A stretch of 57,667 bases of DNA, taken from the IMG/VR virus record IMGVR_UViG_3300047374_000251; one strand, 5' to 3'. The stretch is from a virus. Every line of letters begins with the position of its first letter. Position 1 is the first letter of the stretch. Below, one piece after another: positions 1 to 57,667 of the stretch. The translations under genes were made by a program, and so were the position numbers. The notes beneath the pieces are model-generated. The model saw only the letters and a list, made by a program, of their open reading frames with translations. It made no database searches and had not been told where the DNA came from.

Positions 1-42
1 TCTGACTTTAGAGGAATCTTCGGTTCTCCTGGAGTAAGTTAA
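1..42 (+). CDS. 3' end of the major capsid protein gene (partial; duplicate of 57541-57582)
   Basis: Same bases as the end of ORF 56674-57582 (..SDFRGIFGSPGVS stop). Confidence 0.85.
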   Translation, partial: SDFRGIFGSPGVS

Positions 43-53
43 TAGATAATTTT

Positions 54-76
54 GAGGCGGGACACAATCCCGCCTC
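54..76 (+). terminator. Hairpin after the capsid gene (GAGGCGGGA-cacaa-TCCCGCCTC), followed by ATTT
   Basis: Perfect 9-bp GC-rich stem 12 nt after the capsid stop codon. The U-tract is weak. A second copy lies at 57594-57616. Confidence 0.55.
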
Positions 77-102
77 ATTTACAAAATAAGAAAGAAAAAC
101 TC

Positions 103-360
103 ATGAAAAAACTTCTCATTAATATTTTTGCATACAATCACCATGCTAAATTTGAAATATTAGCTGAAGATAATGCAAAAGCTGTAGAACTAGCTATACT
201 TGACAAGCTAGGAGAAAATAGTATAAAATGGGAAGATCTTGGAAACAACTATGATTCCAAGACAAATAGAATAACTTTTGAAGAGGTTATAAATGATACA
301 AGACCTATACAAAGCAAAAAGGTCCTTGGAGTTGAAGTGGGAACAGGAGCATCTGTCTAA
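103..360 (+). CDS. Hypothetical protein (85 aa)
   Basis: The ORF-track entry 52-360 starts inside the terminator hairpin. The first ATG at 103 (MKKLLINIF..) is the more plausible start. Confidence 0.5.
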   Translation: MKKLLINIFAYNHHAKFEILAEDNAKAVELAILDKLGENSIKWEDLGNNYDSKTNRITFEEVINDTRPIQSKKVLGVEVGTGASV

Positions 361-379
361 TGGTAGATATACTCTTGAA

Positions 380-502
380 ATGGTCAGAATCGATGACAAA
401 GTTAAAGAAGTCATCACAAAGATCAAGTTGGAAGAAGCAGCAATTGCCCACAAACAAAACACCATAGAAGGTGCAGCTCCAGAAGTTTCAGTAGCTACTT
501 AA
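380..502 (+). CDS. Hypothetical small protein (40 aa from the internal ATG of ORF 293-502)
   Basis: ORF 293-502 overlaps the previous ORF by 68 nt in another frame. The ATG at 380 avoids the overlap. No recognisable motif. Confidence 0.3.
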   Translation: MVRIDDKVKEVITKIKLEEAAIAHKQNTIEGAAPEVSVAT

Positions 503-600
503 TAAAAAGCTACATCGTTGAATAAATTCAATTCACATTATAGGCTCTCTTGCACTCTACTAAAAACTAGTATATAAAAAATACACTATACAATTAATTA

Positions 601-641
601 GAACATAGACGCGTATAGTCGACGGCCTAGAGACTATGTTC
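601..641 (+). promoter_or_regulatory. Structured 5' leader upstream of gene 663-1124
   Basis: GAACATAG (601-608) pairs with CTATGTTC (634-641). An alternative pairing is ATAGTC (615-620) with GACTAT (632-637). The patch is GC-richer than its surroundings and lies just before the AGGAGG RBS. Confidence 0.35.
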
Positions 642-662
642 AGAAACTAGGAGGATATAATT

Positions 663-1124
663 ATGGCATCAACTACATTTTCGGGACCGATAAAAGCGGG
701 AACGATTTCAAATACTACAGGTACAACTGTTGGTAAAGACATGAAAAATACTGGTCAAGTTGTAATGGCACAAACTTTTGCAGTTGACTTATCTGGAGGA
801 GCACTTGCTGCATCAGCAACAAATGTAATCATTCCAGCAAACTCACAAATCATTGATTGTGTTTTTGATAGTATTACAGCAGCATCAGGTGCTACTAACA
901 TTAGTGTTGGTTTTGTTGGAGGAGCAGCTACTGCTCTTGTTAACACATTTGCAATTGGAACTACTGTTGGTAGAAAATACCCTACGACTCAAGCAGGTGG
1001 AGCTTTAGCTTGGGAAGATATCGGAACTACTGACCAAAGACTTAACGTAACTAACTCTGCAGCTACAAGTGCTGGTGAAGTTAGAATTACTATTTTGTAT
1101 CAACAAAATACTAATTTAAGTTAA
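663..1124 (+). CDS. Virion structural protein, probably abundant (possible capsid decoration/fibre)
   Basis: Strong AGGAGG RBS, Ala/Thr/Gly-rich 153-aa protein, position right after the capsid gene, hairpin immediately downstream. Confidence 0.55.
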   Translation: MASTTFSGPIKAGTISNTTGTTVGKDMKNTGQVVMAQTFAVDLSGGALAASATNVIIPANSQIIDCVFDSITAASGATNISVGFVGGAATALVNTFAIGTTVGRKYPTTQAGGALAWEDIGTTDQRLNVTNSAATSAGEVRITILYQQNTNLS

Positions 1125-1135
1125 TAAATAATTAG

Positions 1136-1155
1136 TGTGGGGCTTAGGCCCCACA
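1136..1155 (+). terminator. Hairpin TGTGGGGC-ttag-GCCCCACA, followed by TAAATTTT
   Basis: 8-bp GC stem with a 4-nt loop, 12 nt after the stop of 663-1124. Confidence 0.5.
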
Positions 1156-1176
1156 TAAATTTTAAGGAGATTAAAT

Positions 1177-1500
1177 ATGGCAAGTAATGGAGATATACAA
1201 GCAACAAGATCGACTGCAGCAGCTGGAGCTAGTGCAATTATTAGTCAGCCTATTAGACTAAGAGGTATTATAATTTCTTCTGATGGTAATGGAGCCGGTG
1301 TTTTAGAACTAACAACAACCTCTAATTCTGGATCTACTTTGTTTATTGGTGATGTTCCAACTGGAGATGTAATTAATTTTTCATTTCCTGAAGAGGGAAT
1401 TTTGTTTCCAAAAGGAATTTTTTGTAAAACTAAAACTAATATTGCAGCTTACACATTATTGACGGACAAATATTCAGGACCAGGTTTAACAGCGGGGTAA
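1177..1500 (+). CDS. Hypothetical structural-module protein
   Basis: 107-aa ORF with an AAGGAG RBS, inside the head/tail block. Confidence 0.55.
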   Translation: MASNGDIQATRSTAAAGASAIISQPIRLRGIIISSDGNGAGVLELTTTSNSGSTLFIGDVPTGDVINFSFPEEGILFPKGIFCKTKTNIAAYTLLTDKYSGPGLTAG

Positions 1501-1504
1501 TTAA

Positions 1505-2446
1505 ATGGCTAATACCACTTCTGGCACTACAACGTTTGACAAAACGTTTTCGATCGACGAGATAATTGAAGAGTCTTATAACAGACTTGGTCAATTTGAC
1601 ATGAGTGGTTATAATTTAAAAACTGCTCGAAGATCGTTAAACATAATGTTTCAGGAGTGGGGTAATAGAGGCCTTCATTTTTGGGAAGTGGCAAACACTA
1701 ATATTACTTTAGCAAACGGTCAGAACGAATATAAAATTTTTAGATCAACGTCTGACGGTAATTCTAATGGAGTAACATCTACATTGTCAGCAGCTATTAC
1801 TTCTACAACAGCTACTACAGGAATTACATTAGCTTCTATAACCAACATGCCAACCACAGGCACTATCAACGTAGGATCTGAAAATATTTCTTACACTGGA
1901 TTTAGTGATTTAGAGCTCACTGGAGTAACACGTGGGGTTAATGGAACTACTGCAGCTACTCATTCAAGCGGCGATACGGTTACTAATTTTGTAAATCAAG
2001 CTACAGAAATTTTAGAGTGTTCATACAGAAATAACTCTAATGTAGATTCACCTTTAGAAAAAATAAATAGATCTCAATATCAGGCATTGTCTAATAAAAC
2101 AGCTACAGGACAACCCTCACAGTATTTTGTTCAGAGATTTGTTGATCACATTTTAATAACCGTTTATTTAACGCCAGGTGCTTCTCAAAATGGAGATGTT
2201 ATTAATTTTTATTATGAAAAAAGAATTCAAGATGCAGGTGCTTATACTAATGCAACAGATGTACCCTATAGATTTGTACCTTGCATGGTCGCGGGTTTAA
2301 CTTATTATTTATCTATGAAGTATGCACAACCAAGAATACAAGAAACAAAATTAATTTATGAAGATGAATTGGCTAGAGCTCTAGAAGAAGATGGTTCTTC
2401 CGCTAGTGTTTACATTTCACCTAAAACTTACTATCCGAGTATATAA
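1505..2446 (+). CDS. Tail tubular protein A / adaptor-like protein with an inserted domain
   Basis: The N-terminus (IIEESYNRLGQ..ARRSLNIMFQEWGNRGLHFWEV) resembles T7 gp11-type tail tubular A N-termini. The middle insertion reads ..GTINVGSENISYTG..LTGVTRGVNGTTAATHSSGDTV. Confidence 0.45.
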   Translation: MANTTSGTTTFDKTFSIDEIIEESYNRLGQFDMSGYNLKTARRSLNIMFQEWGNRGLHFWEVANTNITLANGQNEYKIFRSTSDGNSNGVTSTLSAAITSTTATTGITLASITNMPTTGTINVGSENISYTGFSDLELTGVTRGVNGTTAATHSSGDTVTNFVNQATEILECSYRNNSNVDSPLEKINRSQYQALSNKTATGQPSQYFVQRFVDHILITVYLTPGASQNGDVINFYYEKRIQDAGAYTNATDVPYRFVPCMVAGLTYYLSMKYAQPRIQETKLIYEDELARALEEDGSSASVYISPKTYYPSI

Positions 2447-2448
2447 CT

Positions 2449-3246
2449 ATGGGAAATTTATCAAAAGGAAGATACGCATTATTTATTTCAGATCGATCAG
2501 GTCTAGCATACCCTTATAGAGAAATGGTTAGAGAATGGAATGGTGCAAGAGTTCACACTTCTGAATATGAACCAAAGCAGCCACAATTAGAACCTAAACC
2601 ATACACTGCAGATCCACAAGGATTACCACATCCCAGACCGGCAAGAACAGAATTTCCAACTACAGATTTTTTACCAATCAATCCATTTACTATGACTAAT
2701 TCTTCAACTCAAGTTTCTGTTAGCTTTCCTTTTAGTGGTTATCAAAATGGAGACTTTATAAGATTCTATGATGTTAAAAGTCCTGTAGGGGGAGTTGCAA
2801 TTTCTACATTACAATTAGAAACTACTTTAAACGGAAATATTACAGCAACAGATACTTCTATTACTCTAACAGACTCTTCTGCTTTTCCTAGTCAAGGATA
2901 TATTGCAATTGAAAAAATAAATGCAACATCTGGATTATATGAAACTGAAACTATTTATTATAATGGTAATTCAGCAAATGTTTTATCGAATTGTGTTCGA
3001 GGAACAGCTGCTCCTTTCAGAGGACAGACTCCCAAAAACACACCCGCAGGTAAACACTCAAGTGGAGCAAAAGTTTACGGTGCTTACGCAGTAACGATGG
3101 TTCCAACAGTAGTAACACAAGCGGGACAACCTTCAACTGTTACAGAATTTAACAGTTTTACTTTTAATTTAATTAGTGCTGCAAGTAGCACAGAAACGGG
3201 AGGCGGGTTTCAATGTTTAGCTGGACCCGTTAATGATAGATCATGA
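2449..3246 (+). CDS. Virion structural protein (tail-associated)
   Basis: 265-aa ORF in the tail block. It carries the same type of segment as 1505-2446 (GYIAIEKI..ETIYYNG..LSNCVRGTAAPF..GKHSSGAKV). Confidence 0.5.
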   Translation: MGNLSKGRYALFISDRSGLAYPYREMVREWNGARVHTSEYEPKQPQLEPKPYTADPQGLPHPRPARTEFPTTDFLPINPFTMTNSSTQVSVSFPFSGYQNGDFIRFYDVKSPVGGVAISTLQLETTLNGNITATDTSITLTDSSAFPSQGYIAIEKINATSGLYETETIYYNGNSANVLSNCVRGTAAPFRGQTPKNTPAGKHSSGAKVYGAYAVTMVPTVVTQAGQPSTVTEFNSFTFNLISAASSTETGGGFQCLAGPVNDRS

Positions 3247-3896
3247 CATACACAGAATTATTGCAAAAAATTAGAGATTATACAGAAGTATCTAGTAATG
3301 TTTTAACCGATACTATTTGTAATGGATTTATAGAAAATGCAGAATTTAGAATTCTTAGAGAAGTAGATTCTGATAACAATAGAAGATATGATACAGCTAA
3401 TTTAATTGTTAATGATAGATTTATTGGTAGACCTGCAGGTTTGTTAGTTGTTAGATCCGCACAAATTGTTGATTCAGACGGAAGTTCTCAACCAAACAAT
3501 AGAGATTTTTTACAATATAGAGACACAAGTTTTATGTCGGAATTTAATCCTACAGAAGCTACCGGAGTACCTAAATACTATAGTTTATGGGACGAACAAA
3601 ATATTGTAGTGGCTCCTACACCTGATGCTACTTACACAATTCAATTAAATTATATCTTGAAAGATGAAGGTTTATCAAGTACAAATACTACAACATATAT
3701 AAGTCAAAATTTTCCCAATGGACTTTTGTATGCATGCCTAATCGAGGCCTATGGATTTTTAAAAGGCCCACAAGATCTCTTGCAATTATACGAACAAAAG
3801 TATAAACAAGTGGTTGAAGGCTTCTCAATTGAACAAATGGGAAGACGAAGACGAGATGAATACCAGGCAGGTGTTCCTCGAATAGGAAAACAGTAA
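3243..3896 (+). CDS. Possible head-tail connector/completion protein
   Basis: The N-terminus (YTELLQKIRDYTE..LTDTICNGFIENAEFRILREV) resembles gp6-like head-tail connector openings. ATGA overlap with the upstream gene. Confidence 0.4.
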   Translation: MTYTELLQKIRDYTEVSSNVLTDTICNGFIENAEFRILREVDSDNNRRYDTANLIVNDRFIGRPAGLLVVRSAQIVDSDGSSQPNNRDFLQYRDTSFMSEFNPTEATGVPKYYSLWDEQNIVVAPTPDATYTIQLNYILKDEGLSSTNTTTYISQNFPNGLLYACLIEAYGFLKGPQDLLQLYEQKYKQVVEGFSIEQMGRRRRDEYQAGVPRIGKQ

Positions 3897-3907
3897 GGAG
3901 ATATACT

Positions 3908-4348
3908 ATGGCTATAACACAGGCAATCGCAAATGCTTTTAAAAAACAATTACTAGAAGGTGATGCAAGTTTTAAATCATCTGGTGGTGATGTTTTTAAA
4001 TTAGCTCTTTATACTAACTCCGCAACTCTAAACTCATCAACTACTGCATTCACAACTTCTGGTGAAGTTGCGAACACAGGTACATACGCTTCTGGTGGAG
4101 ATAAATTAACAGGTCAAAATACTTCAATCGCTTCAGGTGTTGCAATTGTTGATTTTGCAGATTTATCGTTTACGGGTGTTACGTTGACAGCTAGAGGTGC
4201 AATGATCTACAATACATCTTCTGCAGTTACTAATGCAGCAGTTGCAATTTTAGATTTTGGAGGAGATAAAACAGCTACATCAGGAACTTTTACAATTCAG
4301 TTTCCAGCATTTACTACGGCAGCAGCTATATTAAGAATCTCTGGTTAA
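3908..4348 (+). CDS. Virion structural protein
   Basis: 146-aa Ala/Thr/Ser-rich ORF with an AAGGAG RBS, directly upstream of the fibre gene. Confidence 0.5.
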   Translation: MAITQAIANAFKKQLLEGDASFKSSGGDVFKLALYTNSATLNSSTTAFTTSGEVANTGTYASGGDKLTGQNTSIASGVAIVDFADLSFTGVTLTARGAMIYNTSSAVTNAAVAILDFGGDKTATSGTFTIQFPAFTTAAAILRISG

Positions 4349-4358
4349 GGAGAAATAA

Positions 4359-6455
4359 ATGGCATTGGTTGTAAACGACAGAGTCAAAGAGACTTCGACC
4401 ACTACTGGTACGGGTACTCTTAGTCTTGCAGGCGCAGTAACAGGTTTTGAAACATTTGTTGCCGGTATAGGTAATTCTAATACAACTTACTACTCAATTG
4501 TAAATGAGAATGGTGAGTTTGAAGTAGGCCTAGGTACAGTAACTGATGCAACACCAGATACTCTCGCAAGAACTACAGTTATTTCATCATCAAATAGTGA
4601 CTCCGCGGTAAATTTTTCTGCGGGAACTAAAGATGTTTTCTGTACTCTTCCTGCGTCTAAAGCAGTCATTAAAGATGCTAGCGGAAACATTGTAGCAAAT
4701 AATGGATCAGCATTAACAAATTTAAATGCAAGTAATCTAGCTTCAGGCACAGTTCCAAATGCAAGACTAGATGCTCAACTACAAGACGTTGCAGGATTAT
4801 CGACAACTTCTGGAAAAATTATTCAAGGTGATGGATCAAACTTTGGTCTTTCAGCCTACACATTACCTACATCAGACGGATCTTCTTCTCAAGTTTTAAC
4901 AACTGATGGATCAGGTGCGGTTACGTTTCAAACACCTACAGTCGGAGATATTACTTCTGTTGTAGCAGGTTCTGGTTTAACTGGGGGAGCAACTAGTGGA
5001 GCTGCAACTTTAAATGTTGGCGCAGGAACTGGTGTTACAGTTAACGCTGACGACATAGCTATTGGCCAAAGTGTGGCTACTTCAGCTAGTCCTACTTTTG
5101 CAGGATTAACAACCACTGCTGATATTAATTTTGGAGATAATGACAAAGCTATCTTTGGAGCAGGTTCAGATTTACAAATATATCATGATCCGTCTGAAGG
5201 AAGTATTGTTAGAGATGCTGGCTCTGGAAATTTAGTTCTTGCTGGAAACGATGTTCAAATTACTAATGGTGCAAGGAATGAAACACACATTGATTGCAAT
5301 AATAATGGTGCTGTCGAACTTTACCATGACAACTCTAAGAAATTAGAAACAACATCTGCTGGTGTACAAACAACAGGTACTGTTAATGTAAACGGAGCAT
5401 ATACACTTCCAACATCAGACGGATCAGCTAACCAAGTTTTAACAACTGATGGATCAGGCGCACTTACTTTTGAAACACCAACTACTGGAGATATAACTTC
5501 AGTTGTAGCAGGATCTGGTTTAACTGGAGGAGCAACTTCCGGTGCAGCTACTTTAAACGTTGGAGCTGGAAACTTAATTGATGTTCAAGCAGATCAAATA
5601 GATGTTGATCTTTCTGAACTTACGACTTCTACTTCAAATGGCGATGGTGATTTTTTTGCAGTAGTAGATGCATCAAATGCTCAGAAAAAATTAACTAAAG
5701 GTAATATTAATATTTCAGGTTTTAATAATGACTCTGGCTTTACTACAAATACAGGTACAGTAACTAGTGTTGGTATTACACCAGGAACTGGATTAGATGC
5801 TGGTTCAGCTGTTACAACTTCTGGTACTATTAGTGTTGATTTAGATTTATCAGAACTTACTGACATGACAGCTACAATGACTGGGTCAGATGAATTTATT
5901 GTTTTAGATTCAAGTGCAGAGAGAAGAAAAGCGGCTAGTGAAATAGGTTTATCTATTTTTAATAATGACGCTGGGTTTACTACAAACACTGGAGACATTA
6001 CTTCTGTTGTAGCAGGATCTGGATTAACAGGCGGTGCAACTAGTGGAGCTGCTACTTTAAATGTTGGAGCAGGCACAGGTATCGATGTTGCTGCAGATGC
6101 AATTTCAGTTGATGTATCAGACTTTATGTCAAACGGTTCTAACAACAGAGTTGTTACAGCTACAGGTGCAGATGGTATGAATGCAGAAGCTAATATGCAG
6201 TTTGATGGATCTACATTAACAGTAACTGGAGATATTGTTCCAGGAGCTAATGATAGTCATGACCTCGGTGCTTCAGACAATGTTTGGAGAAACTTATACA
6301 CTGGAGATTTACATTTATCTAATGAATCTAAATCAGAAGGTAATGCAGTTGATGGCACTAAAGGTAGCTGGACAATTCAAGAGGGTGCAGAAGATCTTTA
6401 TTTATTTAATAACAAATCTGGTAAAAAATATAAGTTTAAACTAGAGGAAGTTTAA
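4359..6455 (+). CDS. Tail fibre protein with internal repeats
   Basis: 698 aa, Gly/Ser/Thr-rich. It has three copies of GDITSVVAGSGLTGGATSGAATLNVGAG, and its C-terminal module is shared with 7418-8119. Confidence 0.8.
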   Translation: MALVVNDRVKETSTTTGTGTLSLAGAVTGFETFVAGIGNSNTTYYSIVNENGEFEVGLGTVTDATPDTLARTTVISSSNSDSAVNFSAGTKDVFCTLPASKAVIKDASGNIVANNGSALTNLNASNLASGTVPNARLDAQLQDVAGLSTTSGKIIQGDGSNFGLSAYTLPTSDGSSSQVLTTDGSGAVTFQTPTVGDITSVVAGSGLTGGATSGAATLNVGAGTGVTVNADDIAIGQSVATSASPTFAGLTTTADINFGDNDKAIFGAGSDLQIYHDPSEGSIVRDAGSGNLVLAGNDVQITNGARNETHIDCNNNGAVELYHDNSKKLETTSAGVQTTGTVNVNGAYTLPTSDGSANQVLTTDGSGALTFETPTTGDITSVVAGSGLTGGATSGAATLNVGAGNLIDVQADQIDVDLSELTTSTSNGDGDFFAVVDASNAQKKLTKGNINISGFNNDSGFTTNTGTVTSVGITPGTGLDAGSAVTTSGTISVDLDLSELTDMTATMTGSDEFIVLDSSAERRKAASEIGLSIFNNDAGFTTNTGDITSVVAGSGLTGGATSGAATLNVGAGTGIDVAADAISVDVSDFMSNGSNNRVVTATGADGMNAEANMQFDGSTLTVTGDIVPGANDSHDLGASDNVWRNLYTGDLHLSNESKSEGNAVDGTKGSWTIQEGAEDLYLFNNKSGKKYKFKLEEV

Positions 6456-6461
6456 TAAATC

Positions 6462-7370
6462 ATGGCGTTCGGGATAACAGCTTTTGCAGAAAGTCCTTTT
6501 GCTGCAACCGGATCACAAAGTCTTACTGTTGAAGTAACGGGTCAAGCTCTTACTATTGCAGAAACATCTCCCGGTGTTGTTATTGATGTAGTAGTTCCTT
6601 TAACTGGTCAAGCAATAACTGCTACTCAAGGTAATGTTACTATTTTTTCAGGTGTTGAAGTATTTCCTACAGGTCAAGTTTTATCTTCTAATTTAGGTTC
6701 TATAACAACTACTGCAGATGCTAATGTAAATTTAACAGGACAAGCATTAACTTCTACATTAGGAACAGCAGTAGGTCTTCCAAACACTATAGCTGATGTC
6801 ACTGGACAGAATTTAAGCTCTAACCTTGGAAGTGTATCTACAACAGCAAATGCTAATGTAAGTGTAACAGGACAGTTATTATCAATTACTGAAGGTACCG
6901 TTTCAATAACAACTGCTACAGATGTTTCTGTCACTGGTCTTGCAATGACTATGCAAGAAAACACTCCAACAGTTACTGGAGACGCAAATGTAGATGTAAC
7001 AGGTCAATTATTGTCGATCGCTGAAGGCACTCTTGATATGATAGGTGATGTAACTGTAGACGTAACAGGTCAAGCGATGACTATGCAAGAAAATGCTCCA
7101 ACAGCTACTGGAGATGCTAATGTCACTGCAACAGCTTTACCTATGACAGCAGCTCTTGGCACAGCTGTTTTAAATGCCAATACTTTAGTAGATTTAAATG
7201 GTTCTAATTTAACCATGCAGGAAGGTCAGGCTACTGCAACAGATTCTGTAGCAACACTTACGGGAATTAATATGACAACAGCTCAAGGAAATTTAAGTTC
7301 TCTTATATGGACTAAAGTTCCTACAGGTAATGCCCCTCTCAATCCTCCTGGTTGGAAAGAAGTGGCTTGA
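6462..7370 (+). CDS. Fibre-like protein built from about 12 tandem repeats of about 22 aa (VTGQxLTxxxGxV..)
   Basis: The periodic (V/L)TGQ(A/L)(L/M)(T/S) motif is visible throughout the 302-aa translation. Confidence 0.6.
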   Translation: MAFGITAFAESPFAATGSQSLTVEVTGQALTIAETSPGVVIDVVVPLTGQAITATQGNVTIFSGVEVFPTGQVLSSNLGSITTTADANVNLTGQALTSTLGTAVGLPNTIADVTGQNLSSNLGSVSTTANANVSVTGQLLSITEGTVSITTATDVSVTGLAMTMQENTPTVTGDANVDVTGQLLSIAEGTLDMIGDVTVDVTGQAMTMQENAPTATGDANVTATALPMTAALGTAVLNANTLVDLNGSNLTMQEGQATATDSVATLTGINMTTAQGNLSSLIWTKVPTGNAPLNPPGWKEVA

Positions 7371-7417
7371 TTTATGGTAACAATATAATTATAATTAGGG
7401 ATTTAGGAATTTAAAAT

Positions 7418-8119
7418 ATGGCTAACGATACTTCAGCAAGTTTAAAATTAACAGTTCAAACAACCGGTGAAAATTCTGGAACTTGGGGACAGATTACAAA
7501 CACTAATTTATTGATTCTAGAGCAAGCTATTGGTGGATCTGCTGCAGTCGGAATTACTTCAGGTGCTACTTTAACTTTTGCAGACGGTGCTTTATCAAAT
7601 GGTAAAAACCAGGTTTTAAGATTAACAGGAACTATAGCAGGAAATGTTAATGTAATAATTCCAGAAGAGAGTGGTTCAGGAACAGCTCCAAAAAAAACAT
7701 ATCTTGTAGAAAATGCTACTACAGGAGCACACACTGTAACTCTTAAAACAGCTTCTGGAACAGGTCCAACTTGGGCTACTACAGACAAAGGATATAAAAT
7801 TGTGTATTCAGATGGAACTAATGTTGTAGATATCACAGCAGATTTAGGTGATATATCTTCTGGCGCTATTAATGCTACTGGACATGTTATTCCTGGTGCT
7901 AATGATACTTACGATTTAGGTACTACAACTGCTGTTTGGAGAAACTTATACACTGGGGATTTACATTTATCAAACCAAGCTAAGAATCAAGGCAACATTG
8001 TAGATGGGACCAAAGGAAATTGGACTTTACAAGAAGGAAAAGATGATATATTCATGATAAATAATATATCTGGAGAAAAATTTAAAATTAATTTATCCAA
8101 GGTAAAAGGAGATTCATAA
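7418..8119 (+). CDS. Second tail fibre/spike-like protein
   Basis: About 75 C-terminal aa are homologous to the C-terminus of 4359-6455 (VWRNLYTGDLHLSN..VDGTKG.WT.QEG). Confidence 0.65.
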   Translation: MANDTSASLKLTVQTTGENSGTWGQITNTNLLILEQAIGGSAAVGITSGATLTFADGALSNGKNQVLRLTGTIAGNVNVIIPEESGSGTAPKKTYLVENATTGAHTVTLKTASGTGPTWATTDKGYKIVYSDGTNVVDITADLGDISSGAINATGHVIPGANDTYDLGTTTAVWRNLYTGDLHLSNQAKNQGNIVDGTKGNWTLQEGKDDIFMINNISGEKFKINLSKVKGDS

Positions 8120-9387
8120 TGGGTGTTATTTCATGTGGAACAACAATGCTCGATCAAGGAGTTTTTCAAAACATAGGAGCGGTTACTTGGGATACAACAG
8201 CTAAAACATCAAATTTTACAGGTGTTTCAGGAAATGGATATTTTGTAAATACTACAAGTGGAGCAGTTACAGTAACACTTCCAAGTTCACCTTCTGCAGG
8301 TAATATCGTAGGTATTAAAGATTACGCAAATACAGCTGACACAAACAATATTACAATTGGTAGAAACGGATCTAATATTCAAGGCACAGCTGATGATTTT
8401 AAAATTAAAGCAGAAGGAGGATCTGCCGTATTACTTTATGTAGATGGAACACAAGGATGGAAAGTAATATCTGAATCTACAGCAAGTGCTATTACTAATC
8501 AAGAATTTACAGTGGCTACCGGTGGAACCATTACAACCTCTGGAGATTTTAAAATTCATACTTTTACAGGACCAGGTACTTTTTCTGTTTCATCAGTAGG
8601 TAATGCTCCTGGTGGTGGGGATAAAGTTTCTTATGCAGTTGTTGCTGGGGGTGGTGGCTCAGGAAGAGCATGTGCTGGTGGCGGTGGAGGAGCCGGAGGT
8701 TATAGAGAAGGAAAAGATTCACCCAAAGATTCATACACAGCTTCACCAATAGTTGCACCCGCTGGACTCACAGTTTCAGCTTCACCGGGTTCTTATCCAA
8801 TTACGGTAGGCGGTGGTGGTGCAGTTCCAGGTTCCGGTGCTAGTTCTGGTTCTAATGGAAGCCCTTCAACATTTTCAAGTATAACATCAGCTGGCGGAGG
8901 ATTTGGTCATGGTCCTAGTAATGGAGGTCCAGGAGGTTCCGGTGGAGGTGGCGGAGGTCAGCCTTCTAGATCAGGAGGAACAGGTAATCAACCTCCAGTT
9001 AGTCCAGCTCAAGGAACTAATGGTGGTACAGGATTTTGGACAGGCGGTTCATTTGGTGAAAAAGGTGGCGGTGGCGGTGGAGCTACAGATGCAGGTACTT
9101 CTGCAGGACCAGGACCAGGCGGTACAGCACCTGGAGGAGACGGAGCAACAAGTTCAATTGATGGATCATCAACTACAAGAGCTGGTGGCGGTGGTGGCGG
9201 TAACGCAGGAGCTACTCCAGCAGCAAGTTCAGGTGGACCAGGTGGAGGTGGCCCTGGAGGATGTTCTAGTCCAGGTACAGCTGGAACAGCTAATACTGGT
9301 GGAGGTGGAGGTGGATCTGGTAGTAACAGTTCATCTGCTGCTGCAGGTGGTAGTGGAGTAGTTATTATAAGGTACAAATTTCAATAG
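8119..9387 (+). CDS. Glycine/proline-rich tail-associated protein
   Basis: 422 aa. An ordinary N-terminal domain is followed by long G/P/S/A-rich low complexity, ending in GGSGVVIIRYKFQ. That ending is typical of phage glycine-rich domain proteins as I recall them. Confidence 0.65.
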   Translation: MGVISCGTTMLDQGVFQNIGAVTWDTTAKTSNFTGVSGNGYFVNTTSGAVTVTLPSSPSAGNIVGIKDYANTADTNNITIGRNGSNIQGTADDFKIKAEGGSAVLLYVDGTQGWKVISESTASAITNQEFTVATGGTITTSGDFKIHTFTGPGTFSVSSVGNAPGGGDKVSYAVVAGGGGSGRACAGGGGGAGGYREGKDSPKDSYTASPIVAPAGLTVSASPGSYPITVGGGGAVPGSGASSGSNGSPSTFSSITSAGGGFGHGPSNGGPGGSGGGGGGQPSRSGGTGNQPPVSPAQGTNGGTGFWTGGSFGEKGGGGGGATDAGTSAGPGPGGTAPGGDGATSSIDGSSTTRAGGGGGGNAGATPAASSGGPGGGGPGGCSSPGTAGTANTGGGGGGSGSNSSSAAAGGSGVVIIRYKFQ

Positions 9388-9396
9388 AGGTTAATT

Positions 9397-9846
9397 ATGG
9401 CACATTTTGCAAAAATAGGAGCTAACAATAAAGTCATTAGAGTATTAACGCTTGATGACAAAGATATGAAAAATGCTGATAATGTTGGGGATGAATCAGT
9501 AGGTCAACAATATTTAGAGCTACATAATAATTGGCCGGCAGAAATGTGGGTTCAAACTTCATACAATACACATTGCAATCAACATAGTAATGGTGGAACT
9601 GCATTTAGAGGAAACTATGCAGGTATAGGTTATGAATGGGATGAAGATAATCAAATCTTTTGGCCTAAAAAACCTTACGCATCTTGGATAAAACATTTAG
9701 AATCAGCTTCTTGGAAATCACCGATCGGTGATGCTCCAGCATTAACAGCCGAACAAACTTCACAAAACGAAGCAAACACCCATATGTGGTCTTACGTTTG
9801 GAATGAAGATAATACAACTTGGGATTTGACAGACTCTAAACCATAA
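9397..9846 (+). CDS. Conserved phage protein of unknown function
   Basis: MAHFAKI..V..V.., QTSYN and FRGNYAGIGYEWDEDNQIFWPKKPYASW match a pattern I recognise from many marine phage genomes. Confidence 0.55.
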   Translation: MAHFAKIGANNKVIRVLTLDDKDMKNADNVGDESVGQQYLELHNNWPAEMWVQTSYNTHCNQHSNGGTAFRGNYAGIGYEWDEDNQIFWPKKPYASWIKHLESASWKSPIGDAPALTAEQTSQNEANTHMWSYVWNEDNTTWDLTDSKP

Positions 9847-9864
9847 TTTATATATAGTGGTGGT

Positions 9865-10368
9865 ATGCAAAAGAAAGTATTAACAGAGCAAGCACTGTAT
9901 TATGGTGATGTCAAAATGCCTAAAGATTGGGACATTGACCGAGATAAATTATCCGACGACATTTTACAATCAGTAATTCAAAATAAAGATTTTTTATTTT
10001 CAAGAACTTGGGATATGTTGAATACATACATTAGTGAACATATTAATCTTGAATATAGTATCAATTTAATCAACAAAGAAACGTGGGGAGATATTTATAA
10101 ACCTGCGGAAACAACTATTCCATTACTCAATATTGATCCGGTAAATTTACGTAACTCTCCAGACTTTACATTATTATATGGTGTCAGAGTTAAAGATTGT
10201 ATGGTTAGAATACATTATGAAGATAACAGACGTAAAGGAAGAAGCTGGGACATACCACTGACTAATAATAAATTTATAATGTTTCCCTCAACCAATATGT
10301 ATTATTTAACCAATAATCAAAAAGATTCATTAAACTTTGTACAAACAATAACCTATGAATATATATAA
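9865..10368 (+). CDS. Hypothetical protein, possibly a degenerate double-stranded beta-helix relative
   Basis: The C-terminal FIMFPSTNMYY resembles the FPS..H strand of 2OG-FeII_Oxy_5 proteins but lacks the His. No HxD motif seen. Confidence 0.4.
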   Translation: MQKKVLTEQALYYGDVKMPKDWDIDRDKLSDDILQSVIQNKDFLFSRTWDMLNTYISEHINLEYSINLINKETWGDIYKPAETTIPLLNIDPVNLRNSPDFTLLYGVRVKDCMVRIHYEDNRRKGRSWDIPLTNNKFIMFPSTNMYYLTNNQKDSLNFVQTITYEYI

Positions 10369-10840
10369 AAATTTTTTATCTAAAAACGAATTTAAAGAAT
10401 TAGAAGATAGAGTCATGGGTGATAATATGCCTTGGTATTTTAATGATTCTGTAGTTTTAAAAAAAGATGATTATTTTCAATTAGTCTACGTTTTTGTTAA
10501 ACCTGGTGGAGAAATAAACTGTGAAGACTTTATAATGGATCTTTTAAAACCTTTTGTAAAAAAATTAAATATAAAAAAATTTTTTAAAGTAAAAGCAAAC
10601 CTTTTAACTAGAACTAATAAAATAATAGAACACGGTATGCACATAGATGACGACAGACACACCAGAGGAAAAACTGGAATTTTTTATTTAAACACTTGTG
10701 ACGGTTACACTAAATTAGAAGATGGCACAAAAATAAAAAGTGAAAAAAATAAATATGTAGAATTTGATTGTAATATTAAACATACAGGTTCGTCTTGCAC
10801 GAATCAAAAAAGGAGAGTTGTAATTAACTTAAACTATTAA
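10355..10840 (+). CDS. 2OG-Fe(II) oxygenase superfamily protein
   Basis: Motifs HIDDD, IKHTGSS and RRVVINLNY. Paralogue of 12094-12582. Confidence 0.6.
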   Translation: MNIYKNFLSKNEFKELEDRVMGDNMPWYFNDSVVLKKDDYFQLVYVFVKPGGEINCEDFIMDLLKPFVKKLNIKKFFKVKANLLTRTNKIIEHGMHIDDDRHTRGKTGIFYLNTCDGYTKLEDGTKIKSEKNKYVEFDCNIKHTGSSCTNQKRRVVINLNY

Positions 10841-11469
10841 TGAACATATCTAATTATTACTGGTATTTTACGGGTGTGCTTACACCAAAGTTTTGTGATG
10901 ATGTAATAGCTTATGCTAATCAACAAAAAGAAGTAATGGCTAGAACAGGTAGTTATGGAGATAGAAAATTAAATAAACAAGAAGTATTAGATTTAAAAAG
11001 AAAAAGAAACTCTGATCTAGTGTGGCTTAGTGATACTTGGATATATAAAGAATTACATCCATATGTACATAAAGCAAATGAAATGGCTGGTTGGAATTTT
11101 GATTGGGAAAGAAGTGAGTCTTGTCAGTTTACAAAATATAAACACAACCAATATTATGATTGGCATTGTGACAGTTGGGACAAACCTTATGAAAAAGCAG
11201 GACCTGATAATGGTAAAATTCGAAAACTATCTATGACTTGTCAATTAACAGATGGTTCAGAATATGAAGGTGGTGAATTAGAATTTGATTTTAGAAACTA
11301 TGACCCACATATGCGAGATGAATCGAAGCATAGAATACAATGCAAAGAGATATTACCAAAAGGTTCTATTATTGTATTTCCTTCTTTTGTCTGGCATAGA
11401 GTTAAACCAGTAACATCAGGTACAAGATACAGTCTTGTAGTATGGCATTTAGGGAGGCCTTTCAAATAA
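10840..11469 (+). CDS. Prolyl 4-hydroxylase-like 2OG-Fe(II) oxygenase
   Basis: Motifs WHCDS (HxD), FVWHRVKPV (distal His) and GTRYSLVVW (2OG-binding Arg), with P4H-type spacing. Confidence 0.75.
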   Translation: MNISNYYWYFTGVLTPKFCDDVIAYANQQKEVMARTGSYGDRKLNKQEVLDLKRKRNSDLVWLSDTWIYKELHPYVHKANEMAGWNFDWERSESCQFTKYKHNQYYDWHCDSWDKPYEKAGPDNGKIRKLSMTCQLTDGSEYEGGELEFDFRNYDPHMRDESKHRIQCKEILPKGSIIVFPSFVWHRVKPVTSGTRYSLVVWHLGRPFK

Positions 11470-12101
11470 TGTATATAAGTAATTATTTTAACACAACTAT
11501 TTGGTCAGAACAAAAACCAGAATTTTTAAAGTCATTAAACAAAGCATCTAATAAATATATTAAAGAAGCAAGGGACAGAAACAAAACACACATAAAAAAA
11601 CATGGTGATTTTGGATTATCACATCACTCAACACCATTAACACATGATAATGATTTCTTAGATTTTAGAAATTACATTGGTCAAAAGTCTTGGGAATATT
11701 TAGATCATCAAGGTTATGATATGCAACAATACACAACTATGTTTAGTGAGCTGTGGGTACAAGAGTTTGCTAAAAAAGGTGGTGGTCATCACTCTGCACA
11801 TATACATTGGAATCAACACGTATCAGGATTTTATTTTTTAAAGTGCAGCGATAAAACATCATACCCAATTTTTCACGAACCAAGAACTGGGGCAAGAGCT
11901 ACAAAATTAAAAATGAAACCAGATCAAAAAGGTGTATGGCCAGGTGAAGAACTTATAAACTTTAAACCTATACCAGGTACATTAATTATATTTCCAGGAT
12001 TTTTAGAACACGAATATGCAGTCGATTACGGCATAGAACCATTTAGATTTATACATTGGAATATACAAGCGATACCAAAAGAAATGGCTAAAAATGTTTA
12101 A
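11469..12101 (+). CDS. 2OG-Fe(II) oxygenase (2OG-FeII_Oxy_5-like)
   Basis: Motifs HSAHIHWNQHVSGFYFL, GTLIIFPGFLEHEY and FRFIHWN. The start was moved to the ATG at 11469 (TAATG junction with the upstream stop). Confidence 0.65.
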   Translation: MYISNYFNTTIWSEQKPEFLKSLNKASNKYIKEARDRNKTHIKKHGDFGLSHHSTPLTHDNDFLDFRNYIGQKSWEYLDHQGYDMQQYTTMFSELWVQEFAKKGGGHHSAHIHWNQHVSGFYFLKCSDKTSYPIFHEPRTGARATKLKMKPDQKGVWPGEELINFKPIPGTLIIFPGFLEHEYAVDYGIEPFRFIHWNIQAIPKEMAKNV

Positions 12102-12582
12102 GATAAAGAAAAATACTATAAGTAAAAAAAAATTAAACAATTTTATTAACAGAATATCAAATAGTTATTTTCCTTGGTATTTACAAGATGAAATAAATGA
12201 GTTTGATAAATCTGGTTATGGATATTTTACACATTCTTTATTTTTAAATAATAAAATAAATAGTTCTTTTTATGAATTAATTATGCCAGATATAATCAAA
12301 AGTCTTAATATTAAATCTTTACTTAGAGCAAGATTAAATTTGTATCCTAAAACATCTAAAACTATTAAACACGCTTATCATGTTGATTATGAATTTAAAC
12401 ATACATCTGCTGTTTATTTTATAAATACTAATAATGGGTTTTTGTTTTTTAAAAATCCGTCAAAAAAAGTTAAACCTGAAGCTAACAAATGTGTAATTTT
12501 TGATGGTGCACATTTTCACTCTAGTTCATCTTGTACTGACAAAACTAATAGAATTACTTTAAATATAAACTATGAGCTTTAA
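12094..12582 (+). CDS. 2OG-Fe(II) oxygenase superfamily protein (paralogue of 10355-10840)
   Basis: Motifs HVDYE, HFHSSSS and NRITLNINY, with the same architecture and length as 10355-10840. Confidence 0.6.
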   Translation: MFKIKKNTISKKKLNNFINRISNSYFPWYLQDEINEFDKSGYGYFTHSLFLNNKINSSFYELIMPDIIKSLNIKSLLRARLNLYPKTSKTIKHAYHVDYEFKHTSAVYFINTNNGFLFFKNPSKKVKPEANKCVIFDGAHFHSSSSCTDKTNRITLNINYEL

Positions 12583-13195
12583 AAAAAATAAATATACAGT
12601 TATTCGTAAAGCAATATCAAAAGACCTGGCGGCTTTTATTGCAAACTATTTTAGTATGCAAAAACAAGTATACGATACTTGTAGAGCACAAAGATATATT
12701 TCTCCATTCGAAAATATTATAGGTCAATATGAAGACGCTAATGAACAAATACCAAATACCTATAGTCAGTATTCTAATATTGCTATGGAAACTTTATTGT
12801 TAAAATGCCAACCTAAAATGGAAGAAGTAACAGGATTAAAGTTATACCCTGCATACACTTATGCAAGAATATATAAAAAAGGTGATGAACTTAAAAGACA
12901 CAAAGATAGGTTTAGTTGTGAAATATCTACTACTATGAATCTTGGTGGTGATCCTTGGCCAATATATTTAGAGCCATCTGGTAAGGAAGGTAAAAAAGGA
13001 ATTAAAGTAGACTTAAAACAGGGAGACATGTTAGTTTATTCTGGCTGTGAACTAGAACATTGGAGAAATAAATTTAAAGGTAAGGAATGTGTTCAAGTTT
13101 TTTTGCATTACAACAACCGTAAAACACCTGGGTCTAAAGAAAATATGTTCGATAAAAGACCACATTTAGGACTTCCATCTTGGTTTAAAAGGTAG
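12572..13195 (+). CDS. 2OG-Fe(II) oxygenase
   Basis: Motifs LKRHKDRF (HxD) and CELEHWRNKF (distal His). 207 aa. Confidence 0.65.
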   Translation: MSFKKNKYTVIRKAISKDLAAFIANYFSMQKQVYDTCRAQRYISPFENIIGQYEDANEQIPNTYSQYSNIAMETLLLKCQPKMEEVTGLKLYPAYTYARIYKKGDELKRHKDRFSCEISTTMNLGGDPWPIYLEPSGKEGKKGIKVDLKQGDMLVYSGCELEHWRNKFKGKECVQVFLHYNNRKTPGSKENMFDKRPHLGLPSWFKR

Positions 13196-13203
13196 TATAT
13201 TAT

Positions 13204-13248
13204 AAAAGAGGCAGTGGACACCACCACATACCACCCACTGTCTCTTTT
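13204..13248. terminator. Long hairpin closing the oxygenase block (AAAAGAGGCAGTGG / CCACTGTCTCTTTT)
   Basis: 14-bp stem (one G-U pair) and a 17-nt C/A-rich loop. An A-run forms the 5' arm and a T-run forms the 3' arm, so it could act in both directions. Confidence 0.5.
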
Positions 13249-13265
13249 ATAATATTTGAATAACT

Positions 13266-15191
13266 ATGTTACAGAAACTTAATTTTAAACCTGGTTTTGA
13301 TAAAATGGTAACTGAATCTGGTGCAGAATCACAATGGATAGACGGTGATTTTGTAAGATTTAGATATGGACTACCTGAAAAAATAGGGGGTTGGTCACAA
13401 CTTACTAATTCTAATAACACATTACCAGGTGTAGCAAGAGCACAACACGCGTTTGCTGCTATAAATGGTGAAAAATATGTAGCCATAGGAACGTCACAAG
13501 GTTTGTTTTTATATTATGCAGGTGAGTTTTTTGATATTTCTCCTTTAGATGATGGTATTACAGGAGCTACCTTTAATGCAACATCCGGTTCTGCTACAGT
13601 TACAGTAAATAAAACATCACATGGTTTATTAGCTGGAAGATACATAACTTTTTCATCAGTTACTGTTCCAACAGGATCCGGTTACTCACCAACTGATTTC
13701 ACAGGAAATACATTTGAAATACAAACTACAAATTTAGGGTCAAATAGTTTTGAAATTATTATGCCGTCTAACTCAGCTGGAAGTACGTCTGGAACTGGTT
13801 CAGCACAAATTGATCCATATGAAATAGTAGGTCCAACGTTTCAAACTGCTGGATTAGGTTGGGGAACATCTACTTGGGGATCAGGCACATGGGGAACTGC
13901 TAGTACAACTAGTTCTGTAATATTGGATCCAGGTTTATGGTCATTAGATAATTTTGGTCAAATACTTGTCGCAACCATTCACAACGGTAAAACATTTACA
14001 TGGAACGCAGGAGTAACAAATCCTAGAACAAACAGAGCAACTATTATGTCTGGTGCTCCTACTAAATCAAGATTAACTCAAGTATCAGATAGGGATAGAC
14101 ATGTGTTTCATTTTGGAACAGAAACAACAATCGGTAGTTCAACAACTCAAGATCCAATGTTTATTAGATTTTCTGATCAAGAAAATTTTAATGTATACCA
14201 ACCAACAGCAATTAACACTGCTGGAACATTTAGATTAGATAAGGGTAATGAGATTATTGGGGCTGTATCGGGTAAAGATTATACTTTAGTGTTAACTGAT
14301 ACATCAGCGTATGCAATTCAATATGTTGGACCACCGTTTACATTTAGTGTTAGACAAGTAGGTACAAATTGTGGATTGATTGGACAAAACGCATTAAGTT
14401 ATTCTAATGGTATTGTTTTTTGGATGTCAGGTGAAGGTGGATTTTTTATGTTTGATGGTACTGTAAAATCTATTCCTTGTGAAGTTGAAGATTTTGTATT
14501 TAGCACAACAGGAAATAATTTAGGAATTAATCAAACTTCAAGTCAATTAGTTTATGCAGAACACAATACTTTATATAATGAAATTAATTGGTTTTATGCT
14601 AAATTTGGATCTCAACAAATTGACAGATGTGTTACCTATAATTACGCAGAAAATGTTTGGACTACTTCTTCATTAGCTAGAACTAGTTATATAGATCAAG
14701 GACTTTTTGATTTGCCCTATGCAACAGAATACAATAAAACCTCTCTACCTAATTTTCCAATTCAAGGTATAACAGCAACATATGGTGCATCTACTTACTA
14801 TGAACATGAAACAGGGACCGATCAAGTAAATAGTTCCGGCACAACATCAATTGATGCGTTTATACAATCTGGAGATTTTGATATTACTAACTCTAATAAC
14901 ATTGCTAATTTACAAGGAGATGGTGAATTTACAATGTCTGTAAAAAGGTTTATACCTGATTTTCAAGTATTAACAGGTAATTCTAAAATTACTTTGTTAC
15001 TAAATAATTATCCAAACAATACAGCTACAAGCTCACCACTTGGCCCCTTTACAGTTACTTCCTCTACTGATAAAATAGACACTCGTGCAAGAGCAAGATT
15101 AGTAGCACTTAAAATAGAAAACGATGCAGTTGGAGAAACTTGGCGTTATGGTACTTTTAGATTAGATGCAAAACCAGATGGACGTAGATAA
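13266..15191 (+). CDS. Large tail protein (tail tubular B / nozzle-like)
   Basis: 641-aa ORF in the tail block. The N-terminus (FVRFRYGLPEKIGGWSQL) resembles podovirus nozzle proteins from memory only. Confidence 0.45.
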   Translation: MLQKLNFKPGFDKMVTESGAESQWIDGDFVRFRYGLPEKIGGWSQLTNSNNTLPGVARAQHAFAAINGEKYVAIGTSQGLFLYYAGEFFDISPLDDGITGATFNATSGSATVTVNKTSHGLLAGRYITFSSVTVPTGSGYSPTDFTGNTFEIQTTNLGSNSFEIIMPSNSAGSTSGTGSAQIDPYEIVGPTFQTAGLGWGTSTWGSGTWGTASTTSSVILDPGLWSLDNFGQILVATIHNGKTFTWNAGVTNPRTNRATIMSGAPTKSRLTQVSDRDRHVFHFGTETTIGSSTTQDPMFIRFSDQENFNVYQPTAINTAGTFRLDKGNEIIGAVSGKDYTLVLTDTSAYAIQYVGPPFTFSVRQVGTNCGLIGQNALSYSNGIVFWMSGEGGFFMFDGTVKSIPCEVEDFVFSTTGNNLGINQTSSQLVYAEHNTLYNEINWFYAKFGSQQIDRCVTYNYAENVWTTSSLARTSYIDQGLFDLPYATEYNKTSLPNFPIQGITATYGASTYYEHETGTDQVNSSGTTSIDAFIQSGDFDITNSNNIANLQGDGEFTMSVKRFIPDFQVLTGNSKITLLLNNYPNNTATSSPLGPFTVTSSTDKIDTRARARLVALKIENDAVGETWRYGTFRLDAKPDGRR

Positions 15192-15355
15192 TGGCTAAAG
15201 TATCCGCATATATACCTGAACCTAAACAAGAGTATGATGTAGAAAATCAAAGACAAATTTTAGAATCTCTTGCAACAGTAAAAGATCAACTTAATTTTTC
15301 TTTTCAAAATGACTTGAAAGAAGAAATAGATGCATATAATTATTTTTTAACATGA
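15191..15355 (+). CDS. Small hypothetical protein (54 aa, not in the ORF track)
   Basis: The ATG overlaps the upstream TAA (TAATG) and its stop overlaps the next ATG (ATGA), so it fits a translationally coupled chain. Confidence 0.4.
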   Translation: MAKVSAYIPEPKQEYDVENQRQILESLATVKDQLNFSFQNDLKEEIDAYNYFLT

Positions 15356-15702
15356 CAATACAATATAAAAATCAAGGTTTTAAACAAGCTGATACAGCTA
15401 AAGCAACGGTGCTTACTTGTCCTACTGATGGGGCAATTATAGTTAAAAGTGTTTATTGTGCAAACAACGATGCATCATCCGCTATTTTAGTGAATATGAA
15501 TTTTGTTGACTCATCTGATTCAAGCACTGAATATGAATTTTTTAGAGATGATATAGCGGCTAAATCACAAGTGAATGCTTCACCTCAAGGCTTGAATTTA
15601 GAAGCAGGTGATGCTATAACGGTACAAGCAGCTACAGGCAGTAATAAAATACAGGGCCTGATAAGTTATGCTTTAATAGACAGGTCACAACAAAATGGAT
15701 GA
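15352..15702 (+). CDS. Hypothetical protein
   Basis: 116-aa ORF, coupled to its neighbours. Confidence 0.5.
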   Translation: MTIQYKNQGFKQADTAKATVLTCPTDGAIIVKSVYCANNDASSAILVNMNFVDSSDSSTEYEFFRDDIAAKSQVNASPQGLNLEAGDAITVQAATGSNKIQGLISYALIDRSQQNG

Positions 15703-15919
15703 TATTTTAAAAATAGATTGTACTACAACAGTAGTGTTGAGAAATACTAGAACAAATAAAATATATAAAGACGAAGCAGAGAAAGAAGCTGATATAGCTG
15801 ATCCTAATACTGAAACAGTTGCAGAGCATATTGCTCAAGATTTAACAGTAGAGGTATCTCCGAAAGGATTGAATGTTTTACAGAAAGTTATGAATGAAAA
15901 TAAGAAATCAAACACCTAA
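15695..15919 (+). CDS. Hypothetical protein
   Basis: 74-aa acidic ORF. Confidence 0.45.
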   Translation: MDDILKIDCTTTVVLRNTRTNKIYKDEAEKEADIADPNTETVAEHIAQDLTVEVSPKGLNVLQKVMNENKKSNT

Positions 15920-16841
15920 AGGTGGAACTGAATTACAATTAAGTTTTTTAAATAAATACGTAGATCAAAGTTTATTAGACAAAGTTCAAATTTGTACTTC
16001 AATACCAGGTAAAGTTCCATTAGATCCCAACAAAGTAAATATACTTTGGCAAAAAAATTCTTACGATCAACCAAATCTATATCCTTGGTTTAAAAATAAA
16101 GCTAATCATCATAAGTACGATTGGTATGTATTTAATTCTCATTGGAATCATGAAAAATTTAGAATGATGTTTGGTTTACCTACTGAAAAATGTATTGTTA
16201 TAAAAAATGGTGTAGATAAAATAGAACAATCAAAACCTTATGAAAAAGGACAACCTATAAAAATCATACATCAAAACACTCCTTGGAGAGGTTTATCTGT
16301 ATTACTTGGTGCAATGCAGTTAGTTAAAAACCCATTAATTACTTTAGATGTATACTCTTCTTGTGAAGTTTATGGCAAAGATTTTATGAATAAAAATGAT
16401 AAAGATTACAAAGCTCTTTACGATCAAGCAGAGTCTTTACCTAATGTAAATTATATTGGTTATAAATCTAACGAGTATATTAGAGAAAATATAAAAAATT
16501 ATAACATGTATGTTTACCCCAGTATATTTGAAGAAACTTCTTGTATATCTTTGCTTGAAGCAATGTCTGCCGGATTGTATTGCGTATTAACTAACTACGG
16601 AGCTCTTTTTGAAACAGGTGCAGAATTTCCAATGTATATTCCTTATGATAGTAACTACAAAGCTTTAGCTGAAAAATTTGCTTATGGAATAGATGCTGCG
16701 GCTGCAACACTTCATGAACAAGTAATACAAGACCATTTAACCACACAATCTTGCTATACACAGTTTTATTATTCTTGGAATAAACAAGCTGTTTCATGGA
16801 CTAATTTTTTACAGGGAGCAATCAATGCCAAAGCCAAATGA
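15894..16841 (+). CDS. Glycosyltransferase, GT-B group 1 (GT4-like)
   Basis: YVYPSIFEETSCISLLEAMSAGLYCVLTNYGALFE matches the E-x7-E region of group-1 glycosyltransferases. Confidence 0.7.
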   Translation: MKIRNQTPKGGTELQLSFLNKYVDQSLLDKVQICTSIPGKVPLDPNKVNILWQKNSYDQPNLYPWFKNKANHHKYDWYVFNSHWNHEKFRMMFGLPTEKCIVIKNGVDKIEQSKPYEKGQPIKIIHQNTPWRGLSVLLGAMQLVKNPLITLDVYSSCEVYGKDFMNKNDKDYKALYDQAESLPNVNYIGYKSNEYIRENIKNYNMYVYPSIFEETSCISLLEAMSAGLYCVLTNYGALFETGAEFPMYIPYDSNYKALAEKFAYGIDAAAATLHEQVIQDHLTTQSCYTQFYYSWNKQAVSWTNFLQGAINAKAK

Positions 16842-17757
16842 ACCTATATGGTTTAACCAGGACAAAACAGTAACTCCAAATGGAGATACTTACCAAACAA
16901 TTAAAACTAACAGAATAGAAAATAACGTAACCGAAATAAATATAGGAGAACAATCACCATATAAAATAATGGTGTGCACTCCTTGTCATAGTGACGTTAG
17001 CATGCATTACGTACAAGCTGTATTAAAATTTCAACAAGCATGTTGGGCTAAAAAAATACAATGTAGCTTTACATTGTTAAAATCATCTTTGGTTACTCAA
17101 GGTAGAAATCTATGTGTTGCAGAAATGTTAAATCATCAAGATAATTATACTCATTTATTGTTTATTGATTCTGATATTGATTTTAATGCTGAAACTATTT
17201 TTAAGATGTTAGATTTTGACAAAGATATAATTAGTGTTCCTTATCCTATGAAAATATTGAGTTGGGATAAAATGTGGAGAAGACTTAATTTAAAAGAAAA
17301 TGCAGTCACTGATGCTGATGATTTAGCTAAAGCAGGTTTTACTTTTCCAGTCAAAGTAGAGGACCCCAATTCAGTAATTGTGGACCGAGGACTTATGGAA
17401 TTAACCCATGCTCCTACTGGGTGTATGTTAATTAAAAGAGAAGTTCTTGAAAAGATGATTAAAGAATATCCTCATTTAGAAATATTCCAACCTACTAATA
17501 TCAATGGTAAAGAAGAGAAAAAAGAAAATATGTATAATCTATTTGATACTTTACACGACCCAGTTACTAAAAGGTACTTCGGTGAAGACTTTGGATTTTG
17601 TCAACGATGGGCAGATATAGGGGGTAAGGTATATGCCTATATAAATGATTACATAACTCATGTAGGAGAATACTCTTATTGTGGTCGTTTTAGAGATGAT
17701 TTAGAACAAGCAACTAAGCCCCTCAAAGCAGTTGACGAGTCTAAAAAAATCAAATAA
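16825..17757 (+). CDS. Glycosyltransferase, GT-A (family 2-like)
   Basis: IMVCTPCHSDV.. N-terminal Rossmann-like start and a LLFIDSDIDF (DxD) motif. Confidence 0.55.
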   Translation: MPKPNEPIWFNQDKTVTPNGDTYQTIKTNRIENNVTEINIGEQSPYKIMVCTPCHSDVSMHYVQAVLKFQQACWAKKIQCSFTLLKSSLVTQGRNLCVAEMLNHQDNYTHLLFIDSDIDFNAETIFKMLDFDKDIISVPYPMKILSWDKMWRRLNLKENAVTDADDLAKAGFTFPVKVEDPNSVIVDRGLMELTHAPTGCMLIKREVLEKMIKEYPHLEIFQPTNINGKEEKKENMYNLFDTLHDPVTKRYFGEDFGFCQRWADIGGKVYAYINDYITHVGEYSYCGRFRDDLEQATKPLKAVDESKKIK

Positions 17758-17813
17758 AGTATCACATTTACAGGATTTCTACGCCTGCTTAACAGTATAA
17801 ATTTATTTAAATT

Positions 17814-19568
17814 ATGGCGATATCTAGATCTTTAATGAACAGACAATTACGAGCAGATGGTGGCATTATGCAAGTTGCCCCTAGAGAAAAATTTGGCTTA
17901 GGAAGTAAACTCAAAAAGTTTGTTAGAAAAATTATACCCAATGAAATAGCAGATGTTGCAACAAAAGCAGCTCCTTTCGTTGCACCCTTTAACCCATTAC
18001 TTGCAGCAGGTATGGCAGGCATTGGTAGCTTTGATAAAACAGGACGTATTGGAGACTCTTTAAAAAGTGGAGCTTTAACTTATGGACTCGGTCAAGGTGC
18101 TAGATATTTAGGCGGAGCAGATTTTCAAGGACTACAGAATCCTTTTAGTAAAGGCTCATTTAGCATGCCAACAGGTGAAGGTGGTATAAAGAATTTATTT
18201 AAAAAAGATGTTCAACCTATTCAAGCTATAAATGAAGGACAGAGCACCTTTGCTCAAGATGTTACTGCAGATCTTCTTCCCGGCGATACAGTAAGCTCAG
18301 TTGATTTAATAAGTGATTCAGGATCAACCTTTTCAAATTTTGTTGATTATGGAAAAGATCTTTTAAAAAAAGGAGCTAAAGCAGCTTTTACTAACCCAGA
18401 CGGTTCTATTGACAAAGCAGCGGTAATTGGAGCAGCAACTGCTGCAGCCTCTTATGCGGAAGCTTTAATGTTAGCTAAACAGGCTGGAGTAGACTTAACA
18501 GAAGAAGAATACGATCAAGCACAAAGAGACGAGAAACAAGCAGAGTATGGAGAGTATTTACAAAACTTCTTTGGTGGTAAAAAAGACGGTGGCAGAATAG
18601 GTTATGCAGACGGACCTCGAACCACTAGAGTAGGTAATCTAGAAATAGTAGTTATGCCAGGAAGTTCTCAAGAGAAAGCCGTTGTAGATGGTCTTATGAA
18701 TGACATAGATGGTATTGTAGATGAAGATACTAAAATGGATTTTTACAGAACACTTATACCAGAATTGATTTATTCTGGAGAAATAGAGTCTCAAGAAGGA
18801 ATGAAATTGTTACAAGAATTAGGTATAAACATGAAAGCGGACGGCGGAAGAATAGGTTATGCAAGAGGATCTGAGCCAGAAGAAGCAGAAATAGGTATCA
18901 TGTCAATTGACGTTGAAGCAGGTGATGACGAAGATGAAGAAGATATGATGATGGCAGGCGGTGGTATTACTTTTACTTCTGCAGAAAAGTCATACTTGTT
19001 TAGAAGATTGGGTGGTGCTGGTGGTCCTGATAGATCATTCACAATGCCACAATTGTATGGTATTTTAAAAAATCCAAATAGTCCAGCTAATATAGATGAT
19101 GCTAAAGTATTAAAACAAATAGCCATCATGGGTCTAGAAGGACGAAAAGACGGCGGAAGAATAGGTTACAAAGATGGATCAAAAGGTGCTAACAGAGTAT
19201 CAGAATTATTAATTACAAGAGCTGGTATACTAGCACAAGATCCTGACGCAGATGTATCTGACATTGACGGAGAGATATTTCAATTAACAGGTAAAACATT
19301 TAGATCAGTGGGTGGTATAAGTGATATACCAACAGGTAAGATTAGAAAAAATAATGCTGGTGTAGTTGAAAGAGACTACAGAGATGAAGGTGGTTTTGTA
19401 CCAGTTGGCATTAAAGAACGAGCCGATGATGTACCTGCTATGTTATCTAAAAACGAATTTGTAATGACTGCTGATGCTGTACGTGGTATAGGTAATGGCA
19501 GCGTTGAAGAGGGATCTAAGAAATTATATAATACAATGAAAAAAGCAGAACAAGTAGGTAAAGCATAA
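17814..19568 (+). CDS. Internal virion / ejection-type protein with repeated DGGRIGY motif
   Basis: 584 aa. K(K/A)DGGRIGY(A/K)xG occurs three times. C-terminal DVPAMLSKNEFVMTADAVRGIG resembles podovirus internal-protein tails. It is the first of five large genes after the tail genes. Confidence 0.55.
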   Translation: MAISRSLMNRQLRADGGIMQVAPREKFGLGSKLKKFVRKIIPNEIADVATKAAPFVAPFNPLLAAGMAGIGSFDKTGRIGDSLKSGALTYGLGQGARYLGGADFQGLQNPFSKGSFSMPTGEGGIKNLFKKDVQPIQAINEGQSTFAQDVTADLLPGDTVSSVDLISDSGSTFSNFVDYGKDLLKKGAKAAFTNPDGSIDKAAVIGAATAAASYAEALMLAKQAGVDLTEEEYDQAQRDEKQAEYGEYLQNFFGGKKDGGRIGYADGPRTTRVGNLEIVVMPGSSQEKAVVDGLMNDIDGIVDEDTKMDFYRTLIPELIYSGEIESQEGMKLLQELGINMKADGGRIGYARGSEPEEAEIGIMSIDVEAGDDEDEEDMMMAGGGITFTSAEKSYLFRRLGGAGGPDRSFTMPQLYGILKNPNSPANIDDAKVLKQIAIMGLEGRKDGGRIGYKDGSKGANRVSELLITRAGILAQDPDADVSDIDGEIFQLTGKTFRSVGGISDIPTGKIRKNNAGVVERDYRDEGGFVPVGIKERADDVPAMLSKNEFVMTADAVRGIGNGSVEEGSKKLYNTMKKAEQVGKA

Positions 19569-20455
19569 TGGCAACAACATACAATAAACAAGCTCCATTT
19601 ATAGAAGGTGCTCAACAAAACTATATAGATCTATTAACACAACTAGTAGGTCAAGCTCCTGGTTCTGGAGGTGTTCCAACGTTAGGAGAACTTGGCCCAC
19701 AGATTGCTAATCAAAATATTTTTACACAACAAGCACAACAAGCTGCAGCAACACAAGCAGGACTAGGTCAATTAACTTTTGACCCAGTAACTGGAGCAGT
19801 AACAGGTGCTGGTGCTGGAACAGGTGTTGCAGGGTATCAACCATTTTTAGATCAAGCAGCAGCTTATTCAGGACCTAATGCTTACAAACAATTTATGTCT
19901 CCTTATCAACAGGACGTTATTGATACAACACTTGCAGAGTTTGATATTCAAGCAAAAAAAGGAGCACAAGGAACTGCAGCAGAAGCAATAGCAGCAGGTG
20001 CTTTTGGTGGTGGTAGAGAAGGTGTACAAAGAGCAGAATACGGAGCAGCGTCAGATAGAAATAGAGCTGCAACTCAAGCAAAATTATTACAAGAGGGTTT
20101 TGGTACAGCACAAAATTTAGCTGCCCAAGCTTTTAATCAACAAAGAAACTTAGCATCATTACAGCCATCTTTAGCTGCAAGTACTATACAAAATTTAGGT
20201 GGGGCTGGAACATCAGCTTTAGCCTACGACCAAGCATTACTAGATGCAAACCAACAACAAGCACAGCTACAGTACAATGAACCTTTTAACAGATTAGGAA
20301 TGTATGGTTCTGGAATAGCTTCTATGATTAGTGGCGCACCTTACATGACAAATACTATGGGTAGTGGTGCAGGAAGTGTTGGACCTTTATCTCAAGCGTT
20401 ATCTGCAGGATTAAGTGCCTATGGTTTAGGGAGCATCTTTGGAGGCAAAGGTTAA
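19568..20455 (+). CDS. Internal virion-type protein (Ala/Gln/Gly-rich)
   Basis: 295-aa low-complexity A/Q/G-rich protein. ATGA-type coupling to its neighbours. Confidence 0.5.
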   Translation: MATTYNKQAPFIEGAQQNYIDLLTQLVGQAPGSGGVPTLGELGPQIANQNIFTQQAQQAAATQAGLGQLTFDPVTGAVTGAGAGTGVAGYQPFLDQAAAYSGPNAYKQFMSPYQQDVIDTTLAEFDIQAKKGAQGTAAEAIAAGAFGGGREGVQRAEYGAASDRNRAATQAKLLQEGFGTAQNLAAQAFNQQRNLASLQPSLAASTIQNLGGAGTSALAYDQALLDANQQQAQLQYNEPFNRLGMYGSGIASMISGAPYMTNTMGSGAGSVGPLSQALSAGLSAYGLGSIFGGKG

Positions 20456-22026
20456 TGAATTTTAAAAGACCATCATTTAGAAAAGGTGGATCAACTGGTA
20501 TTGATCAACTTACACCAAGAAAAAAATTTCAATTTGGTACACCAGGGTTTCAATTTTTAGAATCTGGATTACAAAATGAGTTAAGAGATGCTTATCGACC
20601 TACACGAAACATAGGAACTAAAACAATTACTCGTCAAAATATACCTACCGGAGGTCTTAAAAAAGGAAACATAGGTTCTCGTTTATTAACTCAACTTCGT
20701 AACCTTAGTATTCCATCAGCTAGTACAACCGGTCTTATGTCATTACCTTTTGTACCTTCTGCAGCTTTAGCTTATATGAACAGACCTAAAACTTTAGAAG
20801 AGAAAAAAGTAATGCAAGAGTATGGTCCTATTGATGAAACATTCTTTCAATATGATGAGTATGATGCAGATAGAAAAAAAGCTAGAGGAGTAGGAGAAGA
20901 AATCAGTTTTACTGATGCTTTATTTATGGATCCTGAAACAGGAGAATATCCAAAAGTTTTAGGAAGAACAAAAGATAGAAAAAAAATTGAAGAATTATTT
21001 GGTACTGATGCTGGTTTCTTACCTAATGCAGGACCTAAAGAAGTTAACATTGAAGAGATTGTTGACACTATGGTTTCCAATAAAAAAACAGGCACTAAGG
21101 ATGATGACACACCTAAAAAAGCAGCTTCTTTTGAAGATACTTACGAAGCTGAAAAAAAGAAAATAGAAAGATTAATAGGTGAAGATGATAATAAAGGTAT
21201 AATCGCTATTGCCTTATCTGATGCCATTGGTACACCAGGAACTATTGCAGACAAAGCCGCTGTATTAAATAAAGCCTTATTAGGAATTATGGTTGGTAAG
21301 AAAAAAGATAAAAAAGACATTGCTAAGTTAGCTTACACTGCAACTAAAGAAATAGAGAAAGCTAAAATTGCTACAGACAAAGAAGGTTTTAGTGAAAGAC
21401 AGCTTAAAGACTTAAAAAGACTACAAAGAATTGTAAATGATACAACTGGAAGTTATAGTGATGCAGAGAAAAAAGCAGCTCAAGCTGAAATAAATATTAC
21501 AAAACAAGCTATTGATGTTATTGGTAGTAAAAAAGGAACAGAAGGTTTGACTACTGCAGATTTAAAAGTTTTAGGAAACATTGATGCATTAGTAAAAGAA
21601 ATTAAAAGACATGAAGGAAAAAACGATGACAAGTACAAAGCAGCGTTAGCAAAATTTGCAAGAGCTAAAGCAGCGTTACAAGGAATGTCTCAGTTTAATA
21701 GTGCTATTGCTATAGCAGAAGCAGAAATAGGGGGAACTTTATTTAAAAAAGATGGAGGCAGAATTAAAAAACAATTGGGTGGTAGTGCTATGGAAGTATC
21801 TGAAACAGTAGGTCAAGGCGAAACACCAACAGCTCAAGTACAACAATTATCTTTTAGTGAATTAAGAAACAGACTACCGAAAGAAATTACTGATGATGTA
21901 ATTAGACTATTAGCCAACAGTAATGAGGCTTTACAAGACTTTGCTTACATTAGAACTCAAGGGGATGTATCAAAGTTTAATACAAAATACGGGGTGACTT
22001 TAGTATTACCGGCACAAACAGCATAG
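20455..22026 (+). CDS. Internal virion-type protein (Lys-rich)
   Basis: 523 aa, very K-rich centre, KKDGGRIKKQLGG motif near the C-terminus. Confidence 0.5.
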   Translation: MNFKRPSFRKGGSTGIDQLTPRKKFQFGTPGFQFLESGLQNELRDAYRPTRNIGTKTITRQNIPTGGLKKGNIGSRLLTQLRNLSIPSASTTGLMSLPFVPSAALAYMNRPKTLEEKKVMQEYGPIDETFFQYDEYDADRKKARGVGEEISFTDALFMDPETGEYPKVLGRTKDRKKIEELFGTDAGFLPNAGPKEVNIEEIVDTMVSNKKTGTKDDDTPKKAASFEDTYEAEKKKIERLIGEDDNKGIIAIALSDAIGTPGTIADKAAVLNKALLGIMVGKKKDKKDIAKLAYTATKEIEKAKIATDKEGFSERQLKDLKRLQRIVNDTTGSYSDAEKKAAQAEINITKQAIDVIGSKKGTEGLTTADLKVLGNIDALVKEIKRHEGKNDDKYKAALAKFARAKAALQGMSQFNSAIAIAEAEIGGTLFKKDGGRIKKQLGGSAMEVSETVGQGETPTAQVQQLSFSELRNRLPKEITDDVIRLLANSNEALQDFAYIRTQGDVSKFNTKYGVTLVLPAQTA

Positions 22027-22034
22027 GAGGTTAA

Positions 22035-25000
22035 ATGGCTGAACAAGACGACAGTATATTTGGCGGTCTTTTCTCTGAACCTGCAGAAAATATTCAACCA
22101 GAAACAGTTGGCGCTTTAGATTATCTTACTGATATTCCAGTAGGTGCAATCAAAGGTGTTAGCCAAGCTGTTCAAGGTTTACTTCAGTTAGGTGCAATGC
22201 CTATTGATTATTTAGCAGATACAAATTTAATTACTGCAATTGATAATATTTTTGAAAAGATAACTCCTGAAACAGATACCACTGTTGGAGACATTACTTC
22301 TATTTTAGGACAGTTTGCATTACCTGCCGGTGCTATGGTTAAAATTGCTAACGGTGTTTTAAAATTAAGTAAAGCAAGTCAAATTGTAAAACTAAATAGT
22401 CTTCCAACCATTGGCGCTAAAAGTGCAGAGCTTGCAAAACGTGCAGGTTACTATGGAAGTATTGGTGGTATCACCGACTTTGCAGTATCGACGCCTGGCG
22501 ACCTTACTACTCTTAGTGAGACAATGGGATTTGGTGAAGCTTATAAAGGTGATGAGCTTGAAGGATCTGCTAAGGCTGCAGAATTTTTTAAAGAGAAAAT
22601 TAGATTTGGTGCAGAAGGTGCTGTTTTAGGTGGTGGTATTACTGCTGCGTTACCAGTAGCAGGAACGTTAGGTGTTAAATATGGTTTAATGCCTGCAGGA
22701 AAATACATAGTTAAACCGATAGGAGGTGCTGCGTTAAGAGCAGTTGATTACACAGTATTTAATCCGTTAAGTAAATTAATTGGTAGTGAAACTGTGGGTG
22801 CTGGAGCAAGAACTACTGCTGAATTTTTAGGAAATCAAACAACTAAATTAAGAAAAGGATTAGGTATACCTGATCCAAAAGATTGGAAGTTTTATTCTAC
22901 AGATGCAAACGCACCATTAAAAGAAAGACTACTTAAAAAATTAGACAACGTTAAAAATGCTTTTAAATCTGATGGACCTATAAGTATTAGTCAAGCAGAA
23001 GATTTAAGACAATATGAAAATTTTGTTCAAGCAGATGAAAAAAGTTTGGTTAAAATAATGAATCAAATTGACGATCAATTTAAAGAAATAGCAAAAGGTG
23101 CTGACTTACTAGAGGTACCTAAATATTTACAGACACCTGGATTAAAATACCCTAAACCAATTACTGCTGTAGATGATGCAATGTATTTAAAAAACAATGA
23201 CACTCTATACAATTACATTCAAGCTAGAAGAGTAAGAACCACTGTTGACGGTAAACCTTTATATAAAGATTCAGATGAAGCATTAGAGTTTTTAAATCAA
23301 CTACCTAAAAATACACAGAAGAACGCTAAAGTATTAAAAGAAAAAATAAATGAATTAGGTTTAAAGTACGGTAAACTTTTATCAGAAAATACAGATGAAG
23401 CGTTAGCGGATCTTGGAGCAACCATTGTAGCAAACGGTGGAGCTTATCTAAAACAAGTTTACAGTGTAATGAAAAACAAAGCTTATCAATTTGATCCACA
23501 AAAAGTAGCAGGAGCCAAAGAATTTTTTATTAAAAACACAATACCTAAACTAGAAGCAGAAACTCCAGAATTAATAACTGATTTAATGCAAAGTAAAAAC
23601 ATAACTAGAAAAGAAGCTATAGAATTATCGGCAGATAACACTATGGCTCAATTACAAAAATCTTTAATTGAAAGTAATAGAAGTCCTGAGACTTTATTTA
23701 AATTAGTAGGCGATACGTTTAGAATTGGTAAAAAAGGCCAACTGTTAGATATAACTAAAAAAGTAGTTCAAGAAGGTAAAGAAGTTGAAGTGTTTACTTC
23801 AACAGGAAAATTATTAAAAGCTGGTGGAGATGTACCTACGATTATGAAAAAGGTTATGGATGATGAAGGTTTATCCAAAGTACAAGGTGCTTTCTTAGAA
23901 CCATTAAAAGATTATAGAGCTGCTGTAACAGATACTTTTTTACAAACAGCTAAACAAGTTTATAAAAAAGAATTCTTTGATAAGTTTGCAGACAATGCAT
24001 TAAAGAATGGTTATGCTTTTAGATCTGTGCAAGAAGCAATTAACAAAGGTATTCCAAATGCAAATAACCTAACAGCAGTGACAGCGGATCTTGCACCTGG
24101 TAGTAAAACATTTGATTTATTCGAAAGTAAATTATTTAAAGGTGGGTTATCAAGAGACGGACAAAAAACATCAGGTTTATATACGACACCAGAAATAGCA
24201 AATGCTGTTAAAGGCACGGAAGAATACTTAACTAGAATGTATGACATTCCTTTATACAGTGCTTTGATGTCAGTTAAAGCTGCTGGTCAAATTGGTAAAA
24301 CAGTATTTTCACCAATGACACAAATAAGAAACGTATCCACTGCTTCTTTCTTTGCACTAGCCAGCGGATTAATCGGTGGCAGAGTGAGTCTTACAGATTC
24401 ATTTAAATTAATGGCTGATGATATTTTCCCAAGTAAATTTGTAAGTGCTGCAGATGTAGCAAAAAAGATGGAAGATAGAATAGCTAGAGGTGTTGTGGAC
24501 CAAAACATTGAGGTCAATGAAATTAAAGCCATCTTAGAAAAAGCTAAGAATGGTAGATTTACTATGTCAGCTTTAATGAGTAATCCAACAGTTAAAAAAG
24601 CTTTTGATTTGTATCAAGGGGGTGACAACGTTTGGAAAGTTTATGCTGATGATTTTTATCAAGACGCATTAGGTCAAGCATTTCAATATAGCTCAAAAGG
24701 TTTAAAGGGAGATGCAGCTATTAGAGAAAATATAATTGACTGGTATAGAACAGTAGGTAAACAAGAAGATGTTGCTACACAATTAACTAAAGCAAACGAT
24801 GACATAGCTAAAATAGATGATGCATTAAAATCAGCAGATGACTCTAACAAACAATCTTTATTAAATCAAAAGGAAGCGTTAGTTCAAAACTTTAAAAACG
24901 TAAAAGATATATCAGCTTATCTAGTAACCAACACTATTCCTACGTACAGTAAAGTTCCCAATATAATTAAAAACATTAGAAACTTACCTTTAGGTAACTT

Positions 25001-26429
25001 TGTAGCTTTCCCTGCAGAAATTTTAAGAACCAGCGCACACTTAATTGAAATAGGTGCAAGAGAATTAACTAGCACTAATCCATTTATAAGACAGATGGGA
25101 GCAAGAAGGTTAGTTGGAGCTTCTGCTGTATTTGGTGGAACAGGTACAATTATTGCTGAAGCATCAGAAAAAATAACAGGTGTATCTTCTGATAAAATGG
25201 ATGCATTTAAAAGATCGGTTGCACCAGACTATCAAAAAAACTCAACACTAATTCCATTAACTGAGTCTGATGAAAACGGAAACTTTAAATATTTTAACTT
25301 CTCATACACTAATCCTTATGACTCAATGTTAAGACCTATCAATGCAGTATTGAATGCATATGGTAATGGTACTCTAACTAATGAAAGTGCAAGTAGAATT
25401 GTTTATAATGCTTTAATTTACGATAACTTAAATAATACGCCCGGTGCATTTACAGAATTTTTATCTCCATTTATTTCAGAATCAATTGGAGCAGGTGCAG
25501 TAGCGGATCTAACTTTAAGAAATGGTAAAACAAAAGAAGGTCGAACCATTTATTACCCGCAAGACTCAGCAATGGAAGTTATTGATGCATCTTTAGGACA
25601 TTTATTATCTCAATTAGAACCGGGTGCTTCTAGAAGTTCAAGAAGAGTGTGGAAAGGTGTTACCCAAGATTTTACTGATTATGGAACTACTTATGATAGT
25701 GCAACAGAGATAGTTGCATTAATGTCAGGACTTCGTGTAGAAGAAGCAAAACCTATGGATAGTTTACCTTTTATTGTAACGTCATATGCAAAAGATTTAG
25801 AAAATATACAAAACAAATTTTCATCTAATATTTATAGTCCTAACCTAGATCTTAATGGTCGAATAGGTTACATGACAGAATACTTAACAGACAACTATGA
25901 TACACAAAGTAGAATGTATAGAGTCATACAAGACATGGAAGCAATGGGAGCGGACATAGGTGAGATAGAAGATAAAATTGGAGCCAGATTAAAAAATAAA
26001 AAACGTTTAAATGCTATGATGAACGGAGAATTTATTGCTCCTAATATAAGTGAATCAAGATCTCAAACTTTACTTGATAAATTATATGAAGAAAATCCTA
26101 CTAAAGCTGCTGAAGTAGAAGATCAGTTTGAAGAAGCTATTGATATATTTGAAGATTTAAGATTTGATTTAGAAGCTATAGAATTAGGTGAAGGTGTAGG
26201 AGCTTTTCAAGAGTTTATTAATTTTACTTTAAATCCACCTGATGTATCCACTCAAGGAGCGGCACCAGTATCAGGTATAGCACAGTTACCTGATGCAAAT
26301 TTACCACCGCCAGCTCAGATCGGAACAGGGGTAAATGCTAACTTATTTAGAAATAATAACACACTAGGAACTCAGTTTAATTTACTTCCAACTGCAGTAA
26401 AATTTGATAAACTGTTTCCTTTAGGATAA
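22035..26429 (+). CDS. Very large internal virion / ejection protein
   Basis: 1464 aa, the largest gene, positioned like T7 gp16-class proteins. I saw no polymerase or lysozyme motifs. Confidence 0.55.
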   Translation: MAEQDDSIFGGLFSEPAENIQPETVGALDYLTDIPVGAIKGVSQAVQGLLQLGAMPIDYLADTNLITAIDNIFEKITPETDTTVGDITSILGQFALPAGAMVKIANGVLKLSKASQIVKLNSLPTIGAKSAELAKRAGYYGSIGGITDFAVSTPGDLTTLSETMGFGEAYKGDELEGSAKAAEFFKEKIRFGAEGAVLGGGITAALPVAGTLGVKYGLMPAGKYIVKPIGGAALRAVDYTVFNPLSKLIGSETVGAGARTTAEFLGNQTTKLRKGLGIPDPKDWKFYSTDANAPLKERLLKKLDNVKNAFKSDGPISISQAEDLRQYENFVQADEKSLVKIMNQIDDQFKEIAKGADLLEVPKYLQTPGLKYPKPITAVDDAMYLKNNDTLYNYIQARRVRTTVDGKPLYKDSDEALEFLNQLPKNTQKNAKVLKEKINELGLKYGKLLSENTDEALADLGATIVANGGAYLKQVYSVMKNKAYQFDPQKVAGAKEFFIKNTIPKLEAETPELITDLMQSKNITRKEAIELSADNTMAQLQKSLIESNRSPETLFKLVGDTFRIGKKGQLLDITKKVVQEGKEVEVFTSTGKLLKAGGDVPTIMKKVMDDEGLSKVQGAFLEPLKDYRAAVTDTFLQTAKQVYKKEFFDKFADNALKNGYAFRSVQEAINKGIPNANNLTAVTADLAPGSKTFDLFESKLFKGGLSRDGQKTSGLYTTPEIANAVKGTEEYLTRMYDIPLYSALMSVKAAGQIGKTVFSPMTQIRNVSTASFFALASGLIGGRVSLTDSFKLMADDIFPSKFVSAADVAKKMEDRIARGVVDQNIEVNEIKAILEKAKNGRFTMSALMSNPTVKKAFDLYQGGDNVWKVYADDFYQDALGQAFQYSSKGLKGDAAIRENIIDWYRTVGKQEDVATQLTKANDDIAKIDDALKSADDSNKQSLLNQKEALVQNFKNVKDISAYLVTNTIPTYSKVPNIIKNIRNLPLGNFVAFPAEILRTSAHLIEIGARELTSTNPFIRQMGARRLVGASAVFGGTGTIIAEASEKITGVSSDKMDAFKRSVAPDYQKNSTLIPLTESDENGNFKYFNFSYTNPYDSMLRPINAVLNAYGNGTLTNESASRIVYNALIYDNLNNTPGAFTEFLSPFISESIGAGAVADLTLRNGKTKEGRTIYYPQDSAMEVIDASLGHLLSQLEPGASRSSRRVWKGVTQDFTDYGTTYDSATEIVALMSGLRVEEAKPMDSLPFIVTSYAKDLENIQNKFSSNIYSPNLDLNGRIGYMTEYLTDNYDTQSRMYRVIQDMEAMGADIGEIEDKIGARLKNKKRLNAMMNGEFIAPNISESRSQTLLDKLYEENPTKAAEVEDQFEEAIDIFEDLRFDLEAIELGEGVGAFQEFINFTLNPPDVSTQGAAPVSGIAQLPDANLPPPAQIGTGVNANLFRNNNTLGTQFNLLPTAVKFDKLFPLG

Positions 26430-26432
26430 ATT

Positions 26433-27398
26433 ATGACAATAGATAAAAGAATAAATTTTAGATTCGGCGGAGCATATCAAGGAGGCAGTGGAGCTCCGGG
26501 AAGTGCTGAAGCTCCAGGTAAAAAAACAAGTTCAGGCACAGGCGGAAGCAAAGGAAATATTGGCGGCGGTGGAGGTGGACAAGAATCTGAGTATAGAAGA
26601 TATGAAGCACCTACTAGACCCACATATGATTCTACAAACATAGATCAAAAACCTGTTACAGGCGCTGACTTTCGAAGATCAGAAAATGAATTTATAAATA
26701 ATTTAAATCAAAACAATTTTTTAAGAGCACAACAAACCAACACTCCTTTTCAACCTTATCAAGGAGGAGCGTTCGCCATTGATAGAATGAAACAATCAAA
26801 TCCTGCAAGGGGTATAATGAGTTTATTAGCTAGTGTGGCTATACCTGGCGCTGGATTTTTTTTAAATCAAGGCAGTAAATTAAGAGATGGATTAATGGGT
26901 TTAAATAATCAACTACAACAATCAGATTTTGGTAGATCTACAAGTTTAATGGACTATTTAGATATGAGAAAATATGGTGGATATGATGAAAGAGAAATGG
27001 CAAGAAGAATTAATATGGATGAAGCTAGACTTCTTCAAGCAGATATAGATTCAGGTCTGTATGACGGAACGGGAGAAGTTAGACCTCTTCAAACATTTGA
27101 ATTTGATCCATCAAACTTTAATAGAAATATTGAAACAGGTATTGACGATTATAATTTTGAAGACATCGAGGGTCAAGTTGCAGAGCTAACGCCCAAACAA
27201 AAAGCTTTTATAAATAGTCAAAAGTCTGCAATTCAATATGGAGCTCAAACTCCTGAGCAGGTGTATGAAAAAATAACTAATCCTAAAAAAAATATTTATA
27301 AAGGTGGTGTTATGGGAATGTTTGAACAAGAACCAACTACTTTAGAAGAATACAATAATTATCTTCAAAGTATTGGTATAAATAAAAGAGCGGTATAA
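26433..27398 (+). CDS. Structural-module protein with a Gly-rich N-terminus
   Basis: 321-aa ORF, the last large gene of the late block. Confidence 0.5.
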   Translation: MTIDKRINFRFGGAYQGGSGAPGSAEAPGKKTSSGTGGSKGNIGGGGGGQESEYRRYEAPTRPTYDSTNIDQKPVTGADFRRSENEFINNLNQNNFLRAQQTNTPFQPYQGGAFAIDRMKQSNPARGIMSLLASVAIPGAGFFLNQGSKLRDGLMGLNNQLQQSDFGRSTSLMDYLDMRKYGGYDEREMARRINMDEARLLQADIDSGLYDGTGEVRPLQTFEFDPSNFNRNIETGIDDYNFEDIEGQVAELTPKQKAFINSQKSAIQYGAQTPEQVYEKITNPKKNIYKGGVMGMFEQEPTTLEEYNNYLQSIGINKRAV

Positions 27399-27577
27399 TG
27401 GCTAAAAAATCTGCATTAGAAAAAATAGAATCTCATGAAAAACTTTGCAGAATTATGCAGAAACAAACTTTCGAGCAGATAAAAGAAATGCAAGAAAGAA
27501 TTAAAAGATTAGAGTATTGGATTGTTGGTGGTATGGGTGCAGTGCTTTTAACTTTACTTACTGGTATAGGAAATTAA
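27398..27577 (+). CDS. Small tail-anchored membrane protein (59 aa, not in the ORF track)
   Basis: TAATG coupling to the upstream gene. C-terminal hydrophobic segment WIVGGMGAVLLTLLTGIG. Confidence 0.45.
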   Translation: MAKKSALEKIESHEKLCRIMQKQTFEQIKEMQERIKRLEYWIVGGMGAVLLTLLTGIGN

Positions 27578-27783
27578 CGACAGATACATCCATACAAATC
27601 TCCACTACCATCTTTCATAACATAAGCATTGACAGGATAATCATGATATGTTGCTAAATGAAATCTAAGAATATCACATAAATCAAAACAATCTAATTCA
27701 TCTAATAATTCTACACCTTCAATCATTTTTTTTGTAACTTCTACAAGATGATATAAACCATCGTTTAATAATATTAAATCCAT
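27574..27783 (-). CDS. Hypothetical protein
   Basis: 69-aa ORF coupled to the SNF2 gene. Its stop codon overlaps the stop of the convergent plus-strand gene. Confidence 0.5.
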   Translation of the reverse strand: MDLILLNDGLYHLVEVTKKMIEGVELLDELDCFDLCDILRFHLATYHDYPVNAYVMKDGSGDLYGCICR

Positions 27784-29204
27784 TGTTTTAACTCTTCTCC
27801 CATAACTTCACTAGCTATATTAATTTTTTTACGTAAAGCTTTTACAATACGTTCGTCTACAGTTTTCTCAGCTATAATATCAATGTAGGTCATCTTTCTT
27901 TTTTGACCAATACGATTTATTCTAGCCTCGGATTGAGTACGTTTTTCAAGATCATAACCGTTAGAATAATAAATCATAACATTAGCTTCAGTAAGTGTAA
28001 TACCATAGCCACCTGTTTGAGGTGTACCAACTAAGAATCTAACTTTAGATTCAGGGTCCTGTATTTCTTTAATAGCTTTGGCTCTGTCTTCAGTAGATGT
28101 AGATCCATAATAAGTCATCACGGAACCCGGATATACCTTCTCAATCGCTTTAACAATCGAGTCTATATCATGTCTCCAGTGGGCCCAAATAATAGCTTTA
28201 CCTTCTACCTCTTCTAATATGTTCATCAAAGCAGGGATTCTTTCATTCTTAATTATTTTTAAAGTATCATCATCTGCCTTGAAGTGACCACAAGTAATTT
28301 GTTGCAGTCTCATTAGCTGCACTAATGCAGTTGAAGTAGTCATTAGCTTACCATCCATTTGGGCAAGCGCTACTTGTTTCATTTGATCGTAAAGTTTTTG
28401 TTGTTCTTTACTTAATTGAATAACTCTTTTTTGATAAGTATAATCAGGAAGATCCAAACAGTCTTCTTTTAGTACACGGTCTGAAAACCTAGTTATTTTT
28501 TCTGAGAGTTCAGGTAAGTTTTTATAGCCTACCACTATCTGTGCATTGTGGGTAGGTAGTCTCATGGTACTCATGATTGCGTATCTAGTTCTAAATGCAA
28601 GATAAGAAGTAAAGTCTAATAACCCTTCATCTAAAAATTCACATTGTTTATATAAATCTAATGGAGATTTTGTAATAGGGGATCCCGTTAAGATCCTTCT
28701 ATACTTTGCATGTCTACCTAGTGAACAAATATTTTTAGATCTTTTAGCATCAGGATTTTTTATAGTTGTAGACTCATCAATGGCCATCATTGTTCTATGA
28801 CATCTTAAAAACTTAGCTGCAAACTCCACACCTTTTTCTGTACTAAAAGCATCAACATTCATAATTAAAATATGGAGATCCTCACCTGGTTCAAATAAAG
28901 TATCTAGCTTTTGTTGTTGTGATTTAGTAATGTTAGCTTGCCACAAAACCATTTTTTTATCTATATGGTTTACCATATGTGTAGGTATTTCTGAGTCGAA
29001 CCAGTTTTTATAAACACCTTTAGGTGCAATTAAAAGTAGTCCATTAATTTTACCTTTGTCGTAAAGCATAGATACATTATCTATTAACACTTTAGATTTA
29101 CCCGTACCCATCTCCATGAAGTACGCAAAGTTTTCTTTATTCCACGATTTTTTTAACGCAGATAATTGATGCTCATAAGGCTTCGTTTTAAATTTATAAT
29201 CCAT
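27774..29204 (-). CDS. SNF2/DEAD-like superfamily 2 helicase
   Basis: Motifs MEMGTGKSKV (motif I), AIDESTTIKN (motif II), QLMRLQQITCGH and ARINRIGQ (motif VI). The start was moved to MDYKFKTKPYEHQ at 29204. Confidence 0.85.
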   Translation of the reverse strand: MDYKFKTKPYEHQLSALKKSWNKENFAYFMEMGTGKSKVLIDNVSMLYDKGKINGLLLIAPKGVYKNWFDSEIPTHMVNHIDKKMVLWQANITKSQQQKLDTLFEPGEDLHILIMNVDAFSTEKGVEFAAKFLRCHRTMMAIDESTTIKNPDAKRSKNICSLGRHAKYRRILTGSPITKSPLDLYKQCEFLDEGLLDFTSYLAFRTRYAIMSTMRLPTHNAQIVVGYKNLPELSEKITRFSDRVLKEDCLDLPDYTYQKRVIQLSKEQQKLYDQMKQVALAQMDGKLMTTSTALVQLMRLQQITCGHFKADDDTLKIIKNERIPALMNILEEVEGKAIIWAHWRHDIDSIVKAIEKVYPGSVMTYYGSTSTEDRAKAIKEIQDPESKVRFLVGTPQTGGYGITLTEANVMIYYSNGYDLEKRTQSEARINRIGQKRKMTYIDIIAEKTVDERIVKALRKKINIASEVMGEELKQWI

Positions 29205-29218
29205 AATATTTCTTCTTT

Positions 29219-29260
29219 CTATTGACAGTGATAACATAACCTTATAATAGGTGTCAATAG
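29219..29260. promoter_or_regulatory. Overlapping divergent promoters with mirrored -35 boxes (CTATTGACA ... TGTCAATAG)
   Basis: Plus strand: TTGACA at 29222-29227 and TATAAT at 29243-29248 (15-nt spacer). Minus strand: TTGACA is the reverse complement of 29252-29257. The 9-bp inverted repeat arms are separated by 24 nt. Confidence 0.45.
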
Positions 29261-29267
29261 GAAAGTT

Positions 29268-29618
29268 ATGAACACAGTTTATATTATACAAGAATTGCCA
29301 GGAACTAAAATAGGGACCCCTAAATTTAATATCATGGGAGCACAAAAGTTTGGCACATTAAAAACTTTATTACCAGAACATTCACAAATTATATTATCCC
29401 CTGGTCCATTAATTTTTAAATTAAGAAAGTTATTAGATAAATATACAGAAAACGATTACTTACTACTTACCGGAGATCCTGCAATCATAGGTGTTGCATG
29501 TTCAATTGTGGCAGATAAAACAGGTGGAAAATTTAATTTATTAAAATGGGATAGACAAGAAAAAACTTATTACCCAATAGAAATAAATTTATATGAACAA
29601 GGAAAGATTGAAGAATAA
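29268..29618 (+). CDS. Hypothetical protein
   Basis: 116-aa ORF, the first gene of the rightward early block. Confidence 0.5.
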   Translation: MNTVYIIQELPGTKIGTPKFNIMGAQKFGTLKTLLPEHSQIILSPGPLIFKLRKLLDKYTENDYLLLTGDPAIIGVACSIVADKTGGKFNLLKWDRQEKTYYPIEINLYEQGKIEE

Positions 29619-29620
29619 AC

Positions 29621-29648
29621 TTGACATAGGATATTATGATATTATATT
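29621..29648 (+). promoter_or_regulatory. Sigma70-type promoter: TTGACA, 16-nt spacer, TATATT, with TAGGATAT in the spacer
   Basis: TTGACA at 29621-29626, TAGGATAT at 29627-29634, TATATT at 29643-29648, GAAAGG RBS before the ATG at 29685. Confidence 0.5.
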
Positions 29649-29684
29649 AACAGCATCATTAACTACTACGAAAGGTAAAAAGAC

Positions 29685-30233
29685 ATGAGTATAAACTTAG
29701 AAGAAGACAAAGTCGATTCGTTAGCAAACACGAATGACATGAAAGAATTATCTGAACAGGTTATTAAATTAAGAACCTTGGAAGATAAGTTCGCTGCAAA
29801 AGAAGAAGAATTAAAAAAACTAAAAAATGATATGGACGTTTTATCTGGTGAGGTTATACCTACGATGATGACAGAAATGAATATATCAAAATTTAGTTTA
29901 TCAGATGGGGCTGGCGTAGAAGTCAAACCCGTCTATGGTGCTTCAATTCCTAAAGCAAAACAGGAAGAAGCATTTGACTGGCTTCGTAAAAATGGCTTAG
30001 GGGATCTTATTAAAAATGAGATTACCGTTTCCTTTGGTCGTAACGAAGATAACAAGGCGGCAGATTATGCTGTCCTTGCGCAAGGTCAAGGGTATCAACC
30101 CACCCAGAAGTTAAAGGTTGAGCCCATGACACTTAAAGCATTGGTTCGTGAGCGTATCGAAAAGGGTGATGATATGCCCACGGATCTATTTAACGTGTTC
30201 GCAGGAAACAGAACCAAAATAACAAGGAAATAG
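29685..30233 (+). CDS. Hypothetical replication/recombination-module protein with an N-terminal coiled coil
   Basis: 182-aa ORF paired with 30238-31020. Confidence 0.5.
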   Translation: MSINLEEDKVDSLANTNDMKELSEQVIKLRTLEDKFAAKEEELKKLKNDMDVLSGEVIPTMMTEMNISKFSLSDGAGVEVKPVYGASIPKAKQEEAFDWLRKNGLGDLIKNEITVSFGRNEDNKAADYAVLAQGQGYQPTQKLKVEPMTLKALVRERIEKGDDMPTDLFNVFAGNRTKITRK

Positions 30234-30237
30234 AAAC

Positions 30238-31020
30238 ATGAACAAAGAACCAACAATAAAGAAAAATGGTGCATTGTCTACAAACATAGTGTTTGAAGCA
30301 GATGCAAATGTGCAGACTGGAGTGGTAGGACAAGATGATCTTGCATTACCATTTCTTAAAATACTTGGACAGTTATCTCCAGAAGTAAATAAGAGAGACG
30401 GCAAGTATGTTGAAGGTGCTGAACCTGGAATGATTTATAATTCAGTGACAGGTGAACTCTTCAATGGTGAAAAAGGAGTCCCAGTGATTCCATGTTACTA
30501 CAAACTCGAGTATGTCGAGTGGAAAGATAGAGGAAAAGATGGATCTGGTGCGCCAGTTAATATCTATCCTGCATCTAGTGACATCATGACTAAAACAACT
30601 AGAGGTGCAGACTTTAAAGATAGACTTCCAAACGGTAATTATATCGAAAAAACTGCGCAGCATTTTGTGGTAGTCAATAGTAGTTCGCCAACCACTGCGT
30701 TGATTGCTATGAAGTCTACTCAACTTAAGGTTAGTAGAAAATGGAATAGCATGATGCAAAGTATAAAGTTGCAGGGTAAGAACGGTATGTTTACACCAGC
30801 AACTTTTAGCCATCTTTATCAGCTAAAAACCGTACAACAGTCTAACGACAAAGGTACATGGTTTGGTTGGGAAGTGAGCAAGATAGGTCTAATTGAAGAT
30901 GCCGCGTTGTATCAACAAGCTAGAAGTTTTTCTGAAAGCATTTCAAAAGGAGATGTTCAAGTTAAACATGGCGAAGAAGATACTGCGAAGTCTTCGGATG
31001 GATCAGTTCACATTATGTAA
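30238..31020 (+). CDS. Conserved phage replication-module protein (possible ssDNA-binding protein)
   Basis: 260 aa, LPFLKILGQLS.. pattern, position beside the primase. The SSB assignment is a guess from context. Confidence 0.35.
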   Translation: MNKEPTIKKNGALSTNIVFEADANVQTGVVGQDDLALPFLKILGQLSPEVNKRDGKYVEGAEPGMIYNSVTGELFNGEKGVPVIPCYYKLEYVEWKDRGKDGSGAPVNIYPASSDIMTKTTRGADFKDRLPNGNYIEKTAQHFVVVNSSSPTTALIAMKSTQLKVSRKWNSMMQSIKLQGKNGMFTPATFSHLYQLKTVQQSNDKGTWFGWEVSKIGLIEDAALYQQARSFSESISKGDVQVKHGEEDTAKSSDGSVHIM

Positions 31021-31091
31021 AATTCCCTCCGGGAATAGTTGCAACAGGGGTGGCAAAGCGAGAGTAGAGTCACCCCTACTAAAGAGGAAAG

Positions 31092-32714
31092 ATGGAAAAT
31101 AAATTTATAGAAATATTTACAGGTCTTAAAAGAGATTATGGTTACGCAGATATAAACTCTGCATACAAAGACCCAGCGACGGGTAAACTAAAATTAAAAT
31201 ATGGCTGGGCAGCAAAAGAATTATTAGAGTCCGATTATTTAGATCATCTTACAGGTAAAAAGTCTATTGGTATTCAACCTTGCAATGACGAAGGACTAGC
31301 AAAGTTCGGAGCAATTGATATAGACTCTGATGAGTATGACAATTTTGATTTAAGAAAATATTTAGAAATTATTGATAAAAAAAATATTCCAGTAATACCC
31401 GTTAAATCTAAAAGCGGTGGACTACATATTTATGTGTTTTTTAAAGAGCCGGTCAAAGCGAGTTTTGTAAGAAACTTTTTAGACAAATTACTATTTACAT
31501 TTGATTTAAAAGCATCAACAGAAATATTTCCAAAGCAAACACAACTTGGTGTAGGCTCCGATCAAAAACCAATCAACGGTAATTTTATTAATCTACCTTA
31601 TTACAATCGTAATGAAAGAGTGGGTGTAAATTTAGATGGTACTGAGTTTACCTTTGAGCAATTTATAAAAGTCGTCGAGGCTAACACAAAAACAAAAGAA
31701 GAACTAGAAGAATTTGCAGATGAATTAATTAGACTAGAACTTACTGGTGGTGCAGATGAATTTATAGATGGTCCTGTATGTTTACAAAGATTATCAAAAT
31801 CTAAATTAGATGATTACAGAGACAGATTTATTTATAACTATATGGTTTTTGCCAAAAAGAAATACCCTGACAATTGGGAAGAAAAACTTTTAGAAGGTGC
31901 TAGAAATTATATTGTTTACGATAACATATGGGGTGATGAGAAAGTAAAACAAAAAATTAAAGCTTACAAAAAAGATACTGCAGGCCATACTTGTTCAGAA
32001 GAACCTATCAATAGTATGTGTGTTAAATCAGAATGTTTGAAAAGAAAGTTTGGTGTAGCATCAGACAAAGTAAAAAGATTTCCAACACTATCTGCACTTA
32101 TTAAAATAACTCATGTACCAGATCCTGAATTTAGATTTACTGTTCATTATAACGATAAGGTTGAGGGTGAAACTACGCAGCAAATAATTGCAAAAGATAT
32201 TAATTATATGATGGACCAAGAAAAACTTAGACGTTTGATAGGCGCACATACCCCTGTTCCACCTCCCCGAATAAAAGATAATGACATGCAAACTATTCTA
32301 GACAATCTATGGCAAGGAATGAAGATACAAAAAGCTCCTCCAGGGACTTCTCCAAAAGAGATATTACATAAACATTTAGAGGATTATATTTATGGTGTTC
32401 CAGCTGTAAGTGACGCTGCATTCAGAAGTGGTAGTACATTAATAGATACGGATGGTTATGCCTATTTTGTATACGATCCTTTTTATAATTTTTTAAAGAA
32501 TAAAGAATGGAAAATTAAAATAGATAAGACAGGACAAATGTTAATAGATTTTTTCAAAGCGGAACTGGGACATGGCAAAAGATATCCTAAAAAGTCTACA
32601 CAAAAAAAATCAAACAATCCAGTAAGATGTGTAAAAATTTCTATGAGTAATTTTAAAAAAGAAGAAAATGAAATAGAGATTTTACCAATGAAGAGTAAAA
32701 AAGATATTCTTTAA
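31092..32714 (+). CDS. Archaeo-eukaryotic-type primase (prim-pol) protein
   Basis: Motifs FGAIDIDSDEYD (DxD) and SKSGGLHIYVFF (sGGxH), typical of AEP/Prim-Pol N-terminal domains. 540 aa. Confidence 0.7.
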   Translation: MENKFIEIFTGLKRDYGYADINSAYKDPATGKLKLKYGWAAKELLESDYLDHLTGKKSIGIQPCNDEGLAKFGAIDIDSDEYDNFDLRKYLEIIDKKNIPVIPVKSKSGGLHIYVFFKEPVKASFVRNFLDKLLFTFDLKASTEIFPKQTQLGVGSDQKPINGNFINLPYYNRNERVGVNLDGTEFTFEQFIKVVEANTKTKEELEEFADELIRLELTGGADEFIDGPVCLQRLSKSKLDDYRDRFIYNYMVFAKKKYPDNWEEKLLEGARNYIVYDNIWGDEKVKQKIKAYKKDTAGHTCSEEPINSMCVKSECLKRKFGVASDKVKRFPTLSALIKITHVPDPEFRFTVHYNDKVEGETTQQIIAKDINYMMDQEKLRRLIGAHTPVPPPRIKDNDMQTILDNLWQGMKIQKAPPGTSPKEILHKHLEDYIYGVPAVSDAAFRSGSTLIDTDGYAYFVYDPFYNFLKNKEWKIKIDKTGQMLIDFFKAELGHGKRYPKKSTQKKSNNPVRCVKISMSNFKKEENEIEILPMKSKKDIL

Positions 32715-34159
32715 TGACAAAGGTTACAAAGATTTATGGCCCTCCAGGTACAGGGAAAACGGAAAAGTTAATTCGAAGAGCCATGGCCTACATAAGAGTA
32801 GGTACTCCAGTAAATAAAATAGGTTACTTTGCATTTACTCGTAAAGCAGCGCATGAAGCAAGAGATAGAATGCTTAAGAAAAATCCTCAGTATAAGAAAA
32901 AACAACTTAGATATTTTCAAACATTACACTCTTTAGCTTTTCATAGTTTAGGACTTAGAGAAGAGAACGTTATGCAAGACTATCACTATAATGATCTTGG
33001 AAAATTATTAAGTATAAGAGTCAATGCTAAAAAAGACTCTGATGCTTCACCTTACTTAACCTGCGATAATGAATATTTTCAAATTATTTTAAAAGCAAAA
33101 GAAAAAGATATTTCAGTGTGGGAAGAATATTGTACTGGAGAACATTCAACAAATGTAAAACCTGATTTGTTAAAACATATTGAGGCAAACTATAATCACT
33201 ACAAACATCCAGACATAAATAACTTAGTAGACTTTACCGATATGATTCATAATATTGTGCAGCAACCAAACAAAGTTCCAAACTTTGATGTAGTCTTTAT
33301 TGATGAAGCTCAGGATCTATCTCCCATACAATGGAAACTGTATGACATATTAAAATCTAAATCAAAAAATATTTATTTAGCTGGTGATGATGACCAGGCA
33401 ATTTACGGTTGGGCCGGAGCAGATGTAGATAGATTTATTCAAGAGCCTGCTGCGGAAAAAGTATTATCAAAATCTAGAAGGATTCCAATAGCAGTACAAG
33501 ATGTGTCAGAAATTATTACGGCACGAATCGCAGGACTTAGAGCCACTAAAAATTATTTACCAAGAGATGAAGAAGGATTGTGTAGTAAAATCAATAGCTT
33601 AGAGAATGTAGATCTTTACCAGGACAAGTGGTTAATCTTAACTAGAACTTTGTCTAGAGCTAAAGAAGTATGTGATTTATTAAAAGTAAAAGGTTTGTAT
33701 TATGAAAACAAACATCAAAAAAGTTACAACACTAAACTTTACAAAGCAATTGTTAATCATAACAAATGGTTAAATGGTGAAACAATAACTGATACAGCTA
33801 GAGCAGATATAATAGAATACTTAGGAAATAGAGAACTTGTAAAAGATTTAAAATGGTTTGAATGTTTTGACAATGCACCGGCTGATGAAAAAATTTATAT
33901 AAGATTAATGTTGTCAAATAAAGAAAAATTAAGTGATGATGCAAGAATCAAAGTATCTACTATTCATGCTGCAAAAGGAGGTGAATGTAAAAACGTAATT
34001 TTAGTATTAGATAATGCTAAAAAAATAAGAGAAGCTACTACCAATAGCATAATAAAACGTGACGAAGAGCATAGAGTATGGTATGTAGGTTGTACGAGAG
34101 CAAAAAGAAACTTGTATTTAATGAGAGCAAAAATAGAACGAAAGGGATATCCATTATGA
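32714..34159 (+). CDS. Superfamily 1 (UvrD/PcrA-like) DNA helicase
   Basis: Motifs IYGPPGTGKT (Walker A), VVFIDEAQDLS (Walker B), STIHAAKGGE and WYVGCTRAK. Confidence 0.85.
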   Translation: MTKVTKIYGPPGTGKTEKLIRRAMAYIRVGTPVNKIGYFAFTRKAAHEARDRMLKKNPQYKKKQLRYFQTLHSLAFHSLGLREENVMQDYHYNDLGKLLSIRVNAKKDSDASPYLTCDNEYFQIILKAKEKDISVWEEYCTGEHSTNVKPDLLKHIEANYNHYKHPDINNLVDFTDMIHNIVQQPNKVPNFDVVFIDEAQDLSPIQWKLYDILKSKSKNIYLAGDDDQAIYGWAGADVDRFIQEPAAEKVLSKSRRIPIAVQDVSEIITARIAGLRATKNYLPRDEEGLCSKINSLENVDLYQDKWLILTRTLSRAKEVCDLLKVKGLYYENKHQKSYNTKLYKAIVNHNKWLNGETITDTARADIIEYLGNRELVKDLKWFECFDNAPADEKIYIRLMLSNKEKLSDDARIKVSTIHAAKGGECKNVILVLDNAKKIREATTNSIIKRDEEHRVWYVGCTRAKRNLYLMRAKIERKGYPL

Positions 34160-34404
34160 CATCAGAAGATATATTTAAAGAATCATTTCCACAATACACT
34201 CAGGTAGGCGGGAATCACTATACAAAATTTCCTATTCAACCTTATGAGTTTATTTCTAAAAATGATTTATCATTTTTTCAAGGCAACGTTGTGAAGTACG
34301 TTTGTAGGTATCAGAGAAAAGGTGGGGTTGAAGATCTTAAAAAGATTGTACATTATTGTCAATTAGAAATGTTAAAAATAAATGACATGAAAAAGAAAAA
34401 GTAA
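34156..34404 (+). CDS. DUF3310-family protein
   Basis: Motifs GGNHYTKFPIQPYEFI, GNVVKYVCRYQRKGG and DLKKIVHYCQ. The start was moved to the ATG at 34156, which overlaps the helicase stop. Confidence 0.7.
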   Translation: MTSEDIFKESFPQYTQVGGNHYTKFPIQPYEFISKNDLSFFQGNVVKYVCRYQRKGGVEDLKKIVHYCQLEMLKINDMKKKK

Positions 34405-34598
34405 TGCCTAGAAAAAATTATAAACGTAAAACTATCACAGTGAATAAACATAAATTTTATTTAGAAATTTATCATAATTTAATTGATTGGGAGATATTTC
34501 CTTACAACCATGATGCAGCTTTGTATGCATTTAGTAATAAAGATAAATTAAATAAAATAGTAACTAATAAATATATATATGAGGTAAAAAATGATTAA
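34404..34598 (+). CDS. Hypothetical protein
   Basis: 64-aa ORF, TAATG-coupled. Confidence 0.45.
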   Translation: MPRKNYKRKTITVNKHKFYLEIYHNLIDWEIFPYNHDAALYAFSNKDKLNKIVTNKYIYEVKND

Positions 34599-35169
34599 AG
34601 ATGAATTAGATATAAAAGCTTTTTACAAAGGAAAAGAAGTTAAAATAATTGAGTTACATCATTTAGGTTTTTTTTATAGTGGACTTACAACTCTTGCAAC
34701 TAAATGGAAAGTAAAACCTTTTGATGTTTTAATGAAAGACGTTAGTGATGAAACCACTCAAGCTGCTTTAAACATTATGATTGGTTTAATATATAAAGAT
34801 ATGTGTACTAAAAGTGGACCGGTAATAAATCTTAAAAAATTTAAAAACGAAATGTTGTTAAAAAATAAAAAACCAAAAGTATTTTTAATGGAGTCTGATT
34901 ATTTAAAAATTCCTGACAATGATTTTGATAATGGAATGGGGTTTTTAAAAAAAATTGGTTTCATAGGACAGGATACGTATCATAACTATATTGCAATTAA
35001 TAATTCGATTATGGATTATTGTAGAAAATTAGGTAATTATCTTTTTAATACTTGGTATTGCCAAGAGTCTTTTAAAAGAAATACTCATTACTTTGGTGAT
35101 CATAATAGTTATGATCATTATAAAGCTTCTCAAGAACGAAAACAAATTAGTAATAAAACTTTAAATTAA
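34591..35169 (+). CDS. Hypothetical protein
   Basis: 192-aa ORF. Confidence 0.5.
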   Translation: MIKDELDIKAFYKGKEVKIIELHHLGFFYSGLTTLATKWKVKPFDVLMKDVSDETTQAALNIMIGLIYKDMCTKSGPVINLKKFKNEMLLKNKKPKVFLMESDYLKIPDNDFDNGMGFLKKIGFIGQDTYHNYIAINNSIMDYCRKLGNYLFNTWYCQESFKRNTHYFGDHNSYDHYKASQERKQISNKTLN

Positions 35170-35170
35170 A

Positions 35171-37027
35171 ATGAAAGTACCTCTATTTGAAGCACAAACC
35201 GAATGGAATGAACCAGAGGAATATCCAGATCTAAGAAAATACGACGAGATAGCAATTGACTTAGAGACAAGAGATCCTGATTTAAAATCTAAAGGTAGTG
35301 GATCTATTATTGGTAATGGTGAAGTAGTAGGTATTGCTGTTGCCGTACCTGGTAGAAAATTTTATTTCCCAATTGCTCACGGATCAGGGCCAAACATGGA
35401 TCGTAAAAAGACTTTAGAGTGGTTCAAAGATGTTTGTGAATCAGATGCTATAAAAATATTTCATAATGCAATGTATGATGTTTGTTGGATTAAATCTATG
35501 GGCATACAAATCAATGGACAGATAGTCGACACTATGATTGCAGCATCATTAATTGATGAAAATAGATTTAGATTTGATTTAAATAGTTTGTCTTGGGATT
35601 ATTTAGGTCATGGTAAAAACGAGTCTGCACTAAATGAAGAAGCAAAGTCTAGAGGACTAGATCCTAAAGCAGATATGTGGCAACTGCCAGCAATGTATGT
35701 TGGATCTTACGCAGAGAAAGATGCAGAACTTACATTAGAACTTTGGCAGATATTTAAAAAAGAATTACTGCATCAAGATGTTGAGTCTATTTTTGAACTC
35801 GAAACAGATTTGTTTCCTTGTCTGGTAGACATGAGATTTCTTGGGGTGAAAGTGGACGTTCAAAGAGCTCATAAATTAAAGAAACAATTAACATTAGAAG
35901 AAGAAACATTACTCCACCAAATAAAAAAAGAAACAGGAGTAGATGTTCAATTAATGGCTGCAAGAAGTGTTGCCAAAGTTTTTGACAAACTTGGTTTAAC
36001 TTATGAAAGAACTGCAAAATCACAAGCACCCTCTTTTACTAAAAATTTTATTTCTAATCATGAACATCCTGTAGTTAGAATGATAGCTAAAGCTAGGGAA
36101 GTTAATAAGGCTCATACTACTTTTATAGATACCATAATTAAACATGAACATAAAGGTCGTATCCATGCTGACATAAATCAAATAAGGTCAGATCAAGGCG
36201 GAACTGTGACCGGAAGATTCTCTTATTCAAACCCTAATTTACAGCAACTTCCTGCCAGAAATAAGGACCTTGGACCTATGATTAGGTCTATTTTTATACC
36301 CGAGAAGGGCCATAGATGGGGTAGTTTTGACTATTCTCAGCAAGAGCCTAGGTTGGTAGTGCATTATGCAGCTTTACACAAATTTCCGTCTGTAAATGAC
36401 GTTATAGATAATTATGAAAATGACACCTCAACGGACTTTCACCAGGTTGTAGCAGACATGGCAAAGATTCCAAGATCACAAGCCAAGGTAATTAATCTTG
36501 GATTGTTCTACGGTATGGGTAAAGCCAAACTCCAGGCCGAACTTGGTGTATCAAAAGACAAAGCAGTAGAATTGTTCGATCAATACCACGCTAAAGTTCC
36601 CTTCGTTAAGCAGTTAATGAATAGTGCTTCCAATCGTGCCCAAGAGCGTGGTCAAATTCGAACTCTCTTGGGACGATTGTGTAGGTTTCATTTGTGGGAG
36701 CCTAATCAATTCGGTATGCATAAAGCATTGCCTCACGAAGAAGCACTACAGGAACACGGACCAGGGATTAGAAGAGCGTTTACTTACAAAGCATTAAATA
36801 AATTAATACAAGGAAGTGCTGCTGACATGACAAAAAAAGCTATGTTAGATTTATATAAAAACGGTATAATAGCACACGTACAAATTCACGATGAACTTTG
36901 TATTTCTGTAAAAGATCAAAAGCAAGCAGATGAGATTGTTGAGATCATGCAGAATGCAGTTACTTTAGAAGTCCCCAATAAAGTAGACTGCGAATTAGCA
37001 AACAATTGGGGAGATATTAATGGTTGA
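35171..37027 (+). CDS. Family A DNA polymerase with 3'-5' exonuclease domain
   Basis: ExoI IAIDLET, ExoII HNAMYDVCW, ExoIII YAEKDAELT, motif A FDYSQQEPRL, motif B RSQAKVINLGLFYGMG, motif C VQIHDEL. Confidence 0.93.
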   Translation: MKVPLFEAQTEWNEPEEYPDLRKYDEIAIDLETRDPDLKSKGSGSIIGNGEVVGIAVAVPGRKFYFPIAHGSGPNMDRKKTLEWFKDVCESDAIKIFHNAMYDVCWIKSMGIQINGQIVDTMIAASLIDENRFRFDLNSLSWDYLGHGKNESALNEEAKSRGLDPKADMWQLPAMYVGSYAEKDAELTLELWQIFKKELLHQDVESIFELETDLFPCLVDMRFLGVKVDVQRAHKLKKQLTLEEETLLHQIKKETGVDVQLMAARSVAKVFDKLGLTYERTAKSQAPSFTKNFISNHEHPVVRMIAKAREVNKAHTTFIDTIIKHEHKGRIHADINQIRSDQGGTVTGRFSYSNPNLQQLPARNKDLGPMIRSIFIPEKGHRWGSFDYSQQEPRLVVHYAALHKFPSVNDVIDNYENDTSTDFHQVVADMAKIPRSQAKVINLGLFYGMGKAKLQAELGVSKDKAVELFDQYHAKVPFVKQLMNSASNRAQERGQIRTLLGRLCRFHLWEPNQFGMHKALPHEEALQEHGPGIRRAFTYKALNKLIQGSAADMTKKAMLDLYKNGIIAHVQIHDELCISVKDQKQADEIVEIMQNAVTLEVPNKVDCELANNWGDING

Positions 37028-37680
37028 TTATGTCTTATTTAAATGCGAACATACCTATTCAATACGCACAAATACGAAGGGAGTATTTATATGATCTTAA
37101 AAAACATAAAGGAGAAGTCGAAGACTGTATTATCTTTGGCCTCACAAGTATGGGCGGTCGTGCTATCTTATGGCATGCCCTTATGGAAAACGGTGCAGTC
37201 TTTTATCGTCTCCCAATTACGGCTTTTATTCAACGTGGTTATGAACCCTCAGCTGTTCCACATAAGAGACTTGATGAATTGGAACTTTGGAATTCTTTTA
37301 GTTATTATCCTGCTGTTACTAGTTGGAATATTTTAACCGCAGCTTCAGGAAAATACATAGGTAAGGACAAAAAATGGCATCATGGGTCCTATTTATTTAC
37401 TGTTGACTGGGCTCATCCAGATAGTAATATAATAGATTCTGATCATTCAGAAATACCACACGAACACAAGTGTGCTCACATAATAGCCTTAGATGACGGC
37501 AATTATGCGGCTCAACCTAACAACAGATGCATTTGGGATCTGCCTTCTTTTACAGTAAAGGACAATATTCCTGACTGGAAAGTACAAACTAACGAATGGA
37601 ATGTAGAAGATACGGGTCGATGGAAAACAGAAGATACCGATAATTTCTTTTACGAAATTGAGGAGAAAAAACATGATTAA
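37024..37680 (+). CDS. Hypothetical protein
   Basis: 218-aa ORF coupled (ATGA) to the polymerase gene. Confidence 0.55.
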   Translation: MIMSYLNANIPIQYAQIRREYLYDLKKHKGEVEDCIIFGLTSMGGRAILWHALMENGAVFYRLPITAFIQRGYEPSAVPHKRLDELELWNSFSYYPAVTSWNILTAASGKYIGKDKKWHHGSYLFTVDWAHPDSNIIDSDHSEIPHEHKCAHIIALDDGNYAAQPNNRCIWDLPSFTVKDNIPDWKVQTNEWNVEDTGRWKTEDTDNFFYEIEEKKHD

Positions 37681-37825
37681 TGTTGTAAATGGAATATGCA
37701 CGGACTGTGGACATAGACACAGAGGAATTGCACAATGTAGTTTTTGTGATTGTGTTTGGGAAAAAATAAGCATGATTAAAAAAATAAAAGAATTTTTAAG
37801 AAGATTAATTTTTTGGACTAGATGA
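37673..37825 (+). CDS. Small zinc-ribbon protein (50 aa, not in the ORF track)
   Basis: CTDCGH..(8)..CSFCDC. Overlaps its neighbours by 8 and 4 nt. Confidence 0.4.
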   Translation: MINVVNGICTDCGHRHRGIAQCSFCDCVWEKISMIKKIKEFLRRLIFWTR

Positions 37826-37917
37826 TTATGGAGTATCTGAGGATGAACTATTATTTTACAGGCGTCCTAATATTAGGTTTTTTATTTTTAGCTCTTTGTG
37901 GAGGACCAGTTAGATGA
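37822..37917 (+). CDS. Very small membrane protein (31 aa, not in the ORF track)
   Basis: YYFTGVLILGFLFLALCGG hydrophobic core. ATGA coupling on both sides. Confidence 0.3.
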   Translation: MIMEYLRMNYYFTGVLILGFLFLALCGGPVR

Positions 37918-38294
37918 GTAACAAACCATTAAACATCGGAGACGAGGCAAGAGTACAGATGCCGATGAAGACGGTAGCTAGCCTGATCGTGCTCGTCGCA
38001 ATGGGCGTGTTCGCTTATACGGAGCTGACTGCGAGGTTGGTATCGTTAGAGACATCGCGTGAGTTGTTTGAGAATGATTTGTTAAAGAAGTCAGAACAAG
38101 TGCCCACGGACCAGGAGCAACATTTTTTAATCGAAGATCTTTACAAGTCTGTTGAGAAAATGGAACAGACTCAAGAGATGAACATGACTAACAAAGTTAA
38201 TATAGAATTTTTAAGAGAACAATTAGATAAAGCACTAGCTGATATTGAAGTGTTAAAAGATAAGGTAAGACAAAATGGCAACGGGACGTATTAG
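37914..38294 (+). CDS. Membrane-anchored coiled-coil protein (holin/spanin candidate)
   Basis: Transmembrane segment VASLIVLVAMGVFAYTELTA followed by a coiled coil. Lies upstream of the endolysin. The 5' part is unusually GC-rich. Confidence 0.45.
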   Translation: MSNKPLNIGDEARVQMPMKTVASLIVLVAMGVFAYTELTARLVSLETSRELFENDLLKKSEQVPTDQEQHFLIEDLYKSVEKMEQTQEMNMTNKVNIEFLREQLDKALADIEVLKDKVRQNGNGTY

Positions 38295-38445
38295 TAGAAA
38301 AGTTTTAGATCACATCGCACAGATAAATAAAGAGAATAAAGCTGCAAGTCTTGCTAAAGAATTAAAAAAAGAAGTAGAAACTGGCAAGCATGGTACACAA
38401 AAGTACGTGATCAAGCAAGGTGAAAACAAAGGTAAGATTTTATGA
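38275..38445 (+). CDS. Small basic hypothetical protein (56 aa, not in the ORF track)
   Basis: An ORF bridging 38294 to 38442 with an ATGA junction to the next gene. Confidence 0.3.
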   Translation: MATGRISRKVLDHIAQINKENKAASLAKELKKEVETGKHGTQKYVIKQGENKGKIL

Positions 38446-38654
38446 CAGAGTTGGTGGTAGCACTTCTTATGATTATTAACGGAGAAATTAAAGAAGCACG
38501 TATACAAGAGTCTATGTCTAACTGTTTGAAGGGCAAACGTGTCGCAAAACGTGAAGCTAAATCACATGTAAAATATCAATGTATAAAATCTATGGCTGAA
38601 TTAGAAAAAAATATAGATGGATCTTCATCCATTAAAAAGTTAATATTAGAGTAA
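38442..38654 (+). CDS. Small protein with a hydrophobic N-terminus (holin/anchor candidate)
   Basis: MTELVVALLMIINGEI. Immediately precedes the endolysin with a TAATG junction. Confidence 0.4.
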   Translation: MTELVVALLMIINGEIKEARIQESMSNCLKGKRVAKREAKSHVKYQCIKSMAELEKNIDGSSSIKKLILE

Positions 38655-39130
38655 TGAAACTTACACGAAATTTTTCTCTTCAGGAATTAACCAAGTCAGA
38701 TACAGCCATACGTAAGGGTATCGATAACGAACCTAACGCTGATCAGATAGATAAATTAAAAGCACTATGTGAAAATATTTTACAGCCCGTACGTGACCAA
38801 TTTGGTAGAGTAAAGGTGACTAGCGGGTATCGTAGCCCTGAGCTGTGTGTTGCCATAGGATCTAGTTTGTCCAGTCAACATTCAAAAGCTGAGGCGGTTG
38901 ATTTCGAATGTATGGGAATTGATAACGCTGAGGTAGCAGACTGGGTTAAAATGAATTGTGAGGTAGATCAATTGATCCTCGAATACTACACGCCTGGCGA
39001 ACCTAACTCCGGATGGATCCACGCAAGTTACATACCATTCAATCCTAGACATCAATATCTAAGAGCATACAAAGAAGATGGTAGAACAAAGTATAAACCA
39101 ATAATAGGAAAAGCAGTTGACCTTGTCTAA
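38654..39130 (+). CDS. Peptidase M15 (Peptidase_M15_3/VanY-like) cell-wall hydrolase, endolysin
   Basis: Motifs NFSLQELTKSDTAIRKGIDNEP, SGYRSPELC, SQHSKAEAVDF (H..D zinc ligands) and GWIHASY. Confidence 0.85.
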   Translation: MKLTRNFSLQELTKSDTAIRKGIDNEPNADQIDKLKALCENILQPVRDQFGRVKVTSGYRSPELCVAIGSSLSSQHSKAEAVDFECMGIDNAEVADWVKMNCEVDQLILEYYTPGEPNSGWIHASYIPFNPRHQYLRAYKEDGRTKYKPIIGKAVDLV

Positions 39131-39332
39131 TAAATTTAAAACATTTACTAACATAGATACAGTGCATGGTATTTGTGAAGAGTGTCAAGAAGATACAATT
39201 TTAGTTGCCATTGTATCAGAGTTTTATAGATGTACTAATTGTGGGTCCGATACTAGACAACACATTAATGGTAGAATAAGATATATAAAGTTAAGTGAAA
39301 GCGATAAAAAATTTATAAAGGATCATGGCTAA
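39117..39332 (+). CDS. Zinc-ribbon protein
   Basis: CEECQ..(19)..CTNCG. Confidence 0.45.
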   Translation: MTLSNKFKTFTNIDTVHGICEECQEDTILVAIVSEFYRCTNCGSDTRQHINGRIRYIKLSESDKKFIKDHG

Positions 39333-39459
39333 ACAAAAATTTACTCACTTCATTCCTAGAGACAAGCCTAAAAAACGTGGGCCTCGCCAACACAAGAAAA
39401 ATTTAAATAAAAGCGAACGTCGTCAAAAAAAACAAACACGTTACAAAGGACAAGGTTAG
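39325..39459 (+). CDS. Small highly basic protein (44 aa, not in the ORF track)
   Basis: MAKQKFTHFIPRDKPKKRGPRQHKKNLNKSERRQKKQTRYKGQG. Overlaps the upstream gene by 8 nt. Confidence 0.3.
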   Translation: MAKQKFTHFIPRDKPKKRGPRQHKKNLNKSERRQKKQTRYKGQG

Positions 39460-39701
39460 GCTTCTGTTTTACCTTCGTCTATATTTTCAATAGGTGTGCA
39501 TTTATACTGTGGATACAATTGTTCTTGAATTATAATTTCTCTAGTAAAAATACTGTCTGAACCATATAATATATCATAAGCCTCACCTAACCCATCATGA
39601 ACACAATCATAATAATCTGGTTTAATAGCAGGATATTGTGGTGGAGTTCTACATTCTCCAATAACCGCAGAACAAATATAAACAACTAATAAAAATTTCA
39701 T
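39456..39701 (-). CDS. Secreted small cysteine-containing protein (signal peptide)
   Basis: MKFLLVVYICSAVIG signal-like N-terminus. Isolated minus-strand gene, AAGGG RBS. Confidence 0.5.
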   Translation of the reverse strand: MKFLLVVYICSAVIGECRTPPQYPAIKPDYYDCVHDGLGEAYDILYGSDSIFTREIIIQEQLYPQYKCTPIENIDEGKTEA

Positions 39702-39708
39702 ACTACCC

Positions 39709-39748
39709 TTGACATAAAGAAGAATATTTTGTAGGATATCCTTATATT
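39709..39748. promoter_or_regulatory. Divergent promoter/operator with a perfect palindrome AGGATATCCT
   Basis: TTGACA at 39709-39714, 17-nt spacer, TAGGAT at 39732-39737. The palindrome at 39733-39742 sits between the secreted-protein gene and the RHH gene. Confidence 0.45.
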
Positions 39749-39770
39749 AAAAAATGAAAGGATATAACAG

Positions 39771-39944
39771 ATGACTGATTTTAGCAAATACAAAAACATC
39801 TCTATAAAAAAAGAGACGTATGCGAAAATTGACAAAATTAGAAAAGTGTTAGTACCTGATGATCCCGAAGTATCGAGAGCGCAGGTGGTAACTATTCTAG
39901 TAAACAAAGAAGCCAAACGTTTAAATGGCAAACTTAAAGACTAA
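39771..39944 (+). CDS. Ribbon-helix-helix (Arc/MetJ/CopG-like) DNA-binding protein (57 aa, not in the ORF track)
   Basis: ISIKKETYAKIDKIRKVL..SRAQVVTILVNKEAKRL fits a strand-helix-helix layout, with a GAAAGGA RBS. The track's minus-strand ORF 39698-39931 on the opposite strand looks spurious. Confidence 0.5.
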   Translation: MTDFSKYKNISIKKETYAKIDKIRKVLVPDDPEVSRAQVVTILVNKEAKRLNGKLKD

Positions 39945-39961
39945 CCAATAAAGGAGAAAGT

Positions 39962-40192
39962 ATGAAATATACCGTAGTAAAAAGAATACACTTCTCACAT
40001 GCAAATGACTATGTGACAGTGATTAAAGAAGCAGATACATTTGAAGACGCTATGAAGTTTAAAGTAGCAGCTGAAATGTTAGAATCAAAAGAGTCAGAAA
40101 ATGTTATTCAAATTTTGATTAACACTGATGATGCTTTTGACTTTACACAAAAGCCTTTAATGTCAACGGATGAAGTTAAACAAGCTTCATGA
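39962..40192 (+). CDS. Hypothetical acidic protein
   Basis: 76-aa ORF with an AAGGAG RBS. Confidence 0.5.
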   Translation: MKYTVVKRIHFSHANDYVTVIKEADTFEDAMKFKVAAEMLESKESENVIQILINTDDAFDFTQKPLMSTDEVKQAS

Positions 40193-40374
40193 TGACGGAA
40201 CTTAGAGACGAACATTTGGAGGTTATAAGTCGAAATAAAGCTATAGCTTATGATAAGGAGAATAGTAATAAACTTATCAAGGCTCAAGAGATTTATAACC
40301 GAACTAATGGTTTACAAAATATTTCGGAGCATGAACTCAAAAAATTTAATGAGTTGATGAAATATAAATTATGA
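40189..40374 (+). CDS. Hypothetical protein
   Basis: 61-aa ORF, ATGA-coupled. Confidence 0.45.
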   Translation: MMTELRDEHLEVISRNKAIAYDKENSNKLIKAQEIYNRTNGLQNISEHELKKFNELMKYKL

Positions 40375-40589
40375 TGTCTGAAGAAGACATTATTGAATAC
40401 AATAAACTAACTGAACAGTTAGAGTTATTAAAAAGAAAAAGGGTCCCGACAGATGATCGGGGCCCTTTGGATCTTACGAAACAAATAGAAGTTCTAGAAT
40501 TTAGGAACGAGAAACTACACAACTATAACCAAAAATTAATCGAAGAAATAAGATCGCTTCGATCTAAATTATATGTGAAAGGAAATTAA
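40371..40589 (+). CDS. Hypothetical coiled-coil protein
   Basis: 72-aa ORF, ATGA-coupled. Confidence 0.45.
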   Translation: MMSEEDIIEYNKLTEQLELLKRKRVPTDDRGPLDLTKQIEVLEFRNEKLHNYNQKLIEEIRSLRSKLYVKGN

Positions 40590-41251
40590 TGATTAAGGGA
40601 GACAGTAAAGATTATAATCTACTTGCTAAGTGGGCAGATCAATTAAGTCCAAAAGATTTTTATTTAACTGTAGAGATTGGTGTTCGTGAGGGTTATGGTT
40701 CTCACGTCATTATGGAGAATCTTAAAAATAAAAATCATTTTCACATAGGTATAGATCCGTATGGAGATATTACGTACGAACATTTAGATCCTCAACCAGG
40801 CATAGCCCACAGATGGACAGACTTTAATGGTGATATTTTGTACAACGAAGATGGTTCATTTAAAAGTCCAACGTACCCTAACTCTATGAAACAAACTTTC
40901 TTAACTGCTTTTAACAAACACGAAAATTTTATTTTATATCAGCTGGAAGACATTGAATACTTTAATGCGTTTGGCCAAGGTGTACCTATCTATTACAAAG
41001 GTCAAAAAAAGATTATTAATAATTATGACTTCGTACACTTCGATGGTCCACACACTACCGCTGCAGTATTACATGAAGCTTTATTTTTTGCTAATCGTTC
41101 TAATCCTGGAACTAGATTTGTATTTGATGATGTAGGTACTTACGACATAGATTCAATTCAACAAGCGTTAACACATTATGATTTTTATTTAATGGAACGA
41201 GGTGAAAATAAAATATGTTTAGAAAGGTCTAATGGCTTACAAAAATCCTAA
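40589..41251 (+). CDS. Class I SAM-dependent methyltransferase-like protein
   Basis: VEIGVREGYGS (motif I-like) and FVHFDGPH (Methyltransf_24-like D..H). Confidence 0.55.
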   Translation: MIKGDSKDYNLLAKWADQLSPKDFYLTVEIGVREGYGSHVIMENLKNKNHFHIGIDPYGDITYEHLDPQPGIAHRWTDFNGDILYNEDGSFKSPTYPNSMKQTFLTAFNKHENFILYQLEDIEYFNAFGQGVPIYYKGQKKIINNYDFVHFDGPHTTAAVLHEALFFANRSNPGTRFVFDDVGTYDIDSIQQALTHYDFYLMERGENKICLERSNGLQKS

Positions 41252-41729
41252 TGACCCCGAAGTATTAAAGAAAAGAGCAGAGATAGACTTTGCATACATG
41301 AACACGGAACGTGGATTTGTAATGTCCTGTATCTCAAGAAAGTTTAAACCAAGTGCAGAAAGATATGGTGGCCACAAAGCACATGAGTCTATGGACAAGA
41401 AAGAGTTTTGGAGATTGTACATGAACCATATTATTTTTATGAAAGAAAAATTTCCAAACTCGGATGGTAGACTTTGTAGATATTGTGAGCAGCCATTTAC
41501 ATTTGAAACTAAAATGGGAACTAGGGGTAAAGGAAAACCTAGTCGTCGTTCAACACAAAATCATACTAATTTTAGTATTGATAGATACGATCCAAGAATT
41601 ACTTATCAAAGTAATAACATTATTTTTTGTTGTTTTGGTTGTAATGATAGAAAACATAACAGTAACCCGGATGACTGGGAAAATTATTTAAGAATTGGAA
41701 AGGAATTAAAAAATGATAAAGATAAATAA
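41232..41729 (+). CDS. HNH/His-Me finger endonuclease-like protein
   Basis: CRYCEQ .. NFSIDRYDP .. NNIIFCCFGCNDRKHN. Confidence 0.55.
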   Translation: MAYKNPNDPEVLKKRAEIDFAYMNTERGFVMSCISRKFKPSAERYGGHKAHESMDKKEFWRLYMNHIIFMKEKFPNSDGRLCRYCEQPFTFETKMGTRGKGKPSRRSTQNHTNFSIDRYDPRITYQSNNIIFCCFGCNDRKHNSNPDDWENYLRIGKELKNDKDK

Positions 41730-42429
41730 AAGATTTTACTACCCAACATCGACTCGGAAAATAATTGATGGTAAAAGACATTACCTGGTAGGGGAAGAAA
41801 AATTACCTAGTGTAACTTCTATATTAAAAGCCTGCGAGAGTGATGAGAAGAAAGCTTCGCTCGACTCCTGGCGAAATAGAGTGGGAGAAGCTGAGGCTAA
41901 AAAAATTACTGAGACTGCTGCAGCGAGAGGGACCCTTATGCACTCGGTTCTTGAAGGATATATGTTAGATAAACCGGTCGTGGATCTAACGCCCGAAGGA
42001 AGACATGCTACGAAGATGGCACAAATAATCGCGGACCAGGGATTAAAAGGTAGACTCGAAGAGTTGTGGGCTACTGAGTGTGTTTTATTTTATCCGGAGA
42101 TGTACGCAGGTGCAACCGATGGTGTTGGAATGTACGAGGGTAAAGAGGCCATCATAGATTTTAAGCAAACAAATAAACCGAAACGAAAAGAATGGATCGA
42201 GGACTACTACCTTCAACTTGCAGGATATGCAATTGCTCACAACCAAATATATGGCACCAATATCCAGTTTGGAATCATTCTAATGTGCAGTAAAGATTTA
42301 TTATTTCAAGAGTTTCCCGTAGAAGGCGAAGAATTCAGACATTATGCGAACGAATGGTGGAAAAAAGTAGCACAATACTACAAGCAGAAAAAAGAATTTC
42401 AAGAAGTGGTTGACAGATCCGGGATGTGA
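41713..42429 (+). CDS. PD-(D/E)XK (RecB/Cas4-like) exonuclease
   Basis: Motifs LPSVTSIL, GTLMHSVLE, GATDGVG, AIIDFKQ and YYLQLAGYA (QxxxY). Confidence 0.7.
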   Translation: MIKINKRFYYPTSTRKIIDGKRHYLVGEEKLPSVTSILKACESDEKKASLDSWRNRVGEAEAKKITETAAARGTLMHSVLEGYMLDKPVVDLTPEGRHATKMAQIIADQGLKGRLEELWATECVLFYPEMYAGATDGVGMYEGKEAIIDFKQTNKPKRKEWIEDYYLQLAGYAIAHNQIYGTNIQFGIILMCSKDLLFQEFPVEGEEFRHYANEWWKKVAQYYKQKKEFQEVVDRSGM

Positions 42430-42444
42430 TGTTATATAGGATAT
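42410..42444 (+). promoter_or_regulatory. Sigma70-type promoter: TTGACA, 17-nt spacer, TATATA, overlapping TAGGATAT
   Basis: TTGACA at 42410-42415, TATATA at 42433-42438, TAGGATAT at 42437-42444, then a GAAAGGAATA leader at 42450-42459. Confidence 0.5.
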
Positions 42445-42462
42445 TATATGAAAGGAATAAAT

Positions 42463-42654
42463 ATGAAAAACGCTCTTGATTTACTGGAAACATTTACCGA
42501 ATATGAATGGGAAAGAGCCAAAAAAGAAATGGCCAAACGAATACCATCCATGAATATAAATGAGATGTCTATGGATGAGTTCAAGGTATTGACTAAATAC
42601 TTAGCTAGTCCAGACTTTGAAAACATAGATGACTACAGAAGGAGGCTGCACTAA
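42463..42654 (+). CDS. Hypothetical protein
   Basis: The ORF track starts at 42448, but that ATG lies inside the conserved GAAAGGAATA leader. The second ATG at 42463 is preferred. Confidence 0.45.
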   Translation: MKNALDLLETFTEYEWERAKKEMAKRIPSMNINEMSMDEFKVLTKYLASPDFENIDDYRRRLH

Positions 42655-42839
42655 TGAAAAAAGAAAAATGGGATGGCCAATCAAGGCCATCCAACGATTT
42701 GTACCGAAAAAATTTTGATGAAATATTTAGTAACAAAGATCTAAAGGGAACTACACTTTGTAAAGCAAAGAATTGTAACAACCATCTGTACAAAAATGAA
42801 AGCCCTAGTTTAAAGGGTTATTGCATGGATTGTGGCTAA
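42654..42839 (+). CDS. Small Cys-containing (zinc-ribbon-like) protein
   Basis: CKAKNC..(19)..CMDCG. Confidence 0.45.
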   Translation: MKKEKWDGQSRPSNDLYRKNFDEIFSNKDLKGTTLCKAKNCNNHLYKNESPSLKGYCMDCG

Positions 42840-42848
42840 AAAGCCACA
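42831..42848 (+). terminator. Hairpin TGTGGCT-aaaa-AGCCACA overlapping the stop codon
   Basis: 7-bp stem followed by ATTTGTTGTATATTT. Confidence 0.4.
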
Positions 42849-42849
42849 A

Positions 42850-43162
42850 TTTGTTGTATATTTGCAACACTTATGGCAAGAATAAGGCGAGTTTTTGCCT
42901 ATAGACTTTTTTTGCCAGAAAAATTTTTTTATTTTTTTTTTTTTCAAAACCCTGTTACAATGCCTACAATCGTTTTTAAAATGCTATTATTAGCATATAT
43001 CAACACTTATAGACGATATTTTTGTAACAAAACGCTGTTACAATGGTGTTACAGCTGTTACAATTTACAATAATTGGCTTATACCAACACTTTTAGCAAA
43101 CCCGTACGCGCGCGTAAGAAAAAGTTTTTGGAAAAAAATGTGCCTAGAGAAAAAACCTATAG
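42850..43162. repeat. Iteron and poly-T intergenic region (candidate replication origin)
   Basis: CTGTTACAAT at 42952, 43035 and 43055; inverted TTGTAACA at 43022; GTGTTACAG at 43045. CAACACTT(A/T)T at 42865, 43001 and 43085. A 21-nt T-rich run at 42924-42944. TACGCGCGCGTA palindrome at 43105-43116. Confidence 0.4.
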
Positions 43163-43177
43163 GTGCTATACAGGGAT

Positions 43178-43462
43178 ATGATCAAGAAAAAATCCAAATA
43201 TAAATCAGTCCTTATAAATAAAAAAAGATATTACTTTTACAAAATTACCTGGTTGGATATTTTGGGTGACGCGGGGCATGCTGATATCAATGAGTTCAAT
43301 GAGATGAAGCCTGCAGAAATGATAACTCATGCGTATATATTTTCAAAAGATAAAAAGAATCTTAAAACTTTTGCATCTTATGATAGCCACTTCGAGTCTT
43401 TTTCGGATCGTAATGTATTTCCAACAGGCTGCATAAAAAAACTAGAAAAAATTAATCTTTAG
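43178..43462 (+). CDS. Hypothetical protein
   Basis: The track ORF starts at a GTG at 43163. The first ATG is at 43178. Confidence 0.45.
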   Translation: MIKKKSKYKSVLINKKRYYFYKITWLDILGDAGHADINEFNEMKPAEMITHAYIFSKDKKNLKTFASYDSHFESFSDRNVFPTGCIKKLEKINL

Positions 43463-43931
43463 TCTCTTCAATCACTTCTGCATCAGCATCAATAATAGGT
43501 TTAAAGTTTTTTAATGCTTTTTCTAGTTCTTTGTCTAACTCTGATTCGTCAACATTATCTAAATTTTTATGTAGATGTAGATTAGTATTATTTTGAAATC
43601 CTGCAGCTTTACCTCTAGCTATTTCCATATTACCTGCAGCACTCCAGGCTTTACTCTCCCTAGCTTCATCTCTAATTTTACCTAGTTCCGCCAGGTGTTT
43701 TTCATAAGTGATGTCATATTTTTTTAATTTTTCTGCTCTGAGTTTTCCAATGTATTGAGCAACTAATGGATACAGAGATGGGTTTTGTAATTTGCTAGCG
43801 GATACATAAGCTGAGTTTGGATCGTAACCTGCTTCAATAGCACATTCAGAATCAGTTTTTCGACCTTCTTCTGTTACTATTAGATTTGCAAATTTAATTT
43901 GTTTCTCTGTAAGTCTTTTTGGAACTCCCAT
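43452..43931 (-). CDS. terS: Terminase small subunit-like HTH protein (Terminase_2-like)
   Basis: LTEKQIKFANLIV..SECAIEAGYDPNSAYVSASKLQNPSL..YI matches the N-terminal pattern of the Terminase_2 family. Confidence 0.55.
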   Translation of the reverse strand: MGVPKRLTEKQIKFANLIVTEEGRKTDSECAIEAGYDPNSAYVSASKLQNPSLYPLVAQYIGKLRAEKLKKYDITYEKHLAELGKIRDEARESKAWSAAGNMEIARGKAAGFQNNTNLHLHKNLDNVDESELDKELEKALKNFKPIIDADAEVIEETKD

Positions 43932-43969
43932 GCTTGCAATATAAATTATTTTTGGTATATGTTCAAGTG

Positions 43970-44197
43970 ATGGTATCAGGAAAGCTATTAAGACAGGCCC
44001 TAGAGAAGTTTATGAAATCGCCAGTAGCACAAGAGGCAAGAGTACAGGTGTGTTTACCCGACGGAAAATATTACGACATCAAGGACATTAAATTAATGGA
44101 AAACAAAATACTTGGCGTGCGTGAGACTCATAGATTGGTGATGACTTTGTATTCCTCAAAATGGAATATGGGGGAAGTAATTAAAAAAATTGATTAG
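43970..44197 (+). CDS. Hypothetical protein
   Basis: The track ORF starts at a TTG at 43919, overlapping the divergent gene. The ATG at 43970 is preferred. Confidence 0.4.
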   Translation: MVSGKLLRQALEKFMKSPVAQEARVQVCLPDGKYYDIKDIKLMENKILGVRETHRLVMTLYSSKWNMGEVIKKID

Positions 44198-44225
44198 CCA
44201 GAAAGCAACTCACTTAGCCTAAAAA

Positions 44226-44597
44226 ATGATTAAGGGAGAGACTAAATTTTGGCATGAAATTAAGGCGTTCAATATTAAAAATAATTGCGAATTATCATTT
44301 ACACGCTTGGAAAATAGTGCTGCACACGGTACTCCTGATCTATTGGTTTACAATACTTCTGGTCACTTTTTCACTATAGAATTAAAACTAAATTTGGCTA
44401 AAAAAATTCGGTTTTCTCCACACCAAATTGGCTTCCATATCAAGCATCCGCACAACAGTTTCATCATGGCCAAGGGCCTCTGTCAGACAGACATAAAACT
44501 TTATGAAGGGTCCAAGATCCGTGATCTTGTAGCCGGTTCTGCCGAACCGTGTGCCACGGGCATGATGTCAAGCTTTAAATTTCTACAAAAGGTTTAG
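44226..44597 (+). CDS. PD-(D/E)XK nuclease, VRR-NUC-like
   Basis: AAHGTPDLLVY..GHFFTIELKLN provides the D...E-x-K signature. Confidence 0.5.
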   Translation: MIKGETKFWHEIKAFNIKNNCELSFTRLENSAAHGTPDLLVYNTSGHFFTIELKLNLAKKIRFSPHQIGFHIKHPHNSFIMAKGLCQTDIKLYEGSKIRDLVAGSAEPCATGMMSSFKFLQKV

Positions 44598-44647
44598 CGT
44601 CCTACATATTATAGGACTAAAGTCAACGGACAAAGTGTCGCGGCCCC

Positions 44648-44689
44648 AGAGAAGAGCTTGTGGGCGGGACCCACCCTTTTTATTTTTTG
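44648..44689 (+). terminator. Copy A of the 29-nt GC stem-loop element, followed by a T-run (intrinsic terminator-like)
   Basis: AGAGAAGAGCTTGTGGGCGGGACCCACCC, then TTTTTATTTTTTG. Lies 51 nt after the stop of 44226-44597. Confidence 0.55.
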
Positions 44690-44703
44690 TTTCACGTGAA
44701 ACA
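44688..44703. promoter_or_regulatory. Perfect 16-bp palindrome TGTTTCACGTGAAACA
   Basis: Read directly. It lies between the two tandem terminator-like copies. Confidence 0.4.
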
Positions 44704-44753
44704 TGCGCCTGCGACCTGTGGCCTGTGGCCTCGGCTTGCGGACTGTGGTGCGT

Positions 44754-44787
44754 GCTTGTGGGCGGGACCCACCCTTATTTTTTATTT
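44754..44787 (+). terminator. Partial copy A' (21 nt identical to 44656-44676), followed by a T-run
   Basis: GCTTGTGGGCGGGACCCACCC, then TTATTTTTTATTT. Confidence 0.5.
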
Positions 44788-44871
44788 CTGCTTGAGGTCT
44801 TTGCAGGTAGGGAACTAGCACCTGCTACTAGCGGGCCGTTTGTATAATAGGCGCGCCCGTGACCTTGCTTG

Positions 44872-44897
44872 AGGGCTGGTGGAATACTACCAGCCCT
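44872..44897. other. Hairpin AGGGCTGGT-ggaatact-ACCAGCCCT
   Basis: 9-bp perfect stem with no flanking U-run on either strand. Lies 71 nt below the stop of the minus-strand gene 44968-45567. Confidence 0.35.
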
Positions 44898-44967
44898 CTG
44901 TTCAGTTACTGATTGAGTCTTCTCAATCCTTCTAACACTCGAGGCGTTAGCAGCCCTGAATTCTTTT

Positions 44968-45567
44968 TTAGTGTTTACCATAACTAATATTCTTAATTTT
45001 TGGGTTCCAGCATTTTCTACAATCTAAACATTTGCCGCCCTGCTTTGGCGCTGGACAGCTAGGTTTTTTTGTAACTACAGTTGATGTGTTCGGCCAGCTT
45101 TTAATACCTGCTTGATTAATCATACTTGAAGATAATCTAATCACCAGGTTCGCAGGCTTGTCTTTCAGGTATGGTTTTATCCAGGCCTCTTTGGTAGGCA
45201 TCCAATGGCGCTTAGTCGGCGTCTGTCTACAAACTTCAAAAATTTTTCGAAGGTGTTCTAGATCTTGAACATCGCCTGAGTCATGCCATCTAAATACATC
45301 CGATTTTTTAGAGTTGATCAAGGTCACCATTGCGAAGACCCATAACTTTTTTTTCAAAGCCTTCAGCCTCCTATACTGAGCATCCTGAACAACCTTGAAA
45401 ACATAGCAGCCTTTTAAAGCGTAGCAGGTACTACAGACCGAGTCAGGTATTAATCTTAACTTGCTGCCCGTGTTACACTCGGCAGCAGGTATACCAATTG
45501 CCCATCCTGGCATCTTGCCAGGCTTGCTAAGGCCGCCGACTAGATCCCATGCTTTTTTAGTATTCAT
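44968..45567 (-). CDS. Cysteine-rich protein, possibly GP88-domain-like (function unknown)
   Basis: ECNTGSK..DSVCSTCYALKGCY, WHDSGD, and C-terminal SCPAPKQGGKCLDCRKCW. GC content is higher than in neighbouring genes. Confidence 0.45.
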   Translation of the reverse strand: MNTKKAWDLVGGLSKPGKMPGWAIGIPAAECNTGSKLRLIPDSVCSTCYALKGCYVFKVVQDAQYRRLKALKKKLWVFAMVTLINSKKSDVFRWHDSGDVQDLEHLRKIFEVCRQTPTKRHWMPTKEAWIKPYLKDKPANLVIRLSSSMINQAGIKSWPNTSTVVTKKPSCPAPKQGGKCLDCRKCWNPKIKNISYGKH

Positions 45568-45731
45568 TCTTCAACCTCGTCAGCATAAGCGGTAATATAA
45601 TCGCTTAGATTCATTTTAACTTCAGTCAAGGCTTGAGCCTCGGCCTCTTGTTCGCTGTCAGCGTCAAAACTTAAATTAAAATTTTTGACCCATTTGCTGT
45701 CAACTTCTAGTGTTACTTTATATTTTCGCAT
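45564..45731 (-). CDS. Small acidic protein (55 aa, not in the ORF track)
   Basis: MRKYKVTLEVDSKW..DADSEQEAEAQAL..YADEVEE. ATGA-coupled to 44968-45567 and preceded by the GAAAGGAATACA leader. Confidence 0.45.
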   Translation of the reverse strand: MRKYKVTLEVDSKWVKNFNLSFDADSEQEAEAQALTEVKMNLSDYITAYADEVEE

Positions 45732-45753
45732 TTTGTATTCCTTTCGTTTATTT

Positions 45754-45782
45754 AATATAGGATATTATGGCATAAGATGCAA
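45754..45782 (-). promoter_or_regulatory. Sigma70-type promoter (minus strand): TTGCAT, 17-nt spacer, TATATT
   Basis: Reverse complement of 45777-45782 and of 45754-45759. ATATCCTA overlaps the -10 box. Confidence 0.5.
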
Positions 45783-45815
45783 GGCCAGCAGCTCAAAATA
45801 AATAAAATTTTTTTC

Positions 45816-45844
45816 TTGACATATCCTATAAATTCCTATATAAT
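45816..45844 (+). promoter_or_regulatory. Perfect-consensus sigma70 promoter: TTGACA, 17-nt spacer, TATAAT
   Basis: TTGACA at 45816-45821, spacer TATCCTATAAATTCCTA, TATAAT at 45839-45844. Confidence 0.65.
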
Positions 45845-45854
45845 ATTCCGCCGC

Positions 45855-45883
45855 AGAGAAGAGCATGTGGGCGGGGCCCACCC
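45855..45883 (+). repeat. Copy B of the 29-nt GC stem-loop element
   Basis: AGAGAAGAGCATGTGGGCGGGGCCCACCC. It starts about 11 nt after the -10 box of the consensus promoter. Confidence 0.9.
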
Positions 45884-45918
45884 ATATAAAAAAAATAAAA
45901 ATAAATGTTTTTTAGGGG

Positions 45919-45946
45919 TTGACTATATCCTATAATAACCTATAAG
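45919..45946 (+). promoter_or_regulatory. Sigma70-type promoter: TTGACT, 16-nt spacer, TATAAG, with ATATCCTA in the spacer
   Basis: Followed by TAACTTAAC and the GAAAGGAATACA leader (45969-45980), then the ATG at 45984. Confidence 0.5.
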
Positions 45947-45983
45947 AATATTTATAACTTAACAAATAGAAAGGAATACAGTT

Positions 45984-46580
45984 ATGCAACCATTAAGAAA
46001 AGACCACGTTGACCATTACAAAGACTTTGTAAGAGATGAGTTTAGTCTTGCGTCAAATAAAGTAGAGCGTGAAATATCACAACAGGCACAAGATAAAGTT
46101 GAAGAGGTCGGTGATAAATTTGCGACTGTAATAAATAAAAACTTGCCTACTCTAATTAAAGAAATGGCAAAAAAAGAAAAAGCGTTGAGAGATTTCCAAA
46201 GTAAAAAATCTTCTATGGAACATGATCTCAGAGTTGACGCTCAAGTAATCGCAGATAAAATCACTGAGATTTTTAATAATACAATAAAGCGGAATAAATG
46301 GGATATGAATAGAATTAGTATTGATATTCATGATGATAATGATCCTGTTGATTACATAACAAAGAAAATTAAAAAAGCTTGTTATGAAGAAGCAGAAGTC
46401 CACGCTAGAGCTCAACATAAATTATATCATGCACTAGAAAGCAAAAAGAAAAAGTGTTTGAATATACTTTATACAGGCAGTCACATTCAACCAACATTGG
46501 TTGAGTTGCAAAGAGAAATGGCAACAGCTAACATTCAATTAGATTTACCTAAATCACTGTTAGCTTTACCGAGTAAATAA
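45984..46580 (+). CDS. Hypothetical coiled-coil protein
   Basis: 198-aa K/E-rich ORF. Confidence 0.55.
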   Translation: MQPLRKDHVDHYKDFVRDEFSLASNKVEREISQQAQDKVEEVGDKFATVINKNLPTLIKEMAKKEKALRDFQSKKSSMEHDLRVDAQVIADKITEIFNNTIKRNKWDMNRISIDIHDDNDPVDYITKKIKKACYEEAEVHARAQHKLYHALESKKKKCLNILYTGSHIQPTLVELQREMATANIQLDLPKSLLALPSK

Positions 46581-46586
46581 ATAACT

Positions 46587-46617
46587 TGTGGCGCGAGATT
46601 AACACACTCGCGCCACA
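46587..46617 (+). other. 11-bp hairpin TGTGGCGCGAG-attaacaca-CTCGCGCCACA
   Basis: Starts 7 nt after the stop of 45984-46580. No U-run follows. Confidence 0.4.
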
Positions 46618-46628
46618 CTAGAAAAAAT

Positions 46629-46657
46629 AGAGAAGAGCATGTGGGCGGGGCCCACCC
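46629..46657 (+). repeat. Copy C of the 29-nt GC stem-loop element
   Basis: Identical to copy B, followed by an A-rich run. Confidence 0.9.
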
Positions 46658-46728
46658 TAAAAAAAGAAAAAAATGTGTTGCATAAAAGACACACTTTAAA
46701 AAAAATGTGGATAACTTTAATTTAGTGT

Positions 46729-46757
46729 TGGACATTATAGGATAAATAAAATAGACT
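46729..46757 (+). promoter_or_regulatory. Weaker promoter-like cassette: TGGACA, 17-nt spacer, TAGACT, with TAGGATAA
   Basis: Followed by TAACTTAAC and GAAAGGAATACA (46775-46786), then the ATG at 46787. Confidence 0.35.
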
Positions 46758-46786
46758 CTCATTATTAACTTAACGAAAGGAATACA

Positions 46787-47020
46787 ATGACTAAAACAAT
46801 TAAATTAGACTCATACTTTGGTGAAAAAGATTTCACATTGGAAGAGTTTAAAAAAAGATGGGCTGGCCCAACAAATGAAATTTGGGCTTTCTTAATTGAT
46901 CACGGTGACAAAGAGGAAAGAGATTTTGGGCAAAAACTTGCAGAAGAACTTTTTCCAAGAGTTGCTGAAAAAGCTTTTAATAAATTTTATGAAAAGCAAA
47001 ATAAAAAGGAGGAAGCGTAA
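46787..47020 (+). CDS. Hypothetical protein
   Basis: 77-aa ORF. Confidence 0.5.
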   Translation: MTKTIKLDSYFGEKDFTLEEFKKRWAGPTNEIWAFLIDHGDKEERDFGQKLAEELFPRVAEKAFNKFYEKQNKKEEA

Positions 47021-47418
47021 TGACTTATAATATGAACTTTTACAAAATCGGACATTTTGATAGAGAAGCAAAAGATTTTGGTATGCCTCACTGGGATCAA
47101 GCCGATAAAGATGCAGTAAGACAAACTGCTGAAAGTATGGGTTGGTTATTGATGTATGTTCATCAAAACGAAATCACTGAAGATAATATTGAAGAAATTA
47201 TTTTCAGAATGCAATTTGCTGACACAGTTCATGGCGAACCCTTTATGAAAAAAGGTGGCAAGGAATGTACGGTGTCCGAGGTTAGACATCAATTGAAACA
47301 ACACATTGGTTTGGAAACTAATGGTAGTGTGAGCACCAGACACAAATACATTGTCAACATAGCAAAGAACTTGGCTAATGATATTGATTACAAATTAACA
47401 GAGGAGAATAATAAATAG
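47020..47418 (+). CDS. Hypothetical protein
   Basis: 132-aa ORF, TAATG-coupled. Confidence 0.5.
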   Translation: MTYNMNFYKIGHFDREAKDFGMPHWDQADKDAVRQTAESMGWLLMYVHQNEITEDNIEEIIFRMQFADTVHGEPFMKKGGKECTVSEVRHQLKQHIGLETNGSVSTRHKYIVNIAKNLANDIDYKLTEENNK

Positions 47419-47436
47419 ACTTCGTTAAGGAAGAAT

Positions 47437-47459
47437 GGCCATGCAGTTTTTGCATGGCC
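47437..47459 (+). terminator. Hairpin GGCCATGCA-gtttt-TGCATGGCC
   Basis: 9-bp stem 19 nt after the stop codon. The U-tract is weak. Confidence 0.45.
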
Positions 47460-47497
47460 TATCCTACATTATCCTATGCACAAACTGCATAGCTCAT

Positions 47498-47526
47498 AGA
47501 GAAGAGCATGTGGGCGGGACCCACCC
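47498..47526 (+). repeat. Copy D of the 29-nt GC stem-loop element
   Basis: AGAGAAGAGCATGTGGGCGGGACCCACCC, 120 nt upstream of the terminase large subunit gene. Confidence 0.9.
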
Positions 47527-47645
47527 TAAGAGGGGACCCTAAAGGAACTATATCCAAATTCGAATTGTTTATGTTTACGCGAATACCCCTTAAAATTATA
47601 GGGGTCCCAGACCTACCCTATATAGTTTGATTTGGATAGTTAATC

Positions 47646-49154
47646 GTGTATAATAGTTTACCACCCATATTGAAATATATGCTAACTGTTGAAGATATTA
47701 ATAAAATAGAAGATCCGATTGAGCGAAGGAAGCTCAAGATACAGATTATACAACGACATCAAAGAAAAGAACTTAAGCAAGTTAAAACTAATTTTTTATC
47801 TTTTGTAAAAAGGATGTGGCCAGATTTTATAGAGGGGTCCCATCACAAAGAAATCTCAGATAAATTTAATAGATTGGCAACTGGAGATTTGACCCGTCTA
47901 ATTATAAACATGCCGCCTAGGCATACTAAATCTGAATTTGCGTCGTTCTTTCTTCCTGCTTGGATGATCGGGCAGAATCCTAAACTAAAAATAATTCAAG
48001 CAACTCACACAGCGGAGCTTGCAGTAAACTTTGGTCGTAAAGCAAAACATTTAATTGACTCAGAAGAGTATCAACAAATTTTTAAAACAAGACTCCAGGA
48101 AGATAGTAAAGCTGCAGGACGTTGGAATACATCTGATGGCGGCGAATACTTTGCAGTTGGTGTCCAAGGTGCGGTAACCGGTAGAGGTGCTGATCTACTC
48201 ATCATTGATGATCCACATTCAGAGCAAGATGTAAACTCACCTTCGGCATTTGATAATGCATGGGAGTGGTATACTAGTGGACCGAGACAACGTCTTCAAC
48301 CAGGAGGTCGTATTGTTTTGGTTATGACAAGATGGTCTACAAAAGATTTAACACAAAGATTGTTAAACGCACAAAGCAACGAGAACGCGGATCAATGGGA
48401 AGTCGTAGAGTTCCCTGCAATCTTACCTTCAGGTGAACCTGTGTGGCCAGAGTATTGGAAGTTAGAAGATTTAAATTCTGTTAAAGCATCTGCGGGTGTT
48501 GCAAAGTGGAACGCTCAGTATATGCAGAACCCAACTTCAGAAGAAGGAGCTCTCATTAAAAGGGAGTGGTGGAAAAATTGGGAATCTAAACATATGCCTC
48601 ACATCGAACACACAATTCAAAGTTATGATACAGCGTATCTTAAAAAAGAAACTGCAGACTACTCTGCTATTACTACCTGGGGAGTTTTTCGTCCTAATGA
48701 AGACTCGCCTCGTCAATTAATATTATTAGATTCTTATAAAGAACGTTTAGAGTTTCCAGAGTTACGTCGTGTTGCACTGGAACAATATAAATATTGGAAT
48801 CCTGAGACAGTCATTATTGAAGCAAAAGCATCAGGACTACCTTTGATGTATGAGTTACGTAACATGGGAATTCCTGCAATGAATTTTACACCAAGTAAAG
48901 GTCAAGATAAAGTTGCAAGAGTTAATGCAGTCTCTCCACTTTTTGAAGCCGGACAAATTTGGGCGCCTCTCGATCAAGAGTTTGCACAAGAGCTTGTTGA
49001 AGAGTGTGCAGCGTTTCCTTATGGTGATCATGACGATTTAGTTGACAGCACAACACAGGCTCTGTTAAGATACAGACAAGGCGGATTTATAGATCACCCT
49101 GAAGATTATCAAGAAGAAGACCAACCCAAAAGAAAAAAGAAATTTTACTGGTAA
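47646..49154 (+). CDS. terL: Terminase large subunit
   Basis: P-loop-like NMPPRHTKSE, Walker B LLIIDDPH, MTRWSTKDL coupling motif, and C-terminal nuclease acidic residues (SYDTAY.., DHDDLVDS). The track uses a GTG start; ATG 47679 is an alternative. Confidence 0.88.
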   Translation: MYNSLPPILKYMLTVEDINKIEDPIERRKLKIQIIQRHQRKELKQVKTNFLSFVKRMWPDFIEGSHHKEISDKFNRLATGDLTRLIINMPPRHTKSEFASFFLPAWMIGQNPKLKIIQATHTAELAVNFGRKAKHLIDSEEYQQIFKTRLQEDSKAAGRWNTSDGGEYFAVGVQGAVTGRGADLLIIDDPHSEQDVNSPSAFDNAWEWYTSGPRQRLQPGGRIVLVMTRWSTKDLTQRLLNAQSNENADQWEVVEFPAILPSGEPVWPEYWKLEDLNSVKASAGVAKWNAQYMQNPTSEEGALIKREWWKNWESKHMPHIEHTIQSYDTAYLKKETADYSAITTWGVFRPNEDSPRQLILLDSYKERLEFPELRRVALEQYKYWNPETVIIEAKASGLPLMYELRNMGIPAMNFTPSKGQDKVARVNAVSPLFEAGQIWAPLDQEFAQELVEECAAFPYGDHDDLVDSTTQALLRYRQGGFIDHPEDYQEEDQPKRKKKFYW

Positions 49155-49366
49155 TGACGTTCGTATTTAAACACCCTAGTAAGTATGTAAAAAACCCTAC
49201 TCTTGTTAAAAACATGAAACATGTAAAACGAGATCAAATCCCACCATTAAGTGGCCCTGATCCACAAGGCTTGATTAATGAATCAAAAGCATATAAACAA
49301 GATAAATTGGAGAAAATAAATGGCAGACATAGACAAAGCATTAACCGAAATAAGAAAAACGGTTGA
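49154..49366 (+). CDS. Small basic hypothetical protein
   Basis: 70-aa ORF overlapping the well-supported portal start by 47 nt, so it is doubtful. Confidence 0.3.
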   Translation: MTFVFKHPSKYVKNPTLVKNMKHVKRDQIPPLSGPDPQGLINESKAYKQDKLEKINGRHRQSINRNKKNG

Positions 49367-51809
49367 AATAGCAGGGCCCGAGGAACAAGTTGAGGTCCAA
49401 GAAGAAATTAACGAATCATTACCAAACCCTGGTGACGCAGAAATTACTCCCACTGAAGATGGCGGTGTAGAGATTGATTTTGAACCTGGAGCATTTAACC
49501 AAGCACAAAGTGAAAACCACTTTGACAATTTAGCCGAGTTATTACCAGAGGAAATATTAGGTCCTCTAGGTTCAGAATTAAATCAAAACTACATGGACTA
49601 CAAAGAGTCTCGTAAAGAATGGGAACACACTTACATAACTGGTTTAGATCTTTTAGGATTTAAATACGAAGATAAAACAGAACCGTTCTCTGGAGCTGCA
49701 GGTGCAACTCACCCCGTTCTTGCAGAAGCAGTCACACAGTTTCAAGCATTAGCTTACAAAGAATTATTGCCAGCAGATGGACCAATTAGAACTCAGATCA
49801 TGGGTGCACCATCTCCTGAAAAAGAAATGCAATCGACTAGAGTAAAAGATTTTATGAATTGGCAGTTGATGGACCAGATGAAGGAATACGAACCTGAGTT
49901 TGATCAATTGTTATTTTATCTACCTCTTGCTGGATCTGCCTTTAAGAAAGTTTACTATGACGATCTTTTAGGCAGGGCAGTTTCTAAATTTGTACCTGCG
50001 GAAGATTTGGTCGTGCCATACTCTGCAACATCTTTAGAAGATGCAACGGCCGTGATCCATGTGATCAAAACCAAAGAGAATGATTTAAGAAAACAACAAG
50101 TGAATGGTTTTTATAGAGACGTGGACCTTGGAGCTCCTGCAGATATTGAATCTGATTTAGAGAGAAAAGAAAGAGAGCTTGAAGGTATACAAAAAACTAA
50201 AGATGAAGACGTTTACAATATTTTAGAATTCCATGTCGATTTAGATTTAGAAGGGTTCGAGGACCGAGGACAAGATGGTCAACCTACAGGAATTAAACTA
50301 CCTTACATTGTAACTATCGAAGAAGGTTCGCGTGAAGTTTTATCTATTAGAAGAAACTATGAAATTAACGATCCTAAGAAAAAGAAAATTTCTTACTTTG
50401 TACATTTTAAATTTTTACCTGGTTTAGGTTTTTATGGTTTTGGTTTAATCCACATGATTGGTGGATTATCAAGAACAGCAACAGCTGCATTAAGATCTTT
50501 ACTAGATGCTGGTACCCTCTCCAATTTGCCAGCAGGATTTAAGATGCGCGGCATCAGAATTAGAGATGACGCGCAATCTATTACTCCAGGTGAATTTAGA
50601 GATGTGGATGCTCCAGGCGGAAATATTAAAGATGCATTTATGGCATTACCGTTTAAAGAGCCTTCACAAACTTTGTTACAGCTTATGGGTGTCGTTGTTT
50701 CAGCCGGGCAAAGATTTGCCTCGATCGCTGACCTTCAAGTAGGTGACGGGAATCAACAAGCAGCAGTGGGAACGACAGTAGCTTTGTTGGAACGAGGAAG
50801 CAGAACTATGTCTGCGATTCACAAAAGAATTTATGTGAGTCTTAAACAAGAGTTCAAAATGCTTGCTCGAGTATTTAAATTATATCTTCCAAATGAATAT
50901 CCTTATGATGTTGTTGGTGGTCAAAGATTTATTAAACAACAAGATTTTGATGACAGGGTAGATATTTTACCTGTTGCAGATCCAAACATATTTTCTCAAA
51001 CGCAAAGAATATCAATCGCTCAAGCTGAATTACAATTAGCACAATCAAATCCGCAGATGCATAATTTGTATAATGCGTATCGTGCTATGTACGAAGCTTT
51101 AGGTGTAAAAAATATTGATATGGTTTTAAAACCAGTTCCAAAACCAATGCCAATGGATCCATCTATTGAAGCTATTCAAGCTTTAGGTGGTCAACCGTTC
51201 CAGGCGTTTAAAGGACAAGACCATAGAGCTCACATTACTGCTCATTTAAATTTTATGTCGTCTTCAATGGCTAGAGGAAACCCAATGGTAACTGCTTCTA
51301 TGCAAAAAAACATTTTTGAACACATAAGTTTGATGGCATTAGAGCAAGTTGAGGTAGAATTCAAAGATCAAATCTTAATGATGCAACAAATGCAGCAACA
51401 AATTCAAGCAAATCCTGCTTTAGCGCAAGATCCACAGATGCAACAGCAGATGATGACGCTAAATATGCAAATAGAGTCTAGAAAAGCAGTTCTAATTGCA
51501 GAAATGTTTGAAGATTTTGCTAAAGAAGAGGCTGAATTAATGGGTGAATACGGAAATGACCCTATTGCTAAGTTAAAAGCTAGAGAATTAGACATCAGAG
51601 CGCAAGATGACTTCACAAAAGCACAACAATCTCAAGAAAAAATTAATCTTGACCGAATGAAAGCTTTTATGAACCAACAAAACAAGGATGAAAAGCTTGA
51701 ACAGAATGAAGAGCTTGCGGAATTACGTGCTGCAACTTCCCTTGCTAAACAAGAAATGGCTAACCGAAGTAAAATTCACGATTTTGGTAGAAATTTTAAA
51801 AAAAAATAA
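49320..51809 (+). CDS. Portal protein
   Basis: 829 aa, immediately after terL, GGAG RBS, Q/M-rich coiled C-terminus. The call rests on size and synteny. Confidence 0.75.
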   Translation: MADIDKALTEIRKTVEIAGPEEQVEVQEEINESLPNPGDAEITPTEDGGVEIDFEPGAFNQAQSENHFDNLAELLPEEILGPLGSELNQNYMDYKESRKEWEHTYITGLDLLGFKYEDKTEPFSGAAGATHPVLAEAVTQFQALAYKELLPADGPIRTQIMGAPSPEKEMQSTRVKDFMNWQLMDQMKEYEPEFDQLLFYLPLAGSAFKKVYYDDLLGRAVSKFVPAEDLVVPYSATSLEDATAVIHVIKTKENDLRKQQVNGFYRDVDLGAPADIESDLERKERELEGIQKTKDEDVYNILEFHVDLDLEGFEDRGQDGQPTGIKLPYIVTIEEGSREVLSIRRNYEINDPKKKKISYFVHFKFLPGLGFYGFGLIHMIGGLSRTATAALRSLLDAGTLSNLPAGFKMRGIRIRDDAQSITPGEFRDVDAPGGNIKDAFMALPFKEPSQTLLQLMGVVVSAGQRFASIADLQVGDGNQQAAVGTTVALLERGSRTMSAIHKRIYVSLKQEFKMLARVFKLYLPNEYPYDVVGGQRFIKQQDFDDRVDILPVADPNIFSQTQRISIAQAELQLAQSNPQMHNLYNAYRAMYEALGVKNIDMVLKPVPKPMPMDPSIEAIQALGGQPFQAFKGQDHRAHITAHLNFMSSSMARGNPMVTASMQKNIFEHISLMALEQVEVEFKDQILMMQQMQQQIQANPALAQDPQMQQQMMTLNMQIESRKAVLIAEMFEDFAKEEAELMGEYGNDPIAKLKARELDIRAQDDFTKAQQSQEKINLDRMKAFMNQQNKDEKLEQNEELAELRAATSLAKQEMANRSKIHDFGRNFKKK

Positions 51810-51833
51810 ATATAATAACTTAAGGAGAAAATT

Positions 51834-52070
51834 ATGGCAGATTTAAAAGATAAACTTTCTTATGGTAGTAAAGGAACTGTTGCTTCAGTTAATGCAACTG
51901 GAGGTGTAGAAATTGCAACTCCAGAAGTTAAAACAGCAACAGATCCAAGATCTACTATCCTTACGAACCAAGACTCACCTACTAATAAAATTGGTATTGG
52001 AGATCAAGTTGAGGTTAGAGGAACTAGAAGAATGTTAAAATCTAAAAGTAAAAAAGCAACTTGGTACTAA
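51834..52070 (+). CDS. Hypothetical head-module protein
   Basis: 78-aa ORF with a strong AAGGAG RBS. Confidence 0.5.
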   Translation: MADLKDKLSYGSKGTVASVNATGGVEIATPEVKTATDPRSTILTNQDSPTNKIGIGDQVEVRGTRRMLKSKSKKATWY

Positions 52071-52071
52071 C

Positions 52072-52461
52072 ATGTGGTTTCAGGCAATTAAATTAGCCGT
52101 CTCTGCTGGAAGTAAAATATATGCCAACAAGCAGAAGGCCAAAATGGCTATGTCAGATGCACAATTGTTGCATGCTGAAAAGCAAGCTCGTGGTGAGGAA
52201 GCTTACCAGGGAAAACTTTTAGAAGCCCGTCAAGCAGATTATAAGGACGAGGCCGTTTTGATAATTTTGTCGGCGCCCATAGCGGTGCTGGCTTGGGCAG
52301 TCGTAAGTGACGATCCGGCTGCAATGGACAAAGTAAATATTTTCTTTGACCACTTCGCGTCATTGCCGTCATGGTTTACAAATTTGTGGATCCTTGTCGT
52401 GGCGAGCATTTACGGAATCAAGGGAACACAAATATTTAAACAACACGGAGGAAAAAAATAA
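52072..52461 (+). CDS. Two-TM membrane protein in the head module (holin-like topology)
   Basis: Hydrophobic segments AVLIILSAPIAVLAWAVV and WFTNLWILVVASIYGI. Confidence 0.5.
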   Translation: MWFQAIKLAVSAGSKIYANKQKAKMAMSDAQLLHAEKQARGEEAYQGKLLEARQADYKDEAVLIILSAPIAVLAWAVVSDDPAAMDKVNIFFDHFASLPSWFTNLWILVVASIYGIKGTQIFKQHGGKK

Positions 52462-52778
52462 TGGCTAATAGAAGATTTAACAAACAAGTTGCTAATTCTA
52501 GAACACCAATGAAAGTTGGCGGAAGAGCAATGAAAATGGGTGGTGGAAAAATGTCTACTGCTAGAAAAGATATGGCTTCAGGATACTACAAAGACGATAT
52601 GGGTATGAGAGGTGGAGCTATGTATAAAAAAGGCGGCAAGGTTAAAAAGAATACTAAGCGTATGAATAGACTTGAAGAACTTGGAAGAGTTGATGCTGAA
52701 AAAGCAAGAACTAGAAAAGGGAAGAAGAATCTTAAAGCTGAGAAAAAAAGAATAGTTAAAGAACTTAAAAAAGGTTAA
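52461..52778 (+). CDS. Highly basic Lys/Arg/Gly-rich protein
   Basis: 105 aa, about one third K+R by eye, with KMGGGKM and YKKGGKVKK motifs. Confidence 0.5.
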   Translation: MANRRFNKQVANSRTPMKVGGRAMKMGGGKMSTARKDMASGYYKDDMGMRGGAMYKKGGKVKKNTKRMNRLEELGRVDAEKARTRKGKKNLKAEKKRIVKELKKG

Positions 52779-52780
52779 TT

Positions 52781-52894
52781 ATGAAAAAACCAATTCCAAA
52801 AGGTAAAAAAGGTAAAGGCATAAGAAAACTTAAAAAGGTAGCTCCAGCAGTTGCAAAACGAATGGGTTACAAAAAAGGAATGCGAGCGAGATAA
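52781..52894 (+). CDS. Tiny basic protein (37 aa, not in the ORF track)
   Basis: MKKPIPKGKKGKGIRKLKK... TAATG junction to the next gene. Confidence 0.3.
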   Translation: MKKPIPKGKKGKGIRKLKKVAPAVAKRMGYKKGMRAR

Positions 52895-53082
52895 TGGCTA
52901 AACTTTGTCCTGCAGGAAAAGCTGCAGCTAAGAAAAAATTTGATGTGTACCCAAGTGCATACGCAAATATTTGGGCAAGCAAATATTGTAAAGGCAAAGT
53001 AGGTCGAACCAAAAAAGCCGGTGGTGGCATCTGTAAAGTAGCTACCAAAGGTAAAGGAAACGCTTATGGAAAGAATTCATGA
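52894..53082 (+). CDS. Small basic protein
   Basis: 62 aa, with the YPSAYANIWASKYCKGK motif. Confidence 0.45.
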   Translation: MAKLCPAGKAAAKKKFDVYPSAYANIWASKYCKGKVGRTKKAGGGICKVATKGKGNAYGKNS

Positions 53083-53348
53083 GTGGATTAAAAAAATGGT
53101 TGGACGAAAAATGGGTAGATATTGGAGCTCCGAAGAAGAACGGGAAATATCAACCTTGCGGGAGAAGCAAAGGCTCAAAAAGGAAATATCCGAAATGCGT
53201 TCCACTTGCAAAAGCCACACGGATGACAAAAGGGCAAAAGGCATCTGCTGTCAAACGAAAACGAGCGGTATCTAACACAGGACCTAAACCAACTAACGTT
53301 GCAACATTTTCTAAACGAGACAGAAAAGCAATTGGAGGAATAATATGA
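53079..53348 (+). CDS. Small basic protein
   Basis: 89 aa, KWVDIGAPKKNGKYQPCGRS..YPKCVPLAKA..KRKRA. ATGA-coupled. Confidence 0.5.
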   Translation: MSGLKKWLDEKWVDIGAPKKNGKYQPCGRSKGSKRKYPKCVPLAKATRMTKGQKASAVKRKRAVSNTGPKPTNVATFSKRDRKAIGGII

Positions 53349-53728
53349 AAATGCCAAACACAAAATATACAGGCAGTTTTATAAAAGGTGGTCCTGGAGA
53401 AAATCAAAGTTATAAAAAATATTATGGCAAGATGCTTCAAGGTTTCAAAAGAGGTGGTGACGTAATGCCCAAAAGAAATAAAAAAAATTTTAGACCCACT
53501 GAAAAAGGGGCTGGAATGACACAAGCAGGAGTTAAAGCATATAGAGCAGCAAATCCTGGTAGTAAATTAAAAACAGCAGTAACTGGAAAAGTTAAAAAAG
53601 GTTCTGCTGCTGCAAAACGTAGAAAGTCGTATTGTGCAAGAAGTGCCGGTCAAATGAAACAGTTTCCTAAAGCTGCAAAAGATCCTAATTCTAGACTACG
53701 TCAGGCTAGAAGAAGATGGAAATGTTAG
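53345..53728 (+). CDS. Small basic protein
   Basis: 127 aa, EKGAGMTQAGVKAYRAANPGSKLKTAVTG..RRKSYCARS..RRRWKC. ATGA-coupled. Confidence 0.5.
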   Translation: MKMPNTKYTGSFIKGGPGENQSYKKYYGKMLQGFKRGGDVMPKRNKKNFRPTEKGAGMTQAGVKAYRAANPGSKLKTAVTGKVKKGSAAAKRRKSYCARSAGQMKQFPKAAKDPNSRLRQARRRWKC

Positions 53729-53868
53729 ATAGATTTATATTAAACATATTAGGAAAAATAGATGATGCTGTTGCAAAAGTAGAAGACTATGCAATTAAAC
53801 TTGTAGAGTGGTGTTGGCAATCAAGAGTAAATATATTACACAAAAAAAGGAGAAAGAAAAATGGATGA
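53722..53868 (+). CDS. Small hypothetical protein (48 aa, not in the ORF track)
   Basis: An ORF filling the 53728-53861 gap, overlapping both neighbours by 7-8 nt. Confidence 0.3.
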   Translation: MLDRFILNILGKIDDAVAKVEDYAIKLVEWCWQSRVNILHKKRRKKNG

Positions 53869-54109
53869 AATAAACTTAATAACTAAAATACAAAAACAAT
53901 TAAAAGAAAACTATCAACAAATTGCAAATGCAATGGTAAGTGGTGGTGTTGACAATATGGAAAAATACAAGTACATGTTGGGACAGGCCCACGCCTACCA
54001 ATATATTTCAGGGGAAATATCCAACCTGCTAAACAAAGGAGCCACGAATGGAAAAGACAGAGACGGCAAAGTCGTCGACATTGGAAAAGACAGAAGTCCC
54101 AAAGCATAA
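53861..54109 (+). CDS. Hypothetical protein
   Basis: 82-aa ORF. Confidence 0.45.
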   Translation: MDEINLITKIQKQLKENYQQIANAMVSGGVDNMEKYKYMLGQAHAYQYISGEISNLLNKGATNGKDRDGKVVDIGKDRSPKA

Positions 54110-54530
54110 AAATGCTTTGGCAGAAAAATACGAAAAAGAAAATAAAGAACAACATCAAAAAGAAGTTGATGGTTACGAACGTTTGAAGACTAAAGAGTCT
54201 TCTAAACTACCGAGGCCAACCGGCTGGAGACTTTTAGTTTTACCTTTTAAGATGCCAGAGAAAACTAAAGGTGGATTGTATCTTGGACAAGATACTTTGG
54301 AAAGACAACAAGTTGCATCTACATGCGGACTCGTTCTTGAAATGGGACCACATTGTTATGATAAAGAAAAATTTCCTGAAGGCCCTTGGGCCAAAAAGGG
54401 AGATTGGGTTATCTTTGCTCGTTATGCGGGTTCAAGATTACCAATAGACGGTGGGGAAGTTAGATTGCTAAATGATGATGAAGTGTTAGCAACCATCGAT
54501 AGACCCGAAGATATACTTCATACATTTTAA
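54048..54530 (+). CDS. GroES/Cpn10-like co-chaperonin with a K/E-rich N-terminal extension
   Basis: PTGWRLLVLPFKMPEKTKGGLYLGQDT..GLVLEMGP..KKGDWVIFARYAGSRLPIDGGEVRLLNDDEVLATI aligns by eye with E. coli GroES (RVIVKR..KSAGGIVL..GEVLAVG..VKVGDIVIF..Y..EVLIMSESDILAIV). The start is uncertain because of a 62-nt overlap with the upstream ORF. Confidence 0.6.
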   Translation: MEKTETAKSSTLEKTEVPKHKNALAEKYEKENKEQHQKEVDGYERLKTKESSKLPRPTGWRLLVLPFKMPEKTKGGLYLGQDTLERQQVASTCGLVLEMGPHCYDKEKFPEGPWAKKGDWVIFARYAGSRLPIDGGEVRLLNDDEVLATIDRPEDILHTF

Positions 54531-54545
54531 CCATAGGAGCATACT

Positions 54546-55568
54546 ATGCAAGACACAGACAAACCAGTTGACATAGATACATCCGGACCAGGTGCCGAAG
54601 TAGAGTTAGATTCAGTTAAAGAAGAATTAATTGAAGAAACTGTAGTTGAAGAAAAAACACCAGGAACGGACAAATCATATGAAAACGAACGTGAAACAAA
54701 ACTTGAAGACGGTGGTAGCGCCGATGACGCAAATGCGAAATCTAATGAGCCAACTGATATTCAAGCTAGCGAAGAGAATACAGAAAAAAAGAAAGAATTA
54801 GAAGAATACTCTGAAGGAGTAAAAAGAAGAATAGCTAAATTAACTAAAAAAATGCGTGAGTCAGAGCGAAGAGAAGAAGCAGCTACGATTTATGCAAAAA
54901 GTGTTTTAGCTGAAAAAGAAGCTTTAAGTGCTAGACTTTCAAAATTAGATACAGGATTTGTATCTGAAAAAGAAAATAGAATTAAAGCAGGTATGGAAGC
55001 AGCTGTTGCAAAACTTGCAAAAGCTAGAGAAGAAAGTGATCTTAAAGCTGAAGTTGCTGCAAGCGCAGAAATTTCAAGACTAGGTTATGAAGAAGCAAGA
55101 CTTGCTGATTTAAAAGCTAGACAAGTTGAACAGAAAACTGAAACTCCAGTACCACAACAACAACAAATACAACAAGAAGTGGATGTTCCAAGACAAGTGG
55201 ATTCTAGAGCAAGAGATTGGGCTAGAAAAAACGAATGGTTCAACAAAGATCCCATAATGACTGAGGGAGCAAAAGTAATACATAGACAGTTGACTGAAAT
55301 TGAAGGATATGACCCTAATACCGAGCCTGAAGAGTATTATTCAGAGGTAGATAGAAGAATAAGACTTGAATTTCCGCACAAGTTTGATACTAATGTTACT
55401 CAGGAATCGACTAGACCTACTCAAACTGTAGCTTCGGCTACGCGAGCAAACAGGTCTTCTAGTCGCAAAATTGTGAAACTCACGCCTTCACAGGTAGCAA
55501 TTGCTAAAAAATTGGGTGTGCCACTTAAAGACTATGCGGAACAATTAAAAATCACGGAAGGAGTATAA
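54546..55568 (+). CDS. Scaffolding protein
   Basis: 340 aa with an acidic N-terminus and long A/E/K coiled coil, lying upstream of the capsid gene. Confidence 0.55.
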   Translation: MQDTDKPVDIDTSGPGAEVELDSVKEELIEETVVEEKTPGTDKSYENERETKLEDGGSADDANAKSNEPTDIQASEENTEKKKELEEYSEGVKRRIAKLTKKMRESERREEAATIYAKSVLAEKEALSARLSKLDTGFVSEKENRIKAGMEAAVAKLAKAREESDLKAEVAASAEISRLGYEEARLADLKARQVEQKTETPVPQQQQIQQEVDVPRQVDSRARDWARKNEWFNKDPIMTEGAKVIHRQLTEIEGYDPNTEPEEYYSEVDRRIRLEFPHKFDTNVTQESTRPTQTVASATRANRSSSRKIVKLTPSQVAIAKKLGVPLKDYAEQLKITEGV

Positions 55569-55570
55569 GC

Positions 55571-56029
55571 ATGGAAAATCAAGATCAAAAAACTTCACGT
55601 GCGAGTCAGACTAGAGAAAAAACATCTCGACCAAAAGTCTGGTCTCCACCATCTTTATTAGATGCACCCCCTGCACCGGCAGGATATGTCCACAGATGGC
55701 TAAGAGCTGAGTCTATGGGATTCGACGATTCTAAGAACGTACAAAGCAGAATAAGATCTGGCTTTGAATTAGTAAGAGCCGATGAATATAATGAAACAGA
55801 CTATGCTGTAGTGGAAGACGGTAAGTACAAGGGAGTGATCGGTCAAGGTGGCCTAGTGCTCGCTAGAGTACCTGTAGAGATCGCACAACAATACGCTGAT
55901 TACTATCGTAAGCAAGCGCAGGAGAACGAAAGTGCCTTCGATAACGATCTCTTAAAGGAAGAGCATCCAAGTATGCCTATCAGTGTTGATAGAAATACTC
56001 GTGTAACTTTTGGTGGTACGAAGAAATAA
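55571..56029 (+). CDS. Head-module protein of unknown function
   Basis: 152-aa ORF between the scaffold and capsid genes. Confidence 0.5.
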   Translation: MENQDQKTSRASQTREKTSRPKVWSPPSLLDAPPAPAGYVHRWLRAESMGFDDSKNVQSRIRSGFELVRADEYNETDYAVVEDGKYKGVIGQGGLVLARVPVEIAQQYADYYRKQAQENESAFDNDLLKEEHPSMPISVDRNTRVTFGGTKK

Positions 56030-56081
56030 GTTTTTTAACAATTTCTAGTTCATCATTTAAATTAAACAATGGAGAAAAACT

Positions 56082-56651
56082 ATGGCAAACCAAGATAGTC
56101 CTTTCGGCTTAAGAGCAATAGGAAAAATCGGTCAAAATAGAGACAACCAAGGTTTAGCGGAATTTAGTATTGCAGCTTCTGCAACAGCTATCTACGGTCA
56201 AGATCCAGTTAAAGCATTAAACACTGGAACTATCGGAGTAGCAGGCGCAGGTGATTCTTTACTAGGATCTCTAAATGGTGTTTTCTTTACAGCAGCCGAT
56301 ACATCAAAACCAACGTTTGCGAACCATCTGAATGCAAGTAACACTGCAACAGATATCGTAGGCTTTGTGTCTTCAGATCCTTACGAGAGATTTGAGATTC
56401 AATCAGACAACACGACAGCTTCTGCACAAACGGACGTATTTTTAAACTACGACCTAACTTATGCAGCAGGAAGTTCTCACGATTACCTTTCAGGTGTTGA
56501 ACTAGATGATTCTACAGGAACAGCTAGTACAGCTCAATTAAGAGTAGTTGGAGTTTCAAAAGACATTAAGAACAATGACTTAGGTGCATCGCACGTAAAC
56601 TTTGTTGTAATGATCAATGAGCACTTCTTGAAAACGGCAGCTGGCGTATAA
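56082..56651 (+). CDS. Capsid-associated protein (possible decoration or auxiliary capsid protein)
   Basis: 189-aa ORF directly upstream of the major capsid gene, with a GGAG RBS. Confidence 0.5.
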   Translation: MANQDSPFGLRAIGKIGQNRDNQGLAEFSIAASATAIYGQDPVKALNTGTIGVAGAGDSLLGSLNGVFFTAADTSKPTFANHLNASNTATDIVGFVSSDPYERFEIQSDNTTASAQTDVFLNYDLTYAAGSSHDYLSGVELDDSTGTASTAQLRVVGVSKDIKNNDLGASHVNFVVMINEHFLKTAAGV

Positions 56652-56673
56652 TAGCAGAATAGGAGATTAAATT

Positions 56674-57582
56674 ATGGCTATATCACGAGGACAACTAGTT
56701 AAAGAACTAGAGCCAGGTTTGAACGCACTGTTCGGCTTGGAATATAAACGTTACGAAAACCAACATGCTGAGATCTACGCGACAGAAACTTCAGACAGAG
56801 CTTTCGAAGAGGAAGTTATGTTATCTGGATTCGCTAATGCTCAAGTAAAACCTGAAGGTTCAGGTGTAGTTTTTGACAATGCTCAAGAAACTTACACTGC
56901 AAGATACACTATGGAAACTGTGGCTCTTGCCTTCGCTATTACTGAGGAAGCGGTGGAAGATAACCTGTATGACAGACTGTCAAGCAGATACACTAAAGCG
57001 TTAGCTAGAAGTATGGCAAATACTAAGCAAGTTAAAGCTGTTAATCCTTTGATTAATGGTTTTGGAGGTGGTTTCACTTCTGGAGATGGTAGCAATTTAT
57101 TTGCAACTAATCACCCAACTATTGCTGGTACAGTGTCAAACACTCTATCTACAGCAGCGGACTTAAACGAAACTTCATTAGAGCAATCTCTTATTGACAT
57201 TGCAGCGTTTACTGATGAAAGAGGTTTAAAAATTGCAGCGAAAGCAACAAAAATGATTGTTCCTTCTGCGCTACAATTCCAAGCTGAAAGACTGATGAAA
57301 TCAGAAGGCAGAGTTCAAACTGCTGATAATGATATCAACGCAGTTAGATCAATGGGAATGGTTCCTCAAGGTTACAGAGTGAACAATTTCTTAACTGATC
57401 CAAACGCGTTTTTCCTTATCACTGATGTTCCAAACGGAATGAAACATTTCGTTAGAACACCAATCAAAACAGCTATGGAAGGTGACTTCGACACTGGAAA
57501 CTTAAGATTTAAAGCTAGAGAAAGATACCAATTTGGTGTGTCTGACTTTAGAGGAATCTTCGGTTCTCCTGGAGTAAGTTAA
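56674..57582 (+). CDS. Major capsid protein (HK97 fold, Mu gpT-like)
   Basis: 302 aa, AGGAG RBS, follows the scaffold, hairpin downstream. The sequence pattern resembles Mu-like major head subunits from memory. Confidence 0.8.
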   Translation: MAISRGQLVKELEPGLNALFGLEYKRYENQHAEIYATETSDRAFEEEVMLSGFANAQVKPEGSGVVFDNAQETYTARYTMETVALAFAITEEAVEDNLYDRLSSRYTKALARSMANTKQVKAVNPLINGFGGGFTSGDGSNLFATNHPTIAGTVSNTLSTAADLNETSLEQSLIDIAAFTDERGLKIAAKATKMIVPSALQFQAERLMKSEGRVQTADNDINAVRSMGMVPQGYRVNNFLTDPNAFFLITDVPNGMKHFVRTPIKTAMEGDFDTGNLRFKARERYQFGVSDFRGIFGSPGVS

Positions 57583-57593
57583 TAGATAATTTT

Positions 57594-57616
57594 GAGGCGG
57601 GACACAATCCCGCCTC
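57594..57616 (+). terminator. Hairpin after the capsid gene (same sequence as 54-76)
   Basis: GAGGCGGGA-cacaa-TCCCGCCTC. Confidence 0.55.
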
Positions 57617-57667
57617 ATTTACAAAATAAGAAAGAAAAACTCATGAAAAAACTTCTCATTAATATTT

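Follow-up and report, generated by a model that had tools for sequence, protein, structure and literature searches.

Probable division of a pelagiphage late region into a fibre-oxygenase cassette and a conserved glycosyltransferase block

We analyzed a window of 57,667 nucleotides (IMG/VR record IMGVR_UViG_3300047374_000251), a near-complete genome of an HTVC023P-type pelagiphage (SAR11 podovirus) whose closest records are HTVC023P, HTVC027P, and 023Pt_psg01. We conclude, with a probability of about 0.6, that positions 8119-17757 comprise two separately inherited late-gene modules and not a single pathway of hydroxylation followed by glycosylation. Such a pathway had been put forward in a preliminary description, which joined a Gly/Pro-rich tail protein, a prolyl-4-hydroxylase (P4H)-like enzyme, and two glycosyltransferases (GTs) in one module; this was a guess and is mostly unsupported. 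The gene identities, the late direction, and the association of the P4H with the fibre held up, but the three components do not hold together as a single module. Our comparison covered more than 100 related phage loci, which are not phylogenetically independent and include several near-duplicates; most of the related contigs are fragments, and counts of absence therefore refer to the locus and not to the remainder of the genome. The SAR11 phage type that carries the window is abundant.

The four reading frames described earlier (8119-9387, 10840-11469, 15894-16841, and 16825-17757) are exact and all lie on the + strand. In cultured HTVC027P, the fibre, the 2OG genes, gp75 (the homolog of the 641-aa protein), and both GT homologs are all classed as "Late" (PMC12753301, Table S3), in agreement with the proposed shared late transcription.

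The glycine-rich fibre and its neighbours

The fibre cassette and its upstream flank contain the following features:
7418..8119, +, 233-aa tail protein (phrog_31104, phrog_892 tail fiber), conserved, flanking the variable fibre cassette on its upstream side
8119..9387, +, 422-aa receptor-binding fibre protein, N-terminal anchor and C-terminal glycine-rich domain (Gly_rich_2, phrog_2295, tail-fibre phrogs)
8176..8472, +, anchor domain, aa 20-118, T4 gp10/tailspike N-terminal type (PDB sequence matches)
8599..9378, +, Gly_rich_2 domain, aa 161-420, with GGGGxGG-type motifs and conserved C-terminus GGSGVVIIRYKFQ
8980..9027, +, conserved Pro-containing loop GTGNQPPVSPAQGTNG (family consensus GxGNTPPVSPPQGN)
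9009..9377, -, antisense ORF with poly-Pro translation, wholly within 8119-9387; artefact, not a gene
9397..9846, +, p149 (phrog_7759, synteny)
9865..10368, +, p167, ORF after p149 (own family only)
10355..10840, +, ox161, small 2OG-oxygenase-like protein, paralog of ox162 (sub-threshold 2OG-FeII_Oxy_3; phrog_274)
10840..11469, +, P4H209 (209 aa), P4H/PHD-type 2OG-Fe(II) oxygenase (Pfam PF13640, motifs, AF2 model)
11442..12101, +, ox219, 2OG-FeII_Oxy_5-type oxygenase (PF13759, phrog_81)
12094..12582, +, ox162, small 2OG-oxygenase-like protein, paralog of ox161 (Pfam and PHROG searches; conserved H96...H142)
12572..13195, +, ox207, orphan family with HxD...H metal site (phrog_2954, phrog_3531, invariant residues)

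The product of 8119-9387 is a receptor-binding fibre protein, and 24 public contigs, the longest of 57.7 kb, encode an identical copy. A PDB sequence search matched its anchor domain to tailspike (7rfv/7rej, E 8e-10) and T4 gp10 (2fl8/5hx2, E 2e-3), and aa 161-420 match Pfam Gly_rich_2 (PF21722, E 8e-13), a domain also found in a 516-aa protein of pelagimyophage Mosig. The peptides quoted earlier, GGPGGSGGGGGGQPSRSGGTGNQPPVSP and GPGPGGTAPGGDG, are present in the sequence, but the proline content had been overstated: the protein contains 27.5% G and 5.7% P over its whole length, and its C-terminal half is Gly/Ser/Ala-rich (G 36%, S 14.5%, A 11%, P 8%). A composition and repeat check revealed neither Gly-X-Y collagen periodicity nor collagen or extensin-type repeats. 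The only truly Pro-rich ORF nearby, at 9009-9377 (-), is an opposite-strand reading of the Gly codons.

Among 23 homologs, 61 of the 97 Gly columns are conserved at 75% or more, and ~8 of the 24 prolines occupy positions that keep Pro in at least 60%. Within the loop GTGNQPPVSPAQGTNG, P296 and Q298 are each conserved at 96% and P292/P293 at 65-70%; judged by this conservation, no other stretch of the Gly_rich_2 domain is a plausible conserved Pro target. The C-terminal domain resembles the polyglycine-type adhesins of Pam3 gp24 and S16 gp38 (PMC9608196).

The upstream 233-aa tail protein is 41-86% identical to its counterparts in related loci, and its last 79 aa share 59% identity with the C-terminal end of a 698-aa fibre protein encoded at 4359-6455. 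In related loci, p149 always directly follows the Gly-rich fibre gene; it had no match in a PDB search and, given its position, may be a fibre chaperone analogous to Pam3 gp25 (PMC9608196). Searches of Pfam, PHROG, and NCBIfam returned nothing for p167, and jackhmmer returned its own family alone, in which no H/D/E/R/K column, and hence no catalytic residue, is conserved.

The oxygenase array and its inheritance

The single P4H-like gene reported earlier was correctly identified, but it belongs to a tandem array of five oxygenase-like genes (10355-13195) that had been missed. P4H209 matches 2OG-FeII_Oxy_3 (PF13640) with E 3.9e-16 (60 bits versus a cutoff of 27) and carries the invariant residues H109-x-D111...H186...R196. 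Its AF2 model (pLDDT 74) is closest to prolyl hydroxylases, with PPHD (4iw3/4j25), PBCV-1 vCPH (5c5t), DdPhyA (6t8m), PHD2, and PiuC as the top Foldseek matches. By sequence, the closest PDB entry is PiuC (E 2e-4), and the NCBIfam matches, to the YbiX family, are sub-threshold.

Among the other members, ox219 matches PF13759 (E 2e-11; TIGR02466 sub-threshold), and ox161 shows a sub-threshold 2OG-FeII_Oxy_3 match (E 1e-3) and conserved H96...H143; its database label, "endonuclease V," is a mislabel. A Pfam search placed ox207 in no family; it has the invariant residues R99, H110, D112, R113, H163, R165, H179, and D194, and its label "ferrochelatase" is unsupported. In cyanophage ACG-2014f, a single protein combines the ox207 family with a P4H209-type domain; the two families adjoin each other in both pelagiphage morphotypes, and P4H209 has ox207 as its obligate partner.

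In 30 of 32 complete intervals, the slot that follows the fibre gene is filled by 2-9 oxygenase-like ORFs, irrespective of fibre type. A P4H-family gene lies beside the Gly-rich fibre in 23 of 24 complete intervals, which bears out the proposed P4H-fibre association, and beside a non-Gly-rich fibre in 6 of 8. The ox207 family follows the Gly-rich fibre type, occurring in 21 of 24 intervals with a Gly-rich fibre versus 1 of 8 without; loci with tail-collar-type fibres mostly lack it and carry their oxygenase genes on the opposite strand. In addition, the cassette genes diverge together (rho 0.87 for P4H209 and ox207, 0.75 for P4H209 and p149, 0.83 for ox207 and p149); their correlation with the abutting core protein is not significant (rho 0.24-0.32), and that with the upstream tail protein is nil (rho 0.0).

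The fibre and oxygenase cassette recurs, in either gene orientation and at ~40% identity, in T4-like pelagimyophages. Since the podovirus and the T4-like myovirus are unrelated virion types, this low identity means that the linkage is ancient, and it may reflect function and not mere position. The pelagimyophage oxygenase pair diverges from the Mosig reference about as much as the fibre protein does, and more than the neighbouring heme oxygenase gene.

The enzymes also occur away from fibres: a T4-like phage contig shows the order uvsY-P4H-ox207-uvsW, P4H-family genes in cyanomyoviruses lie beside uvsW/uvsY, nrdAB, and psbA, and bacterial chromosomes carry ox207 homologs with no fibre nearby, where the neighbours are a flavodoxin-like reductase and pirin, KatG, or a RiPP-like cluster that contains PqqD. 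Because the pair is found elsewhere without such a fibre, the substrate is probably not one tied to the Gly-rich fibre.

The glycosyltransferases and the core virion block

Downstream of the array, the window contains the following features:
13266..15191, +, 641-aa core virion structural protein (phrog_3287)
15191..15919, +, small ORFs of 54, 116, and 74 aa, conserved, between the 641-aa protein and the GTs, order kept in related loci
15894..16841, +, GT-B glycosyltransferase, GT4-like, 315 aa (PF00534, EX7E, phrog_2170)
16825..17757, +, GT-A-fold glycosyltransferase, 310 aa (phrog_1574, invariant D115-S-D117, AF2 model)

The 641-aa protein (phrog_3287 virion structural protein, E 4e-81) has 397 relatives in IMG/VR and opens the conserved block that bears the GT pair; the 116- and 74-aa ORFs had no family matches. 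Both GT assignments proved correct. The GT-B enzyme matches Glycos_transf_1 (PF00534, E 2.8e-13), carries an EX7E motif (aa 214-222), and gives sub-threshold matches to EPS/LPS/LTA GT4 models of NCBIfam. The GT-A enzyme falls in no Pfam family, and its AF2 model (pLDDT 70) has a GT-A fold, with Foldseek matches to the LH3 GT domain (E 2e-7, TM 0.38), STIV A197 (TMt 0.59), mimivirus R699, and phage GT-A proteins (E 1e-19).

Among loci extending far enough, GT-B is present in 31 of 31 and GT-A in 20 of 20, including loci with non-Gly-rich fibres and five without an upstream oxygenase (L071, L025, L036, L038, and L041). The two co-diverge with each other (rho 0.83) and with the core 641-aa protein (rho 0.67-0.79); their correlations with the oxygenases or p149 are not significant (rho -0.5 to 0.39). 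Thus, across related loci the pair neither co-occurs nor co-varies with the oxygenases or the Gly-rich fibre, contrary to the co-occurrence expected of one module, and the pelagimyophage records yielded no homolog of either GT.

Candidate targets of the enzymes

The analysis establishes gene identities, folds, motifs, gene order, patterns of co-inheritance, and late expression in a relative; the substrates are all inferred and differ in likelihood. From their fold, the oxygenases most likely hydroxylate proteins or peptides. It is possible, though on balance unlikely, that they are host-directed auxiliary enzymes that modify host proteins (e.g., translation factors, as Pseudomonas PPHD acts on EF-Tu) or small molecules, thereby adjusting, at a late stage of infection, the physiology or the iron or 2OG status of the host. 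PPHD is the best structural neighbour of P4H209, PiuC and YbiX are its closest families by sequence, bacterial ox207 homologs are found in redox or stress settings, expression of host iron-uptake genes rises in the course of HTVC027P infection, and the cyanophage literature counts such genes as AMGs (PMC3037559, PMC9599517). However, late timing and low transcript levels of the oxygenases in HTVC027P are unusual for host take-over, and their conservation beside fibre genes in two lineages speaks against it. This reading overlaps our preferred one, which commits to no specific substrate.

We consider it rather improbable that the receptor-binding protein or its chaperone is the target of hydroxylation by P4H209 and ox207, perhaps with other array members, the GTs being unrelated. 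Such maturation would tune folding, stability, or receptor binding. The co-inheritance and co-divergence of the cassette, its recurrence in pelagimyophages, the distribution of ox207 and its scarcity at tail-collar-type loci, the divergence of the Mosig-related pair, late expression, and the nearly invariant Pro-containing loop all favour a link to the fibre, and the PqqD context hints at peptide substrates. Against it stand the uvsY-uvsW location in T4-like marine phages, the bacterial homologs without a fibre, and an oxygenase copy number of 2 to 9 among close relatives; for the Gly-rich adhesins of the well-studied phages Pam3 and S16, no requirement for a hydroxylase is described (PMC9608196), and linkage within a recombining island explains the co-variation.

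DNA hypermodification, in which oxygenases (e.g., ox207 as a TET/JBP-like 5-methylpyrimidine/thymine dioxygenase) hydroxylate phage bases that the GTs then glycosylate, as in base J, is very unlikely. Phage TET-like dioxygenase and GT systems are known (bioRxiv 10.1101/2023.12.21.572611), in T4-like phages uvsY and uvsW flank the P4H-ox207 pair, and GT-B homologs in phiM12 and DLP_6 adjoin nrdC and RNase H, not structural genes. Yet the best PDB profile match of ox207, a Naegleria Tet-like dioxygenase, is not significant (E 0.14), no oxygenase matches Pfam Tet_JBP, and neither a C5 DNA methyltransferase nor a thymidylate-synthase-like hydroxymethylase appeared among the scanned ORFs or relatives' annotations. 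Moreover, the structural neighbours of P4H209 are protein hydroxylases, GT-B resembles polysaccharide/glycolipid GT4 enzymes, and the GTs are late genes within the virion operon.

The original pathway, with P4H hydroxylating fibre prolines and the GTs O-glycosylating the hydroxyprolines to decorate the fibre, is barely tenable: the P4H/PHD fold with intact triad, the late timing, the conserved PPVSPxQ loop, and GT-A neighbours such as the hydroxylysine-glycosylating LH3 domain and mimivirus R699 (PMC9546862) are outweighed by the independence of the GT pair, the lack of a GT homolog in the records of pelagimyophages, which have the cassette, the scarce and mostly unconserved prolines, the lack of collagen or extensin-type repeats, the low TM and fold-generic nature of the GT-A matches, and P4H-family genes with other fibre types or away from fibres.

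In the two-module reading, 8119-13195 would be a swappable host-recognition cassette of Gly-rich fibre, p149, and oxygenases. The gp10-type anchor would attach the fibre to the tail, its glycine richness would be structural, forming a polyglycine-type adhesin domain, and p149 may assist it. The variable array would have as its core the P4H/PHD-fold enzyme working with ox207, its members being accessory enzymes in a hypervariable slot that are exchanged along with the fibre. The second module (13266-17757) would be part of the conserved virion block running from the 641-aa protein to the GT pair, which every member of the lineage appears to need, whatever its fibre and oxygenase content. As the pair is present in all members, its target should be common to all, either a core virion protein or a host envelope glycan; in the former case, glycosylation would be directly on Ser/Thr, as in mycobacteriophages.

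Fibre and glycosyltransferase genes in two modules

Comparison of related loci shows that the interval consists of two modules, namely, a fibre cassette to which the oxygenases belong (Module A, 8119-13195) and a core virion block to which the glycosyltransferases (GTs) belong (Module B, 13266-17757). We distinguish the two because of the content of the oxygenase slot, the constancy of the GT pair, the correlations in protein divergence, and the occurrence of the cassette without GTs in pelagimyophages.

Genes of the interval
7418-8119, plus strand: 233-aa upstream tail protein
8119-9387, plus strand: 422-aa fibre protein
9397-9846, plus strand: p149, the gene after the fibre gene
10355-13195: oxygenase array
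10840-11469: P4H209, a prolyl-4-hydroxylase (P4H)-like oxygenase of the array
12572-13195: ox207, a family labelled "ferrochelatase", also in the array
13266-15191: 641-aa core virion structural protein
15894-16841: GT-B
16825-17757: GT-A

The loci compared comprised 80 from IMG/VR (fetched via the 641-aa protein), 25 from pelagimyophages, two ENA contigs, and 61 from GTDB. The slot is bounded by the tail protein (7418-8119) on one side and the 641-aa protein on the other, and genes were counted on 32 complete intervals. Oxygenase genes, in 2 to 9 copies, occupied the slot in 30 of these 32, i.e., in 24/24 intervals with a Gly-rich fibre and in 6/8 with another fibre type. P4H-family genes were found in 23/24 and 6/8 of these intervals, respectively, and the ox207 family in 21/24 and 1/8. 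GT-B was present in all 31 loci, and GT-A in all 20, that extend far enough to include them; among these are five loci in which the 2-6 kb preceding the 641-aa protein contain no oxygenase.

Spearman correlations (rho) of divergence from the window's proteins across loci
P4H209 and ox207: 0.87
P4H209 and p149: 0.75
ox207 and p149: 0.83
P4H209, ox207, or p149 and the abutting 641-aa protein: 0.24-0.32 (not significant)
P4H209 and the upstream tail protein: 0.0
GT-B and GT-A: 0.83
GT-B or GT-A and the 641-aa protein: 0.67-0.79
GT-B or GT-A and P4H209 or p149, and GT-B and ox207: -0.5 to 0.39 (not significant)

The fibre protein of T4-like pelagimyophages (e.g., Mosig EXVC030M) shares the Gly-rich domain, and in most of their loci that are long enough its gene is followed by the P4H and ox207 pair together with further oxygenases, in either orientation. 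Homologs of GT-B or GT-A were found in no pelagimyophage record. The preliminary description had grouped the fibre, P4H, and GT genes as one module; the four ORFs that it named exist, and the peptides that it quoted are present in the translation, but the inheritance of the GT pair is independent of that of the oxygenases.

In the HTVC027P transcriptome, the fibre gene, three oxygenase-cluster genes, the 641-aa homolog, and both GT homologs are late, with GT transcripts at about the level of the structural protein and those of the oxygenases several-fold lower (PMC12753301 Table S3). Expression at different times had been named in the preliminary description as a ground for refuting it; timing does not refute it, and does not discriminate among the rival readings considered below either. 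A scan of 4-20 kb gave promoter-like counts at shuffle level and terminator-like sites only modestly above it, and was uninformative as to operon limits.

The window is essentially the entire genome of a SAR11 podovirus of the HTVC023P type, because the 10-kb interval has ~80% DNA identity, in parts, to phage 023Pt_psg01 and Pelagibacter phages HTVC023P and HTVC027P, the gene order is that of these three genomes, the exact 422-aa fibre protein occurs on 24 public contigs (up to 57.7 kb), and a Pelagibacteraceae single-cell genome holds a near-identical cassette on a 59.5-kb contig. The gene content of the interval is already known, since Wittmers et al. 2022 described in this lineage eight non-orthologous families of 2OG oxygenase found alongside "ferrochelatases", as well as three GTs, and treated all of these as auxiliary genes (PMC9599517). 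New relative to that work are the two-module structure, with oxygenases inherited with the fibre cassette and the GT pair with the core virion block, the reclassification of the "ferrochelatase" and the discovery of a fusion, the presence of the cassette in pelagimyophages, and the bacterial homologs. Elsewhere in the genome, two adjoining proteins (29685-31020) match the Pfam families Pam3 gp33-like (DUF7307) and Pam3 gp34-like, a tie to a freshwater cyanomyophage, and a SNF2-type helicase (27774-29345) is encoded on the minus strand, which otherwise has few genes in this plus-strand genome.

The Gly-rich fibre protein

The label "Gly/Pro-rich" that had been given to the 422-aa protein is correct for glycine (27.5% overall) and incorrect for proline (5.7% overall); from aa 161 on, the composition is 36% G, 14.5% S, 11% A, and 8% P. 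A collagen- or extensin-like substrate was rejected, since this protein was negative both for runs of Gly-X-Y and in a census of its prolines; the (G..){4,} scan returned poly-Gly tracts only, without collagen-type Gly-X-Y repeats. The C-terminal half contains five Lys, of which K420 alone has a conserved position (78%). The single Pro-containing loop that is nearly invariant is GxGNTPPVSPPQGN, in which P296 is conserved at 96%.

The protein is identified as a modular receptor-binding fibre protein, because it matches Gly_rich_2 (PF21722, 49 bits vs a cutoff of 24) and because its first 120 residues resemble, in sequence matches to PDB entries, the anchor domains found at the N-termini of tailspikes and of T4 gp10. 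Its Gly-rich domain includes eight GGGG runs, and 61 of 97 Gly columns are conserved. In Pam3 gp24, S16 gp38, and the ALK ectodomain, glycines form a lattice of extended strands, and variable distal tips bind the receptor (PMC9608196). The window fibre probably resembles these proteins in having a distal domain for receptor binding, with ~35-40% Gly and motifs of the GGGGxGG type, although it has no detectable sequence match to their PDB chains, and its anchor is of the gp10/tailspike kind rather than the alpha-helical bundle of the Pam3-type system. No accompanying oxygenase has been described for the Pam3 and S16 adhesins, whereas the window cassette carries several, and in Pam3 the gene right after the adhesin fibre is a fibre chaperone (PMC9608196). 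In our loci, p149 always follows the Gly-rich fibre gene, and PHROG and PDB searches gave no match between it and known chaperones.

The fibre gene is present once in the window, and as four tandem paralogs in HTVC023P (8952-14648 of that locus, L001); other relatives have two to four, and L087, L088, L118, and L125 have three or four. These tandem paralogs suggest multi-adhesin (branched) fibres and a variable host range.

Several further features were noted in and around the fibre gene. The region 8001-10000 has a GC content of 0.41 and a GC skew of 0.21, compared with a GC content of ~0.30-0.39 in other 2-kb windows; this rise is a footprint of GGN codons and not of foreign origin. A Pro-rich ORF on the minus strand (9009-9377) was rejected as merely the antisense of the fibre Gly codons. 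Upstream, a 698-aa fibre protein (4359-6455) and the 233-aa tail protein have a 79-residue C-terminal domain in common (59% identity; …VWRNLYTGDLHLSN…GTKG.WT.QEG…), and a 24-residue repeat, SVVAGSGLTGGATSGAATLNVGAG, occurs three times in the former.

The oxygenase array and the ox207 family

The "P4H-like" label of the gene at 10840 is fair at the level of the fold, but this is not a single such gene: five tandem oxygenase-like genes span 10355-13195, the others being two small paralogs mislabelled "endonuclease V", one Oxy_5-type enzyme, and the "ferrochelatase"-labelled family. Such 2OG-Fe(II) oxygenase arrays had already been catalogued in marine phages by 2010 (PMC3037559). P4H209 matches 2OG-FeII_Oxy_3 (60.2 bits, cutoff 27, E 3.9e-16), and H109-x-D111, H186, and R196 are invariant across 37 sequences. 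Its AlphaFold model, of moderate confidence (pLDDT 74), is nearest in fold to protein prolyl hydroxylases: the top 50 Foldseek PDB matches are PPHD, vCPH, PhyA, PHD2, Cr-P4H, and PiuC (TM 0.5-0.65), and structures of the PHD/P4H subfamily match with E 1e-8 to 2e-6 and TM 0.55-0.65.

P4H209 has the double-stranded beta-helix, HxD...H triad, and 2OG-binding Arg of PPHD (Pseudomonas, acting on EF-Tu), PBCV-1 vCPH, Dictyostelium PhyA (acting on Skp1), human PHD2, and PiuC/YbiX. It differs from this subfamily in its low identity (13-20%), in having no peptide-substrate-binding domain, and in always occurring beside, or fused to, a member of the ox207 family. A literature search for the function of PiuC returned nothing. 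PhyA is among the fold neighbours (6t8m, Foldseek E 3.5e-7); nothing ties a window GT to the family of Gnt1, the Hyp GlcNAc-transferase that accompanies PhyA in the Skp1 system.

The ferrochelatase label of ox207 was rejected, as neither the window protein nor 21 family members gave a Pfam or NCBIfam ferrochelatase match, and the label looks like a propagated misannotation. Pfam returned nothing significant for these 21 members. HxD...H and Arg residues are invariant in the family. Comparison of the ox207 and P4H209 family profiles with hhalign revealed no similarity. The two families adjoin in nearly all pelagiphage loci, and cyanophage ACG-2014f encodes a 362-aa fusion (L117:9449-10537) with ox207 as its N-terminal half joined to a P4H209-type domain, which the ox207 HMM touches weakly (domain E 1.9e-5). 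Judging from this arrangement, ox207 and P4H209 are taken to be functional partners. PDB sequence searches with ox207, p149, GT-A, and GT-B gave no usable matches.

Homologs of ox207 are also found in bacteria, in settings without a fibre gene. Their neighbours in alphaproteobacterial MAGs are a flavodoxin-like reductase and pirin; an Oleiphilaceae chromosome has one next to a catalase-peroxidase-type peroxidase, and on a Pseudomonadales chromosome one is divergent from a PF13640 oxygenase. An Acidobacteriota MAG (L146:6099-8591) has a homolog directly 3' of genes for NTP_transf_5 and a PqqD domain (RiPP recognition element), and this RiPP-like cluster hints that the family can tailor peptides.

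Glycosyltransferases and possible oxygenase substrates

Both GT assignments were borne out. GT-B is GT4-like, matching Glycos_transf_1 (50.2 bits vs a cutoff of 26.4) and having an EX7E motif, ETSCISLLE (aa 214-222), and GT-A has a GT-A-fold model and an invariant D115-S-D117, with no Pfam family above threshold. Foldseek places the GT-A model among phage GT-A proteins in predicted viral structures (E 1e-19, TM 0.62-0.77). Homologs of the two GTs in phiM12, DLP_6, and Cr30 are not neighbours and lie outside the structural genes. In phiM12, phiM7, phiM19, phiN3, Cr30, DLP_6, vB_OspM_OC, and RHph_I1_18, a GT-B homolog is apparently always accompanied by a non-adjacent GT-A homolog, and these genus-level counts suggest that the two work as a pair across distant phages. 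The GT pair in the window is followed by a 584-aa protein (17814-19568) with no family match and three copies of K/R-x-DGGRIGY (aa 258, 343, and 446; ~85-100 residues apart).

In work by Freeman et al. 2023, to which PMC11256854 refers, mycobacteriophage virions are reportedly glycosylated by phage-encoded GTs on capsid and tail-tube proteins, without a hydroxylase. As in those phages, in which GT genes are taken as a sign of virion glycosylation, the window GT pair lies among virion genes and is late in a relative; in pelagiphages, virion glycosylation would be a prediction from the genes. To our knowledge, mimivirus, with its lysyl hydroxylase/GT L230 and its glucosyltransferase R699, is the only virus in which a virion fibre protein is established to undergo 2OG-dependent hydroxylation and then glycosylation. 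The nearest PDB entries to the GT-A model are the GT domain of human LH3 (TM 0.38), STIV A197, and mimivirus R699; this likeness to the hydroxylysine-glycosylating LH3 and R699 is suggestive, but with a TM of only 0.38 it is one that GT-A folds share in general. In contrast to the mimivirus/LH3 substrate, a collagen with Lys-containing Gly-X-Y, the window fibre has no such repeat, and a lysyl-hydroxylase-type domain like that of L230 or LH3 was not identified in the window system. Fusion or co-inheritance of hydroxylase and GT, which would be expected of a mimivirus/LH3-type system, is not seen here, and the enzymes and their putative substrate co-occur inconsistently.

That P4H209 and ox207 hydroxylate the Gly-rich adhesin, e.g., at its conserved NTPPVSPPQG loop, would be consistent with the old linkage of fibre and oxygenases in two virion types (podovirus and myovirus pelagiphages), with the late expression of both, and with the near invariance of the loop around P296. 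Nevertheless, a marine T4-like phage contig has this P4H and ox207 pair flanked by uvsY and uvsW, cyanomyovirus homologs are found beside uvsW/uvsY, nrdAB, tRNAs, and psbA, and members of the ox207 family have genuinely bacterial neighbourhoods that lack a fibre gene; physical linkage within a recombining island would in itself explain the co-variation without a functional tie. Given this balance of evidence on the fibre as substrate, we assign adhesin hydroxylation a probability of about 0.13-0.15. Glycosylation of a hydroxylated adhesin by the GT pair is a possible further step that adhesin hydroxylation does not need.

Hypermodification of phage DNA by the oxygenase(s) and GTs, in the manner of TET/JBP enzymes plus a GT, is improbable. 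Phage TET-like dioxygenases and GTs that glycosylate hydroxymethylated bases are known, but the only hint of such a system here is a non-significant NgTet match of ox207 (E 0.14). No window oxygenase matches Tet_JBP, no C5 methyltransferase or hydroxymethylase was found among the ORFs scanned or is annotated in relatives, and the replication-module ORFs searched contain no C5 methyltransferase, TET/JBP enzyme, or thymidylate-synthase homolog. The only methyltransferase found in the ORFs scanned is a Methyltransf_24-type SAM enzyme in the early/middle region (40589-41251), which is not of the C5 DNA type and gave no tblastn match to the DLP_6 region where a methyltransferase gene lies beside the GT genes.

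On the same evidence about the fibre as substrate, the full pathway of the preliminary description, in which the P4H hydroxylates fibre prolines that the GT pair then glycosylates, is very improbable; its genes are rightly identified as P4H-fold, GT-B, and GT-A, but they belong to two modules and not to one hydroxylation-glycosylation pathway.

These results narrow the question of what the oxygenases do. It is the fibre cassette, and not the GT pair, with which they form a unit; at the core of their array are a P4H-type enzyme and its wrongly named "ferrochelatase" partner; and this pair exists also as a fusion protein and in bacteria. If the fibre is not hydroxylated, the oxygenases would be accessory enzymes with targets in the host or among nucleic acids. 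If it is, no earlier phage receptor-binding protein hydroxylated by an enzyme is known to us; the 2OG oxygenase arrays of marine phages, long without an explanation, would then have a function, and phages would have a new route for tuning host recognition.

Follow-up and report, generated by a model that had tools for sequence, protein, structure and literature searches.

In a viral DNA stretch of 57,667 nucleotides (the whole stretch that was analysed, hereafter the window; IMG/VR record IMGVR_UViG_3300047374_000251), a run of small genes resembling 2OG/Fe(II) oxygenases is found in the tail module. Why would a phage keep several such genes side by side, which of the products could be active enzymes, and on what might they act? 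The cassette is composed of five predicted 2OG/Fe(II) oxygenase genes and one apparently dead copy, placed among tail genes. The region shows 81–82% nucleotide identity to HTVC023P-type phages, and on this comparison the window is assigned to a SAR11-infecting phage, namely a Pelagibacter podovirus of the HTVC023P type. The cassette genes are designated here by letters, and the features are as follows.

A, 9397–9846, + strand: small conserved protein heading the cassette; phrog_7759 (unknown function), E = 4e-31.
P, 9865–10368, + strand: possible degenerate, ligand-less oxygenase relative and pseudo-enzyme candidate, from a C-terminal profile match.
V1, 10355–10840, + strand: small phrog_274 2OG/Fe(II) oxygenase, a variable insertion, from PHROG match and ligands.
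H, 10840–11469, + strand: P4H/PKHD-type 2OG/Fe(II) hydroxylase, core gene, from Pfam, PDB and NCBIfam matches.
'5', 11469–12101, + strand: 2OG-FeII_Oxy_5/TIGR02466-like oxygenase, from Pfam, PHROG and NCBIfam matches.
V2, 12094–12582, + strand: second phrog_274 oxygenase, paralogue of V1 and variable insertion, from PHROG match and identity to V1.
F, 12572–13195, + strand: core gene, from an unannotated family that databases call 'ferrochelatase'; phrog_2954, E = 6.5e-54.
Stem-loop, 13197–13255, + strand: closes the cassette 10 nt ahead of the ATG of the next gene, from folding and covariation.

Organization of the cassette

The six contiguous ORFs from P to F, all on the + strand, span positions 9865–13195, and successive ORFs overlap by 14, 1, 1, 8 and 11 nt, in agreement with the range of 1–14 nt given in the first-pass annotation. 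For the fourth ORF, the ORF caller pushes the start upstream to an ATG at 11442; the start at 11469 was used because it agrees with the gp65/gp66 junction of HTVC023P. The placement of the array inside the tail module was likewise borne out: upstream, the genes at 7418 and 8119 match PHROG tail-fibre families (8119 also matches Pfam Gly_rich_2), and downstream the gene at 13266 matches phrog_3287, 'virion structural protein'. Fibre-like proteins and the phrog_3287 virion protein also flank the cassette in diverse contigs. A GT4 glycosyltransferase lies 2.7 kb downstream within the same module, separated from the cassette by a 641-aa structural gene and small ORFs; in 12 related loci it is again found downstream, together with a partner ORF, and many cassette loci have no GT4. 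A scan of the cassette for promoter-like sites revealed no excess.

Comparison of synteny in related contigs, which had been proposed as a check, showed that the order A-P-H-5-F is conserved in 39 of 53, with V genes inserted variably: V1 occupies its position in two of the 53 related arrays and V2 in ten. The full P-V-H-5-V-F form is shared with only one of the counted contigs. The core of the cassette is A-P-H-5-F, and the window carries a rare maximal form with two additional inserted copies, whose GC contents are 0.249 (V1) and 0.215 (V2). A is a recurrent neighbour of oxygenase genes and is no oxygenase itself. It has no match in Pfam, NCBIfam or PDB; it is found upstream in 53/53 complete HTVC023P-type arrays, a count that required the presence of A, and it adjoins F in HTVC008M, S-SSM5, S-TIM4, S-CAM8 and MS29.

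At the other end, the hairpin that had been described as closing the block with 14 bp (13204–13248) is real, but it is larger, with a stem of 21 bp (13197–13217 paired with 13235–13255), a loop of 17 nt, dG of -27.6 kcal/mol and z = -6.7. Hairpins of -20 kcal/mol or lower occur downstream of F in 67 of 76 related contigs, and RNAalifold predicts 18 pairs, 16 of them with compensatory changes, around the near-invariant loop CACCACCACATACC. No Rfam family was matched. Instead of trailing the stem, the U-rich run CUCUUUUAUAAUAU makes up its 3' arm, and a terminator consensus scan did not call the stem-loop on the + strand.

Subfamilies and putative active sites

Five consecutive ORFs had been proposed to carry facial-triad signatures from at least three subfamilies. 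The translations contain all of the motifs cited, the putative ligands are conserved within the families, and four subfamilies can be predicted: the P4H/PKHD-like H, the Oxy_5-like '5', the phrog_274 pair V1/V2 and the unannotated F family. When conservation was scored in each family after de-replication at 80% identity, the HxD/H...H triad was invariant, in the right order and spacing, in the families of 10355, 12094, 10840, 11469 and 12572. This retention of ligand sets across diverged homologues indicates purifying selection on catalysis. The HMM searches suggested earlier gave a divided result, in that the curated Pfam cut-off is passed by only two of the six ORFs (10840 and 11469), while 10355 and 12094 are sub-threshold and 12572 and 9865 have no match.

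H and '5' are the best anchored, and for both the first assignment (prolyl-4-hydroxylase-like and Oxy_5-like, respectively) was upheld. H matches Pfam 2OG-FeII_Oxy_3 (E = 3.9e-16, 60.2 bits against a cut-off of 27) and, in the PDB, the PKHD-type hydroxylases PiuC and Sbal_3634 (E = 2e-4). The catalytic Oxy_3 domain is common to H and to PiuC, YbiX and Sbal_3634 (PDB 9ghl, 9qn0-4, 3dkq), with HxD...H...R in register; at only 24 bits, however, H is a distant relative of these PDB sequences and no orthologue. Identity as a YbiX/PiuC equivalog was rejected, as NCBIfam PRK05467.1-1 to -4 score 27.6–57.3 bits against equivalog cut-offs of 143–399; H is related to that group and no member of it. No substrates of PiuC or YbiX were found in the literature searched. 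The '5' protein clears the cut-off of Pfam PF13759, a broader family (E = 1.9e-11, 44.7 bits against 27), and matches phrog_81 (E = 1.8e-19), but falls below the family cut-off of TIGR02466 (51 bits against 62.5) and is not counted as a member. The invariant residues are H109, D111, H186 and R196 in the H family and H120, H122, H190 and R202 in the '5' family, R196 and R202 being putative 2OG-binding arginines at the expected spacing.

V1 and V2 match phrog_274 (E = 1.6e-44 and 1.5e-37, respectively) as well as the PHROG 2OG-oxygenase families 61 and 81, and their Pfam Oxy_3 matches are sub-threshold (E = 1.1e-3 and 9.5e-4; 20 bits, under the cut-off). That 12094 is a paralogue of 10355, as first claimed, is supported by 31% identity over 162 aa (E = 6e-20) and an hhalign probability of 100%. 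In the V1 family H96, D98, H143 and R154 are invariant, with the Arg at the expected spacing; in the V2 family H96, D98 and H142 are conserved, and R153 is conserved at ≥80%. V2 also shows a weak full-length match to an FlmC-family 2OG oxygenase (E = 0.033). The database label of phrog_274, 'DNA endonuclease V' (the T4 pyrimidine-dimer glycosylase), was discarded, as a Pfam scan of V1 and V2 at E ≤ 1 gave Oxy_3/Oxy_5 only.

P had been regarded as a degenerate relative without metal ligands. Every ligand is indeed absent: among 284 representative relatives no His, Asp or Arg is conserved at the expected sites, and alignment to phrog_274 places Tyr146 at the position of the distal His and Asn157 at that of the 2OG-binding Arg. 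The kinship, on the other hand, is traced through a C-terminal match of 37–39 residues to the phrog_274 family (hhalign E of 8.5e-4 to 7e-3); no Pfam, PHROG, NCBIfam or PDB match was obtained, including with a 58-sequence profile, and an AF2 model from a shallow alignment has a mean pLDDT of 45. P would therefore be, at best, a dead oxygenase relative.

F is probably an Fe(II)/2OG oxygenase of the double-stranded beta-helix (DSBH) fold, which is that of the oxygenases, and probably acts with H. The earlier assignment to the oxygenases is favoured by residues invariant in 291 sequences (H110, D112, R113, H163 and R165), which form an HxD...H-x-R pattern, and by a co-linear profile alignment with the H family in which HxD and the distal His are in register. 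It is weakened by the fact that F itself matches no Pfam family, and no solved structure in the PDB by sequence or profile, and that hhalign to the P4H-like family is weak (E of 3e-4 to 5e-3, probability 7–39%). The invariant R165 stands two residues past H163, and there is no conserved basic residue at +10. Among 25 + 42 diverse relatives no Pfam family was found at E ≤ 0.1 or 0.01 save weak, sub-threshold Oxy_2 matches in three (gp197 of cyanophage ACG-2014f, E = 1.5e-3; two of the 42 others, best E = 3.5e-3). The AF2 model, again from a shallow alignment, has a mean pLDDT of 40. The association with H is seen in ACG-2014f gp197, a natural fusion in which the F domain is joined N-terminally to a P4H-like one. 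Among 66 diverse viral contigs, 55 have H upstream of F at a distance of at most four genes, and this arrangement recurs in some genomes of Acidobacteriota.

The name ferrochelatase (HemH, PF00762) was rejected for F, as no ferrochelatase match appeared in F at E ≤ 1, nor any in the 25 + 42 diverse family members, and the PDB gave none by sequence or profile. Source-database records of the family carry no Pfam domain and 'hypothetical protein' as the sole name. The label originates from 'Hyp. with ferrochetalase domain', T4-GC 615 (PMC3037559).

Related arrays in other phages

Clusters of this type are already known in HTVC023P-type pelagiphages and cyanophages, and the novelty implied by the first-pass annotation is lost, as the array is annotated in HTVC023P gp64–67 and 023Pt_psg01 and treated in PMC9599517. 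The arrays have thus been described, but with no function assigned: this holds for these phage oxygenases in the literature consulted, which runs to 2022, and the functions of homologous cyanophage genes 'have not been specifically investigated' (PMC9602691). HTVC023P gp63–gp67 and 023Pt_psg01 resemble the window in gene content, order and fibre-like surroundings, the window differing by its two phrog_274 insertions. Wittmers et al. 2022 (PMC9599517) treated the cluster as co-located 2OG-Fe(II) AMGs, noted eight such AMGs that are non-orthologous, with a 2OG oxygenase always adjacent to 'ferrochelatase', and kept both that label and an iron/haem rationale; in the present analysis F appears to be an HxD...H oxygenase.

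Members of the H, 5, V and F subfamilies also lie in tandem, with overlaps, in Syn9 (gp45–gp54), HTVC008M (gp068–gp072) and Mosig (Mosig_00055–00060), in arrays comparable to that of the window or longer. These T4-like myoviruses differ from the window's phage in genome size and in the type of virion. With about ten genes, the Syn9 array exceeds that of the window and has additional JmjC_2 and DUF6445 members, and the pelagimyophage arrays (HTVC008M, Mosig) adjoin tail-fibre, neck or baseplate genes. F, which is 45% identical to HTVC008M gp068, comes last (3'-most) in the arrays of HTVC008M and Syn9 and is the second of six genes in Mosig. In some cyanophages, unlike the window, oxygenase genes are scattered or lie amid replication genes. 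F homologues are also found in bacteria, as single chromosomal genes amid housekeeping genes, with neighbours encoding pirin, a flavodoxin-like reductase and adenylosuccinate lyase.

Possible functions of the cassette

Our preferred explanation, held tentatively and at a little short of an even chance, is that of a late-expressed oxygenase island that hydroxylates protein side chains, with H and F as the cooperating core. The genes would form a single co-directional, translationally coupled accessory cassette in the late tail/structural module; in a related phage, the 2OG oxygenase gp73 of HTVC027P, at most a putative counterpart of an array gene, belongs to the 'Late' class (Table S3, PMC12753301). 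By analogy with the superfamily, each active enzyme would hold Fe(II) on the HxD/H...H triad and bind 2OG via the conserved Arg; conversion of 2OG and O2 to succinate and CO2 would yield an Fe(IV)=O species that hydroxylates a C-H bond of the substrate. H and F would probably act jointly, the remaining oxygenases being interchangeable additions, and the side chains modified late in infection may belong to the phage's own fibre/tail proteins from the same operon or to host proteins. Protein substrates are suggested by the prolyl-hydroxylase type of the nearest characterised relatives of H, by the JmjC_2 domain, of ribosomal-oxygenase type, in the Syn9 array and by the recurring downstream GT4. 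Accessory genes, though, collect in tail-fibre regions generally, and the position may therefore reflect tolerance of insertion instead of function, and the housekeeping context of bacterial F homologues counts against a virion-specific target of F. In P-SSM7 the F gene is located among replication genes, which counts against the explanation preferred here.

A metabolic role, somewhat unlikely in our estimate, would have these AMGs work on small-molecule substrates, or do no more than turn 2OG into succinate, and so re-tune host carbon/nitrogen and energy. Modulation of 2OG was proposed for the homologous cyanomyovirus genes (Sullivan et al. 2010, PMC3037559; also PMC9602691), but the NtcA/2OG-sensing rationale was framed for cyanobacteria and not for SAR11. 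The neighbours of bacterial F homologues would suit such a role, as would the up-regulation of host iron uptake during HTVC027P infection (PMC12753301) and the lack of a characterised protein substrate for Oxy_5/TIGR02466 and phrog_274; uncoupled turnover of 2OG, however, fits poorly with several subfamilies that each conserve non-catalytic residues of their own, and the genes lie in a late structural operon and not with early/middle metabolic genes. Decidedly unlikely is an action on nucleic acids, whether AlkB-like repair or base modification of phage or host DNA/RNA. The sole Pfam signal of the F domain is to 2OG-FeII_Oxy_2, an AlkB-type family, but it is sub-threshold; no member reaches the AlkB or Tet_JBP thresholds, and the matches of H, '5' and V are to Oxy_3 and Oxy_5 instead. 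For Syn9, a role of the genes in DNA repair was suggested early on (cited in PMC3037559), and HTVC023P-type phages do carry DNA hypermodification genes (PMC9599517), yet the cassette sits in the tail module, away from replication/modification genes, and the endonuclease V label is unsupported by the Pfam scan. Very improbable, finally, is a tailoring of sugars or glycoconjugates, on virion glycans or the host envelope, by the oxygenases and the nearby glycosyltransferase, similar to that by the flagellin-modification (Flm) genes. The FlmC match of V2 that invites it lies far under the cut-off (14 bits against 240), and the recurrence of GT4 with its partner ORF is offset by the intervening genes and by the many loci without a glycosyltransferase; also in its favour, an Acidobacteriota H-F pair adjoins a glycosyltransferase-like gene and one P-SSM2 oxygenase abuts a family-2 glycosyltransferase.

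For the preferred explanation, hydroxylation of protein side chains, viruses offer precedents. The prolyl 4-hydroxylase of Paramecium bursaria Chlorella virus-1 (PBCV-1) and the lysyl hydroxylase/glycosyltransferase L230 of mimivirus are 2OG oxygenases that act on proline-/lysine-rich structural proteins, and in L230 hydroxylation is coupled to glycosylation. These enzymes belong to giant viruses of eukaryotes and have demonstrated substrates; they serve here as a working model for the cassette. On that model the cassette, possibly with GT4, could be a virion-maturation pathway, which we judge unlikely: a hetero-complex of the P4H-like protein and F, together with the accessory oxygenases, would hydroxylate glycine-/proline-rich fibre or tail proteins, or the small A protein, and glycosylation would perhaps come next. 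If true, this would be, as far as the searched literature shows, the first phage-encoded hydroxylation system for structural proteins.

The oxygenase cassette and its members

The cassette, which runs from the leading gene A through six overlapping ORFs (P, V1, H, gene 5, V2 and F) to a stem-loop, is compact and co-directional and lies inside the structural module. The first-pass annotation had described a tandem array of five, possibly six, genes with small overlaps, and the ORF listing bears this out, with six consecutive + strand ORFs (overlaps of 14, 1, 1, 8 and 11 nt in order); the motifs quoted there were likewise all found in the ORFs. Gene 5 has an alternative open ATG upstream at 11442, and its start at 11469 is the same as the annotated gp65/gp66 junction of Pelagibacter phage HTVC023P. 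A scan of 7000-16000 for promoter-like sites gave 40 against 40.6 expected from shuffles, which is no excess.

Features of the cassette. Residues named are invariant in the family alignments, which were de-replicated at 80% identity.
9397-9846, A, at the head of the cassette: phrog_7759, N-terminus MAHFA..., with several invariant Trp and Pro
9865-10368, + strand, P: 167 aa, candidate dead relative
10355-10840, + strand, V1: 161 aa, phrog_274 copy; H96, D98, H143, R154
10840-11469, + strand, H: 209 aa, prolyl-4-hydroxylase (P4H)-like; H109, D111, H186, R196
11469-12101, + strand, gene 5: 210 aa, 2OG-FeII_Oxy_5 match; H120, H122, H190, R202
12094-12582, + strand, V2: 162 aa, phrog_274 copy; H96, D98, H142
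12572-13195, + strand, F: 207 aa, so-called ferrochelatase
13197-13255, stem-loop closing the cassette

The reading of these genes as 2-oxoglutarate (2OG) oxygenases, made earlier from motifs, proved largely right: the assignment is solid for V1, H, gene 5 and V2, while F is a probable member and P an uncertain one. H scores above the Pfam 2OG-FeII_Oxy_3 cut-off (E = 3.9e-16) and far under the NCBIfam YbiX/PiuC equivalog cut-offs, its closest solved structures being the PKHD-type hydroxylases PiuC and Sbal_3634; gene 5 exceeds the cut-off of 2OG-FeII_Oxy_5 (E = 1.9e-11) and falls narrowly below that of TIGR02466. V1 and V2 are paralogues (31% identity, E = 6e-20; hhalign probability 100%) and members of phrog_274 (E = 1e-44 and 1e-37, respectively), with sub-threshold Oxy_3 matches only in Pfam. 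The label ‘DNA endonuclease V’ carried by phrog_274 in PHROGs is unsupported, as Pfam searched at E <= 1 returns oxygenase families alone. In five cassette members the predicted catalytic residues are under purifying selection.

One member of the array, P, appears to be catalytically dead. It had been described as a degenerate relative without metal ligands, and the ligands are indeed absent: at the ligand positions the family alignment has no His, Asp or Arg, and what is conserved is S98, D100, L104-Y105-G106, F140-P141, N150 and N157. Kinship is plausible but unproven, because searches of Pfam, PHROGs, NCBIfam and PDB, including those with a profile of 58 sequences down to 24% identity, gave P no match, and the alignment to phrog_274 is a short C-terminal one, in which the last 37-39 residues match weakly (E = 8.5e-4 to 7e-3, probability 6-24%), with the distal His replaced by Tyr and the 2OG-binding Arg by Asn. 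A Pfam/NCBIfam scan of diverse family members gave scattered chance matches only, and the AF2 model of P (pLDDT 45) was built from a shallow alignment of hits 81-96% identical. If homologous to the oxygenases, P would be unable to bind iron in the usual way.

The F family and the H-F core

F belongs to phrog_2954 (E = 6.5e-54) and has homologues in 156 phage records, most of them named ‘ferrochelatase’, a label derived from ‘Hyp. with ferrochetalase domain’ for T4-GC 615 (Sullivan et al. 2010, PMC3037559). This identity is unsupported: neither F nor 25 + 42 diverse relatives gave a ferrochelatase match in Pfam, PDB searches with the F sequence and the family profile returned nothing usable, and the family, which spans >7,000 database clusters named just ‘hypothetical protein’, is without any Pfam domain. 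A SEC-C motif was seen in two family members, with a Pfam domain recorded for none. The sole recurring Pfam signal is a sub-threshold one to 2OG-FeII_Oxy_2. Across 291 F sequences, including high-G+C bacterial homologues, H110-x-D112-R113 ... H163-x-R165 is invariant. Profile alignment of F with V2 (E = 3e-4, probability 39%) matches up both metal motifs, and that with the H family is near end-to-end with weak statistics (E = 5e-3, probability 7%), keeping in register the N-terminal strand-helix, the HxD motif, the ‘S-T-x-x-L’ strand that follows it and the distal His. The AF2 model of F (pLDDT 40) came from an equally shallow alignment (hits 81-96% identical), and Foldseek on it returned noise. 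F is probably a double-stranded beta-helix (DSBH) Fe(II)/2OG oxygenase.

Unrestricted iterative HMM searches fused all the oxygenase families and were replaced by rebuilt clean, length-filtered families; such merging is no proof of homology, as the two families could be linked spuriously through F+H fusions. The match of phrog_3531 to both F (profile positions 39-177) and H (187-361) was rejected as homology evidence, since phrog_3531 is a two-domain family; it serves instead as evidence of fusion, and a 362-aa ORF was confirmed. This is gp197 of the ACG-2014f cyanophages, a single 362-aa protein whose N-terminal half resembles F and whose C-terminal part is an Oxy_3 domain (E = 4.5e-17). Such a natural fusion supports the view that H and F may work together.

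Gene order was counted in 53 IMG/VR HTVC023P-type contigs holding the complete block. The order A-P-H-5-F is found in 39, A-P-H-5-V-F (V being a phrog_274 copy) in nine, A-P-H-F in three and A-P-V-H-F in one; A-P-V-H-5-V-F, the order of the window, also occurs once. The conserved core is therefore A-P-H-5-F, into which V1 and V2, both low in G+C, are variably inserted. The oxygenase block as a whole (G+C 0.215-0.32) lies below its flanks (0.36-0.41), and V1 (0.249) and V2 (0.215) are the lowest in the region, their neighbours being at about 0.31, which is consistent with recent or mobile insertion. A set of 80 viral contigs of greater divergence gave 66 informative cases, and in 55 of these H was at most four genes upstream of F, usually as H-F, H-5-F or H-V-F. 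The flanking genes in this set encode fibre-like proteins (phrog_2295, 863) and a phrog_3287 virion protein of 620-740 aa. The conserved functional core is the pair formed by the P4H-like H and F, which the natural fusion supports.

Bacterial chromosomes (Acidobacteriota, Proteobacteria) also carry H-F pairs and lone F genes. Outside phages, H-F pairs were seen in Acidobacteriota, and a lone F lies among housekeeping genes in one alphaproteobacterial MAG contig; in ORFs of 583-594 aa, with the start taken as the first one in frame, F makes up the N-terminal domain. The bacterial loci compared are L184:6001-6654, L226, L230, L212:5971-7722 and L217:5932-7716.

Neighbouring genes and the 3' stem-loop

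The block had been said to close with a 14-bp hairpin at 13204-13248; the hairpin is real, and is larger and stronger than that, with 21 bp at 13197-13255 and a dG of -27.6 kcal/mol. It is conserved across HTVC023P-type contigs: a hairpin of <= -20 kcal/mol lies directly 3' of F in 67/76 related contigs, compensatory changes are seen in 16/18 stem pairs (42 distinct sequences), and the 14 nt of the loop, CACCACCACATACC, hardly change. The structure ends about 10 nt upstream of the next ATG irrespective of the gene that follows. Rfam has no family for it, and a second copy in the window was rejected, the other match to the loop motif, at 53935, being coding sequence with no fold; the stem-loop is unique in the window. 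Candidate roles are termination and RNA processing; with the U-rich run forming part of the stem, it is no textbook intrinsic terminator.

At the other end of the cassette, A adjoins F or an oxygenase array in HTVC008M, S-SSM5, S-TIM4, S-CAM8 and MS29, and is found without an array in small podoviruses, e.g. Greip and HTVC025P. PDB sequence and profile searches with its family returned nothing usable; A could be a partner or a substrate. Upstream, the C-terminal part of the fibre-like protein at 8119-9387 is a long stretch rich in Gly, Ser and Pro (Pfam Gly_rich_2, E = 8e-13), which accounts for spurious long ORFs in other reading frames, at 8903-9361 (+), and on the complementary strand, at 9009-9377 (-). 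Downstream, 13266-15191 encodes a 641-aa phrog_3287 ‘virion structural protein’ matching PDB 9nwi chain Y (E = 6e-11); the entry contains six copies of this chain under the name ‘Capsid and scaffold protein’, which would be consistent with the nozzle-like protein guessed at earlier. At 15894-17757, 2.7 kb downstream of the cassette and within the structural module, a GT4 glycosyltransferase gene (Pfam Glycos_transf_1, E = 2.8e-13) and a phrog_1574 ORF overlap each other. A homologue lies downstream of F and a 13266-like gene in 12 loci, some with F just 32-52% identical, and the phrog_1574 partner is present in 8/12.

Described arrays and possible functions

The first-pass annotation had presented the array as explained by no known phage function, and the novelty which this implies is overstated. 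The region is 81-82% identical in nucleotides to phage 023Pt_psg01 and HTVC023P, whose annotations already show the same cluster. In HTVC023P-type phages, eight 2OG-Fe(II) AMGs, none orthologous to another, lie together with one or two ‘ferrochelatases’, next to which there is always an oxygenase; phylogeny was judged not feasible (Wittmers et al. 2022, PMC9599517). H-5-F stands next to the tail fibre gene in HTVC033P; four oxygenases and F are bracketed by neck and baseplate genes in HTVC008M; six consecutive array genes lie 3' of the tail fibre gene in Mosig. In Syn9 (NC_008296, 455-6546), gp45-gp54 are some ten cupin/DSBH genes in a row, JmjC_2 (gp49) and DUF6445 included; gp52, the RefSeq ‘minor coat protein’, belongs to DUF6445 and matches Oxy_3 weakly, and several RefSeq product names in this run look unreliable. 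Few accessory genes are more common in marine cyanophages than the homologues of these oxygenase genes, which number as many as 24 in a genome, as in S-SCSM1, where their functions ‘have not been specifically investigated’ (PMC9602691). Given the cluster in close relatives and the arrays of marine myoviruses, the array was already known, though no function has been assigned to it, and the window contains a further, maximal instance.

By analogy with the superfamily, each active enzyme would decarboxylate 2OG and, coupled to this, oxidise a substrate of its own, and the context suggests that the cassette may be expressed late; in the related phage HTVC027P a 2OG oxygenase, gp73, a possible counterpart of an array gene, was classed ‘Late’ (PMC12753301). 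The preferred reading is that the enzymes may hydroxylate proteins, of the virion or of the host. Three features point this way: the prolyl-hydroxylase type of H, a JmjC protein of the ribosomal-oxygenase type in the Syn9 array, and a GT4 glycosyltransferase that recurs nearby. A purely virion-specific role is disfavoured because bacterial chromosomes hold F homologues. That the genes are instead AMGs acting on small molecules or draining 2OG (Sullivan 2010) seems rather unlikely; oxidation of nucleic acids is improbable, and tailoring of glycans more improbable still. No characterised substrate of phage oxygenases or of PiuC/YbiX was found in the literature searched.

The cassette is no new system, and what is gained is a sharper form of an existing problem. 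The labels ‘ferrochelatase’ and ‘endonuclease V’ shape published interpretations, yet are unsupported. Concrete targets for biochemistry come from four additions: better-founded labels, an H-F core that also exists as a fusion, the apparently dead paralogue P and the conserved structured 3' end. The significance of the cassette, at present modest, would rise only if protein hydroxylation by its enzymes were borne out as a modification of the virion.

Follow-up and report, generated by a model that had tools for sequence, protein, structure and literature searches.

A conserved 29-nt GC-rich element at cassette borders in the putative early region of an HTVC023P-type Pelagibacter podovirus

Results

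A 29-nt element borders gene cassettes upstream of terL

In HTVC023P-type pelagiphages, an abundant group of ocean viruses whose hosts are SAR11 bacteria, single-orientation copies of a 29-nt GC-rich element delimit the small gene cassettes that lie between a VRR-NUC-like gene and terL. These cassettes are gained, lost and swapped with breakpoints within or at the edge of the element, leaving hybrid single copies behind. Judged from sequence comparison, it is about an even call that the 29-mer serves as conserved GC-rich core in an intergenic punctuation and recombination module, similar to the PeSLs of T4-type phages, in an early region that would be transcribed by the host RNA polymerase.

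The stretch of DNA analyzed here (the window, 57,667 nt) is a complete, circularly permuted genome of this phage type. As described in the initial annotation it is AT-rich, with a G+C content of 0.28-0.41. The 29-mer AGAGAAGAGCWTGTGGGCGGGRCCCACCC occurs exactly four times (copies A to D, Table 1), always on the plus strand, and a 21-nt copy (A'), identical to positions 44656-44676, contains the 15-nt core (44758-44772). Thus, the four full copies and one partial copy first reported were all recovered, where chance predicts none: the expected number of matches in shuffled sequences was zero, even with three mismatches permitted. A minus-strand stretch with two mismatches to the core (39377-39391) sits in coding-like sequence and was not accepted as a copy. 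The element is laid out as a conserved linear arm followed by a 5-bp stem with a 5-nt loop. The annotated GTGGG/CCCAC hairpin is possible, but it is small, and the fold energies of A, A' and B in their context were no different from those of shuffled sequences (z +0.6 to -1.2).

All copies in the window lie within 44.6-47.5 kb, a hypervariable region, where they bracket small transcription units as had been proposed. By synteny with HTVC027P, this is the predicted early region. In HTVC027P, gp35, the first gene in the syntenic block, is classed as Early with high expression, the table row directly preceding terL has the same early pattern, and terL is Late; the phage is reported to lack an RNA polymerase gene and to depend on the host enzyme (PMC12753301). 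The annotated distance of about 120 nt from copy D to terL agrees with the 119 nt between the end of D and a GTG at 47646. However, the ATG at 47679, 152 nt from the end of D, is more likely the terL start. The promoter-like sequence ahead of this ATG is preceded by the motifs GGGGACCC (47532) and GGGGTCCC (47601). At the other end of the region, copy A' adjoins the end of a minus-strand operon (44775-45731), and the syntenic slots of HTVC027P hold GCTTGNN arrays equivalent to the heptamer array leading into A'.

Table 1. Copies of the 29-nt element and neighboring features
Feature	Position	Strand	Remarks
PD-(D/E)XK-like gene	44226-44597	+	precedes copy A
Copy A	44648-44676	+	29-nt element; T-run 44677-44688 next; convergent junction
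Perfect 14-bp palindrome GTTTCACGTGAAAC	44689-44702		between A and A'; same site in relatives
7-nt unit array (CCTGTGG / CTTGCGG / ACTGTGG ...)	44708-44753	+	leads into A'
Copy A'	44754-44774	+	21-nt core; heptamer-type left arm; T-run next
Consensus sigma70-type promoter TTGACA-17-TATAAT	45816-45844	+
Copy B	45855-45883	+	hybrid ('solo') copy; flanks match separate L135 stretches
A/T-rich tract with promoter-like TTGACT-16-TATAAG (45919-45946)	45884-45946	+	serves ORF 45984-46580
Cassette-specific 11-bp GC-rich hairpin	46587-46617	+	3' of ORF 45984-46580 stop
Copy C	46629-46657	+	A-run next
Perfect DnaA-box 9-mer TTATCCACA	46706-46714	-	48 nt past copy C; sole one in genome
Promoter-like TGGACA-17-TAGACT with spacer motif ATTATAGGATA	46729-46757	+	serves ORFs 46787-47020, 47020-47418
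9-bp hairpin GGCCATGCA-N5-TGCATGGCC	47437-47459	+	past stop of last cassette ORF
Copy D	47498-47526	+	final copy ahead of terL
Promoter-like TTGATT-16-TATAAT	47627-47654	+	ahead of terL (ATG 47679)

Cassettes are exchanged at the element

The copies sit at the boundaries of small gene cassettes, and the slots between them hold approximately 290 ORF families (198 singletons) in highly variable order. In 925 pairs of occurrences one flank was at least 80% identical and the other at most 45%, both flanks being shared in 202 pairs; with control anchors placed 120-400 nt away, nearly all pairs shared both flanks. Alignment ends obtained with blastn clustered at 45850 and 46650, and breakpoints of indels and replacements between relatives fell in the element or at its edge. 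Copy B illustrates the outcome. Its upstream flank matches positions 669-814 of the relative L135 and its downstream flank positions 1659-1810, and an 815-nt cassette that lies between two direct copies in L135 is missing from the window at B. Presence or absence of a cassette between two direct copies also distinguishes the window from L111 and, in two clean cases, L070 from L051 and L065; between L118 and L136 it is accompanied by a hybrid element. Several genomes carry a single hybrid copy where relatives have two copies and a cassette.

The history of copy B bears on its annotation. A perfect TTGACA-17-TATAAT promoter had been noted ahead of it and was confirmed, matching at 12 of 12 positions and ending 10 nt upstream of B. 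In L135 and L138 the equivalent promoter precedes a cassette of two elements and a non-coding region, which is missing from the window. The suggestion that B forms the 5' end of a transcript consequently does not hold as a matter of design, since a cassette deletion fused the orphan promoter to the next element.

The core is conserved in sequence and fixed in orientation

A database search, as the initial annotation had advised for the 29-mer, recovered the same core TGTGGGCGGG-N-CCCACCC in at least 119 IMG/VR contigs, with 2 to 10 copies per contig. None of the 166 loci (520 occurrences) showed mixed orientation. In TerL-anchored loci the element was always on the terL strand and upstream of terL, and every copy in the relatives was located between the VRR-NUC-like gene and terL. 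Orientation did not follow local gene direction; certain cassette families are found either way round, the element being never inverted. Of the 18 core positions 17 are invariant, among them the 'loop' CGGG and the trailing CC; the central base alone, which may be 1-2 nt, is free to vary. The core remains constant although neighboring proteins drop to about 50% identity, and its conservation spans phages with TerL just 72% identical. Among 89 distinct relatives copy D is almost totally conserved, whereas its flanks are 30-60% conserved and rich in indels. Variants tied to particular sites (W at position 11, N at position 22) are kept from genome to genome, indicating that the copies are not homogenized by gene conversion. 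Tandem arrays exist with periods of 35-47 nt. A sister clade carries a different version, GCTYG-N8-GGGCCCACCC-N-CCC, in which the hairpin is not conserved, and the two versions are mutually exclusive. Among 185,579 species-representative genomes the pattern turned up only in two phage contigs that had been mis-binned and, by chance, in one coding sequence, and the idea of a CRISPR-repeat mimic (solitary unit) was rejected on this ground. In the relatives, 21 of 33 DnaA boxes lie at most 150 nt downstream of an element.

The fixed loop and trailing CC, the fully conserved core at site D, the uniform orientation, the tandem arrays, the exclusive clade-specific versions, the absence from host-type genomes and the associated DnaA boxes all speak for a site that is bound in a sequence-specific manner, as duplex DNA or as an extruded or single-stranded hairpin, by a candidate conserved phage or host protein. 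Action of such a site would depend on genome polarity, and it might serve in early promoter control, in replication initiation near AT-rich or DnaA-box tracts, as a packaging or injection signal, or in targeted nicking as a trigger of cassette exchange; recombination at the copies would in that case be a side effect, or else be brought about by the binding factor. We regard this explanation as possible rather than probable. A candidate binder was not found, and neither GP88 nor the ORFs of 55, 75 and 198 aa showed a DNA-binding signature. Pfam did not uphold the labels RHH and HNH originally given to neighbors: it assigned 44968-45567 to GP88 (PF17338) and had no hit to the 55-aa ORF. Furthermore, the distance to the promoter is variable, 4-10 dispersed copies would be unusual as an origin or pac site, and dimeric DNA-binding proteins rarely tolerate a change in spacer from 1 to 2 nt.

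A bolder idea, and a rather improbable one, is that dedicated machinery, specific to each clade, recognizes the element or its sister version in order to move or regulate the early cassettes. Equally doubtful is its corollary that a candidate phage protein reads the 29-mer, folded or as a duplex, from a single strand; candidate readers are the always-adjacent PD-(D/E)XK-like nuclease and the ubiquitous, Cys-rich GP88. Dedicated machinery would account for the uniform orientation, the constancy of loop and flanks, the freedom of the central base and the mutual exclusion of the two versions. If true, it would be a phage counterpart of integron attC/integrase logic or of promoter/polymerase co-evolution.

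Transcriptional context differs between copies

The T-runs after A and A' and the A-runs after B and C are present as annotated. Copies A and A' pass an intrinsic terminator scan, in line with their predicted terminator-like character (hairpin plus T-run), and B, C and D do not. At B and C an AT-rich tract comes next, then a sigma70-type promoter, and the ATG stands behind a Shine-Dalgarno sequence; D follows this order only loosely. This module of element, A-tract, promoter and leader stands before different ORFs (the leader GAAAGGAATAC follows the TTGACT-16-TATAAG promoter ahead of ORF 45984-46580) and is absent at A, A' and tandem copies. A strict leader motif was detected downstream of 82 of 467 unique copies, and the element-to-promoter distance was not constant. 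Across the family a T-rich tail follows 73 of 478 copies (15%), with enrichment at convergent junctions (39 of 90). Where a plus-strand gene comes next, the tail is T-rich in 13 and A-rich in 143 of 266 cases. Further copies lie between divergent promoters (81-129 cases) or between minus-strand genes (39-47 cases), and in plus-plus contexts the element lies 49-82 nt past the upstream stop codon.

These contexts bear on a role at the RNA level, as a nut/put-like antitermination signal or as a hairpin for processing or stability that sets the ends of early mRNAs. RNase III sites define the ends of T7 early RNA. In the antitermination form, the linear AGAGAAGAGC and the 15-nt hairpin would act as boxA and boxB. 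The conserved arm, the 5-bp stem with its 5-nt loop and the tight spacing past upstream stops would fit, and two copies of L138 and L135 fall within a leader, downstream of a consensus promoter and ahead of a structured non-coding region, and must be transcribed. Two rare stem variants are wobble-compatible. However, the covariation check proposed for the stem was negative, with no double compensatory change among approximately 137 left-arm-anchored copies, and a recurrent TGC variant breaks a pair. The element has no match in Rfam, folds no better than shuffled sequences, occurs in many copies at divergent promoters or in minus-strand units, and lacks a conserved hairpin in the sister version; 4-10 nut sites per early region would be without precedent. 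An RNA-level element is hence unlikely, and the earlier suggestion of a put-like RNA that modifies RNA polymerase was not supported, given the lack of covariation, the divergent and minus-strand copies and a hairpin that is not conserved in the sister clade.

It is less likely still that the copies are ordinary rho-independent terminators, alike through recent duplication. The hairpin and T-run at A and A' and the enrichment of T-tails at convergent junctions agree with such a role, but 85% of the copies have no T-rich tail, some occupy probably untranscribed or antisense positions, and it is sequence, not structure, that is conserved, even across the TerL divergence noted above. Each plus-strand cassette has its own, stronger 3' hairpin just ahead of the element, making a terminator role unnecessary there; the hairpin at 46587-46617 has in relatives a changed stem sequence with pairing kept. 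Being transcribed, the leader copies of L138 and L135 cannot be efficient terminators at these sites.

Hairpin promoters of phage N4 have a 5-7 bp stem and a 3-nt loop and occur in several co-oriented copies at the early genome end. With G at the central position the element would fold into a stem of 6 bp and a loop of 3 nt; the copies share one orientation and stay within the early region, AT-rich flanks would favor extrusion, and a 1464-aa ORF in the virion region is without annotation. Nevertheless, DNA-hairpin promoters for an unrecognized virion-borne RNA polymerase are very improbable and the N4-type reading was not supported: no polymerase match was found among the large ORFs, each cassette has its own sigma70-type promoter, HTVC027P reportedly relies on the host enzyme, transcription from A and A' would run antisense through the minus-strand operon, and copies occur at ORF 3' ends and in tandem arrays. 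Just as improbable is a miniature mobile element of a selfish kind, akin to MITEs, REPs or mitochondrial GC clusters, that inserts itself into AT-rich spacers: the palindromic GC-rich unit is scattered in AT-rich intergenic DNA in 2 to 10 copies, but none of 491 junctions showed empty/filled site polymorphism, terminal inverted repeats and target duplications are absent, and the element is limited to one 3-kb region in strictly one orientation and missing from bacterial genomes.

Discussion

We favor a PeSL-like module of punctuation and recombination. Cassette exchange would proceed through recombination, homologous or of the annealing type, from one 29-nt direct repeat to another; the window phage encodes an exonuclease. 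At the convergent junction the small hairpin and T-tail of A and A' would halt rightward transcription. At B, C and D the A-tailed element may form the upstream edge of portable promoter modules, ordered as element, A-tract, sometimes a DnaA box, sigma70 promoter, conserved leader and ATG, and it probably insulates the promoter against upstream read-through. Several observations sit uneasily with this proposal. T-tails are confined to a minority of copies, the stronger 3' hairpin of each plus-strand cassette leaves no need for a second terminator there, the hairpin of the element is thermodynamically unremarkable, without compensatory changes and not conserved in the sister version, and a plus-sense RNA role is doubtful for copies at divergent promoters or minus-strand genes. 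A need for homology alone leaves one free central base next to 17 fixed ones unexplained, and the element never flips, though some cassette families do. Constancy of the core (loop and trailing CC), fixed orientation and clade-specific versions imply an extra constraint, which could be a sequence-specific partner or recombination compatibility inside an exchange community.

Among known systems, integron attC and other single-strand hairpin sites are likewise imperfect palindromes on one strand that separate variable cassettes. However, attC keeps structure and not sequence, whereas the element is near-invariant in sequence, its cassettes bring their own promoters, and an integrase or HUH enzyme was not seen. 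With N4 promoters it shares small GC hairpins with a 3-nt loop in multiple co-oriented copies of the early region, but a virion polymerase was not found, there are sigma70 promoters and many positions are unfit for promoters. Lambda nut (boxA and boxB) and HK022 put offer a short linear arm, a 15-nt hairpin and a 5-nt loop in an early region; in contrast, the element is many-copied, in part probably untranscribed, without covariation and without the two-stem architecture of put, and an N-like protein was not identified. Copies A and A' resemble rho-independent terminators in their GC-rich hairpin and T-run at a convergent junction, whereas most copies lack the T-run and keep sequence rather than pairing in a stem of 5-6 bp.

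In PeSLs of T4-type phages a stem-loop of polyG and polyC is combined with an AT-rich tract, a sigma70 promoter and a Shine-Dalgarno sequence, and these modules mediate indels between related phages (Arbiol et al. 2010, PMC2839356; Comeau et al. 2014, PMC4122927). The comparison with PeSLs made in the initial annotation holds well, given the modules at B and C and the gain and loss of cassettes exactly between direct copies. Both systems have repeated intergenic modules in a hyperplastic, ORFan-rich early region, the succession of G-run/C-run stem-loop, AT-rich tract, sigma70-type promoter, Shine-Dalgarno sequence and start codon (here at B and C, and loosely at D), and breakpoints of indels and replacements located in the repeats. 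The resemblance is one of analogy, the phage being an HTVC023P-type podovirus of SAR11, in lineage and host unrelated to T4-like myoviruses. Unlike PeSLs, the element is far more conserved in sequence: a near-invariant 29-nt GC core is kept, with loop and flanks, and not the promoter. It also has one orientation regardless of cassette direction, some promoterless copies (A, A'), some tandem arrays, and a separate, exclusive version in the sister clade. The element is best read as a PeSL-like variant, built on a principle already known from PeSLs.

Distribution of the element in the window and its relatives

A pattern scan of the window found four exact matches to AGAGAAGAGCWTGTGGGCGGGRCCCACCC, the 29-nt GC-rich element (copies A to D), all on the plus strand, together with the partial copy A'. 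In shuffled window sequence no AGAGAAGAGCWTGTGGGCGGGRCCCACCC match is expected, even with three mismatches permitted. The contexts described in the initial annotation, T-runs after copies A and A', A-runs after B and C, a consensus promoter ahead of B and terL downstream of D, were all confirmed. The identity of bases 1-127 with bases 57541-57667 shows the window to be a complete phage genome of ~57,540 bp, circularly permuted or circularly assembled. Its gene order agrees with that of HTVC023P-type podoviruses, and its TerL shares 71% identity with the protein of Pelagibacter phage HTVC027P and 69% with its counterpart in phage 023Pt_psg01. The window contains neither tRNA genes nor an Rfam match; at the element copies Rfam gave nothing at gathering and at permissive thresholds. 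The HTVC023P-type group is reported to carry no RNA polymerase gene and to rely on the host enzyme (PMC12753301). A 1464-aa ORF, considered as a hidden RNA polymerase, had no family or PDB match and, with a low prior, was rejected.

Features of the window and of related loci (L001, HTVC027P, MN698241; other L-numbers, loci of relatives)
Feature	Position	Strand	Remark
Copy A	44648-44676	+
Copy A'	44754-44774	+	repeat of 44656-44676 (21 nt)
Copy B	45855-45883	+
Copy C	46629-46657	+
Copy D	47498-47526	+
terS	43452-43931	-
PD-(D/E)XK-like ORF	44226-44597	+
Palindrome, perfect, GTTTCACGTGAAAC	44689-44702		between copies A and A'
Short heptamer array	44708-44753		leads into copy A'
Operon	44775-45731	-	includes GP88/PF17338 protein
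GP88 (PF17338) protein	44968-45567	-
Three small ORFs, then terL		small ORFs +	around the copies, after the operon
Cassette-specific hairpins	46587-46617; 47437-47459
ATCCTATAA / TTATAGGAT	42442; 44616; 45763; 45823; 45927; 46743	both	in promoter spacers
DnaA box TTATCCACA	46706-46714	-	48 nt past copy C
GGGGACCC / GGGGTCCC motifs	47532-47539; 47601-47608; 47834-47841		flank terL promoter region
7-nt unit arrays, relatives	L001 3978-4114, 4868-4925, 5190-5225; L322 5400-5680
Flavobacterium-1 RNA (RF02976)	L001 5232-5352	-
CTGATCCCAGGTC...GACCAGGGATCAG units	L138 ~4640-4830; L052 6155-6500; L001 ~5530-5600; L002 ~6295-6360		three in tandem in L052

The element had been described as conserved, and database searches agreed: relatives carry its core, and the 18-mer TGTGGGCGGGRCCCACCC occurs in at least 119 IMG/VR contigs, with up to 10 copies per contig. 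With the central base left free, 520 occurrences were obtained in 166 loci, many of them short contigs and some duplicates of one contig; copies on both strands were present in none. A second set of loci was fetched via TerL alone, making its choice independent of the motif. Here, an intergenic CCCACCC upstream of terL was nearly always part of a full element on the terL strand, a pattern that persisted down to ~72% TerL identity. TerS, GP88 and the nuclease-like ORF encoded on these contigs were just 47-65% identical to their window counterparts. Across 89 distinct sequences of the pre-terL site, the element formed an island of 90-100% conservation within indel-rich flanks of 30-60%.

Variation of the core was confined to the central base (A, G, T or C, occasionally two bases), the "loop" CGGG and trailing CC being fixed; in the position tables this invariance is partly forced by the search pattern, and the independent evidence comes from the TerL-anchored loci and the left-arm-anchored copies. 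About 130 of the ~137 left-arm-anchored copies were canonical and the remainder had single changes. The left arm itself takes two forms, AGAGAAGAGC(A/T/G)TGT and the heptamer-type GTGGTKAGTGCTTGT.

Nucleotide searches of GenBank phages with the region and with the element gave no match. The pattern was also absent from bacteria and archaea (185,579 species-representative genomes), save for two phage contigs placed in wrong bins and a single chance match in coding sequence, and the idea of a host repeat or CRISPR mimic was rejected on this ground. The match in locus L199, in GC-rich coding DNA, was likewise due to chance. IMG/VR contigs (e.g. L011, L027, L037, L067, L020, L014) often stop within tens of bases of an element, consistent with assembly-graph breaks at a repeat whose flanks differ among co-occurring strains.

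Conservation of sequence rather than fold

The GTGGG/CCCAC hairpin is small, and the fold energies of copies A, A' and B in their contexts were not better than those of shuffles; the strong structures near the copies are cassette-specific hairpins. Nor did the stem show covariation: no compensatory double change was found among the ~137 left-arm-anchored copies, and a recurrent TGC-for-TGT change breaks one pair. In the same syntenic slots, phage 023Pt_psg01 carries five co-oriented copies of a sister-clade version (type 2), GCTYG-N8-GGGCCCACCC-N-CCC, without a consistent hairpin. Type 2 was present in at least 120 IMG/VR contigs, with up to 7 copies per contig; among the contigs listed its orientation was uniform in all but one, and no phage contig carried both type 2 and the window's version (type 1). 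Thus, given the weak fold and a sister version lacking a consistent hairpin, the conserved feature is the sequence, in versions that differ by clade, and not the fold. A G-quadruplex was also considered: each strand of type 1 contains only two G-runs, and three or four are present in some type-2 copies.

Different repeats are found in the cultured relatives, namely GCTTGNN arrays in HTVC027P, AT-rich 33/58-nt repeats in HTVC023P and CCGTGNN arrays in DSL-LC04; the HTVC027P arrays occupy slots equivalent to those of the element. Arrays of 7-nt units (GCTTGNN, CCTGTGG or CCGTGNN) recur in the phage group. In HTVC027P each directly follows, on the downstream side, a transcription unit running leftward. 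In that direction the arrays read C-rich and G-poor, and would suit a Rho-loading site.

Recombination at the element

Flanks of the occurrences were compared pairwise and scored as shared (at least 80% identity over 40 nt) or not shared (45% or less). While 202 pairs shared both flanks, 925 shared one flank only; control anchors 120-400 nt to each side were almost exclusively of the "both shared" class. Ends of alignments between the window and its relatives cluster at 45850 and 46650. The upstream flank of copy B aligns with positions 669-814 of locus L135, stopping where an L135 element starts, and the downstream flank with 1659-1810, beginning directly after another L135 element. Hence, an 815-nt cassette, which sits between two direct copies in L135, L138, L142 and L111, is missing from the window; its deletion accounts for the consensus promoter 10 nt ahead of copy B. 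Clean parallel presence and absence of a cassette was seen in L070 versus L051 and L065. A further case, L118 versus L136, includes a hybrid element with variant bases from both parents.

Some 290 ORF families fill the cassette slots, and their order varies widely; 198 families are singletons. The element is never flipped, although certain families are found in either orientation. Precise presence or absence of the element alone was not found at 491 tested junctions.

Genes and candidate non-coding RNAs of the cassettes

Pfam and PHROGs recognised only TerS, GP88 and, weakly, the PD-(D/E)XK-like ORF among the neighbouring genes, lending no confirmation to the labels "RHH" and "HNH" given to neighbours earlier; PDB sequence searches with the neighbouring proteins gave no match. 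In every case the PD-(D/E)XK-like ORF is found directly upstream of the first element. Its signature (GTPDLLVY ... FFTIELK) was read by eye, and its sole, weak database match is a PHROG labelled "DNA helicase". GP88 is the commonest cassette gene (57 loci, leftward in all), with 4580 homologues in metagenomes and invariant cysteine clusters (C31, C45, C48, C54; C171, C180, C183, C186). Its AlphaFold model was mediocre (pLDDT 63) and gave no significant PDB fold match. The homologue in HTVC027P, gp33, is strongly expressed (PMC12753301).

Within the cassette region of HTVC027P, a strong, full-length Rfam match to Flavobacterium-1 RNA reached 90 bits, the gathering score being 59; it is missing from the record's annotation. 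Element-bounded cassettes of relatives also contain long, hairpin-like units whose ends are conserved (CTGATCCCAGGTC ... GACCAGGGATCAG) and whose interior of 60-180 nt is variable; a terminator-like hairpin often follows. These units, which have no Rfam match and are absent from the window, have the appearance of a non-coding RNA family.

Genes and promoters around the copies

Counted with simple ORF calls, which are crude in the relatives, copies occurred in every intergenic configuration: between tandem plus-strand genes (116-137 cases), divergent genes (81-129), convergent genes (55-90) and minus-strand genes (39-47). The tail was T-rich in 39 of 90 convergent junctions and in 15% only of all copies. 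Where a plus-strand gene came next, it was T-rich in 13 and A-rich in 143 of 266 cases. There the element stands at the upstream edge of a module that is portable. Behind it come an A-tract, in many cases a small hairpin together with a perfect DnaA box, a promoter (TTGACN-N16-18-TATAAN with spacer motif ATCCTATAA), the leader AACGAAAGGAATAC and ATG. One and the same module was found ahead of many different ORFs.

In the window, ATCCTATAA / TTATAGGAT in spacers of sigma70-type promoters are restricted to 42.4-46.8 kb; they may represent an operator or else an extended signature of early-class promoters. The perfect DnaA box is the sole one in the genome. Relatives (e.g. L014, L039, L077, L118) have 33 distinct perfect boxes, of which 21 are located no more than 150 nt downstream of an element and just upstream of an early promoter; distances of ~30, 40, 48 and 95 nt are preferred. 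This arrangement suggests recruitment of host DnaA to the early promoter modules, its titration by them, or an origin at this place. The palindrome is kept at the A/A' site in relatives and in some is also found near terL. At the terL promoter flank other clades carry the motif ATAGAGGTACCAG in place of GGGGACCC / GGGGTCCC. GGGACCC/GGGTCCC occurs nine times in the genome against an expectation, by our estimate, of ~1; three of the nine are inside the element.

The syntenic pre-terL block of HTVC027P starts with gp35, which is classed as "Early" and very highly expressed; the row directly before terL in the expression table has the same early pattern, and terL and terS are "Late" (PMC12753301). 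Consequently, a strong stop is needed ahead of terL. The window ORF 45984-46580 has no detectable homology to gp35 and shows only weak similarity to the 023Pt_psg01 ORF; the "early" label in the window is therefore one of position alone.

Discussion

We read the element as a putative punctuation and recombination element akin to the promoter-early stem-loop (PeSL) cassettes of T4-type myoviruses. Comparison of related sequences shows it to act as a boundary and site of recombination, and from its contexts we infer a transcriptional role: copies A and A', at a convergent junction, would be used in a terminator-like manner, and the other copies would form the upstream edge of promoter modules.

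Neither a hairpin nor a simple need for homology explains the invariance, single orientation, tandem arrays and exclusive versions. The main rival reading, that a sequence-specific partner reads the element, addresses such features and is possible, although we consider it unlikely. An integron-like dedicated system built on the element is more doubtful still. The put-like RNA raised in the initial annotation is weak, with neither compensatory changes nor a consistent hairpin in the sister version, as are nut-like, N4-like and plain-terminator readings and that of a MITE, which was rejected since no empty sites were found. Read on the minus strand (GCTCTTCTCT), the element resembles boxA (GCTCTTTA); the likeness was put down to chance, as it is missing from the alternative left arm GTGGTTAGTGC and leftward transcripts are few.

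HTVC023P-type pelagiphages are among the most abundant ocean viruses, and to our knowledge no function is known for any of their early genes. A universal 29-nt border tag offers a handle to find and catalogue this early-gene pool in metagenomes. The element would also account for assembly breaks of these phages in the early region and, as a PeSL-like element, points to a concrete route by which co-infecting phages may exchange host-takeover genes. Its sequence constancy, single orientation and two exclusive versions could reveal a new sequence-specific factor.

PeSLs consist of a stem-loop of a G-run and a C-run, an AT-rich tract, a sigma70 promoter and a Shine-Dalgarno sequence; they are repeated in the hyperplastic early region and used as crossover points (PMC2839356, PMC4122927). 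The likeness to these cassettes had been pointed out in the initial annotation, and both the anatomy of the element and the comparative evidence match it, which is why we favour the PeSL-like reading. The PeSL idea would thus reach past T4-like myoviruses, suggesting that early cassettes bounded by repeats represent a general solution. Beyond what is described for PeSLs, the element of these pelagiphages has an invariant loop and flanks beside a free central base, a strict single orientation, tandem arrays and exclusive versions in sister clades.
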